Source of the DNA: Spirochaetia bacterium
GTDB taxonomy: Bacteria > Spirochaetota > Spirochaetia > UBA9216
Direction of reading: 5' to 3'
Length of the DNA: 64,000 nt
NCBI GenBank assembly: GCA_963677925.2
Contig: CAXXYH010000004.1
Span: forward strand, 896,001-960,000
The notes below the pieces were generated by a model. It had not been told where the DNA came from. It did not search any database and saw only the letters and a list, made by a program, of their open reading frames with translations. The translations under genes and the position numbers were made by a program. Shown one piece after another: positions 1 to 64,000 of this stretch. The number at the start of each line of letters is the position of its first letter. The first letter of the stretch is position 1.

Positions 1-1046
1 ATCATAAGTGCTTCCCTGTGTACTCCCCGAATACGTCTGTTTACCGAAAGTGAATACTTTCTTACAAAGTGATGGACCAATAGTCTTATGTCATCCTTCC
101 GTTCGCGTAAAGCAGGTAGGTGTATGCTTACAACGTTTAGACGGTAATACAGGTCCTCACGTAAATCTCCGTCTTCCATCATCTGAAGAAGATCCTTGTT
201 AGTTGCTGAAATTATACGGGTATCGGTTTTTATTGTTTTATTACTGCCTACTCGCTCGAATTCTCTTTCCTGGAGTACTCGAAGTACTTTCGCCTGGGTA
301 TACATGCTCATATCAGCTACTTCGTCCAGAAATATCGTTCCGCCATCTGCCTGCTCAAATCTACCGACTCTTGTCCTGTCAGCACCTGTGAATGCTCCCC
401 TTTCATAACCGAATAGTTCACTTTCAAGCAGGGTTTCAGGCAGCGCAGCGCAGTTTACCTTTACGAAGGGTTTCTTTGACCTGTCACTGTTGTAGTGAAT
501 AGACCCGGCAATCAGTTCTTTTCCGGTTCCTGTCTCTCCTGTAATAATTACACTTGATCTGCTTTTCGCCACTCTGTTCACAATGTGAAATATTTTTTTA
601 ATTTCAGGGCTCTGACCGATGAAGTTGGAAGGCTGATAGTTACTCTGGAATTTACTCTGATTTGATTCAAGTGTCTGTTCCTGGCTTCTTTTTTCGAGCG
701 CTTTTTTTATCTGGAAAACAAGCTCAGGAATGTTAATCGGCTTTCTTAAAATGCCGTAAGCACCCTCTTTTACCGCTCTGACAGCCTCATTTACGCTGTC
801 TATATCAGTATGTACAAGTACAACGGTAGTGGGGTCCTGGTCATGTGCTTCTTTAATGATTTCTTTTACTGAACCGTTCTGAAATTTGACAGTTGATATT
901 ATCAGATCGAAATGATTTGTACTGATTAAATCTATCGCCGTATCAAAATCAAGAGCATATTCTATCTGAGTACCGGCACTTTTCAGGTATCCGGATATAT
1001 CGTTGCAGAGATTCTCGTCCTTATCAATAAATAACAAATTTTGCAT
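1..1046 (-). CDS. Sigma54-dependent enhancer-binding protein (atypical receiver + AAA+), truncated at the window edge
   Basis: Hand translation from ATG 1046 (absent from ORF track): [10 protein letters not shown]...GETGTGKE (Walker A)...[15 protein letters not shown]...FLDEVADM (Walker B)...[10 protein letters not shown]. Confidence 0.93.
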
Positions 1047-1182
1047 ATACTTTCATAAAACAGTACCATTTTTTATATTAGATGTCTATTTAACAATTAC
1101 AGTAATGTAACTGGGCAATTGATGTCCGTAATTCTTTATCATATAATGAATTTACACTGAAGGATTTCTCAGGAGAAAAGTG

Positions 1183-2202
1183 ATGTCCGAGCATTCAAGA
1201 ATACAGAAACTAAAAGAAATCTCATTTTTTGATGAGGTTGCAGAACAGGATCTGAAAGAAATAGCAGCAATAACTGTGGAAAAGAGCTATGACAGCGGTG
1301 AAATAATCATTGAAGAAAACAGCAGGGCAGAAACCTTCTTCATTATCCACAAGGGGAAAATCGAAATTCTTAAGAAATTTGAGGATGGTGAAGAGGTTAT
1401 TCTTGGGATGTACAGCGACGGGGAGTTTTTCGGTGAGATGGCCATCCTTGATGAGGGACCCCGGTCAGCTACCGCTAGAGCTGTTGATTCAACTACAGTG
1501 ATGGAAGTTTCTTATAAAGATTTTGAGAAAGTCCTGGGTGTTGTTCCGCAGATAGCTTATTCAATAATGAAAGAGCTTAGTACCCGTTTGCGGCAGACAG
1601 GAGCCCTGCTTGTCTGGGAGCTGAAACGTAAAAACCGGGAACTTGCTGAGGCTTCATATAAAACCGTTAAATCAGTTATGAATGTGATCGAGGAAAGAAC
1701 CCCGTACATGACAGGACATGCAGAGTCTGTTGCTGCACTGGCCAGGACAATCGGAAAGAATCTTGGTCTTGATGATGAGGAGCTTTATCAGATGCAGATT
1801 GGATGCCTTCTTCATGATGTTGGTATGATTGGAGTTGGAGAAAGCATTCTTTTGGATAAGAATACCGTAGATTCTGATTCTTTTGAACAGATACAGCAGC
1901 ATGTAATTCATGGAAAACAGATGATAGAAAATATCGAATATCTCAAGCCGATGATTCCACATGTGCTGTATCATCATGAAAGATATGACGGTTCTGGGTA
2001 TCCTGAAGGTTTGAAAGGCGATTCCATCCCTTTCTCTGCTAGGATTATTGCAGTTGCTGATGTTTTTTCTGCGCTTATAAGTGACAGGCCGCATAGAAGC
2101 AGGATATCAGAGAAGGATGCTGCCACATTTATAAAAGAATCTGCCGGAATTATGTTTGATCCGGTTATTGTAAAATCATTTCTTCAAACTCTTAAAACTT
2201 GA
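1183..2202 (+). CDS. cNMP-binding domain + HD-GYP phosphodiesterase-family protein
   Basis: GEFFGEMAILDEGPRSATA (cNMP pocket); LLHDVG and HHERYDGSGYP (HD-GYP). Confidence 0.9.
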   Translation: MSEHSRIQKLKEISFFDEVAEQDLKEIAAITVEKSYDSGEIIIEENSRAETFFIIHKGKIEILKKFEDGEEVILGMYSDGEFFGEMAILDEGPRSATARAVDSTTVMEVSYKDFEKVLGVVPQIAYSIMKELSTRLRQTGALLVWELKRKNRELAEASYKTVKSVMNVIEERTPYMTGHAESVAALARTIGKNLGLDDEELYQMQIGCLLHDVGMIGVGESILLDKNTVDSDSFEQIQQHVIHGKQMIENIEYLKPMIPHVLYHHERYDGSGYPEGLKGDSIPFSARIIAVADVFSALISDRPHRSRISEKDAATFIKESAGIMFDPVIVKSFLQTLKT

Positions 2203-2342
2203 ATTACAACATTGAAACTTGAATACAGATCTGTATAGAGAATTTCAGGAATTAAATCGTAATATTCATATCATGCATTCTTGATTTTTGTTAAGTCATT
2301 ATTATGTATATATTTATCCTCCTTAGTTGTGATGTTGGGGTT

Positions 2343-2358
2343 TGGCATGCTTATTGCT
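2343..2358 (+). promoter_or_regulatory. Sigma54 (-24/-12) promoter
   Basis: TGGCATG-CTTA-TTGCT versus consensus TGGCACG-N4-TTGCW, exact GG/GC spacing; GGAGG RBS and ATG 2392 follow. Confidence 0.75.
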
Positions 2359-2391
2359 GATATACCCAGATATCCTTTTTTGGAGGGGAAT

Positions 2392-3366
2392 ATGAATAAT
2401 TATACTGCAAAGATAAAAAGTTTACTGGTCATAACAGTTTTAATAATTATAGTTTCGTCATGTCAGAATCCTTTGTTCTCGTTGCTTGGGGGGAAGGGGT
2501 CTCTGAATATAACTATATATTCAAGTGAATCTTCTATTTCAAGAAGTCTTGATGTGATATCCTACAAATTCTATGGAAGCGGCCCTGATGATGAAACTTT
2601 CTATAAAGAGTCTGAATCTAAAAGTATAACTGTTGACAATCTTGTTACAGGTGACTGGACTATAGAGGTCGAGGGCTATACAGCCGATGAGTCTTTAGTT
2701 TTATATGGGGAGACAAGTATATATGTTATTACCGATGAGGATAATGAGCTTGAGTTAACATTGAATGCAGTCAGCGGTGAAGGTTCGCTGTTAATTAGTG
2801 TTAATTGGGCAGCTGAGTACACTGTTGACCCTTCAGTAAGCGCTGTTATAAAAGATAAGGATGGTAATGAAACAGACATCAGTATAGATTGTACTGATGG
2901 AGTAGCTGAAACGAGTGTAGATAACCTTAGTTCAGGATATTATACGGTTTCGTTGCGATTGTATGACTCTGCGGAAGTTGTAACAGGTGGCACCTGGACA
3001 GTAAGAGTATTGAAGGCATGTACCTCTATAGTTGAAGCAGATTTTGTAAACTTAAATAAAGTTGGTGAATGCATAAGTATAATATCAGAAGATTTTACGA
3101 TTGGATGGGATTGTGATGATGCCGGTGGAAATGATTACTTCAATGTCTATTTTCGCAACCGTGGAACTTCTGCCTGGATACTATTAGAACAGATTGAAGC
3201 TGTAAGTTCACCACAAATTCAGGTAACAACATCAAAATTGTCCTATGGCGTGTATGAGTTTGCTGTAAGTTCAATATTAGACGAAGAAGAATCAGGATTA
3301 CACACTTCAATGGATGATGATGCTGATCCTGAAAGTGGTTGGTATATAGATTGGCAGGCGCCATAA
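2392..3366 (+). CDS. Lipoprotein, acidic and beta-rich (Ig/Fn3-like domains likely)
   Basis: RBS GGAGG; signal peptide with lipobox IIVSS-C; Fn3-like C-terminal segment. Confidence 0.7.
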   Translation: MNNYTAKIKSLLVITVLIIIVSSCQNPLFSLLGGKGSLNITIYSSESSISRSLDVISYKFYGSGPDDETFYKESESKSITVDNLVTGDWTIEVEGYTADESLVLYGETSIYVITDEDNELELTLNAVSGEGSLLISVNWAAEYTVDPSVSAVIKDKDGNETDISIDCTDGVAETSVDNLSSGYYTVSLRLYDSAEVVTGGTWTVRVLKACTSIVEADFVNLNKVGECISIISEDFTIGWDCDDAGGNDYFNVYFRNRGTSAWILLEQIEAVSSPQIQVTTSKLSYGVYEFAVSSILDEEESGLHTSMDDDADPESGWYIDWQAP

Positions 3367-3525
3367 AAATTTATTAAAAAATTATGGAATTACCAAAAAA
3401 ATATTAGAAAAAGTACTGATGTATATCGGTAAAATACTACTTTATTTGTATTTTTATATTGATTTAGATGGGATATGGTATATAACGGAGAGAAACTAAA
3501 ATCAGTAAAATTTTAAGGAAGTTTC

Positions 3526-4671
3526 ATGAAAAAATACCTGTCTGCATTTTTTGTAATTCTTGTAATTTTTTTATATACAGGGTGCCCGACTGATTCTAAT
3601 ACTATCATTAGTTATGATCCTGACCCTGTTGATGATATAACTTTACTGGAAGATCCTGAAGAGGTTTTATATGTTGTTGTTAATATTGATGGAACCATTT
3701 ATGGTTTCAGTACTGACAGTGATCCGACTGTAACTAGTTCTTATGAAATGCTCGCAACAGATTCGAGCACTGAAGAAAAATATGCTAACATTCGTATTTC
3801 AGATGATTTAAAGTATTTATTATATGCAAGGGTGAATGGTGACCAGATAGATTTGGTTCTTAGAGATATTGAAATGGATGACGATGTGTTTGTAGCTCCT
3901 GATGTTGCAAGTAATGAATCGGAATTTATTGATAACAACACCATCTTCTATACCGACGATGGATATCTTTATATTTATAATGTGGGAGATTCTAGTAGAA
4001 CACTAATAATACCTCACCAGGTTAATAGATGTAACCATTGGGCCCAGATATCACCAAGTCTTGATAAAATGGTTTATAAAGATCAGGATCCATATCAGAG
4101 TAAATTAGCAATTCATTCATATACCGAAATAGATTTGGAGAATATCCCTGTAGGTGGATTTACCGATGTGAATGATATAATTTCGTACGATGGAATAACA
4201 TCGGAGGTTTCGGTTAATCTATATGATCCTTTTTATTATTCCTGGCGAAACAATGACAGCGTAATTTTTAAGAATAAACCTGGAAATACGAGTATCCTTT
4301 TTGAGAAAAATATCACTACAAGAACAGAAATGTCTTATGCATCAATCGAAATAGATTCGAATGAAGCTCTTTTCAGTAAAGTACTGGTATCTCCAGATAA
4401 ATCTACTCTTCTGTTATACGGGCATTATGGTGTTTATCTTATAGATTTAGAAGAAAATGAAAAAATGACCGGTACTATAGAACCTGTTGAATTATATACC
4501 TCTCTATCGTACAGCACAGAATATGCTTCCTTTGGTACTCAATCGGGCAGTTTTGTTTTAGGTACTGATAACTGGATTGGAATTTATAATACAGCTGAAG
4601 CATCTAAAACAAATATCTCGGTTAGTGATATTTGGGAACTTGGAACACTGTATGCTGTATATTGTCGGTGA
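3526..4671 (+). CDS. Lipoprotein, possible beta-propeller (TolB/WD40-like)
   Basis: Lipobox LYTG-C; repeated ISDDLKY / ISPSLDKM / VSPDKSTL blade-like motifs. Confidence 0.6.
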   Translation: MKKYLSAFFVILVIFLYTGCPTDSNTIISYDPDPVDDITLLEDPEEVLYVVVNIDGTIYGFSTDSDPTVTSSYEMLATDSSTEEKYANIRISDDLKYLLYARVNGDQIDLVLRDIEMDDDVFVAPDVASNESEFIDNNTIFYTDDGYLYIYNVGDSSRTLIIPHQVNRCNHWAQISPSLDKMVYKDQDPYQSKLAIHSYTEIDLENIPVGGFTDVNDIISYDGITSEVSVNLYDPFYYSWRNNDSVIFKNKPGNTSILFEKNITTRTEMSYASIEIDSNEALFSKVLVSPDKSTLLLYGHYGVYLIDLEENEKMTGTIEPVELYTSLSYSTEYASFGTQSGSFVLGTDNWIGIYNTAEASKTNISVSDIWELGTLYAVYCR

Positions 4672-4736
4672 CTTTATATATTGACGACTTTAATATAAAA
4701 AAGTAATCTTATTTAATTAAAATTTCAGGACTATAA

Positions 4737-5450
4737 ATGAATTTTGTTCAAAAGTTTATTCTTTCACTGATAATATTTCTTCTTCCGGGTTCGCTTTTTT
4801 CCCAAAGCCGTTTTTTAGAGGAAGGTGTGGCTGGCACTGGTTTTATTATAAACACAGAAATTGATTATTCAATTGCTGAATCTACAACTTCTTTCGCTTC
4901 AATTGGTGCTTCCACGGCATATTCTATAGGCGGAATTATGGACATTGGTTTTGTTATCAATCGTGAAACAGGAATTATTAACGGTATTGAAAGTATAAAC
5001 TGGAATCTTGACCTGCTTTATAATCTGATAGCTATCAAGCAGAATGAAGTCAATCCGATCAATGTTCAGCTTGAAGTAGCTTATGGTTATACTAACTACA
5101 ATTCTGAATATCTTGATATTCATGATTATACTAAAACCAGCCAGGGCTATGAATTGGGTATCTCATTGTTTCATGAGTTTCTGCAGGAACAAATTTTTAG
5201 TTTTATATTAGGTGGTGAAGTAAAATATTCAAATTTTAATCATATCACCTATGAAAGCGGTGATCCGCTAACAGCCGTTGTAGAAAGTTATGTACACGAA
5301 GAGAATTTATACTATGGTGGTTTTGCTTTCTTGTCCTTTAAACCTGATTCAGGACCTCTCCTTTCTGTGGGTGCAGCTGCTATGTTTAATTTTAATGAAA
5401 ACTTGATGGAAATGACACCTTCTGTTATATTTATACTACCTTCTTATTAA
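4737..5450 (+). CDS. Exported protein, possible outer-membrane beta-barrel
   Basis: Signal peptide (SLFS-Q); alternating amphipathic strands rich in Y/F/G. Confidence 0.5.
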   Translation: MNFVQKFILSLIIFLLPGSLFSQSRFLEEGVAGTGFIINTEIDYSIAESTTSFASIGASTAYSIGGIMDIGFVINRETGIINGIESINWNLDLLYNLIAIKQNEVNPINVQLEVAYGYTNYNSEYLDIHDYTKTSQGYELGISLFHEFLQEQIFSFILGGEVKYSNFNHITYESGDPLTAVVESYVHEENLYYGGFAFLSFKPDSGPLLSVGAAAMFNFNENLMEMTPSVIFILPSY

Positions 5451-5461
5451 GTAGTATAAAT

Positions 5462-5641
5462 ATGAAAATTAATAAAAAAAAAGTAAAAACTATCGGTGAT
5501 TTAATATATCTTCTTTTTGGTGCTTTATTTTTATTTATTGTTTTAATTATTGTTGTAGGACTCATTTTGTATTTTATTAAGTCATTTTTGGGAATTAATC
5601 TTTTTCCCAAACATCTTTGGGAATACGTTAATCCACTATAG
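5462..5641 (+). CDS. Small membrane protein (59 aa)
   Basis: Hand translation MKINKKKVKTIGDLIYLLFGALFLFIVLIIVVGLILYFIKSFLGINLFPKHLWEYVNPL*; basic N-terminus plus long hydrophobic segment. Confidence 0.45.
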   Translation: MKINKKKVKTIGDLIYLLFGALFLFIVLIIVVGLILYFIKSFLGINLFPKHLWEYVNPL

Positions 5642-5694
5642 ATTCATTTTAACTTCTATACATAATAAAAATCTTGTGCATAATATATGACACT

Positions 5695-6084
5695 ATGCAG
5701 GAAATCTTGAAAAAAATTCTTCTCCTCGGTATTGGCGGCTTTTTAGGCAGTAATGGCCGCTACTGGATATCAAGGCTTATGATACATCTAACCGGCTGGG
5801 GATATCCTCTTGGAACTCTGGTTGTTAATGCTGCAGGAAGCTTTATTCTGGGTTTTATTGCAGGTATTCCGTTAAGCAGCAAGGGTATTTCGCTCGAACT
5901 GCGTCTTTTAATAGGAACGGGCTTTTTAGGAGCCTTGACTACTTTTTCCACCTTCTCGGTGGAAACTGTTGAGATGTTTCAAAAAGGAAGCCCGGCAACA
6001 GCTTTACTGAATACCGGGCTTAATATCGGATTGGGATTTTTATTCGCCTTTATTGGATTATATCTATCCAAGCGCTACGTCTAG
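5695..6084 (+). CDS. crcB: Fluoride channel Fluc/CrcB
   Basis: [18 protein letters not shown] and [12 protein letters not shown] signatures. Confidence 0.93.
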
Positions 6085-6873
6085 CAGCATCATTACAGTA
6101 AAACCAAGCATGGTTCCTATCGTCGCAACATCTGAATGGGTTCCCTGCTGGGATTCCGGTATTAATTCTTCAATTACTACATAAATCATTGCTCCCGCTG
6201 CAAATGCAAGTGCATACGGCAGGATTGGCTGCATCCTTACTACTGCAAATGCGCCAAGAACACCGGCAATAGGTTCAACAATACCTGAGGCCTGTCCATA
6301 TGCAAAGGCTTTTCGTCTGCTAATCCCCTCGCGTCTAAGCGGAATCGATACTGCGGCACCTTCAGGAAAGTTCTGAATGCCTATACCTATTGCAAGGGCT
6401 ATTGCTCCGCCTATCGCTGCTGAAGGCAGTCCTGCCGCCACTGCGCCGAATGCTACGCCTACAGCAAGCCCTTCGGGGAAGTTGTGGATTGTAATCGCCA
6501 GCACAAGCAGAACACTTCTCTGCCAGCTAGTTTTTACACCCTCAGCTTTATCAACCTTGAATCCGGCATGAAGATGGGGCAGCAGTTTATCTACTAGAAA
6601 GAGAAATCCGCCTCCGGCTAAGAACCCTATAACTGCCGGCATCCATTTATTACCGCCGCTGTTTTCAGACATCTCAATTGCCGGAGCCAGCAGTGACCAG
6701 TAACTTGCAGCAATCATCACGCCGGCAGCAAATCCTAACATCGCATCTAAAATATTTTTCTTAATCTCTTTAAAAAAGAAGACCAGCGCTGAACCTGCAG
6801 CTGTGACAGCATAGGTAAAAAGAGTCGCAAGCAGGGCCTGAACAACATAATTCTGATTCAAAAACCAATTCAT
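6064..6873 (-). CDS. ZIP-family metal transporter (GufA/ZupT-like)
   Basis: [10 protein letters not shown] and [10 protein letters not shown] motifs; LPHLH loop. Confidence 0.92.
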
Positions 6874-6891
6874 AGTCAAATACCTCTGTTT

Positions 6892-6930
6892 TTAACACTA
6901 TTCTAACTTTATTTTAACAAACGGGTCACA
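6892..6930 (+). promoter_or_regulatory. Pho-box-like array of four direct repeats
   Basis: TTAACA (6892), CTAACT (6903), TTAACA (6914), GTCACA (6925) at exact 11-bp period upstream of pstS. Confidence 0.7.
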
Positions 6931-6979
6931 GTTAGATATGAATATACACTCAGTAATAATAATCCAAAAGGAGAGAAAA

Positions 6980-7831
6980 ATGAAGAAGATAAATAGATTA
7001 GTACTTCTTTTACTCGCAGCATCTTTTGTAGCTGCAGGTTTAGCATTCGCAGGCGGAGCTCAGGAAAGCTCAGATCCTGTCAGTTACTCAATGGGCGGAT
7101 CAACAACAGTTGAACCAATTGTAAGAAGTGCGATTGAAGCTTACGAAGCAATTCACAGCGATGTAAGACTTTCATACGAAGCACAGGGTTCATCAGTTGG
7201 TGTTCAGGGCGTTCTTGACGGAGTATATGTACTTGGCGGAGCTTCAAGAGAGCTTAAGTTAAAAGAATCAGATGCAGGTGCAGTTGCTACACCAATCGCA
7301 CTTGACGGTATAGCAGTTGTTGCTAACAACAATGTAGTCATTGACAGCCTTTCAAGAGCTGATATTGCAGGTATCTATACTGGTGCAATAATAAACTGGA
7401 AAGAGGTTGGCGGAGCTGATAAGCCAATTGTTGTAATCAACAGAGATGAAGCTTCAGGTACAAGAGTTGCTTTCTTCGAGCTTACTATCGAAAAAGAAGT
7501 AGGAAAAGAAGGCAAGTTCCTTAAAGATGCTATCACAGTTGAATCAAACGGCGACATGGTAACCAAGGTTGGTTCTACACCTGATTCAATTGGTTTCTGC
7601 GGATTCGGTTATGTTGATAAAGCTATCAGCTCAGGTGCAAAAACAATCCTTGTAGACGGTGTTGAAGCTTCTGTAGACAACGTCCTTGACGGTTCTTACT
7701 CTGTATCAAGAAAGCTCAATGTTGTAACAATGGGTGCTGCTGAAGGTTTTGCAAAAGATTTCATCGCCTTCCTTCTTGGTGACGAGGGTCAGACTATCGT
7801 TGAAGATGAGGGATTCATCGCTCTTCCATAA
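6980..7831 (+). CDS. pstS: Phosphate ABC transporter substrate-binding protein
   Basis: GGSTTVEP, QGSSVG, ASREL, RDEASGTR motifs. Confidence 0.9.
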   Translation: MKKINRLVLLLLAASFVAAGLAFAGGAQESSDPVSYSMGGSTTVEPIVRSAIEAYEAIHSDVRLSYEAQGSSVGVQGVLDGVYVLGGASRELKLKESDAGAVATPIALDGIAVVANNNVVIDSLSRADIAGIYTGAIINWKEVGGADKPIVVINRDEASGTRVAFFELTIEKEVGKEGKFLKDAITVESNGDMVTKVGSTPDSIGFCGFGYVDKAISSGAKTILVDGVEASVDNVLDGSYSVSRKLNVVTMGAAEGFAKDFIAFLLGDEGQTIVEDEGFIALP

Positions 7832-7858
7832 TCATAAAGATCTTTTTAAATGATATAG

Positions 7859-7885
7859 GCCTGCTCGTTTGAGCAGGCTTTTTTT
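7859..7885 (+). terminator. Intrinsic terminator after pstS
   Basis: GCCTGCTC-GTTT-GAGCAGGC followed by T7. Confidence 0.85.
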
Positions 7886-8002
7886 GATATTTATTACTAT
7901 TTTGATAAAAATATGGAAAAATTAGTAAATTTGGAATATCTATCTATTAGCGTATAATTGTGATTCTTTTATATAGCATATTTGAGTTTAAAGGATCTTG
8001 TA

Positions 8003-8965
8003 ATGAAGGTAACTATAATAGGAGCAGGTCGAGTTGGCACTAACGCTGCATACGCTTTGCAGATAGCAAATATCGTGTCGGAAATACAATTACTTGATGT
8101 GAATAAAGAGCTTGCAGAGGGTGAAGCTTTAGATTTTATGCACGGGGCATCTGTACTGGGTGAACAAAGGTTTTATGCCGGAGATTATGATAGGGCAGCA
8201 GATTCAGATATCTTTGTCATCACGGCAGGCGCAAGAAGAAATCCTCATGAGTCCAGGTTGGATCTAATAAACAATAACCTTAATTTAATGAATAGAATCA
8301 TGGATCAAATAATTATGTCAGGTTATAAGGACTCTGCGGTTTTTTTAATTGTTGCTAATCCTGTTGATATTCTGACTTATTCTGTTCATGAAACTTTAAA
8401 TATTAAAGATGGAAGAGTCTTAGGGCTTGGAACTATGCTAGATACAACTAGATTCAGGGGACTGATAGGTTCTGAAATTAATTTACCTAGCTCACAGATA
8501 AAGGCTTTAATTCTGGGAGAGCACGGTGATTCAATGGTGCCGGTTTGGAGCAGTTCAAGTATTAACGGTTTAAGGCTGAGTAGTTTTCCAGTAGTTACAT
8601 CGGAACTGCAGGAGAGTATCTATGCTCATACTAAACAAAGTGGGGCTGAGGTAATTAGTAAGAAGGGTGGAGCTGGATGGGCTGTGGGCGCGGTAATTTC
8701 TGAGGTTGTTCATTCGATTGCTCTTGATCAAAAGAAGCTTCTTCCTGTTAGCAGTGTGCTGAATGGTTGTTACGGTATCTACGATGTGTCGCTCAGTGTC
8801 CCAACCATTGTAGGATCGGGCGGAGCAGAACAGCATATAGAGGTTGAGCTTGACGATGATGAGTATGATAAATTACAAGAGTCTGGAGCAATTTTAAAAA
8901 GCATCATTTGTGATATTGAAGTATTAAAAAAGGAATTTTCGAGTTCATATTCTGGTTGCAGATGA
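8003..8965 (+). CDS. L-lactate/malate dehydrogenase family (LDH-like scaffold, Arg at the specificity position)
   Basis: GAGRVG, TAGARRNPHESRLDL, VANPVD, LDTTR, LGEHGDS. Confidence 0.88.
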   Translation: MKVTIIGAGRVGTNAAYALQIANIVSEIQLLDVNKELAEGEALDFMHGASVLGEQRFYAGDYDRAADSDIFVITAGARRNPHESRLDLINNNLNLMNRIMDQIIMSGYKDSAVFLIVANPVDILTYSVHETLNIKDGRVLGLGTMLDTTRFRGLIGSEINLPSSQIKALILGEHGDSMVPVWSSSSINGLRLSSFPVVTSELQESIYAHTKQSGAEVISKKGGAGWAVGAVISEVVHSIALDQKKLLPVSSVLNGCYGIYDVSLSVPTIVGSGGAEQHIEVELDDDEYDKLQESGAILKSIICDIEVLKKEFSSSYSGCR

Positions 8966-9056
8966 TTGAGTAATGATTATGCTTTTGAAACATATGTTAT
9001 TCAAACATTAAAGATTTGGCTGGCTTAATGAAACTTTGTTATGATATACTCCACTC

Positions 9057-10334
9057 ATGAATAAAAAAGCATCCGTACCTGACTTTCACATTAAGATAGA
9101 TGACAACCTAAAATATTCCCTGATTTTCGATCAGATTGAATTCAATAATATCGATTTCTATAAATCAGGTGCACACCTTGGGCAGTTTGCTGCATATTCT
9201 GAGGTTGATAATAATGCCTTTGAAGCTGTACGTGACCCGCTCGGTATAAACAAGCTCTTTTATACTGAAACAGAGTCCGGTAAGATTGACTTTGCTTCAG
9301 AGTTTACCGATTTGTTTATTCATAAAACACCAATCTTTTCAGTTCCGGCTGGTAAACTTGTTAGAATAGGGAAGGGTGGTGTGCGGGAAACGGTTCATTC
9401 ACTTAACATTTCCGAGACGGCTAACTCTGATTTTAACATTGCTGCTTTTAAATCTGCCTTTACTAAAAGACTGGAATCTGTTTTTACAACCATTAAATCT
9501 CTCGAAGACTCAGGATGGACTGTCTTTGTTGCCCTTTCCGGAGGTTTGGACAGTACTATTATTGCATCCAATGCATCAAGATTTTTATCAAATCCTATAG
9601 CCTGTACTCTGGACCTGGGGAAATCCGAAGATTCCGAAAAATCCATTAAAATAGCTTCATACATCGGAATTAAGCATATGACTTTTAAAACAAGCGAGGC
9701 CCAGATTCTTGAAGCACTTAAGGAGGCTCCATGGCTGTGCCAGGATTTCAGGGATTTTAATGTTCATTGTGCGGCTTTAAATATCCTGCTTGCAAAAAAT
9801 ATCAGAGAATATGCTGATAATATTCCTGAGATCGATAAGGATAAAATGATCATCCTGACCGGGGATTTGATGAATGAGTTCACCTGTGATTATGCCGGGG
9901 AAGTCATTGATGACGTTGAATACTATAAACTCCCCAGAATAGGCAAGAAAGAGCTTCAGCGCTACCTTGTAGGCGGTCTGGATACTTCAGACAGGGAGCT
10001 CTCACCATTCCGTTATTATGGTCTGAAATGCATACAGCCATATGCTGCGGTTTATGATTTGTATAATTCCGTTCCCGAGGATATCCTTACAGCTGAAGAC
10101 CCCAAGAAGCTGCTTAACTCATTTCTTGTTGATGAGACAATTTTGAGTTTTATTCCCAAGGTTAAGCTCAGAGCTCAGGTTGGCAGCCGTGAGAATATGG
10201 GGATACTCGGCCTCTGCCACAAGATGGGATTTAACGACAAAACTTACAAAGGTGATCTTATTGAAAGAGCTGGAAAAGGCGATGGGCAGATTCCTATCTT
10301 TGTCGGTCGCTACGATGTTGAAAGATTCAGTTAA
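9057..10334 (+). CDS. Asparagine-synthetase-like ATP-pyrophosphatase lacking the Cys1 glutaminase N-terminus
   Basis: RDPLGINKLFY and PP-loop LSGGLDS; no N-terminal MCG. Confidence 0.75.
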   Translation: MNKKASVPDFHIKIDDNLKYSLIFDQIEFNNIDFYKSGAHLGQFAAYSEVDNNAFEAVRDPLGINKLFYTETESGKIDFASEFTDLFIHKTPIFSVPAGKLVRIGKGGVRETVHSLNISETANSDFNIAAFKSAFTKRLESVFTTIKSLEDSGWTVFVALSGGLDSTIIASNASRFLSNPIACTLDLGKSEDSEKSIKIASYIGIKHMTFKTSEAQILEALKEAPWLCQDFRDFNVHCAALNILLAKNIREYADNIPEIDKDKMIILTGDLMNEFTCDYAGEVIDDVEYYKLPRIGKKELQRYLVGGLDTSDRELSPFRYYGLKCIQPYAAVYDLYNSVPEDILTAEDPKKLLNSFLVDETILSFIPKVKLRAQVGSRENMGILGLCHKMGFNDKTYKGDLIERAGKGDGQIPIFVGRYDVERFS

Positions 10335-10969
10335 TATTGTGGAATAAATTCTACAGATAACCTGGAATCTTCCTTAACCCCGCATACCGCCAGCTTAGTT
10401 CCACCGTTCACCGAATACAAACCGAACTTCCAACCGTCTATGCTGTCAAATGGAATCGTACTGAAATCTGCCAACGGCAGCTGCAGACCAAGCCCAATCG
10501 CCTTGATATAGCTCTCCTTCATCGTCCATATCCTGAAAAAGGCATCTATCTGCCTGTCTTTCGGAAAGCTTCTTATATATTCATTCTCATCGGGGTGAAA
10601 GTAGGATGAAAGGCTTTCAGGATCGATTTCCCTGTGGTTTTCAATATCTACGCCTATTTCATGGTTGGAAAGCGCTACAGCCGCCCATTTATGGGTATGT
10701 GAGATGTTGAAATGAATATCCGGTCTTTTAGTAAGATAGGACTTCCCGTATTTTCCGGTATCAAAGCGGTATTCAGATTCTCTGAGATCGTATTTTTCAA
10801 ACAATACTCTTCTAAGCAGTGAGTGCGCTAAAAGAATAATTTCCCTGTCCTTGCGGAAGATTTTTTTGGCTATATCCTTCTGTTTCTCTTCCGGCAGAAG
10901 TCTTATCAGTTTGTTGTATTCATTCTCCGGAATCGGGTTAGTCTGGTGCAGGACGTAAATCTTAGCCAA
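10331..10969 (-). CDS. Sfp-type 4'-phosphopantetheinyl transferase
   Basis: FNISHT, IGVDIE, WTMKESYIKAIG. Confidence 0.9.
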   Translation of the reverse strand: MAKIYVLHQTNPIPENEYNKLIRLLPEEKQKDIAKKIFRKDREIILLAHSLLRRVLFEKYDLRESEYRFDTGKYGKSYLTKRPDIHFNISHTHKWAAVALSNHEIGVDIENHREIDPESLSSYFHPDENEYIRSFPKDRQIDAFFRIWTMKESYIKAIGLGLQLPLADFSTIPFDSIDGWKFGLYSVNGGTKLAVCGVKEDSRLSVEFIPQY

Positions 10970-10974
10970 GTGTT

Positions 10975-11616
10975 TTACCTGAAAAGCTTTTCGACTTCAG
11001 CACGTGTTCCGGACAGCAGAAGGTAATCGGCAATGAGCCTTTCTTTGAGTTCCGGGTTATTCCGCTTTTCGCTGAACATGTGGTTCCATGTGTTGATATT
11101 TATTACCGGGTGCGCCCCTGTGTTTGTATATTCAAAGGCTGTCGCCGGCACTGACTCTGAGAAATGCTGCACCTTTTTCTGTTTAAATGTCTGTCCGCCG
11201 CTGTAAACATCTGTAAAATCAATTTCAGAAAGTACGATGTTGTTGATATCAAAATACATTCTGAATGTTTCCACGTCATGAATCCTGTGATATTTGAAGC
11301 TTCGGTAAAAATCGTAAAACTTATCGGTAAGCCCGGATGGATGATCTTCATCGCTGAAGACTACAGTAATCTCGAAAACGAAAAAACCTTCTTCCCTTGT
11401 TTTATTGACCCAGATAGCCTCAATTCCATTGCCGGCAGCTATGTCTTCCTCCGGAATGCTGAATACCGGCTTGATTGCCTCAAAAAGATCATCATAATAA
11501 GGCGCAGAGCTTCCTTCCAGCACAGGTGATTTGGTTGTCATACATGATAGGAATAAAAACGGGAAGGCAATGATTATCAGGCACTCGATTTTTACTATAG
11601 ATTTAAAAAGATTCAT
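10975..11616 (-). CDS. Hypothetical lipoprotein
   Basis: Long ORF; lipobox FLFLS-C. Confidence 0.55.
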   Translation of the reverse strand: MNLFKSIVKIECLIIIAFPFLFLSCMTTKSPVLEGSSAPYYDDLFEAIKPVFSIPEEDIAAGNGIEAIWVNKTREEGFFVFEITVVFSDEDHPSGLTDKFYDFYRSFKYHRIHDVETFRMYFDINNIVLSEIDFTDVYSGGQTFKQKKVQHFSESVPATAFEYTNTGAHPVININTWNHMFSEKRNNPELKERLIADYLLLSGTRAEVEKLFR

Positions 11617-11713
11617 CAATATTAATTTCGGAATATAAAAAATCGAATGAAGTAATTTTATGGACGGAGTCAAAAGTGAACCAGATTTTGATAATAGAAA
11701 TTACTTTAAAATC

Positions 11714-11748
11714 AACATGTAAAAGCTGCTAACCAGCTTTTACATGTT
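11714..11748. terminator. Hairpin downstream of folE
   Basis: 15-bp perfect inverted repeat AACATGTAAAAGCTG / CAGCTTTTACATGTT. Confidence 0.55.
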
Positions 11749-11751
11749 ATT

Positions 11752-12315
11752 TCATTTTCTTACAGGTATCAGGTTAAGAAACTCCGCCCTTGTTGCCTCG
11801 CTCTTACGGAATGAGCCGAGTACTGATGATGTTGTCATTACCGAGTTCTGCTTTTCGACTCCGCGCATCATCATGCACATGTGCTGGCATTCCATAACGA
11901 CGCCGACGCCTTCGGGTGATACAGCCTCCATAACGGCTTCCGCAATCTGTTCGGTCAGGTTTTCCTGAATCTGCAGTCTTCGGGCAAAGTGATCGACTAT
12001 GCGAGCAAGTTTGCTTACACCGATTACAACGCTGTCTGCTACGTAGCCGATGTGACACTTGCCGAAGAAGGGCAGCATATGGTGCTCACAGAGGCTGTAG
12101 ACCTCTATATCGCGCACAATTACCATATTGTTGGATGTTGATTCAAAGATTGCGTTGTTGATAACCTTGTTCAGGTCGTCGCGGTATCCCTTAGTCAGGA
12201 ATTCCCAGGAGCGGGCGGCCCGTTCGGGTGTATTTATCAGTCCCTCGCGTTCCGGATCCTCTCCTATTTCAATAATCAGCTCACGTATAAGCTGTTCTAC
12301 TCTTTCTTTATTCAT
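11752..12315 (-). CDS. folE: GTP cyclohydrolase I
   Basis: [28 protein letters not shown]. Confidence 0.96.
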
Positions 12316-12923
12316 TTGATTTCCGCCAGGGCTTTATCAATTTCGGTCATCAACTGCCTGTAGTCTGTTGCGACAGGGACTTCAGGATTTTCCTTGATTA
12401 TGCTCTCAGGCGGGCAGAAAAGCACACCGGCGTCCGCTTTTTTTATCATTGAAAGATCGTTGTAAGAATCGCCAGATGCAATAACTTTCATTCCCATTGA
12501 ATGAAATCCTTCAACAGCTTTTCGCTTTCCGTCTTTCTGCCTGAGTGTATAGTCTGAAATCCTTCCATCAGCATCAACTATGAGTGAATTGCAGAAAATT
12601 GTGGGCCAGTCGAGCTTTCTCATAAGCGGCTGGGCAAACTGCTCAAAGGTATCAGACAGAATTACAACCTGGGTTTTAGACCGAAGCTCATCAAGGAAAT
12701 GCTTTGCGCCGGGAAGGGGATCCATCCCTCCTATAACTCTCTGGATGTCAGCCAGCTTCAGTTTGTGTTCATCAAGGATGTTCAGTCTTTTTTTCATCAG
12801 AACATCATAGTCAGGTTCATCCCTGGTTGTCATTTTGAGTTCGTCTATTCCGGTATCTATCGCAAAATTTATCCAGATTTCAGGTACGAGGACACCTTCA
12901 AGGTCTAGGCATACAAGATTCAA
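12312..12923 (-). CDS. thrH: Phosphoserine phosphatase / homoserine phosphotransferase (HAD)
   Basis: [28 protein letters not shown]. Confidence 0.93.
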
Positions 12924-12924
12924 G

Positions 12925-13659
12925 TTAAGCTCCTTTTTCAGGCAGCGCCCCGGCTATCGTGTTCCAGAGGCTTGTGCTGAGTTCTTTTTTTTCGTCTTCT
13001 GACATCGATGCTGTCTCGATGGGTTTGTGTATTGTAAGGTAGAGATCGCTTGGAACAACTCTTCCCTTCTGTTCAAATGCTTTGTAGGTGCCGTCAATGG
13101 TTACCGGTACTATGGTCAACCCGGCCTTTGCAGCCATCAGTATGCTTCCGGGTTTGAATGATGCCATTTTACTGCTTCGGCTCCGGGTTCCTTCGGGAAA
13201 GATTACCTTGGGGTAGCCGTGTTCGGCTTCCTGAATGCCCTTTTCAATATCGCGCATTGCTGCTCTGAAGTTGTGTCGATCGATAAAGATGCAGTGCAGA
13301 GCCTTTGCCCATGGACCGATAACAGGCCATCTTCCAATCTGCTTTTTTGCGATAAATCCGATAGGAACGGGCAGGGTGGACATCAGGAAGGGGATGTCTG
13401 CAAATCCCTGGTGGTTGCCGATAAAAATCAGCTTCCTGTGATCAGGCAGATTTTCGAGTCCGCTGACATGCACTTTGCAGCCGGCCATAAAAAATGAATA
13501 CCTTCCCCAGCTTGTCGTAGCAAACAGTGCATAGGCGTTTATCGCCTTCTCCAGTCTCAGTATTTTGAGAATGAGAAAAGGGATGAACAGGATAAGCGAG
13601 AATATCATGAAAATGAGAAATGCTATCCCGAACAGAATGGTATGAATTAAGTCTCTCAT
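12925..13659 (-). CDS. plsC: 1-acyl-sn-glycerol-3-phosphate acyltransferase
   Basis: NHQGFAD (HX4D), FIDR, FPEGTRS. Confidence 0.88.
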   Translation of the reverse strand: MRDLIHTILFGIAFLIFMIFSLILFIPFLILKILRLEKAINAYALFATTSWGRYSFFMAGCKVHVSGLENLPDHRKLIFIGNHQGFADIPFLMSTLPVPIGFIAKKQIGRWPVIGPWAKALHCIFIDRHNFRAAMRDIEKGIQEAEHGYPKVIFPEGTRSRSSKMASFKPGSILMAAKAGLTIVPVTIDGTYKAFEQKGRVVPSDLYLTIHKPIETASMSEDEKKELSTSLWNTIAGALPEKGA

Positions 13660-13698
13660 GCGCAAATATTAGCGTATTAGCCTCGTTTTTGCTATTAC

Positions 13699-13828
13699 AA
13701 ACAACTAAAAACTGCAGTTTTTAGTTGTTTACCTTAGATTTAAGGATGTTACTATATTTCCAAATATTGGAAATATAGTAACTCCAAGACAAAAGTGATA
13801 GCCCTAATTTAGGGTTATTACTTTTGTC
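13699..13828. repeat. Three consecutive long palindromes in a divergent intergenic region
   Basis: Perfect 32-bp palindrome 13699-13730; 16-bp IR with 3-nt loop 13748-13782; 19-bp IR with two G-U positions 13788-13828. Confidence 0.85.
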
Positions 13829-13867
13829 CCTATAGGATTTCGTTCGATATGATAATATACTTATCCC

Positions 13868-15001
13868 ATGAAAGACACACAATTTTTTTACGATATGAGG
13901 GATAAGGATCCCGAACTTTATAAAGCCGCAGAGATTGCAATCAGGGATGTTTTGAAGGTAAAAGCTGATGAAACAGTCCTGATTGTTACCAATCCTGTTA
14001 CCGATGTAGCTGAAATTTCCTATTCGCTTTATGATGCCGCTCTGGCTGTTGATGGAAATCCTGTGCTGATGTTTCAGCCGGTTAAGAATCAGCTTTCCTT
14101 TGCTGAAAAGGCTGTAATTGGAGCCCTGGAGTCGGAGCCCGATGTTGTTATCTCGATGAGTGCTGATAAAATCGGTAAAGACTACAAGGCTTCAGCCAAT
14201 CCGCTGGTTGCTGCTGACGGAACTTCGTACAACAGCACTTTTCACTATATTATGGGAATAGGCAAGTGCAGGGCTTTCTGGTCGCCGGGTGTCAGCAGGG
14301 AGCTTTTTGTAAAGACTGTTCCTGTTGATTATGAAAGGATGAGGCGTGAATGCGATGCAGTGAAGACTGTCCTTGATAAGGCTGATAAGGTACATATCAA
14401 GAGTCCCGGCGGAACTGATTTGTGGCTGGGCTTAAAAGGCCGGGAAGCAAAGCTTGATAACGGTGATTTCTCAATTCCAGGCGAAGGCGGAAACCTTCCG
14501 GCAGGAGAAACTTTTATCTCGCCTGAGCTTAATTCAGCAAGCGGAAAGCTTGTTTTTGACGGCAGTATCTCGGTCTACAACGGCGATATGATTGTTGTTG
14601 ACCCCGTTTATCTTGAAATAGCCGACGGCTTTGTAACCTCAGTTACTGGTAAAAAAGAGGCTGAGGCACTGCTTGAAACCATTACTCTGGGTGAGAAGAA
14701 TGCCCTTGAGTTTGAGGCTGTCGGAAAACTGCCCAAGGGCTCCGGGGAAAGCTATAAAAAGAATGCCAGAAACCTCGGCGAGCTTGGAATAGGGCTGAAT
14801 CCTGCTGCCGGAATTGACGGAAATATGCTGGGTGATGAGAAGGCCTACCGGACAATCCACATCGCGATCGGTTCAAACTATGACGAGGATGCCAACGCTC
14901 TGATTCACTGCGACTGTCTTGTTAAGGATCCCACAGTAACTGCCTACATGACCGATGGTTCAGAAGAGGTGATTCTGAAAGACGGGGAACTTGCGGTTTA
15001 A
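13868..15001 (+). CDS. Aminopeptidase, M29-like metallopeptidase
   Basis: NLPAGETF, LGELGIG, DEKAYRTIHIAIG, IHCD. Confidence 0.85.
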   Translation: MKDTQFFYDMRDKDPELYKAAEIAIRDVLKVKADETVLIVTNPVTDVAEISYSLYDAALAVDGNPVLMFQPVKNQLSFAEKAVIGALESEPDVVISMSADKIGKDYKASANPLVAADGTSYNSTFHYIMGIGKCRAFWSPGVSRELFVKTVPVDYERMRRECDAVKTVLDKADKVHIKSPGGTDLWLGLKGREAKLDNGDFSIPGEGGNLPAGETFISPELNSASGKLVFDGSISVYNGDMIVVDPVYLEIADGFVTSVTGKKEAEALLETITLGEKNALEFEAVGKLPKGSGESYKKNARNLGELGIGLNPAAGIDGNMLGDEKAYRTIHIAIGSNYDEDANALIHCDCLVKDPTVTAYMTDGSEEVILKDGELAV

Positions 15002-15013
15002 TCGGCAGGATGT

Positions 15014-16246
15014 TTATTTTTTAAGCAGAATAGTTAATATGCGGTTCTTGTCGACTGTTTCAATTGTGAACGAGTAACCGCCTATGCTGATTTCATCCCC
15101 GATATCGGGGATGCGGTCAAGCCTTTCAATAATATAGCCGGCTACAGTTTCCGCGTAGTCGGTTTCCGGAATATCTACATCGAAGGAATCGCTGAACTGG
15201 TGCAGGGATGTATCTCCCATGATCCGCCATGAGTGCTCATCGAGTTTTACAATCTTTTCGATTCCCTGTTCCTCGTTTTCATCGTAAAGCTCCCCAAGTA
15301 TTTCCTCTATGATATCCTCACGGGTTACTATTCCGGCCAGTCCGCCGTATTCATCAAGAACTACGGATATGTTGAGAGTCTCTTTTTTAAACAGCCTGAA
15401 AAGCTCATGAAGCCGCCGGTTTGATGGGATAAAGATAGGCTCACGCATTATGTCTTTCAGCCGCTGGTTTCCGTTTCCCTTAATCATCATGGCGTTTACA
15501 TCGTTTGAAAGTACGATTCCAATTACATTCTCGGGCTCTTTTTCATAAACCGGGATTCTTGAAAAGCCGCGGCTGCTGATTTCTTCAATTGAGTCTTCAA
15601 TTGTCCTGGAACAGTCAAGGCTGAACACATTGGTTCTATGAGTCATGATGGCCTGTACTGTCACATCATTCAGCCTGAAGACACTTTTAACCATCTCCGA
15701 CTCATAGTTTTCAACCACACCCTCTTCCTCGGCGGCACGCACCATGTGAAGAAGTGCATCGAAGGATATTCTTCTTGTCTGTTTGTGGATGAAGAATCTT
15801 GTGATGAGCGAACTTGCGGCTGATATAAGAAAAATAACCGGAGTCAGGACCTGTGCAAGCAGATATACCGGCCAGGCAGAGATGAGGCTGATTTTATCAT
15901 TAAGGGCAATCGCAATCCGTTTTGGTGTAAGTTCGGCAAAAATGAGGATAACGAGGGTTAGGACTCCGGTCATTATCCCCACCATTTTGCTGCCGAAGAG
16001 ATCAATTGTCAGCTGGGTTGCTATGGCAGATGCCGCAATGTTAACAAGGTTGTTACCAAGAAGTATTGTTGTAAGAAGTTTATCGGGGTTTTCACCGAGT
16101 TTCCGGACCAGCTTACCCCTGTGCCCCTTTGTCTTGCTGATTACGCGAAGCTGTATAGGCGACAGGGAGGTGAAGGCTGTTTCTGTTGCTGAAAAACATC
16201 CTGAAAGCATGAGCAGGAGAACCAGATATATAATATCAGCTGTCAT
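15014..16246 (-). CDS. CNNM/HlyC-CorC family protein (DUF21 + 2 CBS + CorC)
   Basis: FSATETAF, TILLGNNLVN, FAELTPK, SRIPVY, DEYGGLAGIVT.EDIIEEILGEL.DE. Confidence 0.92.
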   Translation of the reverse strand: MTADIIYLVLLLMLSGCFSATETAFTSLSPIQLRVISKTKGHRGKLVRKLGENPDKLLTTILLGNNLVNIAASAIATQLTIDLFGSKMVGIMTGVLTLVILIFAELTPKRIAIALNDKISLISAWPVYLLAQVLTPVIFLISAASSLITRFFIHKQTRRISFDALLHMVRAAEEEGVVENYESEMVKSVFRLNDVTVQAIMTHRTNVFSLDCSRTIEDSIEEISSRGFSRIPVYEKEPENVIGIVLSNDVNAMMIKGNGNQRLKDIMREPIFIPSNRRLHELFRLFKKETLNISVVLDEYGGLAGIVTREDIIEEILGELYDENEEQGIEKIVKLDEHSWRIMGDTSLHQFSDSFDVDIPETDYAETVAGYIIERLDRIPDIGDEISIGGYSFTIETVDKNRILTILLKK

Positions 16247-16247
16247 C

Positions 16248-16313
16248 TCAGCCGGTTCTCCGGTGCGGGTTGGATATTAAAAAGTTTTTACTCGGTAAAG
16301 GGTCGTCGTCCAT
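16248..16313 (-). other. Upstream ORF (21 aa, MDDDPLPSKNFLISNPHRRTG) abutting the CNNM start
   Basis: ATG at 16313; TGA ends 1 nt before the CNNM ATG and the uORF covers its GGAGA RBS. Confidence 0.45.
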
Positions 16314-16386
16314 CGTTTACTAAAATACTATAATAAAAACAAATATATAATGCAATACACGCAAAATTATGTATTAGAATATAGAT

Positions 16387-17040
16387 ATGAAGAATATTGT
16401 ATGTTTCGGTGATTCTAATACATGGGGTTATAGTCCTGAAAGCGGGGAAAGATACCCCTATGAAACCAGATGGACTTCTGTACTGCAGAAGGAGCTTGGT
16501 GCCGGGTACATTGTAATCCCTGAGGGCTTAAACGGAAGAACAACAGTCTGGGATGATCCTTTCAATGAGCTCCGCAAGGGGATTGACCACCTGATGCCTG
16601 TTCTCCTGACACATAAGCCGATAGATCTGCTTGTTCTGATGCTCGGAACCAATGATTCCAAAAACTTTCTCGGAAATACATCGATGGCAATAGGCTGGGG
16701 GCTGAGGTTTCTTGTTGAAACAGTGCAGGCCTCAGGCTGCGGAAAGAATGACGGTGCCCCGACGGTCCTTATTGTAAGTCCTGCTCCGGTGAAAGAGGTG
16801 AAATCGGATAATCCGCCCTTTGATATAAGAAGTTTCGCTTCAATTGCCGGCCATAACCCGACCGAAGTTTCGAAAGGCCTGTCCGCGGAATACCGGATGA
16901 TTGCAGAAGATTTATCATGCGGCTTTTTTGATGCATCAGGCTGTGCAGAGGTAAGCGATCTGGATGGGGTTCATCTGACAATAGAGAGTCATGCTGCTTT
17001 AGGGGCTGAGCTTGCCGGGGTGATAAGACAGATATTTTGA
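16387..17040 (+). CDS. SGNH/GDSL hydrolase
   Basis: FGDSNTWG, EGLNGRT, LGTND, DGVH. Confidence 0.92.
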   Translation: MKNIVCFGDSNTWGYSPESGERYPYETRWTSVLQKELGAGYIVIPEGLNGRTTVWDDPFNELRKGIDHLMPVLLTHKPIDLLVLMLGTNDSKNFLGNTSMAIGWGLRFLVETVQASGCGKNDGAPTVLIVSPAPVKEVKSDNPPFDIRSFASIAGHNPTEVSKGLSAEYRMIAEDLSCGFFDASGCAEVSDLDGVHLTIESHAALGAELAGVIRQIF

Positions 17041-17107
17041 TTAATGTCCGGTTAAATTATAATATCTATCTTGAAAATATTTATGTATGGTATATCCTTT
17101 TAAGGAT

Positions 17108-18598
17108 ATGAAAAAAATATTATTCACAATAATTTTTTTTGCTGCAATCCTATCATCTGTTACATTTTCCTGTGATGATTTTCAATTTCCGGGTCTTACT
17201 GGTATAACCGATGATAACACAGATGATTCATCAACTAGTGATGGTGAAACTGATGATGACTCTTCGGTTCCTAACGCTGTGTCCGGATTATCAGTCGAAA
17301 GCACTTCTATTGACAGCATTGTACTCCTCTGGGCTGACAATTCCGATGATGAAGATGGCTTTATCGTGGAACAGTCTCTTATGGAAACAGAGGCTTTTAC
17401 AGAGGCCGCCGATCTGAGTTCAAATATTGAAACTGTAGTTATTTCCGGACTTTCTCAGGATACTGAGTATTTTTTTAGAGTTTATGCGTATAATGCAAAT
17501 GGTGATTCATCATATTCTGCAGTTGTTTCCGGAACCACTCTGCAGGAGCTTTCTACACCGAATAGCCCTTCTGAGCTCATGGTTACCGGTGAATCCTCCT
17601 CTACTGTAAGTCTCAGCTGGACTGATAATTCTGATAATGAAGATGGTTTTATTATTGAGATGTCGGAAACTGGATTGGAGTCTTCCTACTCCGAGGCGGC
17701 TGATACAACGGCTGATTCTGTTATTATCACTGGACTTGAAGCTGAAACTGAATATTTTTTCAGAGTTTATGCATATAAGAGTACTGATAATTCTGATTAT
17801 TCAAATGTAATTTCTGCAGAAACGGATACTGCCGGAACAATCAATACATCAGCCCCCGATACAACTGAAAGGCTGGTATTTATTCATCATTCCTGTGGAA
17901 GCAATTGGCTTGGCACAGGTAATGGAAATCTTGGTGATACACTTGGTTCAAATAACTACTTCGTTAGGGATATAACGTATAATTGGGATGAAGCTGAGCC
18001 GGGCGGAGTTGAAACTGGAGATTATACCGATACAAGACATTGGACTGAATATTGGTTTAATGATACTACAATGCCGGCTGTTTACATTACTGAATCAAAA
18101 TATGCCTCTTATACCTCAATCAGCAATCCTAGTGGGGAAAATGACATAATAATGTTTAAATCATGTTATCCCAACAGTGAAGTTTATTCTTCAATTACAG
18201 ATGAGAAAGCCTATTATAATCAGCTTCTTGACTATTTTGTTCTTCATCAGGATAAATTATTCATTCTTATCACCCCTCCAGGCGAAGCTGTTGTATCAAG
18301 TTATTTGCTGACTCAGGAACTTTGTGAATGGCTTGTTGATGAAGAAAACGGCTGGCTGAAAGATTATGCTGGAAATAACGTAGGCGTTTTTGATTTCTAT
18401 TGTGTACTTTCGGAAACTGATTCCCATCACACAATTGAAAATGGTAGCATTGTGTATGAATATGCAGCAGAATATGACGGCATATCGCCGTATCACGACG
18501 GTGATGATCACCCCAACATTATAGGAAACCAGAAATCAACCGATGAATTCATCCCTCTGTTAAACTATTACCGGAATAGATGGCGCGGTGTAGAATAA
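17108..18598 (+). CDS. Lipoprotein with two Fn3 repeats and an SGNH-like C-terminal domain
   Basis: Lipobox TFS-C; two W.DNSD.EDGF...YFFRVYAY repeats; IHHSCG...MFKSCYPNS...DDHPN. Confidence 0.75.
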   Translation: MKKILFTIIFFAAILSSVTFSCDDFQFPGLTGITDDNTDDSSTSDGETDDDSSVPNAVSGLSVESTSIDSIVLLWADNSDDEDGFIVEQSLMETEAFTEAADLSSNIETVVISGLSQDTEYFFRVYAYNANGDSSYSAVVSGTTLQELSTPNSPSELMVTGESSSTVSLSWTDNSDNEDGFIIEMSETGLESSYSEAADTTADSVIITGLEAETEYFFRVYAYKSTDNSDYSNVISAETDTAGTINTSAPDTTERLVFIHHSCGSNWLGTGNGNLGDTLGSNNYFVRDITYNWDEAEPGGVETGDYTDTRHWTEYWFNDTTMPAVYITESKYASYTSISNPSGENDIIMFKSCYPNSEVYSSITDEKAYYNQLLDYFVLHQDKLFILITPPGEAVVSSYLLTQELCEWLVDEENGWLKDYAGNNVGVFDFYCVLSETDSHHTIENGSIVYEYAAEYDGISPYHDGDDHPNIIGNQKSTDEFIPLLNYYRNRWRGVE

Positions 18599-18708
18599 AT
18601 TTTTAAACTCCTATTTGCCGACAGCAGAAAAAATTATTATATTTTCTCCAAACAAATAATTAATGGGAATATCCCGCTTTAGATAGTTAATTAGGAGAGA
18701 ATTTACTG

Positions 18709-20580
18709 ATGTCAAAGAAGAAATTTAAAACCGAAATTTCGCAGCTTCTGGATCTTATCACCCATTCGCTGTATTCACACAAGGAGATCTTCCTTCGTGA
18801 GCTAGTTTCCAATTCATCTGACGCGCTTGATAAGCTTAAATACCTCACACTCACGGATGACAGTCTTAAGACCCTTAATTTTGAACCGCGCATAGATATC
18901 AGTTTTGATTCAGATGCAAAGACCTTCACTGTAGCGGATACCGGAATCGGTATGAATGCAGAGGACCTCGAGGCCAACCTCGGTACAATCGCCAGATCCG
19001 GTACTAAGAACTTCCTCAGCCAGCTTACAGGCGACGCAAAGAAGGAATCCAACCTTATCGGACAGTTCGGTGTAGGTTTCTACTCATGTTTTATGATTGC
19101 AGACAAGGTTGAGGTTATTGCAAAGAAGGCTGGCGATGAGCAGGCCTGGAAATGGTCCAGCGACGGTAAGACTGACTACACAGTTACTGAGGCTGACCGC
19201 GAAACTCAGGGTTCTACAGTTATATTGCACCTTAATGAGAGTGGCACAGAGTATGCCAACAGATGGCAGATTGAACAGCTTGTTAAAAAATATTCAAACC
19301 ACATAGCATTTCCGATCTTCCTTGAATACGACCAGTCCAACTGGGAAGGCGAGGGTGATGACCGCAAGGAAATCAAGGAACACAAGATCGAGCAGATCAA
19401 CAGTGCTTCTGCAATGTGGAAGAAATCAAAGTCCGAGCTAACCGACGAAGATTACAACGAATTCTATAAGACCATCGGTCATGATAACGAAGACCCGATG
19501 CTTCATATTCATACAAAGGCCGAGGGAACCCAGGAATACACAACCCTTTTCTACATCCCCTCCAAGGCTCCCTTTGACCTCTACCAGGCTGACTATAAGC
19601 CGGGTGTAAAGCTCTACATCAAACGTGTATTTATTACCGATGATGAGAAGGAGCTGATGCCTGTTTACCTGCGCTTCCTTCGCGGTGTCATCGATTCTGA
19701 GGACCTTCCGCTTAACGTAAGCCGTGAGATCCTGCAGCAGAACAGGGTTCTGGAATCAATCAGAAGCTCATCCGTTAAAAAGGTTCTGGGTGAGTTCAAG
19801 AAGCTTGCGGAAAACAATCCCGAGAAATACAAGGACTTCATAGAGCAGTACAACAGACCGCTCAAGGAAGGTCTCTACTCCGATTACGCGAACCGTGAAA
19901 CCATTCTGGACCTCGTTCGATACAAATCAACTGAGGAAGAGGGCTGGGTAAGCTTCAAGCAGTATCAGGATCGCATGAAGGAAGACCAGAAGGCTATTTA
20001 CTACATCACCGGCGGAAATGAGTCTACCCTCAGAAACTCTCCGCTTCTTGAGGCTTACAGGAAAAAGGGTATTGAAGTCCTGATTATGGATGATGAGATA
20101 GATGAGATTGTTACACCTTCAATAATGAAATACAGCGAAATTGAGCTTAAGGCTGTAAACAAGAGCGGCGCTGCAGATGATCTCAAGACTGAAGAGGATA
20201 AGGAAAAGGAAAAGGATCTTGAACCGGTAATTAAAAAGATTAAGAAGGTTCTGGGCGACAAGGTTAAAGATGTTGTTGCATCAACAAGGCTTTCAGATTC
20301 TCCTTCCTGTATCGTGGCTGATGAGAATGATCCTACAATGCAGATGCAGCAGATGATGCGCGCAATGGGTCAGACAGACATGCCGGAGATTGTTCCCATT
20401 CTTGAGGTTAACCCCGATCATGAGATTGTTACAAAACTCAAGGATCTTGGCGACAAGGATATGTTCAACGATATCTGCTTTCTCCTGCTTGAGCAGGCGA
20501 TGCTTGTTGAAGGTACCGAGCTTAAGGAACCTGCTGAATTCGTAAAAAGACTTAACAGGGTAATGGGTAAGGCTGTTTAG
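18709..20580 (+). CDS. htpG: Chaperone HtpG (Hsp90)
   Basis: EIFLRELVSNSSDA, LGTIARSGT, IGQFGVGFYS, LPLNVSREILQ. Confidence 0.98.
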   Translation: MSKKKFKTEISQLLDLITHSLYSHKEIFLRELVSNSSDALDKLKYLTLTDDSLKTLNFEPRIDISFDSDAKTFTVADTGIGMNAEDLEANLGTIARSGTKNFLSQLTGDAKKESNLIGQFGVGFYSCFMIADKVEVIAKKAGDEQAWKWSSDGKTDYTVTEADRETQGSTVILHLNESGTEYANRWQIEQLVKKYSNHIAFPIFLEYDQSNWEGEGDDRKEIKEHKIEQINSASAMWKKSKSELTDEDYNEFYKTIGHDNEDPMLHIHTKAEGTQEYTTLFYIPSKAPFDLYQADYKPGVKLYIKRVFITDDEKELMPVYLRFLRGVIDSEDLPLNVSREILQQNRVLESIRSSSVKKVLGEFKKLAENNPEKYKDFIEQYNRPLKEGLYSDYANRETILDLVRYKSTEEEGWVSFKQYQDRMKEDQKAIYYITGGNESTLRNSPLLEAYRKKGIEVLIMDDEIDEIVTPSIMKYSEIELKAVNKSGAADDLKTEEDKEKEKDLEPVIKKIKKVLGDKVKDVVASTRLSDSPSCIVADENDPTMQMQQMMRAMGQTDMPEIVPILEVNPDHEIVTKLKDLGDKDMFNDICFLLLEQAMLVEGTELKEPAEFVKRLNRVMGKAV

Positions 20581-20630
20581 TTTATAATCAGGTAACCTGT
20601 AAATTACACCGGCTTGACCGGAATTATTAA

Positions 20631-20663
20631 GGGCAGCTTCAGTTAGGGGCTGCCTATTTTTTT
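20631..20663. terminator. Hairpin between convergent htpG and hipA
   Basis: GGCAGCTTC-AGTTA-GGGGCTGCC followed by a T-run. Confidence 0.6.
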
Positions 20664-21976
20664 AATCGATCGACATTCTTCTGCATTCCTTCAAAAATGC
20701 TCCGGCTTATATTTTCCGGAAATTCAGGAGGCAGATTTTTTGATGTTTCGTTAATTACATCCGGGACTTTGTTTATAATATCATCAATTAGTTTCTCGGC
20801 TGAATGAACCGCGAAACCGGTGAGCTTTGCCGTCTCAATCCAGTGGCGCCTGAATATTTTATTCCAGTGATATTTCTTACCCTTGCCGCCATGCACAGCC
20901 ATAGCCATCCTGATTTTCCCGGGATGAATCTTACCCCTGCTGTTGCCAATTGCCGGATAAACTGAGATAACATCGTAGAAAGGTGTAAGGCTGAACCGTC
21001 CCTGCGGATGTATGAAAATACTGAAATTCTTTGCATGTCCATCAGGAGCAGCAAGAAGCCAGTATAAAATCTGAGCTTTAAAGAACTGTTCCCGATCTTC
21101 AGCCGGATTTAATGAACCATTCAGGATTGAAAGTATTTCTTTGATACCCGGCCCACCATCGCTTTCATACTTATAACCTCCGGAGGTTCCTGTAGCCTGG
21201 CACATATCCTCCTGCGGGAGCCTCAGCAGTACGGTTTTGTCACTATTAAACTTGCGATCAAACCTTTTTATGCTTAGCACCTTTTCGGTACCAAAATTTA
21301 GAATACTGCAATCGGGTAGACGTAAGCCGAAATCTTTCAGGATCCTAATGCACAGCCATTCATTCTCAACTGAATCTGAAAGATCAATATTATCCTGGCC
21401 GATAATGCCGAGAGGCAGCTTGAAGATATGGGTAGTTGGAGTTGTTCCCTCAGGAAGCATCCATTGTCCATTATGAAAGAGAAATGCTGTTTTTTCCTGC
21501 GCTCCGGCCAGTGAAATCCTGAAAAACTGCTCATTGGTATTCTGATACGCTGATATTGCGCGGGATTTTAAAATACTTTCTATGTCTTTATCTGATAGAA
21601 TCTTTCCTTTTATCATTCCGGGGTTAACAGGTGGCTTGTCTGCAGGGGAGAGCTGTATGGCTCCTATACAGTCTTTTCCAACTTTTTCAAGAATGCCAAA
21701 TCCGTCAGTTGTTCTTAACCCCAGCCTGATCTGCATACGTTTCCGTATTTCCAGCGAGTCGGGAAGCAGATTGTCAAAAAACGATTCGACAATCGGACCC
21801 TTAAACTCATAGTCTGATACGGTGAGTGGAAGGGAGAGTGACAGAGGTCTTGAATTAGCTGACAGGAGCCAAGAATCAGAATAACTGAATTTACTCACAG
21901 GAGAGGTTGTCCATGTGCCGACTATTTCGTTATTCATATAGACATGAAGGCTCTGCTGCTGTTTATTTTTTCCCAT
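20654..21976 (-). CDS. hipA: HipA-family kinase toxin
   Basis: PLSLSLP, FDNLLPD, ISLAGAQEK, DGHAKNFS, PFYD. Confidence 0.93.
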   Translation of the reverse strand: MGKNKQQQSLHVYMNNEIVGTWTTSPVSKFSYSDSWLLSANSRPLSLSLPLTVSDYEFKGPIVESFFDNLLPDSLEIRKRMQIRLGLRTTDGFGILEKVGKDCIGAIQLSPADKPPVNPGMIKGKILSDKDIESILKSRAISAYQNTNEQFFRISLAGAQEKTAFLFHNGQWMLPEGTTPTTHIFKLPLGIIGQDNIDLSDSVENEWLCIRILKDFGLRLPDCSILNFGTEKVLSIKRFDRKFNSDKTVLLRLPQEDMCQATGTSGGYKYESDGGPGIKEILSILNGSLNPAEDREQFFKAQILYWLLAAPDGHAKNFSIFIHPQGRFSLTPFYDVISVYPAIGNSRGKIHPGKIRMAMAVHGGKGKKYHWNKIFRRHWIETAKLTGFAVHSAEKLIDDIINKVPDVINETSKNLPPEFPENISRSIFEGMQKNVDRLKK

Positions 21977-21978
21977 TC

Positions 21979-22227
21979 CTACCAATCCCCGCCATCTTGA
22001 GACTCGCCTGGTTTCTGTTTCTCTATGATATGTAGTTCCAAGTCCAGAGCCGAAAGCAGTTTAAACAGGCTGTCCAGTGTGCACCTGTCGGGATTATTCT
22101 CAAGCAGTGACACTGTTTTCGGGAGCAGGCCTGTTTTATCTGCGGCCTCTGCCTGCGTCAGTTTTCTGCTTTTCCGGAAACTTTTGAGAATTACTGCAAG
22201 CTGATTTGGTCCCTGTATAAAGCTCAT
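21979..22227 (-). CDS. hipB: HipB-like Xre HTH antitoxin
   Basis: RKSRKLTQAEAA...TVSLLEN HTH directly upstream of hipA. Confidence 0.85.
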   Translation of the reverse strand: MSFIQGPNQLAVILKSFRKSRKLTQAEAADKTGLLPKTVSLLENNPDRCTLDSLFKLLSALDLELHIIEKQKPGESQDGGDW

Positions 22228-22299
22228 TATACCCTCCAGGGTTTATTTTGTAATTATACCCCAAAAGGTATAAATTGTAAATATACCTTTTAGGGTATA
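22228..22299. promoter_or_regulatory. Three HipB-type operators TATACC-N6-GGTATA
   Basis: Copies at 22228, 22255 and 22282 (27-bp period) upstream of hipB; the first has one mismatch. Confidence 0.8.
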
Positions 22300-22407
22300 A
22301 AGAAGATGTGGATGACTCTTCCTTAAATCTCTGATATGCACCTCTACATATGCCATGTTTGAGGTTGTCTTCTTGCTTTTAGCATAAAATACGTGCAATA
22401 TGTGTGA

Positions 22408-22884
22408 ATGAAAAAACTTAGAAACCCTTTTATAGGACATAAAGATTATAACTGCTTCGGCTGTGCTCCGGATAACGAGCACGGCCTGCGTATGGAATTC
22501 TGGGAGGACGGTGAAGAGATCGTCTGCCTCTGGGATGCCCCTGATTACTTTCAGGGGTATAATTACATCCTGCATGGCGGGGTGAGGGCCGCGCTGATAG
22601 ATGAGCTTGCGGCCTGGGTGGTCTTTGTAAAACTGAAGACTGCAGGCTATACGACCAGGCTTGATGTAAACTACAACGGAGGAGCTTATACCAACCGCGG
22701 CAAGGTTACCCTGCGCGGCCGTTTGATCGAAATGAAGAAGAATATCGCTGTGGTTACAGTTGATCTCTACAACGAGAAAGACGAGGTTGTAACAAGCGGA
22801 ACAGCAGAGTATTTTACGATTCCTGAAAAGATAGCCATGAAAAAGATGATGTATCCGGGGATTGAAGCCTTTTACGGCGAGTGA
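22408..22884 (+). CDS. PaaI-family hotdog thioesterase
   Basis: CFGCAPDN, ILHGGVRAALIDE. Confidence 0.85.
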   Translation: MKKLRNPFIGHKDYNCFGCAPDNEHGLRMEFWEDGEEIVCLWDAPDYFQGYNYILHGGVRAALIDELAAWVVFVKLKTAGYTTRLDVNYNGGAYTNRGKVTLRGRLIEMKKNIAVVTVDLYNEKDEVVTSGTAEYFTIPEKIAMKKMMYPGIEAFYGE

Positions 22885-22899
22885 TGCAGAAGCCTGTCA

Positions 22900-23925
22900 T
22901 TAAATTGACAGGCTTTCGATTATTTTGCATATCGGACCAATATCTTCCCTTTCCACGGCAAGGCTGGTAACCATCCGGACAGCGTGGAAGCCGGCCGCGC
23001 TGCATAGGACTCCCTGCTTTTTAAGGGCGTCTACGGCCTCTGAGGCGCTGCAGCCTTTAGTTTCAAAGAAAATTATATTAGTCTCCACCTTTGCCGGATC
23101 TATTGAAGCCCAGGATGTTTCTGCAAGCGCTGCTGCTATTTCCTTTGCGGCGGCGTGATCATCGGCAATCCTTTCGACGTGATTATCAAGTGAATAGAGG
23201 CCTGCCGCTGCCAGTATACCGGCCTGCCGCATCCCCCCGCCTAACATCTTCCTTACTCTTCTGGCTTCTGCTATGAATCTGGTGCTACCGCAGAGAAGGC
23301 TCCCGACGGGGGCTCCGAGGCCCTTTGAGATACAGAATGTGACAGTGTCGGCATAGGATGAAATCTGCTTTACGCTTATGCCGCTTGCTTCGGCTGCGTT
23401 GAAGATGCGGGCGCCGTCGATGTGGACCGGAAGGCTGTGCTCTTTTGCGAGTTCGGAGACGGCCTTGAGTTCGGCTTCGGAGTAGCAGGTGCCGCCTTCC
23501 TTGTTATGGGTGTTTTCGAGTTCGATCAGTCCGGAGACGGGCATATAGTAGATATCGTCGCGGATGAGCGGCTTGATTGCTTCGGGTGTGAGGATTCCGC
23601 GTTCCCCGTCGAGTCCGATTACCGAAGAGCCGGCAATTGAGGCTGCCGAGGAGAGTTCGTAATGGATGATGTGGCTGTTTTTATGGGTTAGGACTTCCCG
23701 GCCCTTGCCGGCCTGGACGTAGATTGCTATAAGGTTGCCCATTGAGCCTGATGGAACGAAGATTGCCGCCTGTTTGCCGGTGATTTCAGCGGCGCGGTCC
23801 TGCAGGAGGTTGATGGTGGCGTCTTCGCCGTATACGTCGTCGCCGACTTCAGCCTTTGACATTGCCTCGCGCATGGCAGGGGTCGGTTTTGTTACTGTGT
23901 CTGATCTGAGATCGTATATTTTCAT
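22900..23925 (-). CDS. ltaE: Low-specificity L-threonine aldolase
   Basis: DLRSDTVT, GDDVYGED, HIDGARIFNA, SKGLGAPVG, GGGMRQAG. Confidence 0.95.
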   Translation of the reverse strand: MKIYDLRSDTVTKPTPAMREAMSKAEVGDDVYGEDATINLLQDRAAEITGKQAAIFVPSGSMGNLIAIYVQAGKGREVLTHKNSHIIHYELSSAASIAGSSVIGLDGERGILTPEAIKPLIRDDIYYMPVSGLIELENTHNKEGGTCYSEAELKAVSELAKEHSLPVHIDGARIFNAAEASGISVKQISSYADTVTFCISKGLGAPVGSLLCGSTRFIAEARRVRKMLGGGMRQAGILAAAGLYSLDNHVERIADDHAAAKEIAAALAETSWASIDPAKVETNIIFFETKGCSASEAVDALKKQGVLCSAAGFHAVRMVTSLAVEREDIGPICKIIESLSI

Positions 23926-23939
23926 CTCTGTCTCCTGTA

Positions 23940-25268
23940 TTAATTTTTAATCAGCTGATTCAGCTGGTCGAAGAATCCGGGGTAGGTGATGGCTACGGCC
24001 TCTTTATCGGTGATCGTGGTTGTCCCTTCTGCCTTGAGCCCGGCGATTGCGAGCGACATCACTATGCGGTGGTCTCCGTGACCTTCAACTTTACAGCCTT
24101 TCAGAGTACTGCCGCCTTTAATTATGAGTCCGTCATCGAGTTCGCTTATCTCCGCGCCGAGTTTTGAAAGTTCGGCTGCCATCACGGCGATACGGTCTGT
24201 TTCCTTGATTCGGGCCTGGGCGACGTTTACAAGCTTTGTTTCGCCTTCGGCAAAGCAGGCTGTGACCGCCATTGCCGGGAGTGCGTCGGGAGTAGCGTTT
24301 ATATCAAGCTCAGCGGCCCTGAGAGTTTTTTCCGGGTTGTCGGAATGTCCGGGGCCGATGACAGTGATTTCTGTTCCGTCATGGACGATTTTGCAGCCCA
24401 TCTGTTCGAGGTAGCCGAGTACTGCCTTGTCTCCCTGGGAATCGTTTATATCAAGCCCTGTGAAGATCAGTTTTGAGCCGGTAATAGCTGCGGCGCAGAA
24501 AAAGAAGGTTGCCGAGCTGAAGTCTCCGGGGATGGGGCGGCTGAAGGCTTTGTAGCTCTGGCCGCCTGATATTTCGAAGGATTTAAAGTCATTATTTTTG
24601 TAGCTGATGCCCTGCTCATCAAGCCATCGCAGGGTCATTTCAACATAGGGCTGCTCCATTAGAAGCGGGACATTTATTATGCTTTCTGCACCGGTTGCTG
24701 CTGTGGCGAGCGGGGTAGCAAGCAGAAGCGCGGACAGGTACTGGCTTGTGGGGCACTCGATTGATGTTGTGCCGCCTGTGAGCGGGCCGGTTATTGTGAA
24801 GGGAGCGCATCCGCCGGTTCCCTCGCGTTTAACATCTGTGCCGAGGTCTTCAAGGCTTTTGAGCAGGTTATCGGCTGAGCGGCGCTGAATCTGCTCATCG
24901 CCTGTGAACTGTACGGCTGTTTTTGCAAGCGCCGCCATTCCGGCTGCGAGGTAGAGTGTTGTACCTGAGTTGCCCACATCGATTGCCGGCATTCTGTCGG
25001 GGAAGCGGCCTCTGTTTCCGGTTACCTTCCATACGGCAGTGCCGTCTGCGGCGGTACCTTCGGTATCTATCAAAGCACCGAAAGCGCGGCAGGCCTCAAT
25101 GCATGAGCGGGCGTCGGCTGAATCGAGCGGGTTGGTAAGGCTGCTTTCGCCGTCGGCGAATGATGCAATAAGAAGCGCCCTGATGGTATGTGATTTTGAG
25201 GACGGAACCTGGACCTTTGTGTTTTCATCCAGTTTTTTCCGGCCTATAGAGTTAATTGTTGCGTCCAT
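23940..25268 (-). CDS. aroA: EPSP synthase
   Basis: SKSHTIRAL, GNSGTT, SQYLSALL, RIKETDRI, DHRIVM. Confidence 0.95.
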   Translation of the reverse strand: MDATINSIGRKKLDENTKVQVPSSKSHTIRALLIASFADGESSLTNPLDSADARSCIEACRAFGALIDTEGTAADGTAVWKVTGNRGRFPDRMPAIDVGNSGTTLYLAAGMAALAKTAVQFTGDEQIQRRSADNLLKSLEDLGTDVKREGTGGCAPFTITGPLTGGTTSIECPTSQYLSALLLATPLATAATGAESIINVPLLMEQPYVEMTLRWLDEQGISYKNNDFKSFEISGGQSYKAFSRPIPGDFSSATFFFCAAAITGSKLIFTGLDINDSQGDKAVLGYLEQMGCKIVHDGTEITVIGPGHSDNPEKTLRAAELDINATPDALPAMAVTACFAEGETKLVNVAQARIKETDRIAVMAAELSKLGAEISELDDGLIIKGGSTLKGCKVEGHGDHRIVMSLAIAGLKAEGTTTITDKEAVAITYPGFFDQLNQLIKN

Positions 25269-25295
25269 ACCTGATTATACAGTAGAATCACTGTT

Positions 25296-26669
25296 ATGTC
25301 TTATTCATTGCTAGCTGATTTGGATTCTAAAATCAGCGGCGATATCAGAAAAAAGCTTCTCCTGATTAATTATCAGCGCCTCGCTGTCGCCATGCCTGTA
25401 TTCAGTCTGTCGCTGCTGCTTTTGATTTTATTGAACGGGCAGACTATGATATGGGGTTATAAAACCGGTGATTTTGTCGGTTTCAATCTTCCTATACTGA
25501 TAGTTCAGCTGTTTTTTATGGCTTGGTATTATCTTTACCGGCCTAAAACAGAAGCAGATATAAAACCTTATCATCAATTATATATTTATCTTCATTATGC
25601 TGTTTTTATTGTATGGGCTGCAATAACATCTGCCAGTGAGTACGAAGTTTCAGGAGACTACATTGTATTCATGTTTGCTGTGCTGATTGGAGCCGGTGTG
25701 AATACTCTGAGATCCGTATATACAGTAATAATGGGAATTTTCGGAGTTGCGTTGATGCATCTCTATAATCTTCCGCTTTTACTGCAGATGCAGTTTGTTG
25801 ATGCGCTGATAATATCGCTGATTATTGTGATAGCCTTTTTCTTCTGCAGGATGAATAATAAAACGCTCATAAAACTGTTCCTTCAGGATATCGAACTCGA
25901 GCAGAGAGTTGAAGATCGTACAAAAGAGCTTGAGATGCAGACCAGCAACGCTAAGAAATCAGAGAACCTGAAAAGTATTTTTCTGGCCAATATGTCGCAT
26001 GAGATTCGAACCCCGCTCAACGGAATTATCGGCTTCTCAAGGCTTCTAAAGGATTTCAGGGACGGTGAGGAACAGCGGGAACAGTACATAGAAATTATCA
26101 ATACAAGTGCTAAAAATCTGCTTAATATTCTGAATGATATAATCGAGGTCTCAAGAATTGAAGCCGGTGAATGCGATCTTCTTCTTGAGAATATTGACCT
26201 TAATGCCGTGATTGATGAAACGGTAAGCGGATTCCTTGGTTACGATGCAGTAGTGGCTGGTTCAATCAGTCTGGAGGTCGATGGCTGTGCCGGCTCTAAT
26301 CCTTTGATGATTGTCAGTGACCGGATAAAGATCATTCAGATACTCAACAACCTCATAAGCAACGCTATCAAGTATTCCCGGGACGGCCGTATTCATGTCC
26401 GCTGCGGGATCAATCCCGCCGGAGAACTTCTGCTTGAGGTTGAAGATTCCGGAATCGGAATACGTGAGGAAGACGCAGCTCTGATCTTTGAGCGCTTCAG
26501 GCAGGCCGGCGGATGCATTTACGGGGTGCGTGAAGGTGTAGGGCTGGGACTTACCATCGTAAAAGGATATACTGATATGCTCGGGGGACGGGTTGAACTT
26601 GAGTCTGAATACGGCAGAGGTTCAATTTTCCGGATAGTCCTTACCGGAAACCTGCATAGCAGAATCTAA
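25296..26669 (+). CDS. Membrane sensor histidine kinase, no adjacent regulator
   Basis: Multi-TM N-terminus; FLANMSHEIRTPLNG; NLISNAIKY; DSGIG; GLGL. Confidence 0.92.
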   Translation: MSYSLLADLDSKISGDIRKKLLLINYQRLAVAMPVFSLSLLLLILLNGQTMIWGYKTGDFVGFNLPILIVQLFFMAWYYLYRPKTEADIKPYHQLYIYLHYAVFIVWAAITSASEYEVSGDYIVFMFAVLIGAGVNTLRSVYTVIMGIFGVALMHLYNLPLLLQMQFVDALIISLIIVIAFFFCRMNNKTLIKLFLQDIELEQRVEDRTKELEMQTSNAKKSENLKSIFLANMSHEIRTPLNGIIGFSRLLKDFRDGEEQREQYIEIINTSAKNLLNILNDIIEVSRIEAGECDLLLENIDLNAVIDETVSGFLGYDAVVAGSISLEVDGCAGSNPLMIVSDRIKIIQILNNLISNAIKYSRDGRIHVRCGINPAGELLLEVEDSGIGIREEDAALIFERFRQAGGCIYGVREGVGLGLTIVKGYTDMLGGRVELESEYGRGSIFRIVLTGNLHSRI

Positions 26670-26683
26670 AGGCGGCTGATCAC

Positions 26684-27573
26684 TTGAATCACAACAGTAA
26701 AAAAATCCTCGCACCGGCATTTATGATACTGTCGGCTTTTTCCTTTGCCTGTATGGGCGGGGTAATAAAATACGCCGAAAGTGTTCCCTACATTGAGAAA
26801 GTTTTTTTCCGTAACCTGATAATGTTTTTCCTGATTTCTGCAATGCTTATCCCTGATCTGCGAAAAGGCGGATTCAGGATTCTCGCAGGAAAGCCTCAGA
26901 ACCGGGTAAAGCTGCTGGCTGTGCGGTCGCTCTTCGGCTTTACAGGAGTTTTGTTTTACTTTTATTCGGTAGAGAGGCTTGTGCTTGCCGATTCCTCCCT
27001 GCTTAACAGCTTTCATCAATACTTGTGATTATTTTCGCGGCTTGTTTTTTTAAAGCAGAAGCTTAGGCGCTACAGTGTTCCGGCGCTTATAGCCGCCTTT
27101 GTCGGGATGATTCTTATAATAAAGCCTGGCTTCAATATGCAGCTGCTGCCTGCCGTTGCCGGTCCTTATCGGAGCGGTAACATCTGCGGCCGCCTACACG
27201 ATAATTGCCTCGCTGCGCGGCAGCGAGAACTCGCTGGTGATTATTTTCTGGTTTCCGGGTATCTCAATTATCCTTTTACTCTTTCCCTTTCTAAGGGTCT
27301 GGACCGAACCTTCAGCGGCCGAGCTTGCAGCTCTTGTTGCCACCGGTCTTTTCTCTGCCGGAGGACAGTTCTTTCTTACCCTTGCATACTCTTACGGTTC
27401 GGCCTCCGAAGTAGCTATTTACAACTACACTCATGTTGTCTTCTCCGCACTGATAGCAGTTGTTCTTTGGCGCGGAGATTCCTGATGCCTTTTCCATCGG
27501 AGGCGCAGTTCTGATTATCGGTGCAGCACTGTTTCTGTATTTCCGTGGAAAAAAAGCATCGGCTCACCTTTAA
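26684..27573 (+). pseudogene. DMT/EamA transporter, frameshifted (probably sequencing errors)
   Basis: Fragments in successive frames: VFFRN, RSLFGFTG, LIIKPG, GQFFLTLAY..ASEVAIYNY. Confidence 0.7.
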
Positions 27574-27660
27574 TTCTGAATAAAATCTGAAACAGGTGTG
27601 TACTATTAGGTAACAGTCTTATATCAAAAATATTGTTAGATATTCGGAGGTTTACCATTT

Positions 27661-27966
27661 ATGAAAAAAACAATCATTGTTCTGTTGATTATTTCTGCAG
27701 TCATACTTATGACTATTACTTCCTGCGCTGCCGGCCCTAATGAGTTTAAGGGTCTGGAGGATGTTGAAGGGGATGTCGCCGGTTTCTTTATGGGGCTGTG
27801 GCATGGCTTTATAGCCCTGTTCACTTTTATAATTTCACTGTTTTCGGACAAGGTTAATGTCTACGAGATTCATAACAACGGCGGATGTACAACTTCGGTT
27901 TTATCCCTCGGAGTTTCTGCATTCTTCGGAGGCGGAGGCAAGGGGTCAAGGCCGGGGCAGCCGTAA
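27661..27966 (+). CDS. Small membrane lipoprotein, 3' end frameshifted
   Basis: Lipobox ITS-C; AGFFMGLWHG...VYEIHNNG, then YNFGF continues in another frame. Confidence 0.6.
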   Translation: MKKTIIVLLIISAVILMTITSCAAGPNEFKGLEDVEGDVAGFFMGLWHGFIALFTFIISLFSDKVNVYEIHNNGGCTTSVLSLGVSAFFGGGGKGSRPGQP

Positions 27967-28065
27967 GTGGAAGGAACGCTGCAGGGACTGATTTAACAAT
28001 ATGTGGAAAACATGTGGAAACTTGTGATAAAAATCTGTGGATAGAAAGTGCATATGTATTAAAAT

Positions 28066-28095
28066 ACCGGGGTGTTTCTCCCCGGTTTTTTTTTT
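28066..28095 (+). terminator. Intrinsic terminator, possibly bidirectional
   Basis: ACCGGGG-loop-CCCCGGT followed by a long T-run. Confidence 0.7.
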
Positions 28096-28113
28096 GAGTC
28101 TGATAAAATCAGC

Positions 28114-29287
28114 TTATTCTGATAGATAAGTATCTCTGTAGCTCTTTACTTCACCAAACACTTTCAGCGCTGAGCATTGCATGTACAATTGCTCTTGTGA
28201 GTGTGTCAGCAGCAGCAGCTCCGATCTTGTTTCTATATTTGCGGGCATATATCCCCATGTTGCTTCCTGCTGAAGCACTTCAGGAGAGAGTTCGCCTGTT
28301 CCCAGAACAAAGATGGTGTCGCCGTCGAACATTGTATGAGAAGTGTCTGATGGCTCTTGCCATTCCGTCGTGTGCCATTTTCGGCAATTTTTTTTAGCCT
28401 GAGGCCCTTTGTGAGTTTTTACATTGGTGGCTATTACAGGCTATGGGTTGTATTCTTAACAGGCTCGCTGTCTGTATCAACATTTGCTGACGCAAAGCGC
28501 ATCAGGATCTGAGTAGATAGCAAAACTCATCGCCTATTTCCAGATATGCTCCGTAAAGCTCTCCGGTCTTAGGATTAACTGTGCTTCCTCCGGCATTTAC
28601 GGCAACTATTGCTCCGACAATTACACCGTTTCCAATATCCAATACTTGCAGTTCCAAGACCGCCCTTTATTCCTGCTGCAATTGCACCTGCAACCTGCTC
28701 CTACATTACCCATCTGGACGGGTCCTGAAGAAAGGTTCTCTGCTGCTTTTCGGCCGAATTCAGCAGTAGGATGTTCAGTGAATTCACGTCCGAATCTGCC
28801 CGGATCAAAAAAGTACTGCAGCCGGTACGATAGGAAACTACTCCTGCTCCTGCGGGCCAGCCTATGCCCTTTTCTTCAAGCCATCGCATAAGACCGTCTG
28901 CCGGGGCAAGGCCGTAGCGCGCTTCCGCCTGAAAGAACAACGGCATTAACCCTGTCGACAAGGTTAATAGGATCAAGAAGGTCTGTTTCCCTTGTTCCGG
29001 GGGCGGAGCCTCTAACGTCAACACCGCCTACTTGCTCCGTTTGTTGCAAAAATAACGGGTTGTACCATGGTAGTTTTTCCCTGGTAGGTTTCCCGACTTC
29101 AATTCCGGGGACATCGGTAATTGAGTTGTTGGGACCTGTTGTGTATTCAGAATCTGAGGCTTTTTTGCTCAATCACTGGTTCTGAATCGGCTTTCTTCTG
29201 ACTGTCTTCTGAAGCGCCTGAGGGCTACTGAGAGAGACAGCACAAGGAAGAACGATAAAAGTGCTTAAAACAAATTTTTTTAAACAT
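28114..29287 (-). pseudogene. P1/DmpA (S58) family peptidase, multiply frameshifted
   Basis: NSITDVPGIEVG, GGVDVRGSAPGTRETDLL and FDGDTIF in different frames; RBS AAGGAG before ATG 29287. Confidence 0.8.
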
Positions 29288-29705
29288 TTTTTGCTCCTTT
29301 TTTAGAATTTTATTAATATAAGAATAAATGCTATTCAAACCTGAGTCAATCTTTTGTTAAAAAAATACATAGAAAATATTAAGTAATATTGAATTTTTTA
29401 ATATTATAAATAATAAAAAAAAACCGGGGAGTTGGCTCCCCCGGTCGTTATGAACAAGTATTTCAATTTCTGAGCGACGAAATACAATATTCCTGTAATA
29501 AAAGTTTGGTAAAACAATAAATAAATATCTGTTGAATTATTGTAAAAAAAACTTAAATTACAGCAAAAACTATATGTAAAACAAATATTAATCAACAGTC
29601 AGATGTTCATTTTTGTATTTAATAAAGATTAAAAAATAATATTTTCAGGAATCCTTCCTGTAATCCGTGTTATTTTTTAATATCATTTAATTCAGGAGTA
29701 ATAAA

Positions 29706-30516
29706 ATGCAGAGTCATGAAATTGATTATGAAATAATGGGTGATGATATCCAGATTATTGAAGTAGAACTCGATCCGGGCGAGGTGTGTAATTGCCGAGG
29801 CCGGCGCTATGAATTATATGGAAGACGGAATAACCTTCGAAGCAAAGGATGGGCGACGGAACTGAAACCGATAATTCTGTTATGGGTAAGCTTCTCGGCG
29901 CAGGTAAGCGTGTGCTTACAGGCGAATCCATCTTTATGACCCACTTTAAAAACAGCGGAATATCCGGAAAGAAGAGAGTTGCCTTTTCCGCTCCTTATCC
30001 GGGGAAGATTCTGCCGATAAATCTGGATAAACTCGGCGGCGATCTTCTCTGCCCAGAAGGATGCCTTTCTCTGTGCCGCCCCTCGGTACTCAGGTGAGTA
30101 TAGCTTTCAACAAGCGGCTTGGTACCCGGTTTTTTTCGGAGTGTGAGGGCTTCATCCTCCAGCGGCTGCGCGGCGACGGAATGGCCTTTGTCCATGCCGG
30201 AGGAACGGTTGTTAAAAAAGTGCTGCGCAATGAAAACCCTGCGCATCGATACCGGCTGTATTGTCGCCTTTACTCCAGGGCCTGGACTACAACATCGAGC
30301 AGTCCGGCGGGTCTGAAGTCGATGTTTTTCGGCGGTGAGGGCCTGTTTCTTGCAACCTTAAGCGGCACGGGTACCGTACTTCTGCAGTCAATGCCCTTTG
30401 CCCCGCCTTGCAGACCGAATCCTGCGCCAGGCTGGCACCGCGAACACGGGCGGCAGGCGGCAGGGCGAGGGCAGTAATTCTCGGCGCACTGGGGGAACAT
30501 GCTTGACGGGGATTGA
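29706..30516 (+). pseudogene. TIGR00266/AIM24 family protein, frameshifted
   Basis: [59 protein letters not shown] across frames. Confidence 0.85.
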
Positions 30517-30527
30517 TGGAGCATTAA

Positions 30528-31283
30528 ATGCAGAGCATTAGATGTTCCCACTGCGGGGCTGATATCAGCGGCAGATATTTCTCCGATTACTGGGGGCAAC
30601 TTATACTGCGCCGCGCACTACCGGAATGTCCCGCAGTGCGCCTACTGCGGGCGGCTAATTTCTTCAAAAACTGACTAAAGGCGGCAGGACATATTCGGAC
30701 GGCCGCCGGAATCTGCGGAATCTGTCTGCCGTCTTCGGTAAATGATCCTAAAACGGGGCTTGAGCTGCTTCAGTCTGTACATGATCAGCTTTCCGTCCGA
30801 AGGAATAATTATTAAACCCTTCAAGCCCCCGAGTTCCTTCTCATAAGCCGCTCCAGGGCTGAAGCAGCTTGATAAAAGCAGCGGTGAGAAGCAGGGTTTT
30901 GCCGTTTTCAACCGGAAAATGGTAAACGGCAAAATCAGTGAGTTCAAAAATGCAGATTATATATCCTGCAGGGGCTTCCTGAAATGAGTTTCATATCAAC
31001 CTGCACCCATGAACTGATGCATATCTGGTTTTACAGCCATTAACCTGACAGATATTAAACCGCTGCTTTTGGAAGGCAGCTGCAACATGGCCGCCTACCT
31101 TGTATTAAAAAGGCAGCTTACACCCGAGGCTGAGTTTCTAATAAAGGGGCTGTTTGAAGACAAAGGATAAGATATACGGAACAGGGTGTTTCGGAAGGTT
31201 CAGAAGCTGGCATCACGTCTCGGAACAGCAGGCTGGTTAGAGTACCTTAAAACACATAAAAAGAATTCTAAAAAAGGTTCTAA
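30528..31283 (+). pseudogene. DA1-like protein (LIM-type Zn fingers + HExxH peptidase), frameshifted
   Basis: Hand translation across frames: CSHCG...DYWG..YCAAH...QCAYCGR; HELMH; EGSCN; IYGTG/FRK. Confidence 0.6.
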
Positions 31284-31653
31284 TACCTCACATATACAAC
31301 CGGTTGTCCGTTCTCACCTGAACAAGCATAAGCTGTATATTTTCATCTCTAAGGTTATTTACCCACAATCATCCTGCCTATCATCCCGGCAATCTCTTCC
31401 GGAGTCATAGGGCATGATGCTGCGTTCAGCCGGTTGTTCTGGAAAAAGGACCCGATACGGGCTTTCAGTTCCTTCACGCCCTGTACAAAAAGTCCTCTTC
31501 GGCCAGATCCCTTTTCCGGAAGGGCTCCCTGACGCACAAGCTCCAGTTCTGCAGCCTCGCTTGGTATAAGTCTTTTGTTGATTATATAGTACCTGGATAC
31601 CAACGGCGCCCTCCCGAACACTTATGGATTTTGAAATGAAGTAATAAAGATTC

Positions 31654-31681
31654 CCCCGCAGCCGCGAATCCGGCTGCGGGG
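31654..31681. terminator. GC-rich hairpin after the nucleotidase stop
   Basis: CCCCGCAGCCG-loop-CGGCTGCGGGG. Confidence 0.6.
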
Positions 31682-33306
31682 TTAAAATGTTAGCGAATTG
31701 TAATTCTTCCCTCGGTCATCGGAGTAATGGTTCCTCCAAGTGAGATAATGTATTCGATAAATGCATCTCTCCTGCATAAGGGATGTGTCGTAGTAGTCAA
31801 CTGCATCAGTAAACATTCCGTAGGCCGTCGCCGCCTGCTGCAAGGTAGCTGTTTGTAGCAATCCTGTACTCGGCATTCGGATCAACCTTTTTTGCCGTTG
31901 ATCATAAGATCGGTAACAGTTCCCTGCCGCAGAGTCAATTGTGAACTTAACGCCCTTTGATACCTGGGGGCATTGCTCCGTGGCCGATCGCAGCTGGAGT
32001 TGCATTGAACAGCTCAATAACAACAGAACCCTTGAGTGTAACGAGGGCCACCGAGTTGTCAAAAGGAAGAACCTCATAAACAGTTCTCTTCTGAATTGAA
32101 CCGTCTGCAATGCTTGTTCTCACACCGCCCTCCGTTCTGGAAAGCAAAATCAGCCTCAAGACCCTGTGTGTTTGCATACCAGAGCATTGAATCAGCAACC
32201 ATGTCGCCGATAGCTGTTTCTTCAACCCTTGAGTTATCGTTAATAAAAGGAGCAGTTGCTGTTCCGATGGTCTCATTAAGAACAGAATCTACCTTATCAA
32301 CATAGGGTTTCAGCATAGCTGCGAGCTCTGCATCGTCTTTAAGCTCTTCTCCTGCAAAATGGTAAACGGAAGAACCGTCCTCAAGTCTTTCGCGGTACTT
32401 AACGTTAATGGGTATAAGCTCGTAGTTAACACCGGTAACCTCGCCGTTCATGAAGCGCAGATCAACACGGCCCATGTACAGACCCCAGTGCTTCGCCTGA
32501 ACAACAGGAACCTGAAGCCCTGTTTCCACATTGGTTACCATGATAGCTTCTTCAACCTCGGTATGAGTGTGTCCGTCGATAACAAGAGCAATTCCGGGAA
32601 CCTGTGCAGCAAGCTTCTCTGAACCTTCGTTTACATCATCATAGATACCCATATGAACAAGGGCAACAACGATGTCGGCTTTTTTCTTAAGCTCTGGAAC
32701 AAGAGCCTTTGCAGTCTCAACCTCATCGAGAAACTTGTATCCCCTGATGTTGTCGGGGCTTCCGCTTTTTGCTGTAGTTGAAGTCATAAGACCGAAAACA
32801 GCAACCTTGTAATTACCGTAGTCTTCAATAACGTATGGAACTACATTTTCAATATATTCTCCGGTATCTTCGGTTACAACATTTGCACAAAGCCACGGAA
32901 AGTCCGAAGTTGCAATCTGCTCCTGCATAATTGCCGGTGTGGGGTCAAACTCATGGTTACCCATAGACATCGCATCATAACCGATATAGTTCATACCGAT
33001 GATGTCAGGTTCAGCCTTGAAGAAGTTAGATTCGGGACGGCCGGTATTGATGTCTCCGGCACTCAGAAGAAGAACATTTCCCCCCTCTGAACGAATCTCA
33101 TTCACAAGTGTTGCCTGAGCAGGAAGCCCGCCCTGACCGTCAGCCGGATAGTCGTAGAAAGCTACCGGATGTCCATGATAATCGTTGGTGTGAAGGATTG
33201 TGATCTGGTGTTCAACGTCGGGTTCGACAATCGGGGATGAAGCGCATCCCGCAAACATCAGAACAAGCAGAAGACCGCTTAAAAGCAATGCAATCTGTCT
33301 TTTCAT
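31682..33306 (-). CDS. 5'-nucleotidase / UDP-sugar hydrolase lipoprotein, C-terminal domain frameshifted
   Basis: Lipobox FAG-C; HTNDYHG, AGD, GNHEFD, GHTH; AFQNGG then VLPFDN in a shifted frame. Confidence 0.88.
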
Positions 33307-33426
33307 TTTTTTGCTCCTTTTATTAGATATATGACTTACGCCAATATTTAAGTATAAACCCTATTCGCGGAATGTTAAGCCTTTACTTAAAAACTTTGAG
33401 TATTTTGTGAGTAAGTAAAGATTTAT

Positions 33427-33610
33427 GGAGGGGGGAAGTCTCCCCCTCGCTCCAGCCGCGGTCCCGCTGAACGCGGTATCCCGCGTCCTTTACCCGGCTC
33501 CGTCCCCTCCGCCGGCGGCCGCGCCGCGTCTTCCGCTGCCCCCTGAAGTTATTTCGCAGTAATTGTGGCTTTCAGTCCGCCCTGTCATCAGCCTTTGTGC
33601 AGGCGGAGAG
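33427..33610. other. GC-rich multi-hairpin element (repeat/MITE-like or ncRNA, unassigned)
   Basis: GGGGGA-AGTC-TCCCCC, ACGCGG-TATC-CCGCGT, AGCCG...CGGCT and TCCGCC...GGCGGA stems within AT-rich flanks. Confidence 0.5.
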
Positions 33611-33689
33611 GAACAGAAGAAGTGTTAAACTCATTGCGGTCATAATTATTCTCTTCAATGAGAAGTATTTTGATTGGAATTATAGCATT

Positions 33690-33712
33690 AAAAAACCCGG
33701 GCTGAACCCGGG
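33690..33712 (-). terminator. Intrinsic terminator of the Fn3/DUF2271-like gene
   Basis: A-run followed by CCCGGG-loop-CCCGGG stem. Confidence 0.6.
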
Positions 33713-33733
33713 TGATGTTGCATGAATTAAAAC

Positions 33734-35398
33734 CTATTCAGTGGTCAGGGTGACATAAAGTTCACTAACCAGATCAGTAGCAGTTGTAATATATTCTGTC
33801 GTGCTCTGTAAGACTCCGAAATATACTGAACTGTCAGATATCTTATTGTTGCTGCTATTAGGTATCAATGTACTAAGAGTCTGAGGGGCTCCATCATCAT
33901 CTACAACTTCATTTAACGGACTAGTATCATAAAGAGTGCTATCGTATAAATCATCATCGGTGTATTCATTTGCAGTCCATCCAACCAGTGTACTGTTAAA
34001 AAAAGTGTCTCCACTGCCTGTGTCAATATCAATTCGATAAAGTATAGAGGGCTGATCACCAAAATAACTGTTTGAATCCCAGGAATGATCAATTTCAAAA
34101 TAAACAGAAAACTGGGCTGGTAAATCAGATAAATTCACTGATTCGGTTACAATATCACTGGTTTTATCCGTAGCACCAGAGACCGTATCTACGTCAGGAT
34201 CGCTTTTGTTAAACTGCCAATACGGCAGGGCGACACCTTGTAAAGAGTCTGAAGATGTATATCTATCTGCAAAAACTTTCGTTCCTATGAAAACGCTCTT
34301 ATAAAAATCATCATCAGCTTCAATCCATATTACATATGCTCGTGCCCCTGTGTAGTCTGTAGGGTAGACGAAATCAAGATCTTCTTTAAATACAACATTC
34401 AGTGTATTCGGAACTTCTGAAATCAGAGATACTGATTCCGGATCAGTGTATGCTGAATCTCCAGCTGTGTTTTTTGCACAAACCTGAAAATAATAGGTTG
34501 TATTTGCTGTAAGTCCGCTGATTTCTACAGATTCTGTATCAGCAGCAGTTTCTATGGTACTTTTTATTGTAAACGTATCATCCGTACCGTAATCAATTTT
34601 AAAGCCTGTTTCGTTTGTTGAGTTGTCTATCCAGCTTACAGTACAGCTGGTGTTTGTAGATTGTAAAGCTGAAAGTCCGGATGGGGGATCGGGCAGGATT
34701 TCTCTCAGATCAATATTTGTCACCGCGTAATCCGAATCTCCTGTCTCGTTATAGGCAAAAATCCTGATGTAATAGTAGTCTTCCGCAGTCAGACCGCTGA
34801 GGCTTGCAGAGGTCGCATCAGCATCTGCCGGTTCAGATGAAAATGTTGCAAAGTTCTCATCCGTACTGTATTCAATTGTAAATCCGTCCTCACAATATGA
34901 ATTGTCTGTCCATGATAAATTACAGCTCGTAGTGCTTGTTTTAGTTGCCGATAATCCGGACGGGGCGGCGGGTGCATCGTATGCGAATGTTATTGCCGCA
35001 GAGTTTATCCAGTCCGAGCTGCCTGCGCTGTTTTTTGCTGCAATCCGGTAGTAGTACTGAGTATCTTCTGCAATGGTTTTATCGAGGTATTCGGTATCAT
35101 CTTCATCTGCTGAAAAGCTCTCAGTGGAGCTGAAGTCTGTGGATGTTGATCTTTCTATTGTAAAGCCTGTTTCATCATCAGAGTTATCGTTCCATTCGAG
35201 AACTATTGAAGGGCTAAGTGTTGCACTTGAAATAGAATCAACGCTTAAGGCTGACGGTGTATCAGGGATTGTTGTTTCATCTTCTGTATCGTCTGAATTA
35301 TTTGGAGTCTCCGGAAAGAAAAAGTCTTCACAGGATAAAAACATGAGCGGGGCTGATACCAGTGCGATTATGGTAAATAGTAATAATAGTTTTTTCAT
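33734..35398 (-). CDS. Lipoprotein with three Fn3 repeats and a DUF2271-like domain carrying an SGAT flavinylation motif
   Basis: Lipobox FLS-C; three W.DNS..E.GF repeats; AYVIWIEA...ALPYW...DVDTVSGAT. Confidence 0.7.
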   Translation of the reverse strand: MKKLLLLFTIIALVSAPLMFLSCEDFFFPETPNNSDDTEDETTIPDTPSALSVDSISSATLSPSIVLEWNDNSDDETGFTIERSTSTDFSSTESFSADEDDTEYLDKTIAEDTQYYYRIAAKNSAGSSDWINSAAITFAYDAPAAPSGLSATKTSTTSCNLSWTDNSYCEDGFTIEYSTDENFATFSSEPADADATSASLSGLTAEDYYYIRIFAYNETGDSDYAVTNIDLREILPDPPSGLSALQSTNTSCTVSWIDNSTNETGFKIDYGTDDTFTIKSTIETAADTESVEISGLTANTTYYFQVCAKNTAGDSAYTDPESVSLISEVPNTLNVVFKEDLDFVYPTDYTGARAYVIWIEADDDFYKSVFIGTKVFADRYTSSDSLQGVALPYWQFNKSDPDVDTVSGATDKTSDIVTESVNLSDLPAQFSVYFEIDHSWDSNSYFGDQPSILYRIDIDTGSGDTFFNSTLVGWTANEYTDDDLYDSTLYDTSPLNEVVDDDGAPQTLSTLIPNSSNNKISDSSVYFGVLQSTTEYITTATDLVSELYVTLTTE

Positions 35399-35598
35399 GG
35401 TAAATACAGTCCTTTGAAAATTACTTTTAGCTGAATATTATGTTTTATAGTATCCCTAGGATTATACAGCTGCAGCTGTTAAAAAACTATGAGTTCAGTG
35501 TAAAAACGTGCGGAAACGGGTTAAAACATTGATATATCATAGAAAACCTATTACTATCTTCCATAAAAGAACATCCGATTTTCCTGGAGGAGAACAAC

Positions 35599-36048
35599 TT
35601 GTCAAAAAAAATAGCCGTTATTCACGGACCGAATCTTAATATGCTCGGGAAACGTGAAATTGGTATCTACGGCGGCAAAACAATGGAAGACATCAATGTT
35701 GATATTGCTGCCGAGGCGGAAAGGCTCGGTGTAGAGCTGGAATTCTATCAATCCAATACCGAGGGTGAACTTGTAACGTTTATTCAGAACTGCAGGGGTG
35801 TTAAGGATGGAATAGTTCTTAATGCCGGGGCATATACCCATTATTCAATTGCTCTGAGAGATGCTATTGCAGCCTCACAGGTGCCTGTTGTTGAAGTACA
35901 TATATCCAATATTTTTAAAAGAGAATCGTTTCGTCACGTTTCAATAATTGCTCCGGTCTGCATTGGTCAGATCTGCGGTCTTGGGCCGCATGGATATATT
36001 CTCGGTCTGCGTTCACTGATGGATGAACCCTTTGACCCATGGAAATAG
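35599..36048 (+). CDS. aroQ: Type II 3-dehydroquinate dehydratase
   Basis: HGPNLNMLGKRE..IYG, NAGAYTH.S.ALRDA, VEVHISN, RESFRH. Confidence 0.95.
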   Translation: MSKKIAVIHGPNLNMLGKREIGIYGGKTMEDINVDIAAEAERLGVELEFYQSNTEGELVTFIQNCRGVKDGIVLNAGAYTHYSIALRDAIAASQVPVVEVHISNIFKRESFRHVSIIAPVCIGQICGLGPHGYILGLRSLMDEPFDPWK

Positions 36049-36072
36049 CAGGAAAAGCAGAGGAGAACTATT

Positions 36073-36510
36073 TTGAGTGATAAAAAATATCTTGTAATTT
36101 CAGGTCCGAACCTCAACCTTCTGGGTGCAAGGAAGACCTCTATATATGGACAGGGCTCGCTTGATGATATTCATGCGGGTCTGGAAAGCCGGGCTGCTGA
36201 GCTCGGAGTTGAAGTCGACTGCCGGCAGTTCAACAGTGAAGGCGGAATAATCGACGCACTGCAGGAGGCTCCTTCAAAATTTGAAGGTGTCGTAATTAAT
36301 GCAGGCGCTCTGGCCCACTACAGTTATGCACTGCGCAGTGCGATAGGGGCCATGCTGCTGCCCTGTGTTGAGGTTTTTATTTCCAACGTTCACACCCGTG
36401 AAGAATTCAGGCATCAGTCTGTTATTGCTCCGGTATGTGTCGGTGTAATCGGCGGCTTTGGAAAGAAAAGCTATATTCTCGCTCTTGAAGCGCTTGTGAA
36501 TCTGAAATAG
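36073..36510 (+). CDS. aroQ: Second type II DHQase paralogue, catalytic His replaced by Phe
   Basis: GPNLNLLGAR..SIYG; VEVFISN; REEFRH. Confidence 0.85.
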   Translation: MSDKKYLVISGPNLNLLGARKTSIYGQGSLDDIHAGLESRAAELGVEVDCRQFNSEGGIIDALQEAPSKFEGVVINAGALAHYSYALRSAIGAMLLPCVEVFISNVHTREEFRHQSVIAPVCVGVIGGFGKKSYILALEALVNLK

Positions 36511-36520
36511 GGAGGGGCCT

Positions 36521-37285
36521 GTGAATTTCAAATGGAGTAAAAGCCTGACAGATCCGGCTGAAATTGAAAACTGTGCAGGGGAGGGCTTTGACCAGATAGA
36601 GCTTTCTGCAGTTACGCTTGAGCAGTTGAAAGTTTCAGAAGTTTCTGAGCTCAAAGACAAAATAGCAGCAGCCGGACTTATGAATGATGTCTGTACCGCT
36701 ATTCTTCCTGATGAGGTCAGGGTGACTGAACAGGGATTTAATATTTATGCCTGGACGGAATATCTCAAAAAACTGTTTGAGAAAACTTCGGCAGCAGGCT
36801 GCAGGTATGCACTGTGGAATAATCCCCGGGCCAGAATCCTTCCGATGGAGGGTGAAATCGGCACCTTTAAAGAGCAGGCTCTGCAGTTTCTTTTTGTCCT
36901 TTCCGAGACAGGTGAAGAATTCGGGACTGAAATACTTATCGAACCGCATCCGGAAGAATGGACTAATTATATAAATACATTTGATGAAGCCCGAGAGGTG
37001 ATTACAAGAGTCGGACGCAGCAATATTTCAGTTTCACTGGGTTTTGCCGGCATTGATTCAATCTGGCCTGAAGGCTCGAGGAGCAGTTCTGAGGGGATAG
37101 GATACTTTCATTTTGAAAATCCCGATGTAACCCGCAGAATGCGTACTGCGCCTGAAAACGGTGATGGTATTGATTATAGAGCCATCCTTTCAGATCTCGG
37201 CAGTGTTGGCTACAGCGGGATAATAAACCTGCCTTCAGATGCAGATTCAGATACTCTGGCCTATCTCAAGGGCCTTGTTTCCTGA
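36521..37285 (+). CDS. Xylose-isomerase-like TIM barrel (AP_endonuc_2) protein
   Basis: GFDQIEL, ILIEP...NYINT..EA, GYFHFEN, GYSG. Confidence 0.7.
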   Translation: MNFKWSKSLTDPAEIENCAGEGFDQIELSAVTLEQLKVSEVSELKDKIAAAGLMNDVCTAILPDEVRVTEQGFNIYAWTEYLKKLFEKTSAAGCRYALWNNPRARILPMEGEIGTFKEQALQFLFVLSETGEEFGTEILIEPHPEEWTNYINTFDEAREVITRVGRSNISVSLGFAGIDSIWPEGSRSSSEGIGYFHFENPDVTRRMRTAPENGDGIDYRAILSDLGSVGYSGIINLPSDADSDTLAYLKGLVS

Positions 37286-37308
37286 TTATTCAGGTAGATT
37301 CATATTGT

Positions 37309-37343
37309 AAAAGAGGATTTCAGGATGAAGTCCTCTTTTTTTT
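37309..37343 (+). terminator. Intrinsic terminator
   Basis: AAAAGAGGATTTCA-GGA-TGAAGTCCTCTTTT followed by a T-run. Confidence 0.8.
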
Positions 37344-37386
37344 GGATAAACCACTTTTATTATATTTCAAATATATCATTATAATT

Positions 37387-37415
37387 TTGACATTGTTTCA
37401 ATATCAAAATATAAT
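37387..37415 (+). promoter_or_regulatory. Sigma70 promoter of the GntR gene
   Basis: TTGACA-N17-TATAAT, perfect consensus. Confidence 0.75.
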
Positions 37416-37531
37416 ATAATTATAATTTGATTACGTGTTATCATGTACAGGTCTTGTTAAAACTTTGATTCTGTGTATTACTGTGCTTGATTTAATTAGA
37501 TAATTTGATATTTATTTATAGGTGAAGATAT

Positions 37532-38176
37532 ATGGAAGGAACAAAAAACAAGAAGGTCCAGGTTTATGAAGCCCTTAAGAGAAGAATCATTGATGTAGAG
37601 CTTCAGCCGGGTCTGCCGATCAATGAGGCGGTTTTTGCTGAAGATTTAGGCGTTAGCAAGACACCGATAAGGGAAGCGCTGAGACAGCTTGAGCGTGACG
37701 GATTTGTTGAGAATGTACCGGGGCGGGGTTCCACCATTACTTACATCACTTCAAATGAAATTCAGGATGTATTTCAGATACGTGAAATTATAGAGGTTGG
37801 TGTTGCCAGGAAGGCTGCTGCAAGAAAGGGCAATACTGAACTGGAAAAAATCAGGGAAGACGGTCTGAAAATTCTTGAAGCCGGTGAACTGATGGAGGAA
37901 AAGGTTCTGGAATGGGGCAAATGGGAAAATATCCACTATGCCATTATCCGATCCATAGAAAATGATTCGCTTGAAAAGATCTACAGCGGTCTGATGGACC
38001 GGATGACCAGAATCAAAAATCATTACGGCCAGCGTTTTACCAAGCGCAGATTCAATGATATTCTCACAGAGCACCTGGCACTTCTTGATGCTATTTTCTC
38101 CGGTGATGAGGAAGCGGCAGGCAGGAGGATGCAGGAGCATCTTTCAAATGCAAGTTCCTACGTGCTTGGATTGTAG
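37532..38176 (+). CDS. GntR/FadR-family regulator (FCD domain)
   Basis: LGVSKTPIREALRQLERDG; EHLALLDAI..GD...MQEHL. Confidence 0.93.
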   Translation: MEGTKNKKVQVYEALKRRIIDVELQPGLPINEAVFAEDLGVSKTPIREALRQLERDGFVENVPGRGSTITYITSNEIQDVFQIREIIEVGVARKAAARKGNTELEKIREDGLKILEAGELMEEKVLEWGKWENIHYAIIRSIENDSLEKIYSGLMDRMTRIKNHYGQRFTKRRFNDILTEHLALLDAIFSGDEEAAGRRMQEHLSNASSYVLGL

Positions 38177-38260
38177 CCTCTAATTCAGTTCTGAAATAAT
38201 CAATTAAACTAAACTGTTTGACCTTCCCAAGGGGGGAAGGTTTATAATTCGTCAAATTTT

Positions 38261-39871
38261 ATGGTCACACTGAATATGATTCTTTCACAGATTTCAGAGG
38301 TCTCATCCTTCCATCAGATCCGGCAGAACCTGGATTTGACAGTTGAAAATGTTGAGATGATCTTCGGCTCTGAGCATACAGACTGTGAACGGACTCTTTA
38401 TATCTGCCCTGCAGATATAGCGGGAGAGCTGCTGAAAAAACATAATTCAGACAGGCCTTTAATGCTCATCATCTGCGGGACAGACGTTCAGCCTGATGAT
38501 TTTGAGTTTAGAAAGAATATTTCATACATCATAACCGGTGAAGATGTAAGCAGTACCGGCAACCGGCTTATCAGGTTTATCCTCGGCTATAATAAGTGGT
38601 GTGATGATGTACAGCAGATTATCTACAGGGATAAAAGCATTTCAAAGATATTGAATCTGATCATAGACAGAACCGGAGGTGCCGTGCTGTGGCTTAATTC
38701 CGGATACCGTCTGCTTGCCGAAAGCGGCAGTGGTCAGCTGGAAAATGTCTACCTGAATGAAATTCATGATAAGGGCTACCTTTCAGAACATAGTATAGCT
38801 TCTCTTCTTGCTCTAAAAGGAAGTGTTCCTCTTTTTACCAGGGAACATGTAAGCGCCTACGGGGTTTCTTTTGCTTCAGGCCAGTACGGTATTATTACAG
38901 AGATTAAGAAGCGTTATGCATTCTCCAGATATTTCGTCCTTATTTCTGATGCTCCTCATAAGAACCATGGACTGATTGATGAACTGAAAGCCGCCTCAAG
39001 CCTTCTCTGTCAGTTTGCCGCAGTTGAAAATACTTCCTCCTTTGAAACAAACGAGGGAATATCCGATCTGCTGCAGGATTTGATAGAAGAAAATATCAGC
39101 GGAGATGCTGAGCTGTCTGAACGGGTTTCCCGGTTTCCCGAGGTCGTAAGCAGATGGTATCAGTGTGTTGTTGTTTCATCAGGAAAGGCATATGACGAAA
39201 ATCAGCGGAGTCTTCTGATGATAGGTCTTCATAAAATATTTGAAAACTGCATGACATGTTATTATGAAGATAATATTATCCTGTTTATCAGAAAGACAAA
39301 TATCCAGCCTCTTTCCTATGATGACAGGAAGCTTGAAGATCTGATGCATCAGCATAACTCCTGTGCATGTATTGGAAATCACACCGCCTTTCTTTCATCA
39401 TTCAGAACCCTGTATCTGAGTACTAAAATGTCTCTCAATATGGGGATGAAGCTTAAGCATGAAGGTGAGCGCAGGATCCTTATCGGCGAGCATTATCTGC
39501 TTTATCAGATCATTGATATCTGTGCCAATCATGGCGACTATGTTCACGGCGGCAATCTTATGTTTCTGTGTTCGCCTAGATATCTGGAACTGAGAAAGCA
39601 TGATTTGAAGAACAATGACAGTCTTTCCAATATCTTCATGGTATATGTTCAGAATAACTGCAACAGTTCCCAGGCAGCGAAAAAGCTGTTTCTGCACCGC
39701 AACACACTTCTGAACAAGATTGCAAAAATAGAAGAAATTGTCGGCGGCAGTCTTGATAACCATGAACTCAGGACAGATCTTTACTTTTCAGCCCTTGTCA
39801 TCGACTATTGCAGGATTTTCAGGAATATAAATCCTGTGGAAGATAAGCTGATGAGGGGTAGAAAATCCTGA
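38261..39871 (+). CDS. PucR/CdaR-family transcriptional regulator
   Basis: C-terminal HTH NSSQAAKKLFLHRNTL.NKI.KIEEI; 536 aa. Confidence 0.88.
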   Translation: MVTLNMILSQISEVSSFHQIRQNLDLTVENVEMIFGSEHTDCERTLYICPADIAGELLKKHNSDRPLMLIICGTDVQPDDFEFRKNISYIITGEDVSSTGNRLIRFILGYNKWCDDVQQIIYRDKSISKILNLIIDRTGGAVLWLNSGYRLLAESGSGQLENVYLNEIHDKGYLSEHSIASLLALKGSVPLFTREHVSAYGVSFASGQYGIITEIKKRYAFSRYFVLISDAPHKNHGLIDELKAASSLLCQFAAVENTSSFETNEGISDLLQDLIEENISGDAELSERVSRFPEVVSRWYQCVVVSSGKAYDENQRSLLMIGLHKIFENCMTCYYEDNIILFIRKTNIQPLSYDDRKLEDLMHQHNSCACIGNHTAFLSSFRTLYLSTKMSLNMGMKLKHEGERRILIGEHYLLYQIIDICANHGDYVHGGNLMFLCSPRYLELRKHDLKNNDSLSNIFMVYVQNNCNSSQAAKKLFLHRNTLLNKIAKIEEIVGGSLDNHELRTDLYFSALVIDYCRIFRNINPVEDKLMRGRKS

Positions 39872-39881
39872 GCTCTCTTAT

Positions 39882-39932
39882 TATATGCGGGTTGCACACA
39901 GATTTTGAAAAAATATGTAAAAAGTGCACATA
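39882..39932. promoter_or_regulatory. Tandem PucR/CdaR-type sites
   Basis: TATATGCGGGTTGCACACA and TATGTAAAAAGTGCACATA, 32 bp apart, upstream of the ABC operon. Confidence 0.5.
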
Positions 39933-40044
39933 GCCCTATCTTTGAACCCGTAATAGAATAATCCAAGAATATAATCATATTATAACAAGAAAATAATAGT
40001 TTATCGATATTGAAAACTCTGCTGGAAGTTTTAAGGAGGTACCA

Positions 40045-41001
40045 GTGGGAAAATATATTATCAGAAGAATTCTTTTGATGATCCCTGTAATTTTAGGAGT
40101 AACCTTTTTTGTTTTTACTCTGCTTTATTTTACGCCCGGAGATCCGGCTCAGATTAAACTTGGTTCAGATGCAACACCGCAGGAAGTAAACGAACTTCGG
40201 GATGACTGGGGGCTTAATGACCCCTTCCTTGTCCGATTCGGAACCTACTGCTACAACGCCTTTATCAAATTTGACCTCGGAAACTCGTATATCAACAACC
40301 GAAGCGTTACTGAAGAGATTGTTTCAAGATTTCCTAATACCTTTCTGGTTGCCGCACTAAGTGTGCTGCTTTCTGTTCTGATTGGAATGCCGCTCGGGGT
40401 TGCATCAGCTGTTAACCAGTATTCCTGGAAGGACAACGCTTCGATGCTTATTGCGCTGATAGGGGTTTCGATGCCCGGTTTCTGGGTCGGGCTTATGCTG
40501 TCGCTGCTGTTCGCCCTTAAGCTGCGCTGGCTTCCGGCGACAGGTTTCAACGGACCGGAGTATCTTATCATGCCCTGCCTTTCTATTGCTCTAAATGCAG
40601 CAGGACGAATAGCCAGGCAGACCCGCTCAAGTATGCTAGAGGTTATCCGGCAGGATTATATAACGACTGCCCGTGCAAAGGGTCAGACCGAGGGTAATGT
40701 TATTTATGTACATGCCCTGCGGAATGCTCTGATTCCGGTAGTAACTACAATCGGCGCCCTGCTTGGTATTCAGATGAGCGGTGCTATTGTTGCTGAATCG
40801 GTTTTTTCCATACCGGGACTGGGTACCTATATGGTAGCAGCCATAAAGAGCCGCGACTATCTTGCAATTCAGGGAAGTGTTCTTGTTATATCCATCACAT
40901 TCAGTGTTGTAATGCTCCTTGTTGATATCCTTTACGCCTACATAGATCCGCGTATCAAGAGTCAGTATCACCGCAGGAAAACTAAAAAGAAGGCTGCGTA
41001 G
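40045..41001 (+). CDS. Peptide/nickel-type ABC permease (DppB-like)
   Basis: PGDPA; RSSMLEV..QDYITTARAKG; HALRNALIP. Confidence 0.93.
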   Translation: MGKYIIRRILLMIPVILGVTFFVFTLLYFTPGDPAQIKLGSDATPQEVNELRDDWGLNDPFLVRFGTYCYNAFIKFDLGNSYINNRSVTEEIVSRFPNTFLVAALSVLLSVLIGMPLGVASAVNQYSWKDNASMLIALIGVSMPGFWVGLMLSLLFALKLRWLPATGFNGPEYLIMPCLSIALNAAGRIARQTRSSMLEVIRQDYITTARAKGQTEGNVIYVHALRNALIPVVTTIGALLGIQMSGAIVAESVFSIPGLGTYMVAAIKSRDYLAIQGSVLVISITFSVVMLLVDILYAYIDPRIKSQYHRRKTKKKAA

Positions 41002-41002
41002 A

Positions 41003-41863
41003 ATGAAAGACAGAAAGAATAAAAACAGCTATTTCAGAATGGTCTTCGGCCGGCTTAAGAAAAACAAGCTGGCAATGGCGGGTCTGTTCTTTATGATATT
41101 TATAGTCCTTGTGGCAGTCTTTGCCGATTTTGTTGCGCCGTATCCCTATGAGCAGCAGGACCTGGACAGTGTTCTGTCTCTTCCAAGTGCCAGCCACCTG
41201 ATGGGTACTGATAACCTGGGCCGGGACATCTTAAGCAGGATAATCTACGGCGGAAGGATGTCTCTGCGTATTGGAATAATCTCGGTTGGTATAGCCGCTG
41301 TGTTCGGAATATTCCTCGGGGCGCTCTGCGGCTACTATGTCGGCAAGGTGGACCAGATAATTATGAGGATACTAGATATCTTTCAGTCGATTCCGCCTCT
41401 GCTTACTGCCATAGCTATTGCGGCTACGCTTGGTCCGGGCATCGGAAACGCGATGCTGGCGGTCGGTCTGTCGCTGATACCCTCGTACGCACGAATGACC
41501 CGTGCTTCATTCTTAAGTGTCCGGGGAATGGAATACGTAGAGGCCGCAAAGGCCATCAATGCCAGAGATATGAGAATTATCGGAAAACATATTCTTCCTA
41601 ACGCAATGTCTCCGCTTATCGTACAGATGACAATGGGCGTAGCGGGCGCGATACTCATCGCCGCAATGCTCAGTTTTATCGGTCTGGGTGCTCAGCCTCC
41701 GGTTCCTGAATGGGGTGCTATGCTATCCGGCGGACGAAACTACATTCGCGACTACTGGCACATTGTTTTCTTTCCGGGTGTAACAATCATGCTAACAGTT
41801 CTTTCACTTAATATGCTCGGCGACGGACTTCGGGATGCTCTCGATCCGCGTCTTAAACAGTAG
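41003..41863 (+). CDS. Peptide/nickel-type ABC permease (DppC-like)
   Basis: GTDNLGRDI.SR, EYVEAA, GDGLRDALDP. Confidence 0.93.
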   Translation: MKDRKNKNSYFRMVFGRLKKNKLAMAGLFFMIFIVLVAVFADFVAPYPYEQQDLDSVLSLPSASHLMGTDNLGRDILSRIIYGGRMSLRIGIISVGIAAVFGIFLGALCGYYVGKVDQIIMRILDIFQSIPPLLTAIAIAATLGPGIGNAMLAVGLSLIPSYARMTRASFLSVRGMEYVEAAKAINARDMRIIGKHILPNAMSPLIVQMTMGVAGAILIAAMLSFIGLGAQPPVPEWGAMLSGGRNYIRDYWHIVFFPGVTIMLTVLSLNMLGDGLRDALDPRLKQ

Positions 41864-41873
41864 GAGGCGGCAG

Positions 41874-42905
41874 ATGGAGAATATTATTAATTCAACGCTT
41901 GAGCGTGATGATGTGAAAAAAAGTATGACGGATGAAAAGATTCTTCTGTCTATTAAAGGTCTGAACGTACATTACTCAACAGATTCGGATAAGGTTTATG
42001 CGGCCAACGATGTCTCATTTGAGCTGAAGGCAGGAGAAACGCTGGGTCTGGTAGGAGAAACAGGCGCGGGAAAGACCACCATAGCCAAGTCTATACTCAG
42101 GATTCTTCCAGATCCTCCTGCCGTGATAGACAGCGGCGAGATTCTCTTTGAAGGACAGGATCTGCTGAAACTGTCCGAGGCAAAGATGAGAAAGATCAGG
42201 GGCAACAAGATTTCCATGATTTTTCAGGACCCCATGACTGCCCTCAACCCGATTTTTTATGTCGGTAAGCAGATATCTGAGGTGATAAGGCTGCATGAGA
42301 AAATATCCCGGGCAGATGCTGATACCAAGGCTGTTAAAATCCTTGAGATGGTCGGTATTCCGGGTGATCGGTTTAACGAGTATCCGCACCAGTTTTCCGG
42401 CGGTATGAAGCAGCGTGTCGTAATTGCGATGGCCCTTGCCTGCAACCCCGCACTGCTTCTTGCCGATGAGCCTACGACGGCACTCGATGTTACCATACAG
42501 GCCCAGGTTCTTGAAATGATGGCAAGTCTCAAAAAAGAACTGAATACATCAATGATAATGATTACCCACGACCTCGGAGTTGTTGCCGAAATCTGCGACA
42601 AGGTTGCGGTCGTCTATGCGGGCAGCATTGTAGAGATGGGGGATCGGGAAGATATTTTTGACCGGACCGCACATCCCTACACAAAGGGCCTGTTCGGTTC
42701 TCTTCCGTCTTTAAGCTCTGACGAAACCCGCCTCAACCCCATCCAGGGAATGATGCCTGATCCGACCAATCTCCCTGCCGGATGCAAGTTTAATCCAAGG
42801 TGTCCGCATGCCACTGAGGAATGCCGGGCTTCCGATATTGATTTTACAGAAATCAGTCCGGGTCATCTTGTGCGATGTATTCATGTTAAGGGGGATTCCA
42901 AATAA
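41874..42905 (+). CDS. ABC ATPase (DppD-like)
   Basis: GETGAGKT, FSGGMKQR, ADEPTTALD, C-terminal Cys motif. Confidence 0.93.
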   Translation: MENIINSTLERDDVKKSMTDEKILLSIKGLNVHYSTDSDKVYAANDVSFELKAGETLGLVGETGAGKTTIAKSILRILPDPPAVIDSGEILFEGQDLLKLSEAKMRKIRGNKISMIFQDPMTALNPIFYVGKQISEVIRLHEKISRADADTKAVKILEMVGIPGDRFNEYPHQFSGGMKQRVVIAMALACNPALLLADEPTTALDVTIQAQVLEMMASLKKELNTSMIMITHDLGVVAEICDKVAVVYAGSIVEMGDREDIFDRTAHPYTKGLFGSLPSLSSDETRLNPIQGMMPDPTNLPAGCKFNPRCPHATEECRASDIDFTEISPGHLVRCIHVKGDSK

Positions 42906-43891
42906 TGAGCGCGATAGTAGAGGTTAAGAACCTGAAAAAATATTTCAAGAGTCCAAGGGGAATGCTCCATGCAGTGGATGATGTCAGCTTTTCAATTGAG
43001 AAGGGGACAACCCTTGGTGTCGTAGGTGAATCAGGCTGCGGAAAGTCAACACTGGGCAGAACCATCCTTCAGCTGACAGAGAGCACAGGCGGACAGATTT
43101 TCTTTGAGGGAGAGGATGTTACGAACGCCGGAAAGAGAGAGCTGGAAAGGCTTCGCCAGGATATGCAGATAATTTTTCAGGACCCCTTCAGTTCTCTTAA
43201 TCCCAGAATGACTGTCAGCGAGACAATCATGGAGCCGCTGAAGCTCCAGGGTAAGCTTAAAAAAGCTGAGATGGAAAAAGAAACAATGAAGGTTATGGAT
43301 ACGGTCGGTCTTTCAAAGCGGCTTGCCAGCTCATATCCTCATGAGCTTGACGGCGGACGAAGGCAGAGAATCGGTATCGGCCGTGCTCTGGCCCTGAACC
43401 CCAAGTTTATTGTCTGCGATGAACCGGTCTCTGCTCTAGATGTTTCTATCCAGGCCCAGGTGCTTAACCTGATGCAGGATCTGAAAGCCGAGAGGGAACT
43501 TACCTATATTTTTATTACCCATGACCTGTCAGTTGTTAAGTACATCTCGGACGAGATTTGCGTTATGTACCTCGGGCAGGTTGTTGAGAAGGCCCCGGCT
43601 AAAGAACTTTTCAGGCAGCCTATGCATCCGTATACAAAGGCTCTGCTTTCAGCAATTCCTATTCCGGATATCCATGTTGAAAAGAAGAGAATTATTCTGC
43701 GGGGCGAGATCACATCTCCCATTAACCCCAAACCCGGCTGCCGTTTTGCCGCCAGATGTATCTATGCTGATGAAGAGTGCAGCAAGCAGCAGGAGCTTCG
43801 TGATATAGAGGGGGGGCATTATGTGCTCTGCCACCGTGCTGAGGAATTGTCCGCAGCAGACGGTATAAGAGTTGAGGAAGTTGTCCGGTAG
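42905..43891 (+). CDS. ABC ATPase (DppF-like)
   Basis: GESGCGKS, LDGGRRQR, CDEPVSALD. Confidence 0.93.
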   Translation: MSAIVEVKNLKKYFKSPRGMLHAVDDVSFSIEKGTTLGVVGESGCGKSTLGRTILQLTESTGGQIFFEGEDVTNAGKRELERLRQDMQIIFQDPFSSLNPRMTVSETIMEPLKLQGKLKKAEMEKETMKVMDTVGLSKRLASSYPHELDGGRRQRIGIGRALALNPKFIVCDEPVSALDVSIQAQVLNLMQDLKAERELTYIFITHDLSVVKYISDEICVMYLGQVVEKAPAKELFRQPMHPYTKALLSAIPIPDIHVEKKRIILRGEITSPINPKPGCRFAARCIYADEECSKQQELRDIEGGHYVLCHRAEELSAADGIRVEEVVR

Positions 43892-43932
43892 TACCGGTAC
43901 AAATATAAAACTGTGTTTATACAGGAGGAAGT

Positions 43933-45477
43933 ATGAAAATTGGAAAAAAGGAAGTTGTTTTACTGCTGATGGCTGCGGCAGTGCTTTTTGCATCAGTAGG
44001 CTGCAGTAAAAAGGATTCGTCAGCTTCAGCAGAAGCGGCTGAGGTAAGGGATACTCTGTACATCCAGATTAGTGCAGATCCGGGTGATTTAAATCCGTAT
44101 ACGACCAATACAACACAGAGTGCACGTGTTAACAAGCAGGTATATGAACCTCTTATGGATCTTGGGTATGATATGAAGCTGACTCCCATACTGGCGGAAA
44201 GCTGGGAGCGGGAAGATGATACTCATTACATTTTTCATATTAGAAAGGGCGTAAAATTCCATAATGGAGAAGATTTAACTTCTGAAGATGTTGTTTTCTC
44301 AATCAATACAGCTTACTCAATCAAGCTTTCCAGAAAGTATGTTGAGAATGTTGATGTAGAAGGAACCGAGGCAATTGATGATTATACAGTCAGAGTTGCT
44401 CTCACAAAGCCTGACCTTTTCTTTCTGACTGGAGTTACCAGCCTTAGAATTGTAAATAAGGAAGCTTATGAAGCAGATCCCGATCATTTTGCAAACCATC
44501 CGCAGGGTACAGGTCCATATGTTTTTGAAGACTGGAGGCTCGGCAGCTCAATTACTCTTAAAAAGAATAATGAATACTGGGGAACTCCTGCAAGTATCGA
44601 AACCCTTGTTTACAGACCGATTGGAGAAGCTGCACAAAGAGCTATTGAGCTTGAGACCGGCGGTGTAGATATAGTTCTTGACCTTCAGGCAAGTGATTAC
44701 AAGAGACTTGAAGGTGATGAAAATTTTGAAGTATTCAAGAAGGTCGGATTTAGAAGTAAATCTTTATACTTCAACAATACCAATGCTTCTGTAATGAGTG
44801 ATAAGACACTCAGACAGGCTCTGTCATATGCTATCGATACAAATGCAATTGCAAAGGTTGCCTATAACGGATTTGCAAGACCTGCAGTTACTTTTTTCAC
44901 CGAAGGTTTTGTGAACTATGATGAGAGATTCAACAAGGGAATTTTCTATGCCCAGGATTTTGAAAAGGCAAAATCACTGCTTGCAGAAGCCGGTTATCCT
45001 GACGGGCTTGAGATTAACTTTTTCATAAGTGATTTAAATATCGATGTTCTTTGTGCAGAAATCATACAGAACCAGCTTTCCCAGATCGGTGTTAAAGCTG
45101 TAATCAAATCTTTTGAGGCTGCAGTATACAACCCGACGATCGGTGATACGAATTCAGGCTGGGATATTGCTATAACAGCACTCCAGTGCCCGAGCGGTCA
45201 TTCTATGGATTACTTTAATGCATTTCTTGCAGCCGACGGTCTGAACAGACCGAAGTATCAGAGCGATGAGTTTAATGTTCTGATCAAGGAAGCTGTTGTG
45301 ACAACAGATGAAGTAAAGGCAAGAGAACTTGAAGACAGGATTATGGCACTTCTTACAGAAGATGTTCCATTCAGACCTCTCGTTCAGGAAGAGCAGCTCT
45401 ATGCCTGGAATAAGGAACTTAAGAACTTTAAAGTCTGGGGTCAGAACAACGTTCACCTCGTAGACGTTTCTTTTTAA
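43933..45477 (+). CDS. ABC substrate-binding lipoprotein (family 5)
   Basis: Lipobox SVG-C; LAESW, GVKFHNG, GTGPY. Confidence 0.92.
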   Translation: MKIGKKEVVLLLMAAAVLFASVGCSKKDSSASAEAAEVRDTLYIQISADPGDLNPYTTNTTQSARVNKQVYEPLMDLGYDMKLTPILAESWEREDDTHYIFHIRKGVKFHNGEDLTSEDVVFSINTAYSIKLSRKYVENVDVEGTEAIDDYTVRVALTKPDLFFLTGVTSLRIVNKEAYEADPDHFANHPQGTGPYVFEDWRLGSSITLKKNNEYWGTPASIETLVYRPIGEAAQRAIELETGGVDIVLDLQASDYKRLEGDENFEVFKKVGFRSKSLYFNNTNASVMSDKTLRQALSYAIDTNAIAKVAYNGFARPAVTFFTEGFVNYDERFNKGIFYAQDFEKAKSLLAEAGYPDGLEINFFISDLNIDVLCAEIIQNQLSQIGVKAVIKSFEAAVYNPTIGDTNSGWDIAITALQCPSGHSMDYFNAFLAADGLNRPKYQSDEFNVLIKEAVVTTDEVKARELEDRIMALLTEDVPFRPLVQEEQLYAWNKELKNFKVWGQNNVHLVDVSF

Positions 45478-45485
45478 CTCTAATA

Positions 45486-45509
45486 TCCGGGGGGGCACCC
45501 TCCCCCGGA
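45486..45509 (+). terminator. GC hairpin between the binding-protein gene and the esterases (mRNA stabiliser or attenuator)
   Basis: TCCGGGGGGG-CAC-CCTCCCCCGGA, no T-tail. Confidence 0.45.
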
Positions 45510-45549
45510 ATAATCATAATTATTTTTAACCAGTTCCCGGAGTGAATCA

Positions 45550-46362
45550 ATGGCCAGAATTAAGTGTGAGTATTATTCAAAAATCCTTACGATGAATGTC
45601 GCAGCAACCGTGTATCTTCCGTCATTTTCTACAGCGGAAGCCAATTTCATGCCGGATGAAAAGCGCTTTGACCCTCAGCGGCGTTTTAAAACCCTCACGC
45701 TGCTTCACGGCTTTTCAGGTGACCATACTATATGGGAAAGACGTTCCTGTATGGAAATGTATGCCGAGGAGAATATGCTGGCCATAGTTTGTCCCAGCGG
45801 ATACAACGGTCATTACACTGACTGGGTAACTGGGCCGCAGCACCTCAGTTTTCTTGAAAAAGAGTTTCTGCCTGCAATGCAGACCATGTTCCCTCTTTCA
45901 AAAAAACGGGAGGATAATTATGTGGGCGGTCTTTCCATGGGCGGTTACGGAGCTGCAAAATGGGCTTTTACATACCCTGAAACCTTTTCCCGGCTAATCA
46001 ATTTTTCCGGAGGGGTGGATATTGTCCCCAGAATCGAGCATTACAAAGAAAAGCTCGGTGTCCCCGTCACTGAGACAGTTTTCGGTGATCTATCTGCAAT
46101 TGAGGGCAGCGAGCATGATATCTATCATCTTATGTCTGAGCTGGCGCGCACTCGAAAGCTTAAACCGGAAATCTATTCCTGCTGCGGAACCGAAGATATT
46201 CCGGTCATGGAGGCTCATAGAAAGCTTGTTGCTTTGGGTCGTGAACTTGGTTTTGATGTAACGGCTTTTGAGGGCCCCGGCCGGCATGATTTTCATTTCT
46301 GGAATCAGGAACTTAAAAAGGTTATATACGACTGGCTGCCTCTTGAAAAGCCGGCCTATTAG
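45550..46362 (+). CDS. Esterase (tributyrin esterase / XynC-like alpha/beta hydrolase)
   Basis: LLHG, GLSMGGYG, CGTED, GRHDFHFW. Confidence 0.9.
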   Translation: MARIKCEYYSKILTMNVAATVYLPSFSTAEANFMPDEKRFDPQRRFKTLTLLHGFSGDHTIWERRSCMEMYAEENMLAIVCPSGYNGHYTDWVTGPQHLSFLEKEFLPAMQTMFPLSKKREDNYVGGLSMGGYGAAKWAFTYPETFSRLINFSGGVDIVPRIEHYKEKLGVPVTETVFGDLSAIEGSEHDIYHLMSELARTRKLKPEIYSCCGTEDIPVMEAHRKLVALGRELGFDVTAFEGPGRHDFHFWNQELKKVIYDWLPLEKPAY

Positions 46363-46374
46363 AAGGAGTAGAAA

Positions 46375-47178
46375 ATGGGTTGTCTGGAATACCGATTCCG
46401 ATCATCTGTGCTTGAATGTTCAACAAGAATTACTATAACACTTCCGGATTTTGCAAGTCTGACAAAGGGTGACCCGCTCGTGACGACTTATCCTGAAAAC
46501 CTGAAGCTGCCTACCATCTATCTGCTGCATGGAGGCGGCGGAGAGTCTTCTGACTGGGTGCGTCATACTCAGATTGAGAGACTTTCAAATGAAAAGAAAT
46601 TCATGACTGTCTCTATAGATGCAATGGAAAGTTTTTTTACAGATATGGTGCACGGCAGAAAATATTTTACCTATCTGACTGAAGAAGTTCCGATGATTGT
46701 GCAGCGGCTTTTTCCCTCATCTCCTGATAGAAAAGACAATTATCTGGCTGGTTTTTCAATGGGTGGGCACGGCGCAATGAAGGTCGCTCTCAGATGTCCG
46801 GAGAAATTCTGTGCAGTACTTGCGGTTTCAGGAGCCAAGGACCTTGTAAAAATGGCGAAGCTTGCCGAAAAGCTTGGCCTGCCGGCATCAAACAGCAATA
46901 TTACAGAAGCTTTCGGCGGTATAGACAGTATTTACAATACCGAAAACGATCTTATTTTTCTCGCACAGCAGCTGAAAGATTCCGGTGTGAAACCGCCGGA
47001 AATATTTCTCGGCTGCGGAACGGAAGACTACGGCTATGAGCTCTGTCTGGAATATAAACAAATTCTTGATGATATCGGACTTGAAAATGAGTTTATCTCG
47101 CTGCCGGGCGGTCATGATTTTTACCTTGCAAACGGTATGATATCAAAGGCCGTGAAGGATTTGTTCTTTAAAAATTAA
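46375..47178 (+). CDS. Esterase, paralogue of the preceding gene
   Basis: YLLHG, GFSMGGHG, CGTED, GGHDF. Confidence 0.9.
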   Translation: MGCLEYRFRSSVLECSTRITITLPDFASLTKGDPLVTTYPENLKLPTIYLLHGGGGESSDWVRHTQIERLSNEKKFMTVSIDAMESFFTDMVHGRKYFTYLTEEVPMIVQRLFPSSPDRKDNYLAGFSMGGHGAMKVALRCPEKFCAVLAVSGAKDLVKMAKLAEKLGLPASNSNITEAFGGIDSIYNTENDLIFLAQQLKDSGVKPPEIFLGCGTEDYGYELCLEYKQILDDIGLENEFISLPGGHDFYLANGMISKAVKDLFFKN

Positions 47179-47189
47179 GGATTTGCATA

Positions 47190-50096
47190 ATGTTCAAAGA
47201 ATCAAAATACTACAATGGAAAGAATGGCTGCAAAATTGCAGTGGATCTGTACAGACCCGAAGATTCTGATACACAGATGCCTGTGGTTCTTAATGTCGCC
47301 TATGCTCCCAGAAAAGAACGTTTTGAACGATATAATGATTTTGTAAAATTACTTATTGATAAGGGCTATGCCGCAGCCTTCTCGGATCCACGCGGGGCCG
47401 GGGCTTCATACGGGACCCATGAGGGTTTTTACGGGCTGATAGATGCTGAGGACTATGAGCTGGTAATAAATGAAATTGCAGCCGAGCCCTGGTGCAGCGG
47501 ATCAGTGGGGATGTTCGGAGGCTCAAACAGCGGCTTCATTCAGCTTCTGACTGCCAGCCGTAAACCTGAAGCTCTCAAGGCTATAATTCCCTGTGATGCA
47601 TCAGTTGATATGTATTACCAGAATAATGTGAACGGCGCCTGTGATATTCCGCCTGGTAATGCCAGGGGCAGCAGTTCTTTGGCGGCCTCGTTCGCGGATG
47701 ACCTTCTTGTTGATGAAGAATCAGCAAAAGAGCTGTTAAAGCAGCATTCGGACAATCTGCCCTTTCTCGGTCAGTACCGGCGGAATGTGTACCGGGATAC
47801 TGTTAATGAAAATATAGGATACGCCCCCTACGCTGAGATTTCTCCCTGGAACAGGATGGATGATCTGAAGTATTCGGGAATCAGTACTTTTTATAATGCA
47901 GCCTGGTACGATCCGGGTGTAACCTGGTCAGTTATCGCTCAGAAGGATACCGGAGGAAGACAGGTTATCGGTCCCTGGAAGCATACGGAGATATTCAGTC
48001 AGAAGAATACAGAATCCGGTACATACTTTGACTGGAAGCAGAGTTATCTTGATTTCTTTGACAGTACTCTTAAAAATACAGAAAGCCATGCCTCCACCCA
48101 GCCTCCTGTCAGGTATTTAACTGTGAATGAGGATCCCGGTTTTGAGTGGAAGTTTGCTGCTAACTGGCCTGTTGACGGGCAGCGGTGGACCGAGTTCTTT
48201 TTTGATTCCAATCTCTCAATGAGTGATGCTCCTCCTTCGGAAACCGCTTCTATAGGCTACTGTCCTGATGACTCGGTTGAAATGATGGGATTCGGCAGGA
48301 TGAACCGGAATCTGGGTGCTGAGTTCGGTTCACAAAGCACAAAATGTATGGGCTTTATAGGCCCTGAATTAAGTACAGATTTAGAAATAACAGGAATCCC
48401 GGTTGTGGATATACAGGTGACTTCGAATTCCAGAGACGGTCTGTTTATTGCAGTACTTGAAGATGTCCGCAAGGACGGAAGCTCAGTGTATATAACCGAC
48501 GGAGCAATACGTGCTTCACATGGAAAGATACACCAAAACCGGAGCTGGGATGCTCTGGGAATTCCATACCACCGGGGCTGTGAAGAAGATGCTGTTGAAC
48601 TGAGTGCTGATAAACCCGTGAATCTCAAGTTCAACCTTGAGGCAATCTCCTACCGGATTCGGCGGGGAAGCAGGCTCAGGCTAAGTGTCTTCTGCGGGTC
48701 GGCAAATACCTACCATCAGCCTGAGGGCATGCCGGAAGATGTTATGATAAAGCTGTATACTGGGGGAGCTGCCGGTTCCAGGCTGATTCTTCCTTATACT
48801 GCAGAGGGAAATTATACATTCAGCGGTAATATGAGTTCGGATTCTCCTGAACTCATACCCTCCGGTGATACTGAACTTCTGGTTTTTGAAAAGGAAATAT
48901 ATCTGAAAACTGCTGCCTGCTGGAAGTGTTTCAGGTGCAGTCAGGTATATCCGGAAGGTGATGTGAAGATATATGAAACAGAACATTTCAGATTGAAGAA
49001 GTATACGGAATCAGGCCTTGTTAAAATAAAAATAGATGAGCCATGGCTGAAGTTCGAATCTGCTTCGGAAAAAGTGCTTCAGGCTCCCGGGTTTAAAAAT
49101 GTTTCACAGGAGATCCCGGACTATTCGGGCTGCAGAAAAAGTTCTGAAATTGATGATGAAAAATACATATATATAAAAAATCTTAATTTTGCGACTGTCC
49201 CTGTCAGGAGGGGCAAGCGCGGCTATCCAAACCTGCAGCCGGTGGAAAAGATGGATCTGTTTATCGATCTGATAAAGCCTGAAAATCCTGAAATCGCGAA
49301 AACTGACGCGGTTTATCCATGTATTGTGTGGATTCACGGATACGGCGGTTCAAACCATCTTTTCCATAATACATGCGGGCGCTTCCTTGAAGAGGGCTAT
49401 GCTGTGGCCTCAATCGACTACCGCATATATCCGCCCAACCTGTGGCCTGCGCCTGCTGTAGATGCCAAGGGTGCTATCAGATACCTCAAGGCAAACAGCG
49501 GAAGCTTGGGTCTGGACCCTGAGCGTTTCGGTATTATCGGCGTTTCCGCCGGCGGACATCTTTCTGCATATCTTGCTGCAACAAACGGCAGTCCGGCAAC
49601 TGAGGGAAATATCGGCGGAAATACAGGTACGGACAGTTCAGTAAAGGCCGCTGCAATATATTATCCCTGGTCGGATATGTTCAGCTTCGGAGATGATATT
49701 GCAGAACTTTATCCCGATAAACCGGAGAAGGTTGATGATTCAGACGGTCCCATAGCTCCTCCTGCCTGTCTGATAGGATTTGACGGTGAAGGCCTGGGAC
49801 TGGAAGTTCTTAAAAAGCATATGGCTGATGATGATGAATATTTTCAGAAGTTTATACGCATCGGAAAGGATGCCAGTCCTCTGTATCAGGTTACCTGCAA
49901 AAGTGCTCCAAGCGTTTTTGTTCATGGTATTACAGAGAACAATATACAGATTCCTATGAACCAGAGCGTCCGTATGTTCAGGGCACTGACTAAAAAGGGA
50001 GTTAAATCACTTATGTTCTGCAACAACAATGGAAATTACGGTGATGATCCCGAGGTTAAGGAGGCTGTAATCCAGTTCATGAAGAATAGAATATAA
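47190..50096 (+). CDS. CocE/NonD-family hydrolase fused to a second alpha/beta hydrolase domain
   Basis: DPRGAGASYG, GMFGGSNSG, WYD, IGPWKH, PepX_C-like region; then WIHGYG, ASIDYR, GVSAGG. Confidence 0.85.
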   Translation: MFKESKYYNGKNGCKIAVDLYRPEDSDTQMPVVLNVAYAPRKERFERYNDFVKLLIDKGYAAAFSDPRGAGASYGTHEGFYGLIDAEDYELVINEIAAEPWCSGSVGMFGGSNSGFIQLLTASRKPEALKAIIPCDASVDMYYQNNVNGACDIPPGNARGSSSLAASFADDLLVDEESAKELLKQHSDNLPFLGQYRRNVYRDTVNENIGYAPYAEISPWNRMDDLKYSGISTFYNAAWYDPGVTWSVIAQKDTGGRQVIGPWKHTEIFSQKNTESGTYFDWKQSYLDFFDSTLKNTESHASTQPPVRYLTVNEDPGFEWKFAANWPVDGQRWTEFFFDSNLSMSDAPPSETASIGYCPDDSVEMMGFGRMNRNLGAEFGSQSTKCMGFIGPELSTDLEITGIPVVDIQVTSNSRDGLFIAVLEDVRKDGSSVYITDGAIRASHGKIHQNRSWDALGIPYHRGCEEDAVELSADKPVNLKFNLEAISYRIRRGSRLRLSVFCGSANTYHQPEGMPEDVMIKLYTGGAAGSRLILPYTAEGNYTFSGNMSSDSPELIPSGDTELLVFEKEIYLKTAACWKCFRCSQVYPEGDVKIYETEHFRLKKYTESGLVKIKIDEPWLKFESASEKVLQAPGFKNVSQEIPDYSGCRKSSEIDDEKYIYIKNLNFATVPVRRGKRGYPNLQPVEKMDLFIDLIKPENPEIAKTDAVYPCIVWIHGYGGSNHLFHNTCGRFLEEGYAVASIDYRIYPPNLWPAPAVDAKGAIRYLKANSGSLGLDPERFGIIGVSAGGHLSAYLAATNGSPATEGNIGGNTGTDSSVKAAAIYYPWSDMFSFGDDIAELYPDKPEKVDDSDGPIAPPACLIGFDGEGLGLEVLKKHMADDDEYFQKFIRIGKDASPLYQVTCKSAPSVFVHGITENNIQIPMNQSVRMFRALTKKGVKSLMFCNNNGNYGDDPEVKEAVIQFMKNRI

Positions 50097-50135
50097 TTAG
50101 ATTATAATAAAATTATTGAGCAGGGCAGTTTGCAG

Positions 50136-50176
50136 TTGACAATTGGAATATCTAAGTTATAATGAGATTATAATCT
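50136..50176 (+). promoter_or_regulatory. Sigma70 promoter and palindromic operator of the core catabolic operon
   Basis: TTGACA (50136)-N16-TATAAT (50158), then AGATTATAATCT (50165-50176). Confidence 0.7.
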
Positions 50177-50317
50177 GATTGTGTAGAAGTTATTCCTCGC
50201 CGGCAGTGCCCTTCCTTTCTGCCTTCGAGGCTGTTCTGCTCATCTTTTGCGATTTTCGCCGGCGGCAGTTTTGTAGATGTCCTCCTTTCTGCTGCCGGCA
50301 AATTTAGGAGATAAAGA

Positions 50318-50989
50318 ATGGCACATGTTTATACGAACATCGAGAGACCTGATAAAGAACTGATTGAAAAATACAAAGAGCAGGCTTCGGCAACTGTATA
50401 TGAAGCTTCAGGCAGAAAGGGGTCTATTGATCCTGCAATTAAACCGATAGCAAAGGGAATGAAGATCTGCGGTCCCGCAATCACTGTTGAATGCAAAGCC
50501 AACGATAATCTGATGCTTCACAAGGCCATCCAGGTGGCAAAACCCGGTGATGTAATAATTTCAACTACTCAGGCTTTTTATAATGCCGGATACTTCGGCG
50601 GGCTGATGGCTGGTTCTGCTGTAGCCAGAGGAATTGCAGGTCTTGTTATCGACGGGGGAATCAGAGACAGCGAAGAAATCATAGAAATGGGGTTTCCGAT
50701 TTTTTCAAGACAGATTTGTATACGCGGAACAGTCAAGGCTCAGCTCGGTTCTGTAAATAAACCGATTATATTCGGCGGGGAAATTGTAAATCCGGGCGAC
50801 CTGGTTCTTGGGGATGATGACGGACTCGTAATCGTTCCAAGAGAAAGAATGGAAGAGGTTCTTGAAGCTTCTCAGAAGAGAGTTCAGAAAGAGATTGAAA
50901 AGGCTGAAATACTCGGAACCGGAACTCCCGGTGTAATTGTAAACAAGCTTGACGCAGTCTTTGAACGCCTCGGCCTTATTGAGGAATAA
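50318..50989 (+). CDS. HMG/CHA aldolase (LigK/RraA family)
   Basis: DNLMLH; G-X20-RD-X2-E motif intact (GLMA...DGGIRDSEE); GDDDGLV; 223 aa, LigK-like length. Confidence 0.85.
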   Translation: MAHVYTNIERPDKELIEKYKEQASATVYEASGRKGSIDPAIKPIAKGMKICGPAITVECKANDNLMLHKAIQVAKPGDVIISTTQAFYNAGYFGGLMAGSAVARGIAGLVIDGGIRDSEEIIEMGFPIFSRQICIRGTVKAQLGSVNKPIIFGGEIVNPGDLVLGDDDGLVIVPRERMEEVLEASQKRVQKEIEKAEILGTGTPGVIVNKLDAVFERLGLIEE

Positions 50990-50990
50990 G

Positions 50991-52040
50991 ATGAAGGTAA
51001 AAAAAGAAGATCTGGCTAAGACCATTTCCCTGCTGCTTGCCGCTTACGGAGCCGGCGAGAATGAGCAGGAAACAGTTTCCAGAATAATGATAGAGGCAGA
51101 TTCAAAGGGTATTGCCACACACGGCCTGTATTTCCTTCCGATGCTTCTTCAGCGGATCGAATCAGGACTTGTGCAGGTTCCTACAAATATTACAGAGATA
51201 ACAAACGATGCTGCAATCGCTCATCTAGACGGCGGAAACGGAATCGGACAGACTGCTGCTGAAGCGGCTATGAATCTGGCCATCGAAAAAGCCGGCAAGT
51301 TCGGAATCGGAATGTGCATGCTCAGAAATACCAATCATGTCGGGCTTCTGGGTCATTACAGCCTGATGGCTGCAAACAGGGGAATGCTTGGTATATGCAT
51401 GTGCAACAGTGCCCCTGCAATGGCTCCCTGGGGCGGTGCAGAGGCTATGTTCGGCACCAATCCCTTTTCGATTGCAGCACCTGCAGCAGATAACTATCCT
51501 ATAGCTCTTGATATGTCCACAAGCCTTGTCGCCCGCGGAAAGATCCGTCGAGCACTCAGAATGAATGAGCCTATTCCTGAAGGCTGGGCCTTTGATGCCG
51601 ACGGAAAGAGCACAACCGACCCGGAAGCTGCTATGGCGGGTACACTGATGCCGGTAGGAGGTCCGAAGGGCTACGGCATGGCACTGTTTATTGATATGCT
51701 CTGCGGCCTGGTTGCCGGTTCAAGCTTCGGTAAGGATGTAAAGACCTTCCACAAGCCGCTCGGGCCTACAGGTGTCGGGTTTTCAGCAATTGCTGTTGAT
51801 ATCTCAAGGTTTATTGATAATGATAAATTTGAGGTGATGATAAAAGACTATATAGATGGAATCAAATCCTCTAAAAAAGCCGGCGGTGTTGATAAAATCT
51901 ACATGCCCGGTGAAATAGAAGCAGATAAGGAACGTAATTCACTTGAGAACGGCATTCAGGTCGATGACGGTGTAATTGAGTCCGTAAATAAACTGCTGAA
52001 AGAAAAAAGTATAAACTTTCAGTTAGGAGACGGGGTTTAA
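50991..52040 (+). CDS. Ldh_2 family 2-hydroxyacid oxidoreductase (ComC/AllD/YiaK fold)
   Basis: GIATHG, NTNHVG, GTNP, LDMSTS, GPKGYG, MPGE. Confidence 0.9.
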   Translation: MKVKKEDLAKTISLLLAAYGAGENEQETVSRIMIEADSKGIATHGLYFLPMLLQRIESGLVQVPTNITEITNDAAIAHLDGGNGIGQTAAEAAMNLAIEKAGKFGIGMCMLRNTNHVGLLGHYSLMAANRGMLGICMCNSAPAMAPWGGAEAMFGTNPFSIAAPAADNYPIALDMSTSLVARGKIRRALRMNEPIPEGWAFDADGKSTTDPEAAMAGTLMPVGGPKGYGMALFIDMLCGLVAGSSFGKDVKTFHKPLGPTGVGFSAIAVDISRFIDNDKFEVMIKDYIDGIKSSKKAGGVDKIYMPGEIEADKERNSLENGIQVDDGVIESVNKLLKEKSINFQLGDGV

Positions 52041-52044
52041 TTCA

Positions 52045-53775
52045 ATGAACAAAATTCTAAGGGTAGATACAAGAACCGGTAATATCCGTTTTGTGAAACC
52101 GACAGAAGAAGAAATGCATGAAGGCGGCAGGTCGTTTATAGCAAACCACCTGATGAGAGAGGTTGATCCGGGATGTGATCCGCTCGGCCGTAAAAATCAT
52201 CTGATTATAGCAACCGGACTTCTCGGCGATACCAATCTTACAACTGCCGGAAGGCTTTCCATCGGCGGAAAGAGTCCTCTGACAGGCGGTGTCAAAGAGA
52301 GCAATGTCGGCGGCCTGGTCGGCAGAAGAATGGGCCGGATGGGTATTAAGGCTGTTATTCTTGAAGATGTACCTGAAAGCAGCAAGTGCTATGTTCTTGT
52401 TGTTAAAAATGATTCAGCTGTTCTGGTTGAAAAACCGGAACTTAAATGGATGGAAGCCAGTCCGACAATTAAGGTTCTTAAAGAAGAATACGGCGAGAAG
52501 GTCGGCGTTCTCTGTATCGGCCCTGCCGGTGAATATAAACTTGGGGCCGCAGTTGTTGCCACCACCGATCATACCGGTCTGCAGCTTAGAACTGCCGGAA
52601 GAGGCGGTCTTGGAGCTGTAATGGGCGCAAAGGGTGTGAAGGCTGTTGTTTTTGACGATGCAGGCGCAAAGCCTGATACTCTTGCTGATCCGGAAGCTTT
52701 CAAGGCTGCAGTACGTGAAGTTGCCGCAATTATAAAGGCAGATCCCAAAACTGACAACAGACATGAATTCGGTACTCCTGCAGTACTCGGAACATGTAAT
52801 GCAATCGGCATACTCCCGACCAGAAACTTCAGTTCCGGCAGTTTTGAACTGGCTGATGAAATTAACGGGGACAAGGTAGCCGAACTTATAGTCAGCCGCG
52901 GCGGCGAAGGCAAACGCGGACTTCCCTGCGTAATGGGCTGTATGATTCAATGTTCAAATATTTTTCCCGACCCGGAGGGAAAGGCTCATGTTGCTTCACT
53001 TCAGTATGAAAACATCGCCCTTCTGGGTTCAAACTGCGGAATCGGCGACATTGATGAAATTGCCATCCTTAACGATCTTGCAAACGAGGTAGGTATTGAT
53101 GCCATAGACGGCGGTGCGGCTGTCGGCATTGCCATGGAAGCCGGACTGCTTGAGTTCGGCGATTCCGAAGGGGCCAAGGATCTTCTTCGTCAGGTCGGTC
53201 AGGGAACACCATTCGGACGTATCATCGGTTCCGGAGCAGTAGCAACCGGAAAGGTTCTGGGAATAACAAGAATCCCTGCTACCAAGGGCCAGGCAATGCC
53301 GGCCTATGACCCGAGATCCCTGAAGGGCATCGGCGTAACCTACGCTATGTCGCCAATGGGCGCGGATCACACTGCCGGAAATACCCTTGAAACAGTGAAA
53401 TATCTGGATCCGAGAGGTACTGAAGGCCAGGTTGCAATATCATACAGACTTCAGGTGAGGGGTGCCCTTTTAGACAGTTTCGGGGTATGTCTTTTTCTAA
53501 GACCTGCCTTTGTCAAAGATCCTGAACTTGCAGCAAGACTTCTCAATGCCCGTTACGGCTGGACACTTACTTACAGGGATGTTCAGAAGATGTTTATTGA
53601 CTGCCTTAATGTTGAGCGTGAGTTTAATGAGAAGGCCGGTATTGATTCGAACAAGTGCGATATTCCCGAGTTTATGAGAGAAGAACCACTCCCGCCTTTC
53701 AACACTGTATTTGATGTGAGCAAGGCTGAGATGGATGCTATATGGGATGTGAAAATACAGGAGGACATTTTCTAA
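52045..53775 (+). CDS. Aldehyde:ferredoxin oxidoreductase (W/Mo-pterin family)
   Basis: KSPLTGG.KESN.GG, AGRGGLGAVMG.K, C..GC.IQC, YDPR, GADHT. Confidence 0.92.
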   Translation: MNKILRVDTRTGNIRFVKPTEEEMHEGGRSFIANHLMREVDPGCDPLGRKNHLIIATGLLGDTNLTTAGRLSIGGKSPLTGGVKESNVGGLVGRRMGRMGIKAVILEDVPESSKCYVLVVKNDSAVLVEKPELKWMEASPTIKVLKEEYGEKVGVLCIGPAGEYKLGAAVVATTDHTGLQLRTAGRGGLGAVMGAKGVKAVVFDDAGAKPDTLADPEAFKAAVREVAAIIKADPKTDNRHEFGTPAVLGTCNAIGILPTRNFSSGSFELADEINGDKVAELIVSRGGEGKRGLPCVMGCMIQCSNIFPDPEGKAHVASLQYENIALLGSNCGIGDIDEIAILNDLANEVGIDAIDGGAAVGIAMEAGLLEFGDSEGAKDLLRQVGQGTPFGRIIGSGAVATGKVLGITRIPATKGQAMPAYDPRSLKGIGVTYAMSPMGADHTAGNTLETVKYLDPRGTEGQVAISYRLQVRGALLDSFGVCLFLRPAFVKDPELAARLLNARYGWTLTYRDVQKMFIDCLNVEREFNEKAGIDSNKCDIPEFMREEPLPPFNTVFDVSKAEMDAIWDVKIQEDIF

Positions 53776-53776
53776 A

Positions 53777-54535
53777 ATGGCGGATTGTAAATATGATTTT
53801 GAAGGAAGAATCTGTGTTGTTACAGGTGCTTCAAGGGGTATCGGCGGCAGCATAGCCAGAATGATGCTCGAAGCCGGTGCAAGCCTTGCTCTTCTCGATA
53901 TGAATACCGAGGGAGCAGAAGCCCTTGCAGCAGAGTTCGACCCGGAAGGGAAGCGGACAATCTGCTGTAAAGTTAATGTCACAAACGAAGCAGATGTTAA
54001 GGCTGCTGTGGAAAAAGTGACCGCTAAGTTCGGAGGAATTGATATTCTTGTGAATGTTGCGGGTATTCTTAAGCACAAGCCTATCAACGAACTGAGCCTT
54101 GAGGATTTTACCTCGGTTGTAGATGTAAATCTTACCGGAACCTTTCTGATGTGCCGTGAAGTCACTCCGGTAATGAAAAAGAAGGGCCGCGGCAAGATTG
54201 TAAACATGGCCTCGCTCGGCGGAGAAACATCACGGAAAGTTGGCTGTAACTATGCCGGTTCAAAAGCAGGTGTTATGGGGCTTACAAAGTGTCTGGCCGG
54301 AGAGCTGGGTCCTGACGGAATATATGTGAATGCAATCAATCCCGGACCTATTATGACGGAGCTTACAAAGCAGGTGCCGCCTGAGGTTTTTGAAATATGG
54401 AATGAAGGCAGAAAGATTATTAAGGACGGAACGCCGGAAGATGTAGCAATGTCGGTTATGTTTCTGGCGTCGGAACAGTCCGACTGGATTACGGGTGTAG
54501 CGCTGGATGTAAACGGCGGAATATATATAGCTTAA
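53777..54535 (+). CDS. Short-chain dehydrogenase/reductase
   Basis: TGASRGIG, NVAG, YAGSK. Confidence 0.93.
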   Translation: MADCKYDFEGRICVVTGASRGIGGSIARMMLEAGASLALLDMNTEGAEALAAEFDPEGKRTICCKVNVTNEADVKAAVEKVTAKFGGIDILVNVAGILKHKPINELSLEDFTSVVDVNLTGTFLMCREVTPVMKKKGRGKIVNMASLGGETSRKVGCNYAGSKAGVMGLTKCLAGELGPDGIYVNAINPGPIMTELTKQVPPEVFEIWNEGRKIIKDGTPEDVAMSVMFLASEQSDWITGVALDVNGGIYIA

Positions 54536-54553
54536 AGATTTTTTGGAGGAAAT

Positions 54554-54919
54554 ATGGCTAAAACTATAGCAGTTAACATTAAAGATGTAACTCCGGTAAA
54601 AAGAGAACCGGCAAGAACATCTTGGACACTGGTTTCAGAAAAAACAGTAGGCGCTCAGAACCTTGCAGTTGGTGTTAATGAAACACCTGCCGGAAGTCAG
54701 GTTCCTGAGCATGAACATAACGTTGAAGAAGAAGTAATGTTCTTCGTAGCAGGCAGAGGCGTTTTCGTAACCGAAGATCAGGAAATACCTCTGGAGCCGG
54801 GTGTATGTGTTTACAATCCGCCGGGAGGAAAACACAAGATCCTCAACACAGGTGAAGAAACATTAAGATTCGTATGGATCTACGCACCTCAGCTTCCAAG
54901 CCACAGAATAGACGGATAA
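54554..54919 (+). CDS. Cupin (H-x-H...E...H metal site)
   Basis: PEHEHNVEEE...G.G...PPGGKH. Confidence 0.88.
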   Translation: MAKTIAVNIKDVTPVKREPARTSWTLVSEKTVGAQNLAVGVNETPAGSQVPEHEHNVEEEVMFFVAGRGVFVTEDQEIPLEPGVCVYNPPGGKHKILNTGEETLRFVWIYAPQLPSHRIDG

Positions 54920-54929
54920 GGAGAAAATA

Positions 54930-55898
54930 ATGGGTAATTGGGACCTTCCGCGCAAGGGCGGAAAAATGGAAAGTACTGATAAAATTTATTATCAGACTAT
55001 GACAAAAAGAGAACTTGAAGAAAGACTCAAGGTTAACGATGTTATCCTTATTCCTTTCGGTTCAACTGAAAACCACGGTGATTCACAGCCGATGGGCGAA
55101 GACGTATTCATCGTTACAAGAATGTGTGAAATGATTGCTGAAAAAACCGGATGTACAGTTGCAGAACCAATGTGGTACGCTTCTCATCCGTTCTCACACC
55201 TCGGTCAGAAATTTACAGTGCCTATCTCAGACGATGTAAACTCTGCACTTGTACGCCAGATAATTTCAGGTTACTGGAATGCAGGTTTCAGAAAAATGAT
55301 CCTCATGAGCAGCCACGGCCAGGAATACATCATTCCTTCAGCTATGCAGGAATGGGCAAAGAAATATCAGCTTCCGGCAATGATCTTTTTCATGGATGTA
55401 TGGAAAATTTCCGGTCAGGCAATGATGGACAAAGAACACGGCGGTCCGTTTGAGACTCCTTTCAGACACGGTGATGAAGCTGAAAACTCAGTCTGTCTTG
55501 CTCTGTTTGAAGAATTCGTACAGATGGAACACGCTGTTGATACAGAATGCTGGGGTTTCCTGCCTCCCGGTCATATCGACAAGGGCGGAGACATTTACGG
55601 CATGCCCATGGCAGGTCAGAGCGCTATCGGCGGCGGCGGAGTGGAGTTTGCCATCTATCCTGAAGGAGTTCTTGGAAAGCCTTCACTTGCAAAGGCTGAA
55701 AAAGCATTCGGCGCCATCGAAGCATACTGTGACTACGTGGTTAAGCTTCACAACGATATACTTGATAAATTTCCTGCAGGTAAACTTCCTGATGCTGAAT
55801 ATATGTCACAGAGAAGCAAGGAAGAAATCGAAGCTCTTCTCAAGGGACCGGATCAGCCCGGTGGAAAGCACATCTGGACTATAGCCTGGCCATCCTGA
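54930..55898 (+). CDS. IolN-like (3-dehydro-scyllo-inosose hydrolase) creatininase-fold hydrolase
   Basis: W.LP..GG.M....IYYQTMT...ERLK.ND.I.IP.GSTENHG; SHGQE; TPFRHGDE.E; resemblance to IolN recalled, not searched. Confidence 0.75.
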   Translation: MGNWDLPRKGGKMESTDKIYYQTMTKRELEERLKVNDVILIPFGSTENHGDSQPMGEDVFIVTRMCEMIAEKTGCTVAEPMWYASHPFSHLGQKFTVPISDDVNSALVRQIISGYWNAGFRKMILMSSHGQEYIIPSAMQEWAKKYQLPAMIFFMDVWKISGQAMMDKEHGGPFETPFRHGDEAENSVCLALFEEFVQMEHAVDTECWGFLPPGHIDKGGDIYGMPMAGQSAIGGGGVEFAIYPEGVLGKPSLAKAEKAFGAIEAYCDYVVKLHNDILDKFPAGKLPDAEYMSQRSKEEIEALLKGPDQPGGKHIWTIAWPS

Positions 55899-55923
55899 TA
55901 AGAAATCTGATAGGAGAGTGTAG

Positions 55924-56955
55924 ATGAAAGCGATAGTTAAAACTTCAGCTGAGCCTGGAGTATTTGAAGTAAAAGATGTACCTAAGCCTGAGGTAACCGA
56001 AAACCATGTACTGGTTCAGGTTAAGGCTACAGGTCTGTGCTACAGCGACTTTTCAATTCTTAATGCAACTTACACCGGAAGAAAGCCTGTGCCAATTCCT
56101 GTAATTATGGGCCATGAGGGTTCCGGTGTTATTGCTGAAATAGGCCGCGGCGTAAAGGGGCTTGAAGTAGGTCAGAGAGTAGCATTTGAAGCATTAAGCG
56201 GATGCGGTGTCTGTATTAACTGCCGGAAGGGCAACAAGAACATGTGTGAAGACTGGGATCACATAGGTATTACCTATGATGGTACTTTTGCCGAGTATGT
56301 TCTTCTTCCTGCACAGCTGATACACCCGCTTGCAGATAACATTTCTTTTGTTGATGCTGCCATCATGGAGCCTTTGAGTCTTGTAGTCCGCTCACTCGAG
56401 CATGTGCAGCCTCAGATTGGTGAAACCGCAGTTATTATCGGACCGGGAACAGTAGGACTTCTTCACCTTCAGGCACTCAAGTCTGCCGGTGTCGCAAAAA
56501 TTATTATCATCGGTCTTGATCCTGATGCAAAGAGATTTGAACTTGCCAAGGAACTTGGGGCTACTCATATTGTAAATGCAAGTAATGAGGATCCTGTAAA
56601 GGCAGTTGAAAGGATTACCGGCGGACTCAGAGCGGATATTCTGATTGAGACTGCAAGTTCTCCGAAGGTCTGGGATTATATGCTGGATCTGGTTGCTGCA
56701 AAAGGTCGTGTTTCCTGTTTCGGTCTTTATACTGAATCGAATTTTCAGCCAATCAAGGCCATCAGAAGCGGTATTACTATCTACGGTGACGTTGCATTCC
56801 TTGAGAGACACTTCATTAAGGGCCTGAGCTGGCTTGAAGCCGGTAAGGTTTCAGGTGAGGCCCTTGTTACTAAGAGGTACTCACTCGATGAGGCCGAACA
56901 GGCAATCAAGGATTTCAAGGCAAAAGAAACTGTAAAATGTATGTTTGAACTTTAA
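55924..56955 (+). CDS. Zn-dependent (MDR) polyol/cyclitol dehydrogenase
   Basis: GLCYSD, GHEGSG, C..C..C.......C, GPGTVG. Confidence 0.9.
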   Translation: MKAIVKTSAEPGVFEVKDVPKPEVTENHVLVQVKATGLCYSDFSILNATYTGRKPVPIPVIMGHEGSGVIAEIGRGVKGLEVGQRVAFEALSGCGVCINCRKGNKNMCEDWDHIGITYDGTFAEYVLLPAQLIHPLADNISFVDAAIMEPLSLVVRSLEHVQPQIGETAVIIGPGTVGLLHLQALKSAGVAKIIIIGLDPDAKRFELAKELGATHIVNASNEDPVKAVERITGGLRADILIETASSPKVWDYMLDLVAAKGRVSCFGLYTESNFQPIKAIRSGITIYGDVAFLERHFIKGLSWLEAGKVSGEALVTKRYSLDEAEQAIKDFKAKETVKCMFEL

Positions 56956-56970
56956 TCGATTTTTAATTTC

Positions 56971-57009
56971 AAGCAGTCGGGACACCATGGCTGGGGTTCC
57001 CGACTGTTT
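56971..57009 (+). terminator. Hairpin after the core operon
   Basis: AAGCAGTCGGGA...TCCCGACTGTTT. Confidence 0.6.
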
Positions 57010-57058
57010 CTATTCCTGATTAAAAAAAAACAACACTCGAATTATTTTAGAAGGGGAG

Positions 57059-57982
57059 TTGAGTGTTATGAAATTGTTTCCGCATCCCGGGTATGAAGTC
57101 CTGTTTAATTTACCTGCTGATCAGCTTGAGCTTTTTAAAAAACTTGCACCGTACCGTAAATATAATGCACCGGAAGAACTCGAAATTACCGACAGCTCAG
57201 TGCCCGGTCTGAACGGCGCACCTGATGTGAAAATCCGCATATACAAAAGAAAAGGGCTTGGAAGAACTCCCATGCTTTTAAATATTCACGGCGGCGGATT
57301 TGTATCCGGAGATCTTGATAACGATAACCACCGGTGTACCGGATTTGCGATGAATGTGGACTGCGCTGTTGTTTCTGTTGAATACCGGCTTTCTCCAGAA
57401 CATGTCTTTCCTGCCGCACTCGAAGACTGCCGGGCTGTCCTCGAACACGCCTATGAAAATCCCGATCATTACGGTATCGACAGGGATAATATTGCTGTTT
57501 TCGGAACCAGTGCAGGCGGATGTATTGCCGCCGGTTTGTGTCTTTATCTCCGGGATCATAAAGGTCCGGCGATAAAAATGCAGATTCTTAATTTTCCTGT
57601 TCTTTCCGGTATAGCTGTTACCAATTCTGCAAAGATGCTTTATGAGGGAACTCCGATGGTTAAAGGTGAGGGCCTCTCTGATGTTGTACAGCTCTATCTC
57701 GGCAGCTATAACGGTTATGCACCCTCTTATTATGCACTTCCGGCTCTGGCACGCGATTTATACGGACTTCCGCCGGCCTTTGTTGTAACATGCGAATACG
57801 ATCCTCTGCGTGATGAAGGCATTGATTATGCAAAACGTCTGATGGAATTTGCGGTGCCGACGGAATTGCACAGTATGCCGAGAGTTTCACATGGTTATGA
57901 CCTGGTGAACGAAGCTCCACTTACAAAGTGGATTCGTGAGGGTATGTATTTGTCGCTTAAACGGGAATTCGGGCAGCTTTAG
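57059..57982 (+). CDS. HSL-family (GDXG) esterase
   Basis: HGGGF, YRLSPE, GTSAGG, YDPLRDE, SHG. Confidence 0.92.
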   Translation: MSVMKLFPHPGYEVLFNLPADQLELFKKLAPYRKYNAPEELEITDSSVPGLNGAPDVKIRIYKRKGLGRTPMLLNIHGGGFVSGDLDNDNHRCTGFAMNVDCAVVSVEYRLSPEHVFPAALEDCRAVLEHAYENPDHYGIDRDNIAVFGTSAGGCIAAGLCLYLRDHKGPAIKMQILNFPVLSGIAVTNSAKMLYEGTPMVKGEGLSDVVQLYLGSYNGYAPSYYALPALARDLYGLPPAFVVTCEYDPLRDEGIDYAKRLMEFAVPTELHSMPRVSHGYDLVNEAPLTKWIREGMYLSLKREFGQL

Positions 57983-58155
57983 GAAATAATGGTTTTTGAT
58001 AAAACTGTTTCTTCAAGTAGAAATATAGTTTAAACTGGAAAAAAGTTGACAGATTTCTATTCGGAGCTTAGGATAAATAATCTGAGTATAATCTGTATAT
58101 ACTTAAGATATTTTTTAATCGATATTTGTTTTTCGATAAGGGGAGGTTTTTCCAG

Positions 58156-58647
58156 GTGGCTGTTTTTCACAAAATAGAGAGGCATTTGGAGGAAGGAGCA
58201 ATGATTCTTCTTCTGATTGGCATCGGAGTAATAATGCTGCTCCAGGTAATACTGCGGTATGTTTTCATGGCTCCGCTCAGCTGGGCGGAAGAGGTGTGCC
58301 GCTATATGTTTGTCTGGACTGCGTTTTTAAGTATAGGTTACTGCTTCAGGCTGGATAAAATACTTGCTGTAGATGCACTATATTCAAAGTTTCCGGCATT
58401 GCCGCGCAGGGTTATTGATGTAGTGGCGGCAATTATGACATTCGGACTGTTTTCATTTTTCTTTTACCGCTCAATCATGATATTCATGGCAATAGCAAGG
58501 ACGGGGCAGGTCAGTTCTGCTCTCGAAATTCCCATGCAGTTTGTTTACCTTGCAGCTCCGGTGGGCTTCGGTCTTGGAGTTGTCCGTTATGTTCAGTCAA
58601 AAATTATTAAATTCAGAGCGTCAGCTAAAGAGGGGAGTTCGAAATGA
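58156..58647 (+). CDS. dctQ: TRAP small permease
   Basis: QVILRY, SWAEEVCRY, SSALEIP. Confidence 0.9.
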   Translation: MAVFHKIERHLEEGAMILLLIGIGVIMLLQVILRYVFMAPLSWAEEVCRYMFVWTAFLSIGYCFRLDKILAVDALYSKFPALPRRVIDVVAAIMTFGLFSFFFYRSIMIFMAIARTGQVSSALEIPMQFVYLAAPVGFGLGVVRYVQSKIIKFRASAKEGSSK

Positions 58648-59951
58648 TAGTTGGTCTTGCGTTTATTGTATTTTTTGCACTTCTCTTTCTCGGTATTCCC
58701 ATTGTTACTTCAATGGGCCTTACAACCCTTTTCCCTCTGCTTATCGGTTCCAATGTTCCATATAAAGTCGATACTGTAATCCGCTGGGCAATACAGGGAG
58801 CGGACAGTATTCCGCTCATTGCCATTCCGATGTTCATCCTGGCCGGAGCTGTTATGGCCCGCGGTGATATCTCAAAGAAGCTTTTTGATGTTTTCGCCTA
58901 TTTAATCGGCCGCCGTACCGCAGGTCTTCCCATTGCTGCAATTGTTACCGCACTTTTTTACGGCGCAATTTCAGGAAGCGGAGTAGCTACTGCAGCTGCA
59001 GTAGGCGGAATGACTATTCCGCTGCTTGTAGACAAACTGGGTTATGACAGGAAGTTCATAGCGGCAATGGTGGCTACGGCAGGAGGGCTGGGTGTAATTA
59101 TCCCACCGAGTATTCCGTTTATCTTTTACGGAATGATGACACAGACTTCAGTCGGCGAAATATTTGTTGCCGGTATAATTCCCGGCATACTCATCGCCCT
59201 CTCTCTTATGGTTTATACATTTATCTACTGCAAGAAAAACGGTGAAGACCGGCTGAAGATTGATACGGCGGTTGATGAGCTTAAAGCCAAGGGTTTTTTC
59301 AGGGTGTTCAGGGAAAGTTTCTTTGCTCTGATGTCTCCGGTTATCATCCTGGGCGGTATTTACAGCGGAATTGTTACTCCGACAGAGGCTGCAACTATTT
59401 CAGTTGCATATTCCCTGATTGTTTCGCTGTTTATCTACAAAACTATAAAGTTTAATGAGATTATCCCGATTTTTGCCAAGGCTGTTTCACAGTATGCGCC
59501 GCTGGTAATGGTAATTGCCCTTGCAATGTCTTTCAGCCGCATGATGACTGTTTTAAAGACTGCAAGTATAGTAGGTGCTTTTGTCTCCAGTGTCCTTTCG
59601 ACTCCATTCCTTTTTATCATCGGAATAATAATTCTTCTGCTGCTCATGGGAATGGTTATGGATGTAGGTTTTGCAGTTGTAATTCTCGGTCCGGTGTTTG
59701 CTCCGGTAGGTGTAATGATGGGGGTAAGCCCTGTTCATCTTTGTATCATCATGGTTTCCTGTCTAGCTATAGGAATGGTAACGCCTCCATTCGGTATGAA
59801 CCTCTTTGTAATTTCACCGATGGTAAACGAGAACGCATTCTCTGTGGGCCGCAAGGCCATCCCCTTTGTGCTGAGTTTCGGTATTGCCCTTTTGCTTATA
59901 GCATTCATACCGGATATAAGTTTGTTTCTTGTTAATCTGATGAGAGGTTGA
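58644..59951 (+). CDS. dctM: TRAP large permease
   Basis: AIPMFILAG, ISGSGVA, IIPPSIP, TPTEAA, TPPFG. Confidence 0.94.
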   Translation: MIVGLAFIVFFALLFLGIPIVTSMGLTTLFPLLIGSNVPYKVDTVIRWAIQGADSIPLIAIPMFILAGAVMARGDISKKLFDVFAYLIGRRTAGLPIAAIVTALFYGAISGSGVATAAAVGGMTIPLLVDKLGYDRKFIAAMVATAGGLGVIIPPSIPFIFYGMMTQTSVGEIFVAGIIPGILIALSLMVYTFIYCKKNGEDRLKIDTAVDELKAKGFFRVFRESFFALMSPVIILGGIYSGIVTPTEAATISVAYSLIVSLFIYKTIKFNEIIPIFAKAVSQYAPLVMVIALAMSFSRMMTVLKTASIVGAFVSSVLSTPFLFIIGIIILLLLMGMVMDVGFAVVILGPVFAPVGVMMGVSPVHLCIIMVSCLAIGMVTPPFGMNLFVISPMVNENAFSVGRKAIPFVLSFGIALLLIAFIPDISLFLVNLMRG

Positions 59952-60012
59952 CCAATAATTTAGGCTAAATCGTGTTTTACACACGCAGTATATATTTTCG
60001 AAGGAGTGTTTA

Positions 60013-61059
60013 ATGAAAGCAAAAAAAATCGTATTAATTCTCGTGCTTGCAATTGCTGTTGCAGGCTACTCATTCGCAGGCGGTCAGGGTGAGGCTGCAG
60101 ATGACGGAACCCTGAAACCCATCACGCTGTCTATAGGTTATGCATCAGCAGAAGGTATGTCAGGTGACCTGATTATCAAAGAAGAAGCTGCAAAGATTGC
60201 TGAAGAAACTGAAGGCAAATTTAAATTTGATATCTATCCGGCTGCACAGCTCGGCGGTGACCGTGAAATGGCAGAATCTGTTCAGCTTGGTGACCAGGGT
60301 ATTCTTTTCGGAGCTCCGTCTCCTCTTATCTCTTTTATTCCTGAAGTGGCTATTCTTGATATGCCGATGGCTTTCGCCGGATATACATGGGATGAAATTG
60401 ATTCAGTTATGAGCGGTGAAGTTGGAGATTTTCGAGAAAAACTTGATGCTGCTTATGAAAAAGCAGGATTCAAACTTCTTTCTCTCTTCAGTTCCAGAAT
60501 GTACCGTGTAATGTCTACAAATAAAAAGATTGAAAAGATTGAAGACTTCCAGGGCATCAGAATCAGAACCATGGAAAACAAGTATCATATGAATTTCTGG
60601 AATTCTCTTGGTGCAAGCGCAACTCCTATCAACTTCGCAGAGCTCTACCTTGCTCTTCAGCAGGGGCTCGTTGATGCTCAGGAAAACCCGATTCTCGTTT
60701 GTGTTCTCAACGGATTTCATGAGCAGCAGGATTACGTAATCAAGACTGACCATGTTCTCTTCTTTGCAGAACTTGTAACAGGACTTGATACCTACAACAG
60801 CCTGTCAACAGCACAGAGAGAAGTTCTTGATACCTTCATTGACAGAGCTTCTCCAAGAATTGCAGAGTCCGGTGAGGTTGATGATGTAATGTTCACAAAA
60901 CAGGCTATAGAGAAGGGAATGGAAATTATACAGCCCAGCGACAAGCTTATATCTGATATGAAGAAAGTTGCCGAAGGAACTTCAGACATGATTGCTGAAG
61001 CTGTAGGTGCAGATCTTGTTGACAGTCTTTTTGACAGTCTTGCAAAGGCTAAAAAATAG
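60013..61059 (+). CDS. dctP: TRAP substrate-binding protein
   Basis: YPAAQLG; G.RIRTM (carboxylate-binding Arg); ELYLALQQG.VDAQENP. Confidence 0.92.
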   Translation: MKAKKIVLILVLAIAVAGYSFAGGQGEAADDGTLKPITLSIGYASAEGMSGDLIIKEEAAKIAEETEGKFKFDIYPAAQLGGDREMAESVQLGDQGILFGAPSPLISFIPEVAILDMPMAFAGYTWDEIDSVMSGEVGDFREKLDAAYEKAGFKLLSLFSSRMYRVMSTNKKIEKIEDFQGIRIRTMENKYHMNFWNSLGASATPINFAELYLALQQGLVDAQENPILVCVLNGFHEQQDYVIKTDHVLFFAELVTGLDTYNSLSTAQREVLDTFIDRASPRIAESGEVDDVMFTKQAIEKGMEIIQPSDKLISDMKKVAEGTSDMIAEAVGADLVDSLFDSLAKAKK

Positions 61060-61095
61060 AATATTTAATATTTTTAAGGTAAATCGCAGATACCG

Positions 61096-61124
61096 GGGGA
61101 GTCAGGAATGACTCCCCTTTTTTT
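61096..61124. terminator. Terminator between convergent dctP and carboxylesterase
   Basis: GGGGAGTCA-GGAA-TGACTCCCC followed by T7. Confidence 0.85.
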
Positions 61125-61127
61125 GTG

Positions 61128-62510
61128 TTATTTTATATAGCTGTCTGCTTCTGCAATGGTCTGTTCAGCAGGGGGCAGTTCTCTTGATTTTTTTTCATTA
61201 AATAGTTCGATTACGTTTGGCTCTTTATTTGTATAAGCTTTCCATTCCGGCATGCCGGCAGCATTCGGGTTCCCGGTTTTAATGAAATTAGTCCAATAGG
61301 CGCACATTCTGTTAGACAGATCAAAATCTGCTCCTGAGTAAGACCTCCATCCCCTCAGAAAGGTCTGAAAGACATACATATGTTCTGAAGAATGGAAGGT
61401 TCCAATATCGCTGTCCGGGATTGCATGATTAAAGTAGTACTGATAAACCGGCTTATGCCCCAGCCTGTTATGCAGCCTTGACCATGCGGTGCAGCCGATG
61501 TGGATATCATTCTTCTTATCTTCGCTGAATGTGAGGTCGTCGGATGTACAGCCTATCATTGTCGGCACATTGTGTGTTTTATTCTGTTTGGCGAGTGTAA
61601 TCAGATCAGCTTCCAGTACATACCCGTCAATTACCGGCATATACTGAAGCCCTTCAGGACTTAAAGCTTTTGCAAAATGATTAATCAGATCCTCCGCCGG
61701 GATTTTTCTTGCCTCTTCAATATTCTTGACATTTAAGGTTTCAAGAAACTCCTCACCGTGCTTTTCTGCGTCGGAAAGTTCCAGCCTGCTTATTTCCTGC
61801 ATTCTGCCGAGGCCTGCAGCGCTCTGCATTATTGCTTTATCTATGTCGCCGTCAGTAAGTTTTGATGAGAGAAGTGTCTGTACGCTCATTGCACCGGCAG
61901 ACTGTCCGAATATAGTTATATTATCAGGATCTCCGCCGAAGGCTTCAATATTCCTGCGTACCCACTTTAAAGCTGCTATCTGGTCAAGGGTTCCGTAATT
62001 TCCTGAAGTTCTGATTCCTGTTTCCTTCTCTGATTCCGCCGAGAGTTCGGGGTGACTTAAAAATCCGAAAACATTGAGTCTGTAGTTGATTGAAACATAG
62101 ATTACACCTCTTTTTGCGAATGCGTCTCCGTCAGTTTCCATCTTGTCGGAGTAGCCCTGTACAAAGCCTCCTCCATAGATCCACAGTGCCACAGGCAGTT
62201 TTTCGTCCTGACTTTTGGCGGGAGTCCAGATATTCAGGTAGAGGCTGTCCTCGCTTCTGGGCAGATCAACAGGATAAAATTCCTTCTTGTACATTGAGGT
62301 TTCGGGAACTCTGCACTGCATCGGGATATCTGAAAATGAGTAAGCGTTGTAGATCCCTTCCCAGTTTTCTGCCGGTTGAGGAGCCTTCCAGCGTAAATTG
62401 CCGACCGGCGGCTTTGCATAGGGTATTCCTTTAAAAATACTGATTCCCTGATTGCCTGCAGGTAAACCTGCAACTTCTCCGTTTTCTGTACTGGTTTGTA
62501 AAATTGCCAT
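61128..62510 (-). CDS. Type-B carboxylesterase (PnbA-like)
   Basis: FKGIPYAKPP, SEDSLYLNIW, FGGDP.NITIFGQSAG, FHSSE. Confidence 0.93.
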   Translation of the reverse strand: MAILQTSTENGEVAGLPAGNQGISIFKGIPYAKPPVGNLRWKAPQPAENWEGIYNAYSFSDIPMQCRVPETSMYKKEFYPVDLPRSEDSLYLNIWTPAKSQDEKLPVALWIYGGGFVQGYSDKMETDGDAFAKRGVIYVSINYRLNVFGFLSHPELSAESEKETGIRTSGNYGTLDQIAALKWVRRNIEAFGGDPDNITIFGQSAGAMSVQTLLSSKLTDGDIDKAIMQSAAGLGRMQEISRLELSDAEKHGEEFLETLNVKNIEEARKIPAEDLINHFAKALSPEGLQYMPVIDGYVLEADLITLAKQNKTHNVPTMIGCTSDDLTFSEDKKNDIHIGCTAWSRLHNRLGHKPVYQYYFNHAIPDSDIGTFHSSEHMYVFQTFLRGWRSYSGADFDLSNRMCAYWTNFIKTGNPNAAGMPEWKAYTNKEPNVIELFNEKKSRELPPAEQTIAEADSYIK

Positions 62511-62675
62511 ATAATCCCCCTTTATCGATAAATAGATAATCGTTGATAACCTCAGGTTATAACTATAATAGATTCGCCGAATAAATTCTATTGACAAGGC
62601 ATCAATCTATGATAATATATTATTATTAGATTATAATCAAGAAATAATTAAAAAAGTATCTATTTAGGAGGTCTC

Positions 62676-63179
62676 ATGGGTATTATCAAGTGGCTGGATA
62701 ATAACCTCGAGAAAATCTTTCTCGTGGCGATGCTCGTGTTTATGAGCATTCTGATTATGTTTCAGGTAATTATGAGGTATATATTTCATAACGCCCTGGG
62801 CTGGCCTGAAGAACTGGCCAGATACAGTTTTATTCTATTTTCGTTCATGACATTGGGTTTCTGTATTAAAAACAAGTCTAATTTCCGTATTGATCAGCTG
62901 GTTAAGAAGCTGCCGGAAGTTGTGCAGAGTGTACTGAACATCCTTGTCGACTTCGGTTTTCTGTTCTTTTACAGCTTCTGCTTTTACTACTCACTAATTG
63001 CAGTAGAGCAGGCAAGGGCAACAGGGAACATCACCACAGGACTTCAGATGCCGGTCTTTATTCTTTATATAATCGCCGGTGCCGGATTACTCATTGGGGC
63101 TCTTCGGGCTGTTCAGTCCATCGTTACAGGAATTGTCAGTTTTAAAAGCTCCTCGGACAGGGAGAATATGAATGCTTAG
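62676..63179 (+). CDS. dctQ: Second TRAP small permease
   Basis: QVIMRY, WPEELARY. Confidence 0.9.
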   Translation: MGIIKWLDNNLEKIFLVAMLVFMSILIMFQVIMRYIFHNALGWPEELARYSFILFSFMTLGFCIKNKSNFRIDQLVKKLPEVVQSVLNILVDFGFLFFYSFCFYYSLIAVEQARATGNITTGLQMPVFILYIIAGAGLLIGALRAVQSIVTGIVSFKSSSDRENMNA

Positions 63180-64000
63180 TTTAATCTTCTCGGTTTTTGT
63201 TATTCTTCTTGTGACAGGATTTCCAATTGGACTAACAATTGGTTTAAGCTCGATAATTCCGGGGATCGTGAATCCCTCTTTTCCAGGCGGAGCTCTATAT
63301 CTGCTGAGGGCCATGGTAAGCGGAATAGACAGTACTCCGATCCTTGCTATCCCCTTTTTCATGCTTGCCGGCTCAATTATGGCAATGGGCGGCATTTCCA
63401 AAAAACTGTTCAACGTATTCGCCTACCTGGTCGGTAAAAGAACAGCCGGTATTCCTATTGCTGTAGTAATTACATGTGCGTTTTACGGTGCAATAAGCGG
63501 ATCAGGTCCTGCTACTACTGCGGCTGTAGGGGCAATGACCATCCCGATTCTGACGAACCTCGGCTATAAAAAGGAATTTTCCGCGGCCCTGGTTGCTTCC
63601 GCCGGAGGGATTGGTGTTATCATTCCGCCGAGTATCCCGTTTATAATGTTCGGTATGATGACCGGAACATCAGTAGGTGCGCTCTTTCTTGCAGGTTTTA
63701 TTCCGGGGATTCTGATTGCTGCCCTGCTTATTCTTTATGTATATTTCTACTGCAGAAGAAACGGCGAGGATAAGGAAAAGGTTGCTGCAAATTATGAGGA
63801 GCTGAAGGCTAAGGGTTTTCTGAACATCCTCAAAGAAAGCATCTGGGCAATTATCACGCCTGTTATAATTCTGGGCGGTATCTACAGCGGTATAGTAACA
63901 CCGACAGAGGCTGCTGTTGTTTCGGTATTCTATTCACTTATCGTATGTGTATTCATCTACAGGACAATCAATTTTCACAATATATTTGATATTCTGCTTT
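63172..64000 (+). CDS. dctM: Second TRAP large permease, truncated at the window edge
   Basis: Hand translation from ATG 63172: AIPFFMLAG, ISGSGPA, IIPPSIP, TPTEAA. Confidence 0.92.
   Translation, partial: MLSLIFSVFVILLVTGFPIGLTIGLSSIIPGIVNPSFPGGALYLLRAMVSGIDSTPILAIPFFMLAGSIMAMGGISKKLFNVFAYLVGKRTAGIPIAVVITCAFYGAISGSGPATTAAVGAMTIPILTNLGYKKEFSAALVASAGGIGVIIPPSIPFIMFGMMTGTSVGALFLAGFIPGILIAALLILYVYFYCRRNGEDKEKVAANYEELKAKGFLNILKESIWAIITPVIILGGIYSGIVTPTEAAVVSVFYSLIVCVFIYRTINFHNIFDILL

Follow-up and report, generated by a model that had tools for sequence, protein, structure and literature searches.

The window, a 64,000-nt stretch of a Spirochaetia genome, carries a same-strand (+) operon of seven genes at 50318–56955 (Table 1). 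All seven ORFs were confirmed, with intergenic gaps of 1, 4, 1, 18, 10 and 25 nt once the Ldh_2 start is corrected; the coordinates, gaps and family scores bear out the tightly packed operon and the gene families described in an earlier note on this DNA. The ORF list starts Ldh_2 at a TTG (50949; ORF 50949–52040), but translation probably begins at the ATG at 50991, which has a GAGGA ribosome-binding site and comes immediately after the aldolase stop. Promoter-like sites in the region numbered 17 against 11.5 expected, and the 12/12 match upstream of the operon is unique. The adjacent palindrome is a possible operator; weaker copies precede the opp genes and both TRAP operons, and five of eight matches with at most two mismatches fall in promoter gaps of the operon locus. 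Eight matches compare with 4.85 expected and are reached in 12 of 100 shuffles, a number that alone is not significant.

Table 1. Features of the operon and its surroundings, in window positions.
Feature	Coordinates	Strand	Basis or remark
aroQ1, type II 3-dehydroquinate dehydratase	35608..36018	+	intact EVHISN motif
aroQ2, second type II dehydroquinase paralogue	36088..36495	+	49% identity to aroQ1
AP_endonuc_2 protein (xylose-isomerase-like TIM barrel)	36521..37285	+	after aroQ pair here and in many loci
GntR/FCD regulator	37532..38176	+	immediately upstream of aldolase gene in most related loci
Three esterase genes (two PF00756, one 968-aa CocE/NonD + BD-FAE fusion)	45550..50096	+	directly 5' of operon
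Sigma-70-type promoter match	50136..50163	+	TTGACA-16-TATAAT, 12/12, within 221-nt gap upstream of operon
Perfect palindrome AGATTATAATCT	50165..50176	.	immediately 3' of -10 box
RraA-like class II aldolase, HMG/CHA aldolase / oxaloacetate decarboxylase type	50318..50989	+	NF006731, 3NOJ
Ldh_2-family 2-hydroxyacid dehydrogenase	50991..52040 (probable start)	+	Pfam Ldh_2, 383 bits
Aldehyde:ferredoxin oxidoreductase (AOR) family protein, 576 aa	52045..53775	+	AFOR_N 176.8 bits, AFOR_C 219 bits
Classical SDR	53777..54535	+	subfamily-level cut-offs only
Cupin_2 monocupin, metal-binding, 121 aa	54554..54919	+	Cupin_2 match
IolN-like creatininase-fold hydrolase, class A	54930..55898	+	NF041098 'IolN', 477.7 bits, cut-off 245
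Zn-dependent medium-chain dehydrogenase, type A	55924..56955	+	Zn-ADH family match
Abhydrolase_3 / BD-FAE esterase	57059..57982	+	directly 3' of operon
TRAP transporter dctQ, dctM, dctP (carboxylate importer type)	58126..61059	+	family matches
Further esterase	61128-62597		family match
Second TRAP system	62676 onward		family match

The aldolase passed the model for 4-carboxy-4-hydroxy-2-oxoadipate (CHA) aldolase/oxaloacetate decarboxylase (NF006731; 242.4 bits, cut-off 179) and fell below the stricter ligK_PcmE cut-off (TIGR02798; 224.3 < 304.5). Residues 4–220 aligned with PDB 3NOJ (E 9.5e-50), with retention of the catalytic R-D pair matching R123/D124 and a Gly at the aligned position that we take to be Asp102 of 3NOJ, presumably one with a role in that enzyme. 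The closest PDB relatives of Ldh_2 were L-sulfolactate dehydrogenase 2X06 (E 1.8e-69) and malate dehydrogenase 1V9N, and the protein reached no NCBIfam equivalog cut-off (best 299 < 500). The AOR protein aligned with 9MQX (E 7.7e-66) and 1AOR (E 2.4e-63), including three clustered Cys and a distal Cys; it is the most divergent of six AOR paralogues in the genome, in which MoaC was also found.

Among the remaining operon proteins, the SDR passed only subfamily-level models (FabG-like NF009466, 227 > 222; glucose 1-dehydrogenase NF005559, 221.2 > 215), and it might oxidize either a ring hydroxyl or a ketol/lactol. The cupin gene lies nearly always immediately upstream of the hydrolase gene in related loci, and residues H53, H55, E59, E60 and H94 were invariant in all 20 orthologues. 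Its AF2 model (pLDDT 87.3) gave no functional signal in a PDB fold search, the best matches being the uncharacterised cupins TM1287 and TM1459; a role as ketol/aldose isomerase is conjectural. Family profile searches matched no operon protein to an oxygenase family, as the earlier note had held in claiming that no dioxygenase is present, but dioxygenases occur within the cupin fold, so it is context rather than sequence that carries that claim. The class A hydrolase, single-copy in the genome, aligned with creatininase 1Q3K (E 4.7e-12), and its residues E47, H49, D58, H129, H180 and E185 were invariant across 13 sequences. The Zn-dehydrogenase scored 215.8 (< 458) against the threonine-dehydrogenase-like model and 198.5 (< 450) against the IolM model, and was rejected as an IolM equivalog on the latter score.

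The aroQ copies, esterases and carboxylate TRAP importers to which the earlier note had drawn attention were all found. The aroQ pair sits 14 kb from the operon, and in aroQ2 Phe or Tyr replaces the His of EVHxSN in 5/5 orthologues. No type I dehydroquinase was found in this genome (99.6% completeness), aroQ1 and aroQ2 being the only dehydroquinases, and the pair may also be biosynthetic here; there is no AroE gene near the operon. The AP_endonuc_2 barrel beside the pair had weak best PDB matches to IolI (1I60, E 8.9e-5) and TM0416 (E 0.0028) and matched no equivalog. Six esterase genes surround the operon in the window, with BD-FAE-type domains and a weak tannase_B match (34.8 bits). The upstream esterases, when queried across related loci, were reported in none of those listed and are lineage-specific.

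The search for the co-located cluster in other anaerobes that the earlier note had proposed found the conserved block in Spirochaetota and Atribacterota as well as on many metagenome contigs. In 15 genome-derived loci (hydrolase identity 72–92%), the cupin was present in 15, and Ldh_2 and the aldolase in 14 each, the missing case being a contig end. The full set (n = 95; hydrolase identity at least 59%) adds 80 metagenome loci kept of 513 confirmed, which include near-duplicates (e.g., L069/L072, L115/L117), as do the counts that follow. Upstream sequence of 450 nt or more was available for 87 loci, and the cupin was found in 81 of them. Where at least 5.6 kb of upstream sequence was available (49 loci), the cupin and Ldh_2 were each present in 47, the aldolase in 44, the SDR in 37, the GntR regulator in 36 and AOR in 31. 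Among 26 loci with long flanks on both sides, the cupin, Ldh_2 and a Zn-dehydrogenase of type A or B occurred in all 26, the aldolase and DctM (the TRAP permease) in 24 each, and the AP_endonuc_2 barrel in 10.

The dehydrogenase set varied among these long loci (SDR 19, Zn-dehydrogenase type A 18 and type B 9, GFO/IolG-like 10, AroE-like 6), and so did the candidates for an aldehyde step: 15 had AOR, 3 had a GucD-like, NAD(P)-type aldehyde dehydrogenase (ALDH), 8 had neither, and none of the 26 combined AOR and ALDH. The replacement of AOR by ALDH in three AOR-less loci supports an aldehyde-oxidation step. One of the eight loci with neither has an orthologous AOR (56% identity) just past the examined flank, and that contig also carries the aroQ pair; four others appear to be Atribacterota-type, and the AOR homologues of their genomes are at most 33% identical. 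In loci lacking both, either a distal enzyme would serve or the chemistry after ring opening would differ (e.g., lactol oxidation by the SDR, or a 2-oxoaldehyde route).

Several features tie the block to quinate and shikimate. A type II dehydroquinase is encoded in 15 of the 26 long loci, frequently as the aroQ1-aroQ2 pair seen in the window, and the one AroE-like protein tested passed the shikimate dehydrogenase cut-off (NF001314, 250.7 > 248). Elsewhere in their genomes, two carriers encode a type I dehydroquinase and one a further aroQ pair, which means that the genes linked to the cluster are not just the copy used for biosynthesis. One Atribacterota locus abuts genes for DAHP synthase, EPSP synthase and chorismate synthase. 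TRAP and TctC-type transporters import carboxylates, which fits quinate and not neutral inositols, and the type of aldolase also fits, CHA having exactly the carboxy-hydroxy quaternary carbon that C1 of quinate would leave.

The hydrolase itself differs from canonical IolN. Class B hydrolases, 35–38% identical to class A, occur in clusters ordered IolG (460.8 > 355), LacI, IolM (515.2 > 450), IolN and IolO (380.2 > 300), and both classes coexist in one genome. Judged by sequence and gene context, class A is a separate subfamily and not the inositol enzyme, although it scores higher against the NCBIfam IolN model (478 bits vs. ∼320 bits for class B) and could conceivably act on a diketo-inositol. 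A sister cluster also joins a cupin, an IolN' hydrolase, Ldh_2 and AOR, so these four families recur as a module.

From the directly observed gene families, operon structure, block conservation, linkage to aroQ, aroE and TRAP genes and separation from canonical inositol-type IolN, we infer a substrate, each intermediate and an assignment of enzymes to steps. We lean toward reading the operon as the core of an O2-independent, non-aromatising catabolism of quinate and shikimate (the latter via 3-dehydroshikimate and AroQ) to pyruvate and oxaloacetate. The acid would be imported by the TRAP carboxylate transporter that is cluster-encoded in most related loci. Two ring hydroxyls would then be oxidized to give a cyclic 1,3-diketone, 3,5-didehydroquinate, one by the Zn-dehydrogenase and the other by the SDR, a GFO/IolG-like or an AroE-like enzyme, depending on lineage; placing the SDR and Zn-dehydrogenase at C3 and C5, as the earlier note did, is speculative. 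The class A hydrolase, with a presumed binuclear metal site, would open the ring by a retro-Claisen reaction to 3-carboxy-3,6-dihydroxy-5-oxohexanoate, whose terminal ketol the metal cupin would isomerise to a 2-hydroxy-aldehyde. Oxidation of the aldehyde to the acid would fall to AOR, yielding reduced ferredoxin, or to an NAD(P) aldehyde dehydrogenase in other lineages. Ldh_2 would oxidize the 2-hydroxy acid to CHA, and the RraA-like aldolase would cleave CHA to pyruvate and oxaloacetate. The balance proposed previously, C7H12O6 + 2 H2O − 8 H = C7H8O8 = pyruvic acid + oxaloacetic acid, is arithmetically correct when worked by hand. The overall idea of such a route gains from comparative genomics (conserved block, aroQ/AroE adjacency, ALDH in the AOR position), whereas the accompanying count, four oxidoreductases and no gene to spare, does not hold generally, because the dehydrogenase set varies and AOR/ALDH is absent in 8 of 26 long loci. 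Full-text literature searches found no published description of such a route.

An unlikely alternative keeps the same chemistry (beta-diketone hydrolysis and aldol cleavage of CHA or HMG) and starts from a different six-membered ring bearing a carboxylate, whose breakdown would lead into didehydroquinate, for example gallate, or gallate/caffeate esters freed by the esterases. A keto tautomer of gallate would be hydrated to 3,5-didehydroquinate (C7H6O5 + H2O = C7H8O6) by aroQ2 or the IolI-like barrel, and just the two downstream oxidations would be needed. The six esterase genes with their tannase_B match are in keeping with such a substrate, as are the differing number of ring dehydrogenases among loci and the regular pairing of aroQ genes, in which the consistent loss of the aroQ2 His suggests a reaction other than plain dehydroquinate dehydration. 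However, the esterases are confined to this lineage, and the Zn-dehydrogenase in 26/26 long loci, with AroE-like or GFO proteins frequent, suits substrates that still carry hydroxyls (quinate or shikimate, for example) rather than already-oxidised ones; we also know of no precedent for dearomatising hydration of a pyrogallol-type ring, which counts against gallate.

It is quite improbable that the creatininase-fold protein, rather than hydrolysing a C-C bond, is an amidohydrolase, lactamase or lactonase in a cluster degrading a linear or heterocyclic acid (a sugar-acid lactone or cyclic amide) with the aldolase acting on some other 4-hydroxy-2-oxo acid. Most of the fold family are indeed amidohydrolases (creatininase, MftE, formamide hydrolases), and Ldh_2, SDR, ALDH and AOR are all common in sugar-acid pathways, but the block has no amino-group-handling gene, the hydrolase scores far better against the IolN model (478 bits) than against creatininase (80.8 bits), and the aroQ/aroE linkage and CHA-type aldolase would go unexplained. 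Least credible of all is an inositol pathway with a true 3-dehydro-scyllo-inosose hydrolase and a new lower branch in which 5-keto-L-gluconate is handled by the remaining genes. The hydrolase does clear the NF041098 equivalog cut-off widely (477.7 vs. 245), and many related loci have GFO/IolG-like, Zn-dehydrogenase and IolO-like barrel genes, but the Zn-dehydrogenase (198.5 < 450), GFO (154 < 355) and barrels (29–74 bits < 300) miss the IolM, IolG and IolO cut-offs that class B clusters all pass, classes A and B coexist in one genome, the transporters are carboxylate-type, the aroQ/aroE adjacency is left unexplained, and no dehydratase is present to form a 3-deoxy-2-oxo acid cleavable by a pyruvate aldolase.

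The proposed quinate/shikimate route resembles the Thermotoga maritima inositol pathway (IolG, IolM, IolN, IolO; TM0411–TM0416), reportedly first described in a 2013 paper by Rodionova, in that a cyclitol is dehydrogenated twice to a diketone, whose ring a creatininase-fold enzyme then opens hydrolytically, leaving a keto-acid that ends in a ketol, and in that related GFO, Zn-ADH, IolN-like hydrolase and AP_endonuc_2 barrel families recur. It differs in its hydrolase subfamily, which is 35–38% identical to the form in canonical IolG-IolM-IolN-IolO clusters, in neighbours that miss the IolG, IolM and IolO cut-offs, in its lower pathway (cupin, AOR/ALDH, Ldh_2 and CHA aldolase vs. epimerase, UxaB, UxaA and KDG), in transport (TRAP vs. 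a sugar ABC system) and in its linkage to aroQ/aroE.

With the lower protocatechuate 4,5-cleavage/gallate pathway (LigK/PcmE/GalC; 3NOJ) it would share the last enzyme and the last intermediate, CHA, cleaved to pyruvate and oxaloacetate. Here, however, CHA would come from a non-aromatic ring without O2, the aldolase misses the ligK_PcmE cut-off, and the genes annotated at 32–64 kb of the window include no extradiol dioxygenase, CHMS dehydrogenase, PDC hydrolase or OMA hydratase. Classical quinate/shikimate catabolism (Qui/Qut/Qsu) uses quinate dehydrogenase, AroQ/QuiB dehydroquinase and dehydroshikimate dehydratase, followed by protocatechuate cleavage by dioxygenases. Its entry enzymes (AroE-like dehydrogenase, type II dehydroquinase) adjoin the cluster, but nothing was recognised as a QuiC/AsbF-type dehydroshikimate dehydratase, the barrel beside aroQ matching IolI and TM0416 only weakly, and with no dioxygenase found here the proposed route would bypass protocatechuate entirely.

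The anaerobic phloroglucinol pathway, as outlined in PMC10470551, proceeds through phloroglucinol reductase, dihydrophloroglucinol cyclohydrolase, TfD and TAL. There too, a cyclic beta-diketone is the point at which anaerobes open a six-membered carbocycle by hydrolysis, and chain cleavage follows (PMC10470551). The words "creatininase," "IolN" and "quinate" are absent from the text of that paper, so the enzyme that opens the ring there probably belongs to another family than the operon hydrolase. The diketone arises by reduction of an aromatic ring in the phloroglucinol pathway, whereas here it would arise by oxidation of a cyclitol acid, and the products differ.

The seven-gene operon claimed in the earlier note is present as described: seven head-to-tail open reading frames lie on the + strand, and Pfam and NCBIfam models assign them, in order, to an RraA-like aldolase, an Ldh_2-family dehydrogenase, an aldehyde:ferredoxin oxidoreductase (AOR), a short-chain dehydrogenase (SDR), a cupin, an IolN-like hydrolase and a Zn-dependent dehydrogenase (Zn-DH). 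Taking as the most likely Ldh_2 start an ATG that is preceded by GAGGA, with the aldolase stop one base upstream, the intergenic gaps are 1, 4, 1, 18, 10 and 25 nt. The 221-nt gap before the operon holds the sole 12/12 match to the sigma-70 consensus in the 8.3 kb scanned, directly followed by a perfect 12-nt palindrome. Copies resembling AGATTATAATCT occur in five promoter gaps of the locus; the palindrome was dropped as a candidate operator since its enrichment was not significant (8 seen vs. 4.85 expected).

Coordinates of features in the window and in related loci (L-numbers)
Feature	Sequence	Position	Strand	Comment
ORF-poor stretch	window	about 27000-32000		5 kb without an ORF >142 aa
aroQ1, type II dehydroquinase	window	35608-36018		over aroQ cut-off
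aroQ2, type II dehydroquinase	window	36088-36495		over aroQ cut-off
12-kb insert	window	38261-50096		between GntR regulator and aldolase gene
Palindrome copy	window	39966		before opp
Palindrome copies	window	50099, 50165		before aldolase gene
Sigma-70 consensus match	window	50136-50163		12/12
Seven-gene operon	window	50318-56955	+	aldolase to Zn-DH
Most likely Ldh_2 start	window	50991	+	ATG
Palindrome copies	window	58083, 62628		one before each TRAP operon
Interval matching the insert	L003	2035-5389		about 3.3 kb
URO-D-family gene	L008	13313-14530
URO-D-family gene	L012	14160-15359
Block and following genes	L010	15235-20721		Atribacterota
Distant Ldh_2 and IolN-like genes	L018	6066-7932		Lysobacterales MAG
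Sister (A') cluster	L147	G001:C55:20000-39900		Atribacterota
Class B cluster	L150	G487:C10:27500-47400

A pair of aroQ genes is followed on its 3' side by an AP_endonuc_2 barrel, a GntR/FCD regulator, a PucR regulator, an Opp-type ABC system and three esterase genes, and the operon by an esterase, a TRAP transporter, a carboxylesterase and a second TRAP system. The stretch from the PucR regulator through the Opp-type transporter and the three esterases, one of them a 968-aa CocE/NonD + BD-FAE fusion, constitutes the insert, where the near-identical record L003 has much shorter DNA. Further upstream, the ORF-poor stretch (GC 0.41–0.51) gave neither Rfam matches nor tandem repeats, and could represent either a gene in decay or an extended non-coding stretch; an Rfam search of the whole window likewise returned no match. 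The hydrolase is single-copy in its own genome, which is 99.6% complete.

The earlier note had looked to a co-located cluster in other bacteria as a check on its proposal, and the core block is indeed kept together in related loci. Scanning species-representative genomes gave 17 loci, among them L003 and the distant L018 (32% identity). The remaining 15 come from MAGs labelled as Spirochaetota or Atribacterota, with hydrolase identities of 72–92%, and by tblastn the cupin was found in all 15, Ldh_2 in 14 and the aldolase in 14, the missing case falling at a contig end. From a metagenome scan with alignment, the best 80 of 513 confirmed relatives (59–92% identity) were added to give a pooled set of 95 loci, scored with fixed identity thresholds for each family and a query coverage of at least 50%; pooled counts are of contigs, including near-duplicates, and not of independent lineages. 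The cupin was present in 81 of the 87 pooled loci with at least 450 nt upstream. Among the 49 loci whose upstream flank reached 5.6 kb or more, the cupin and Ldh_2 were each found in 47, the aldolase in 44, the SDR in 37, a GntR regulator in 36 and the AOR in 31. Where both flanks were long (26 loci, hereafter the long loci), the cupin, Ldh_2 and a Zn-DH (type A in 18, type B in 9) were universal, accompanied by the aldolase (24), the TRAP subunit DctM (24), the SDR (19), a GFO/IolG-like enzyme (10) and an AroE-like enzyme (6). A URO-D-family gene, whose product has only weak methyltransferase/decarboxylase-like matches, is found repeatedly next to the block's TRAP and GFO genes (L008, L012, L017, L060, L069 and L087; 3 of the 26 long loci).

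Phylum-wide, the cut-off of the IolN model was passed by four of 401 evenly sampled Spirochaetota genomes (own genome included), two of the four through another hydrolase group, class B, and by 40 of 86 Atribacterota genomes. Fourteen of those 86 had a match of about 420–530 bits, a range into which both the window-type hydrolase (class A) and its sister form of 50% identity (class A') fall. A hydrolase 64% identical to the window's occurs in Thermovenabulum gondwanense, a cultured candidate carrier of the block.

The genes surrounding the block point to quinate or shikimate. A dehydroquinase gene lies within about 10 kb of it in 15 of the 26 long loci, usually as an aroQ1-aroQ2 pair, a linkage much too frequent to be chance, given one or two such genes per genome. 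In the window's own genome no dehydroquinase turned up besides the products of the two aroQ genes, and none of type I; both AroE homologues lie away from the locus. Two carrier genomes (G003 and G004) encode a type I dehydroquinase elsewhere and a third (G085) a second aroQ pair, so the pair beside the block is more than a mere biosynthetic copy. In several loci an AroE-like gene passing a shikimate-dehydrogenase cut-off sits inside the block. The block also carries TRAP transporters, a family that imports carboxylates; the binding protein of one related locus had PDB matches without ligand names, and hence gave no substrate clue. In the Atribacterota locus L010 an IolO-like barrel gene comes directly after the block, and beyond it lie the genes for DAHP, EPSP and chorismate synthases. 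These genes suggested a biosynthetic reading, with dehydroquinate made from pyruvate and oxaloacetate, which we rejected because the block includes transporters and GntR regulators and because a reverse retro-Claisen reaction would presumably run uphill.

Both window aroQ products pass TIGR01088 (197.5 and 178.9; cut-off 169.85) and are 49% identical to each other. The histidine of the EVHxSN motif, catalytic in type II dehydroquinase, is kept in aroQ1 in 5/5 orthologues and replaced by Phe or Tyr in aroQ2 in 5/5 (window, L005, L008, L014 and L017). Retention of the two as a pair suggests a heteromer or a new reaction. We think it quite unlikely that the His-less AroQ2 acts with the IolI-like barrel as an entry module through which compounds at the level of dehydroshikimate or gallate would also be channeled to the same diketone as quinate. 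A reading in which quinate is replaced altogether by another carboxylated ring converging on that diketone, e.g., gallate-level compounds released by esterases and hydrated by AroQ2, would give parts to the flanking esterases and to AroQ2; we regard it as unlikely.

The enzymes assigned to the lower part of the pathway differ in how closely the models define them. The aldolase, a class II pyruvate aldolase of the CHA/HMG type, scored 242.4 bits on NF006731 (CHA aldolase/oxaloacetate decarboxylase; cut-off 179), where CHA is 4-carboxy-4-hydroxy-2-oxoadipate, and fell below the stricter TIGR02798 ligK_PcmE cut-off (224.3 < 304.5). It matches PDB 3NOJ (E = 9.5e-50), with R116 and D117 aligned to R123 and D124 of that structure, which we take to be the catalytic Arg and a metal-binding Asp; a Glu at the position of E199, presumably also among the key residues, is retained, and Gly replaces D102. 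The quaternary carbon of CHA, bearing a hydroxy and a carboxy group, is exactly what C1 of quinate would leave if the ring were opened between C3/C5 and C4. None of the 27 annotated proteins in the 32–64 kb part of the window belongs to a protocatechuate 4,5-cleavage or gallate pathway family. Ldh_2 (PF02615, 383 bits), of the type 2 malate/L-lactate/sulfolactate dehydrogenase family, reached no equivalog cut-off (sulfolactate dehydrogenase, 299 < 500; AllD, 233 < 496), and the models place it no closer than this family; the closest relatives with a solved structure use sulfolactate and malate as substrates. The AOR (576 aa; AFOR_N 176.8 bits, AFOR_C 219 bits) aligns over residues 1–552 to 9MQX, its C-x3-C-x3-C to the C-x2-C-x3-C of that structure, and keeps the distal Cys of "GxCLF"; we assume that these four cysteines are [4Fe-4S] cluster ligands. 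Among the six AOR paralogues in the genome, the one in the operon has diverged furthest. The genome also encodes MoaC, a protein of pterin cofactor synthesis; sequence does not separate W from Mo in the operon's AOR. The SDR is of the classical type and passes generic subfamily cut-offs alone, glucose 1-dehydrogenase among them, and the Zn-DH, of the medium-chain family, reaches no equivalog cut-off. In the 121-aa Cupin_2 protein a His/His/Glu/His motif is invariant in 20/20 orthologues. There are isomerase precedents within the cupin fold; a PDB sequence search, an AF2 model with Foldseek and a protein atlas returned generic or uncharacterized cupins only, which speaks neither for nor against an isomerase role.

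The hydrolase has a creatininase fold and scored 477.7 bits on NF041098, "IolN, 3-dehydro-scyllo-inosose hydrolase" (cut-off 245). Thirteen sequences all share its residues E47, H49, D58, H129, H180 and E185, which align to the motif regions of creatininase 1Q3K, at positions that are presumably the metal ligands there. A reading of this protein as a hydrolase of bonds other than C-C would suit its fold; we consider it very unlikely.

NF041098 takes in at least three groups, namely class A, class A' (50% identity to the window's hydrolase) and class B (35–38% identity, about 370 aa), the A/B split being drawn without the characterized Thermotoga IolN, which was absent among the 120 matches listed by each of two protein searches. 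All three classes co-occur in one Atribacterota genome (G001). In locus L150 the class B gene is flanked by IolG (460.8 > 355), IolM (515.2 > 450) and IolO (380.2 > 300) equivalogs, which is a Thermotoga-type inositol operon. Its gene order is IolG-LacI-IolM-IolN-IolO, and on the 3' side there are a ThDP enzyme (acetolactate-synthase-like, 561 aa) and a TRAP transporter in place of the sugar ABC system. The neighbors of class A fall short of all three cut-offs: the window Zn-DH scored 198.5 against 450 for IolM, the window barrel 29 bits on IolO-type models, and a cluster-linked GFO of a related locus 154 against 355 for IolG. Judged by gene context, the class A hydrolase is probably not the inositol enzyme and is unlikely to hydrolyze diketo-inositol to 5-keto-L-gluconate, and its automatic label is probably wrong for the subfamily. 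A true inositol pathway, which the IolN score taken by itself would favor, is thus highly improbable, and neither it, nor another ring, nor a non-C-C hydrolase explains the combination of aroQ, aroE, TRAP and CHA-aldolase genes as simply as quinate does.

The sister cluster of class A' (L147; also L149) runs from a GntR gene through the alpha and beta subunits of a class I fumarase-like enzyme, malic enzyme, an unknown 305-aa protein, cupin, IolN-like hydrolase, Ldh_2, nitroreductase and a TctCBA tricarboxylate transporter to an AOR. Identities to the window are 44% for the cupin, 50% for the hydrolase (502.7 bits on the IolN model) and 37% for Ldh_2, and the cluster probably encodes a related ring-opening pathway for another polycarboxylate. 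In L018 a distant Ldh_2 gene (32% identity) lies directly upstream of a distant IolN-like gene (32%), with neither aldolase nor cupin at the locus.

The best single support for an aldehyde intermediate comes from the occurrence of two unrelated aldehyde-oxidizing enzymes at the same place in the conserved block. Fifteen of the 26 long loci have the AOR and three a GucD-like NAD(P) aldehyde dehydrogenase (ALDH), never both, and those three also have the type B Zn-DH together with an IolO-like barrel. The sister cluster, in which cupin, hydrolase, Ldh_2 and AOR again occur together, likewise favors an aldehyde. A counter-argument to the aldehyde step is that eight of the 26 have neither enzyme. 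One of these (L017) has an orthologous AOR (56% identity) beside its aroQ pair, just beyond the analyzed flank; in four others, apparently of Atribacterota type, the AORs of the genome are distant only (33% identity or less), and there either a distal enzyme could serve or the SDR could perform the oxidation, perhaps on a lactol form.

From the observed families, their linkage and their conservation we infer, as the most likely mechanism, a substrate, a series of intermediates and a pairing of enzymes with steps. After import (step 1), two ring hydroxyls would be oxidized to give 3,5-didehydroquinate, by the Zn-DH together with the SDR, the GFO enzyme or the AroE-like enzyme (step 2); shikimate would enter via 3-dehydroshikimate and its hydration by AroQ. 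The class A hydrolase, with its invariant metal-ligand positions, would then open the ring by retro-Claisen hydrolysis (step 3), the metal cupin isomerize the resulting ketol to an aldehyde (step 4), AOR or ALDH oxidize the aldehyde (step 5), Ldh_2 convert the 2-hydroxy acid to the 2-oxo acid (step 6), and aldol cleavage yield pyruvate and oxaloacetate (step 7). The genes in the window stand in nearly the opposite order to these reactions, and the mass balance claimed in the earlier note for quinate to pyruvate plus oxaloacetate is arithmetically right.

Quinate and shikimate are two of the most abundant plant alicyclic acids; as free acids or bound in chlorogenic-acid-type esters, they are a major form in which plant carbon reaches soils, sediments and guts. 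To our knowledge, the established catabolic routes for both go through protocatechuate and require oxygenases. Quinate-fermenting anaerobes were isolated around 1992, and how they break quinate down has been an open question since. We see an even chance that the block is this missing O2-free, non-aromatic quinate/shikimate route of fermenting and syntrophic bacteria. Such a route would pass through 3,5-didehydroquinate, open the ring by hydrolysis and reach CHA, many lineages using a tungsten-type AOR that reduces ferredoxin, and it would be common among Atribacterota as well as in the communities of sediments and digesters. If this holds, the gene set would define an anoxic route by which the fate of this carbon could be traced in metagenomes, and would provide a concrete substrate for Atribacterota and anaerobic Spirochaetota. 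It would also give functions to a large misnamed "IolN" subfamily, an AOR clade, an Ldh_2 clade and a small cupin, and offer biotechnology a short O2-free conversion of quinate to two central metabolites.

Hydrolytic or anaerobic opening of the quinate ring is undescribed in the literature searched (full text of main articles, few subscription journals). Closest in logic among published systems are the Thermotoga inositol pathway (PMC5931981), the anaerobic phloroglucinol pathway (PMC10470551) and the lower protocatechuate 4,5-cleavage pathway, whose structure 3NOJ matches the window aldolase. Set beside these systems, the enzyme families and the ring-opening strategy are already known; what may be new, in a reading that we hold to be somewhat more likely than not, is that they are joined in an undescribed pathway acting on another class of substrates, one of ecological importance.
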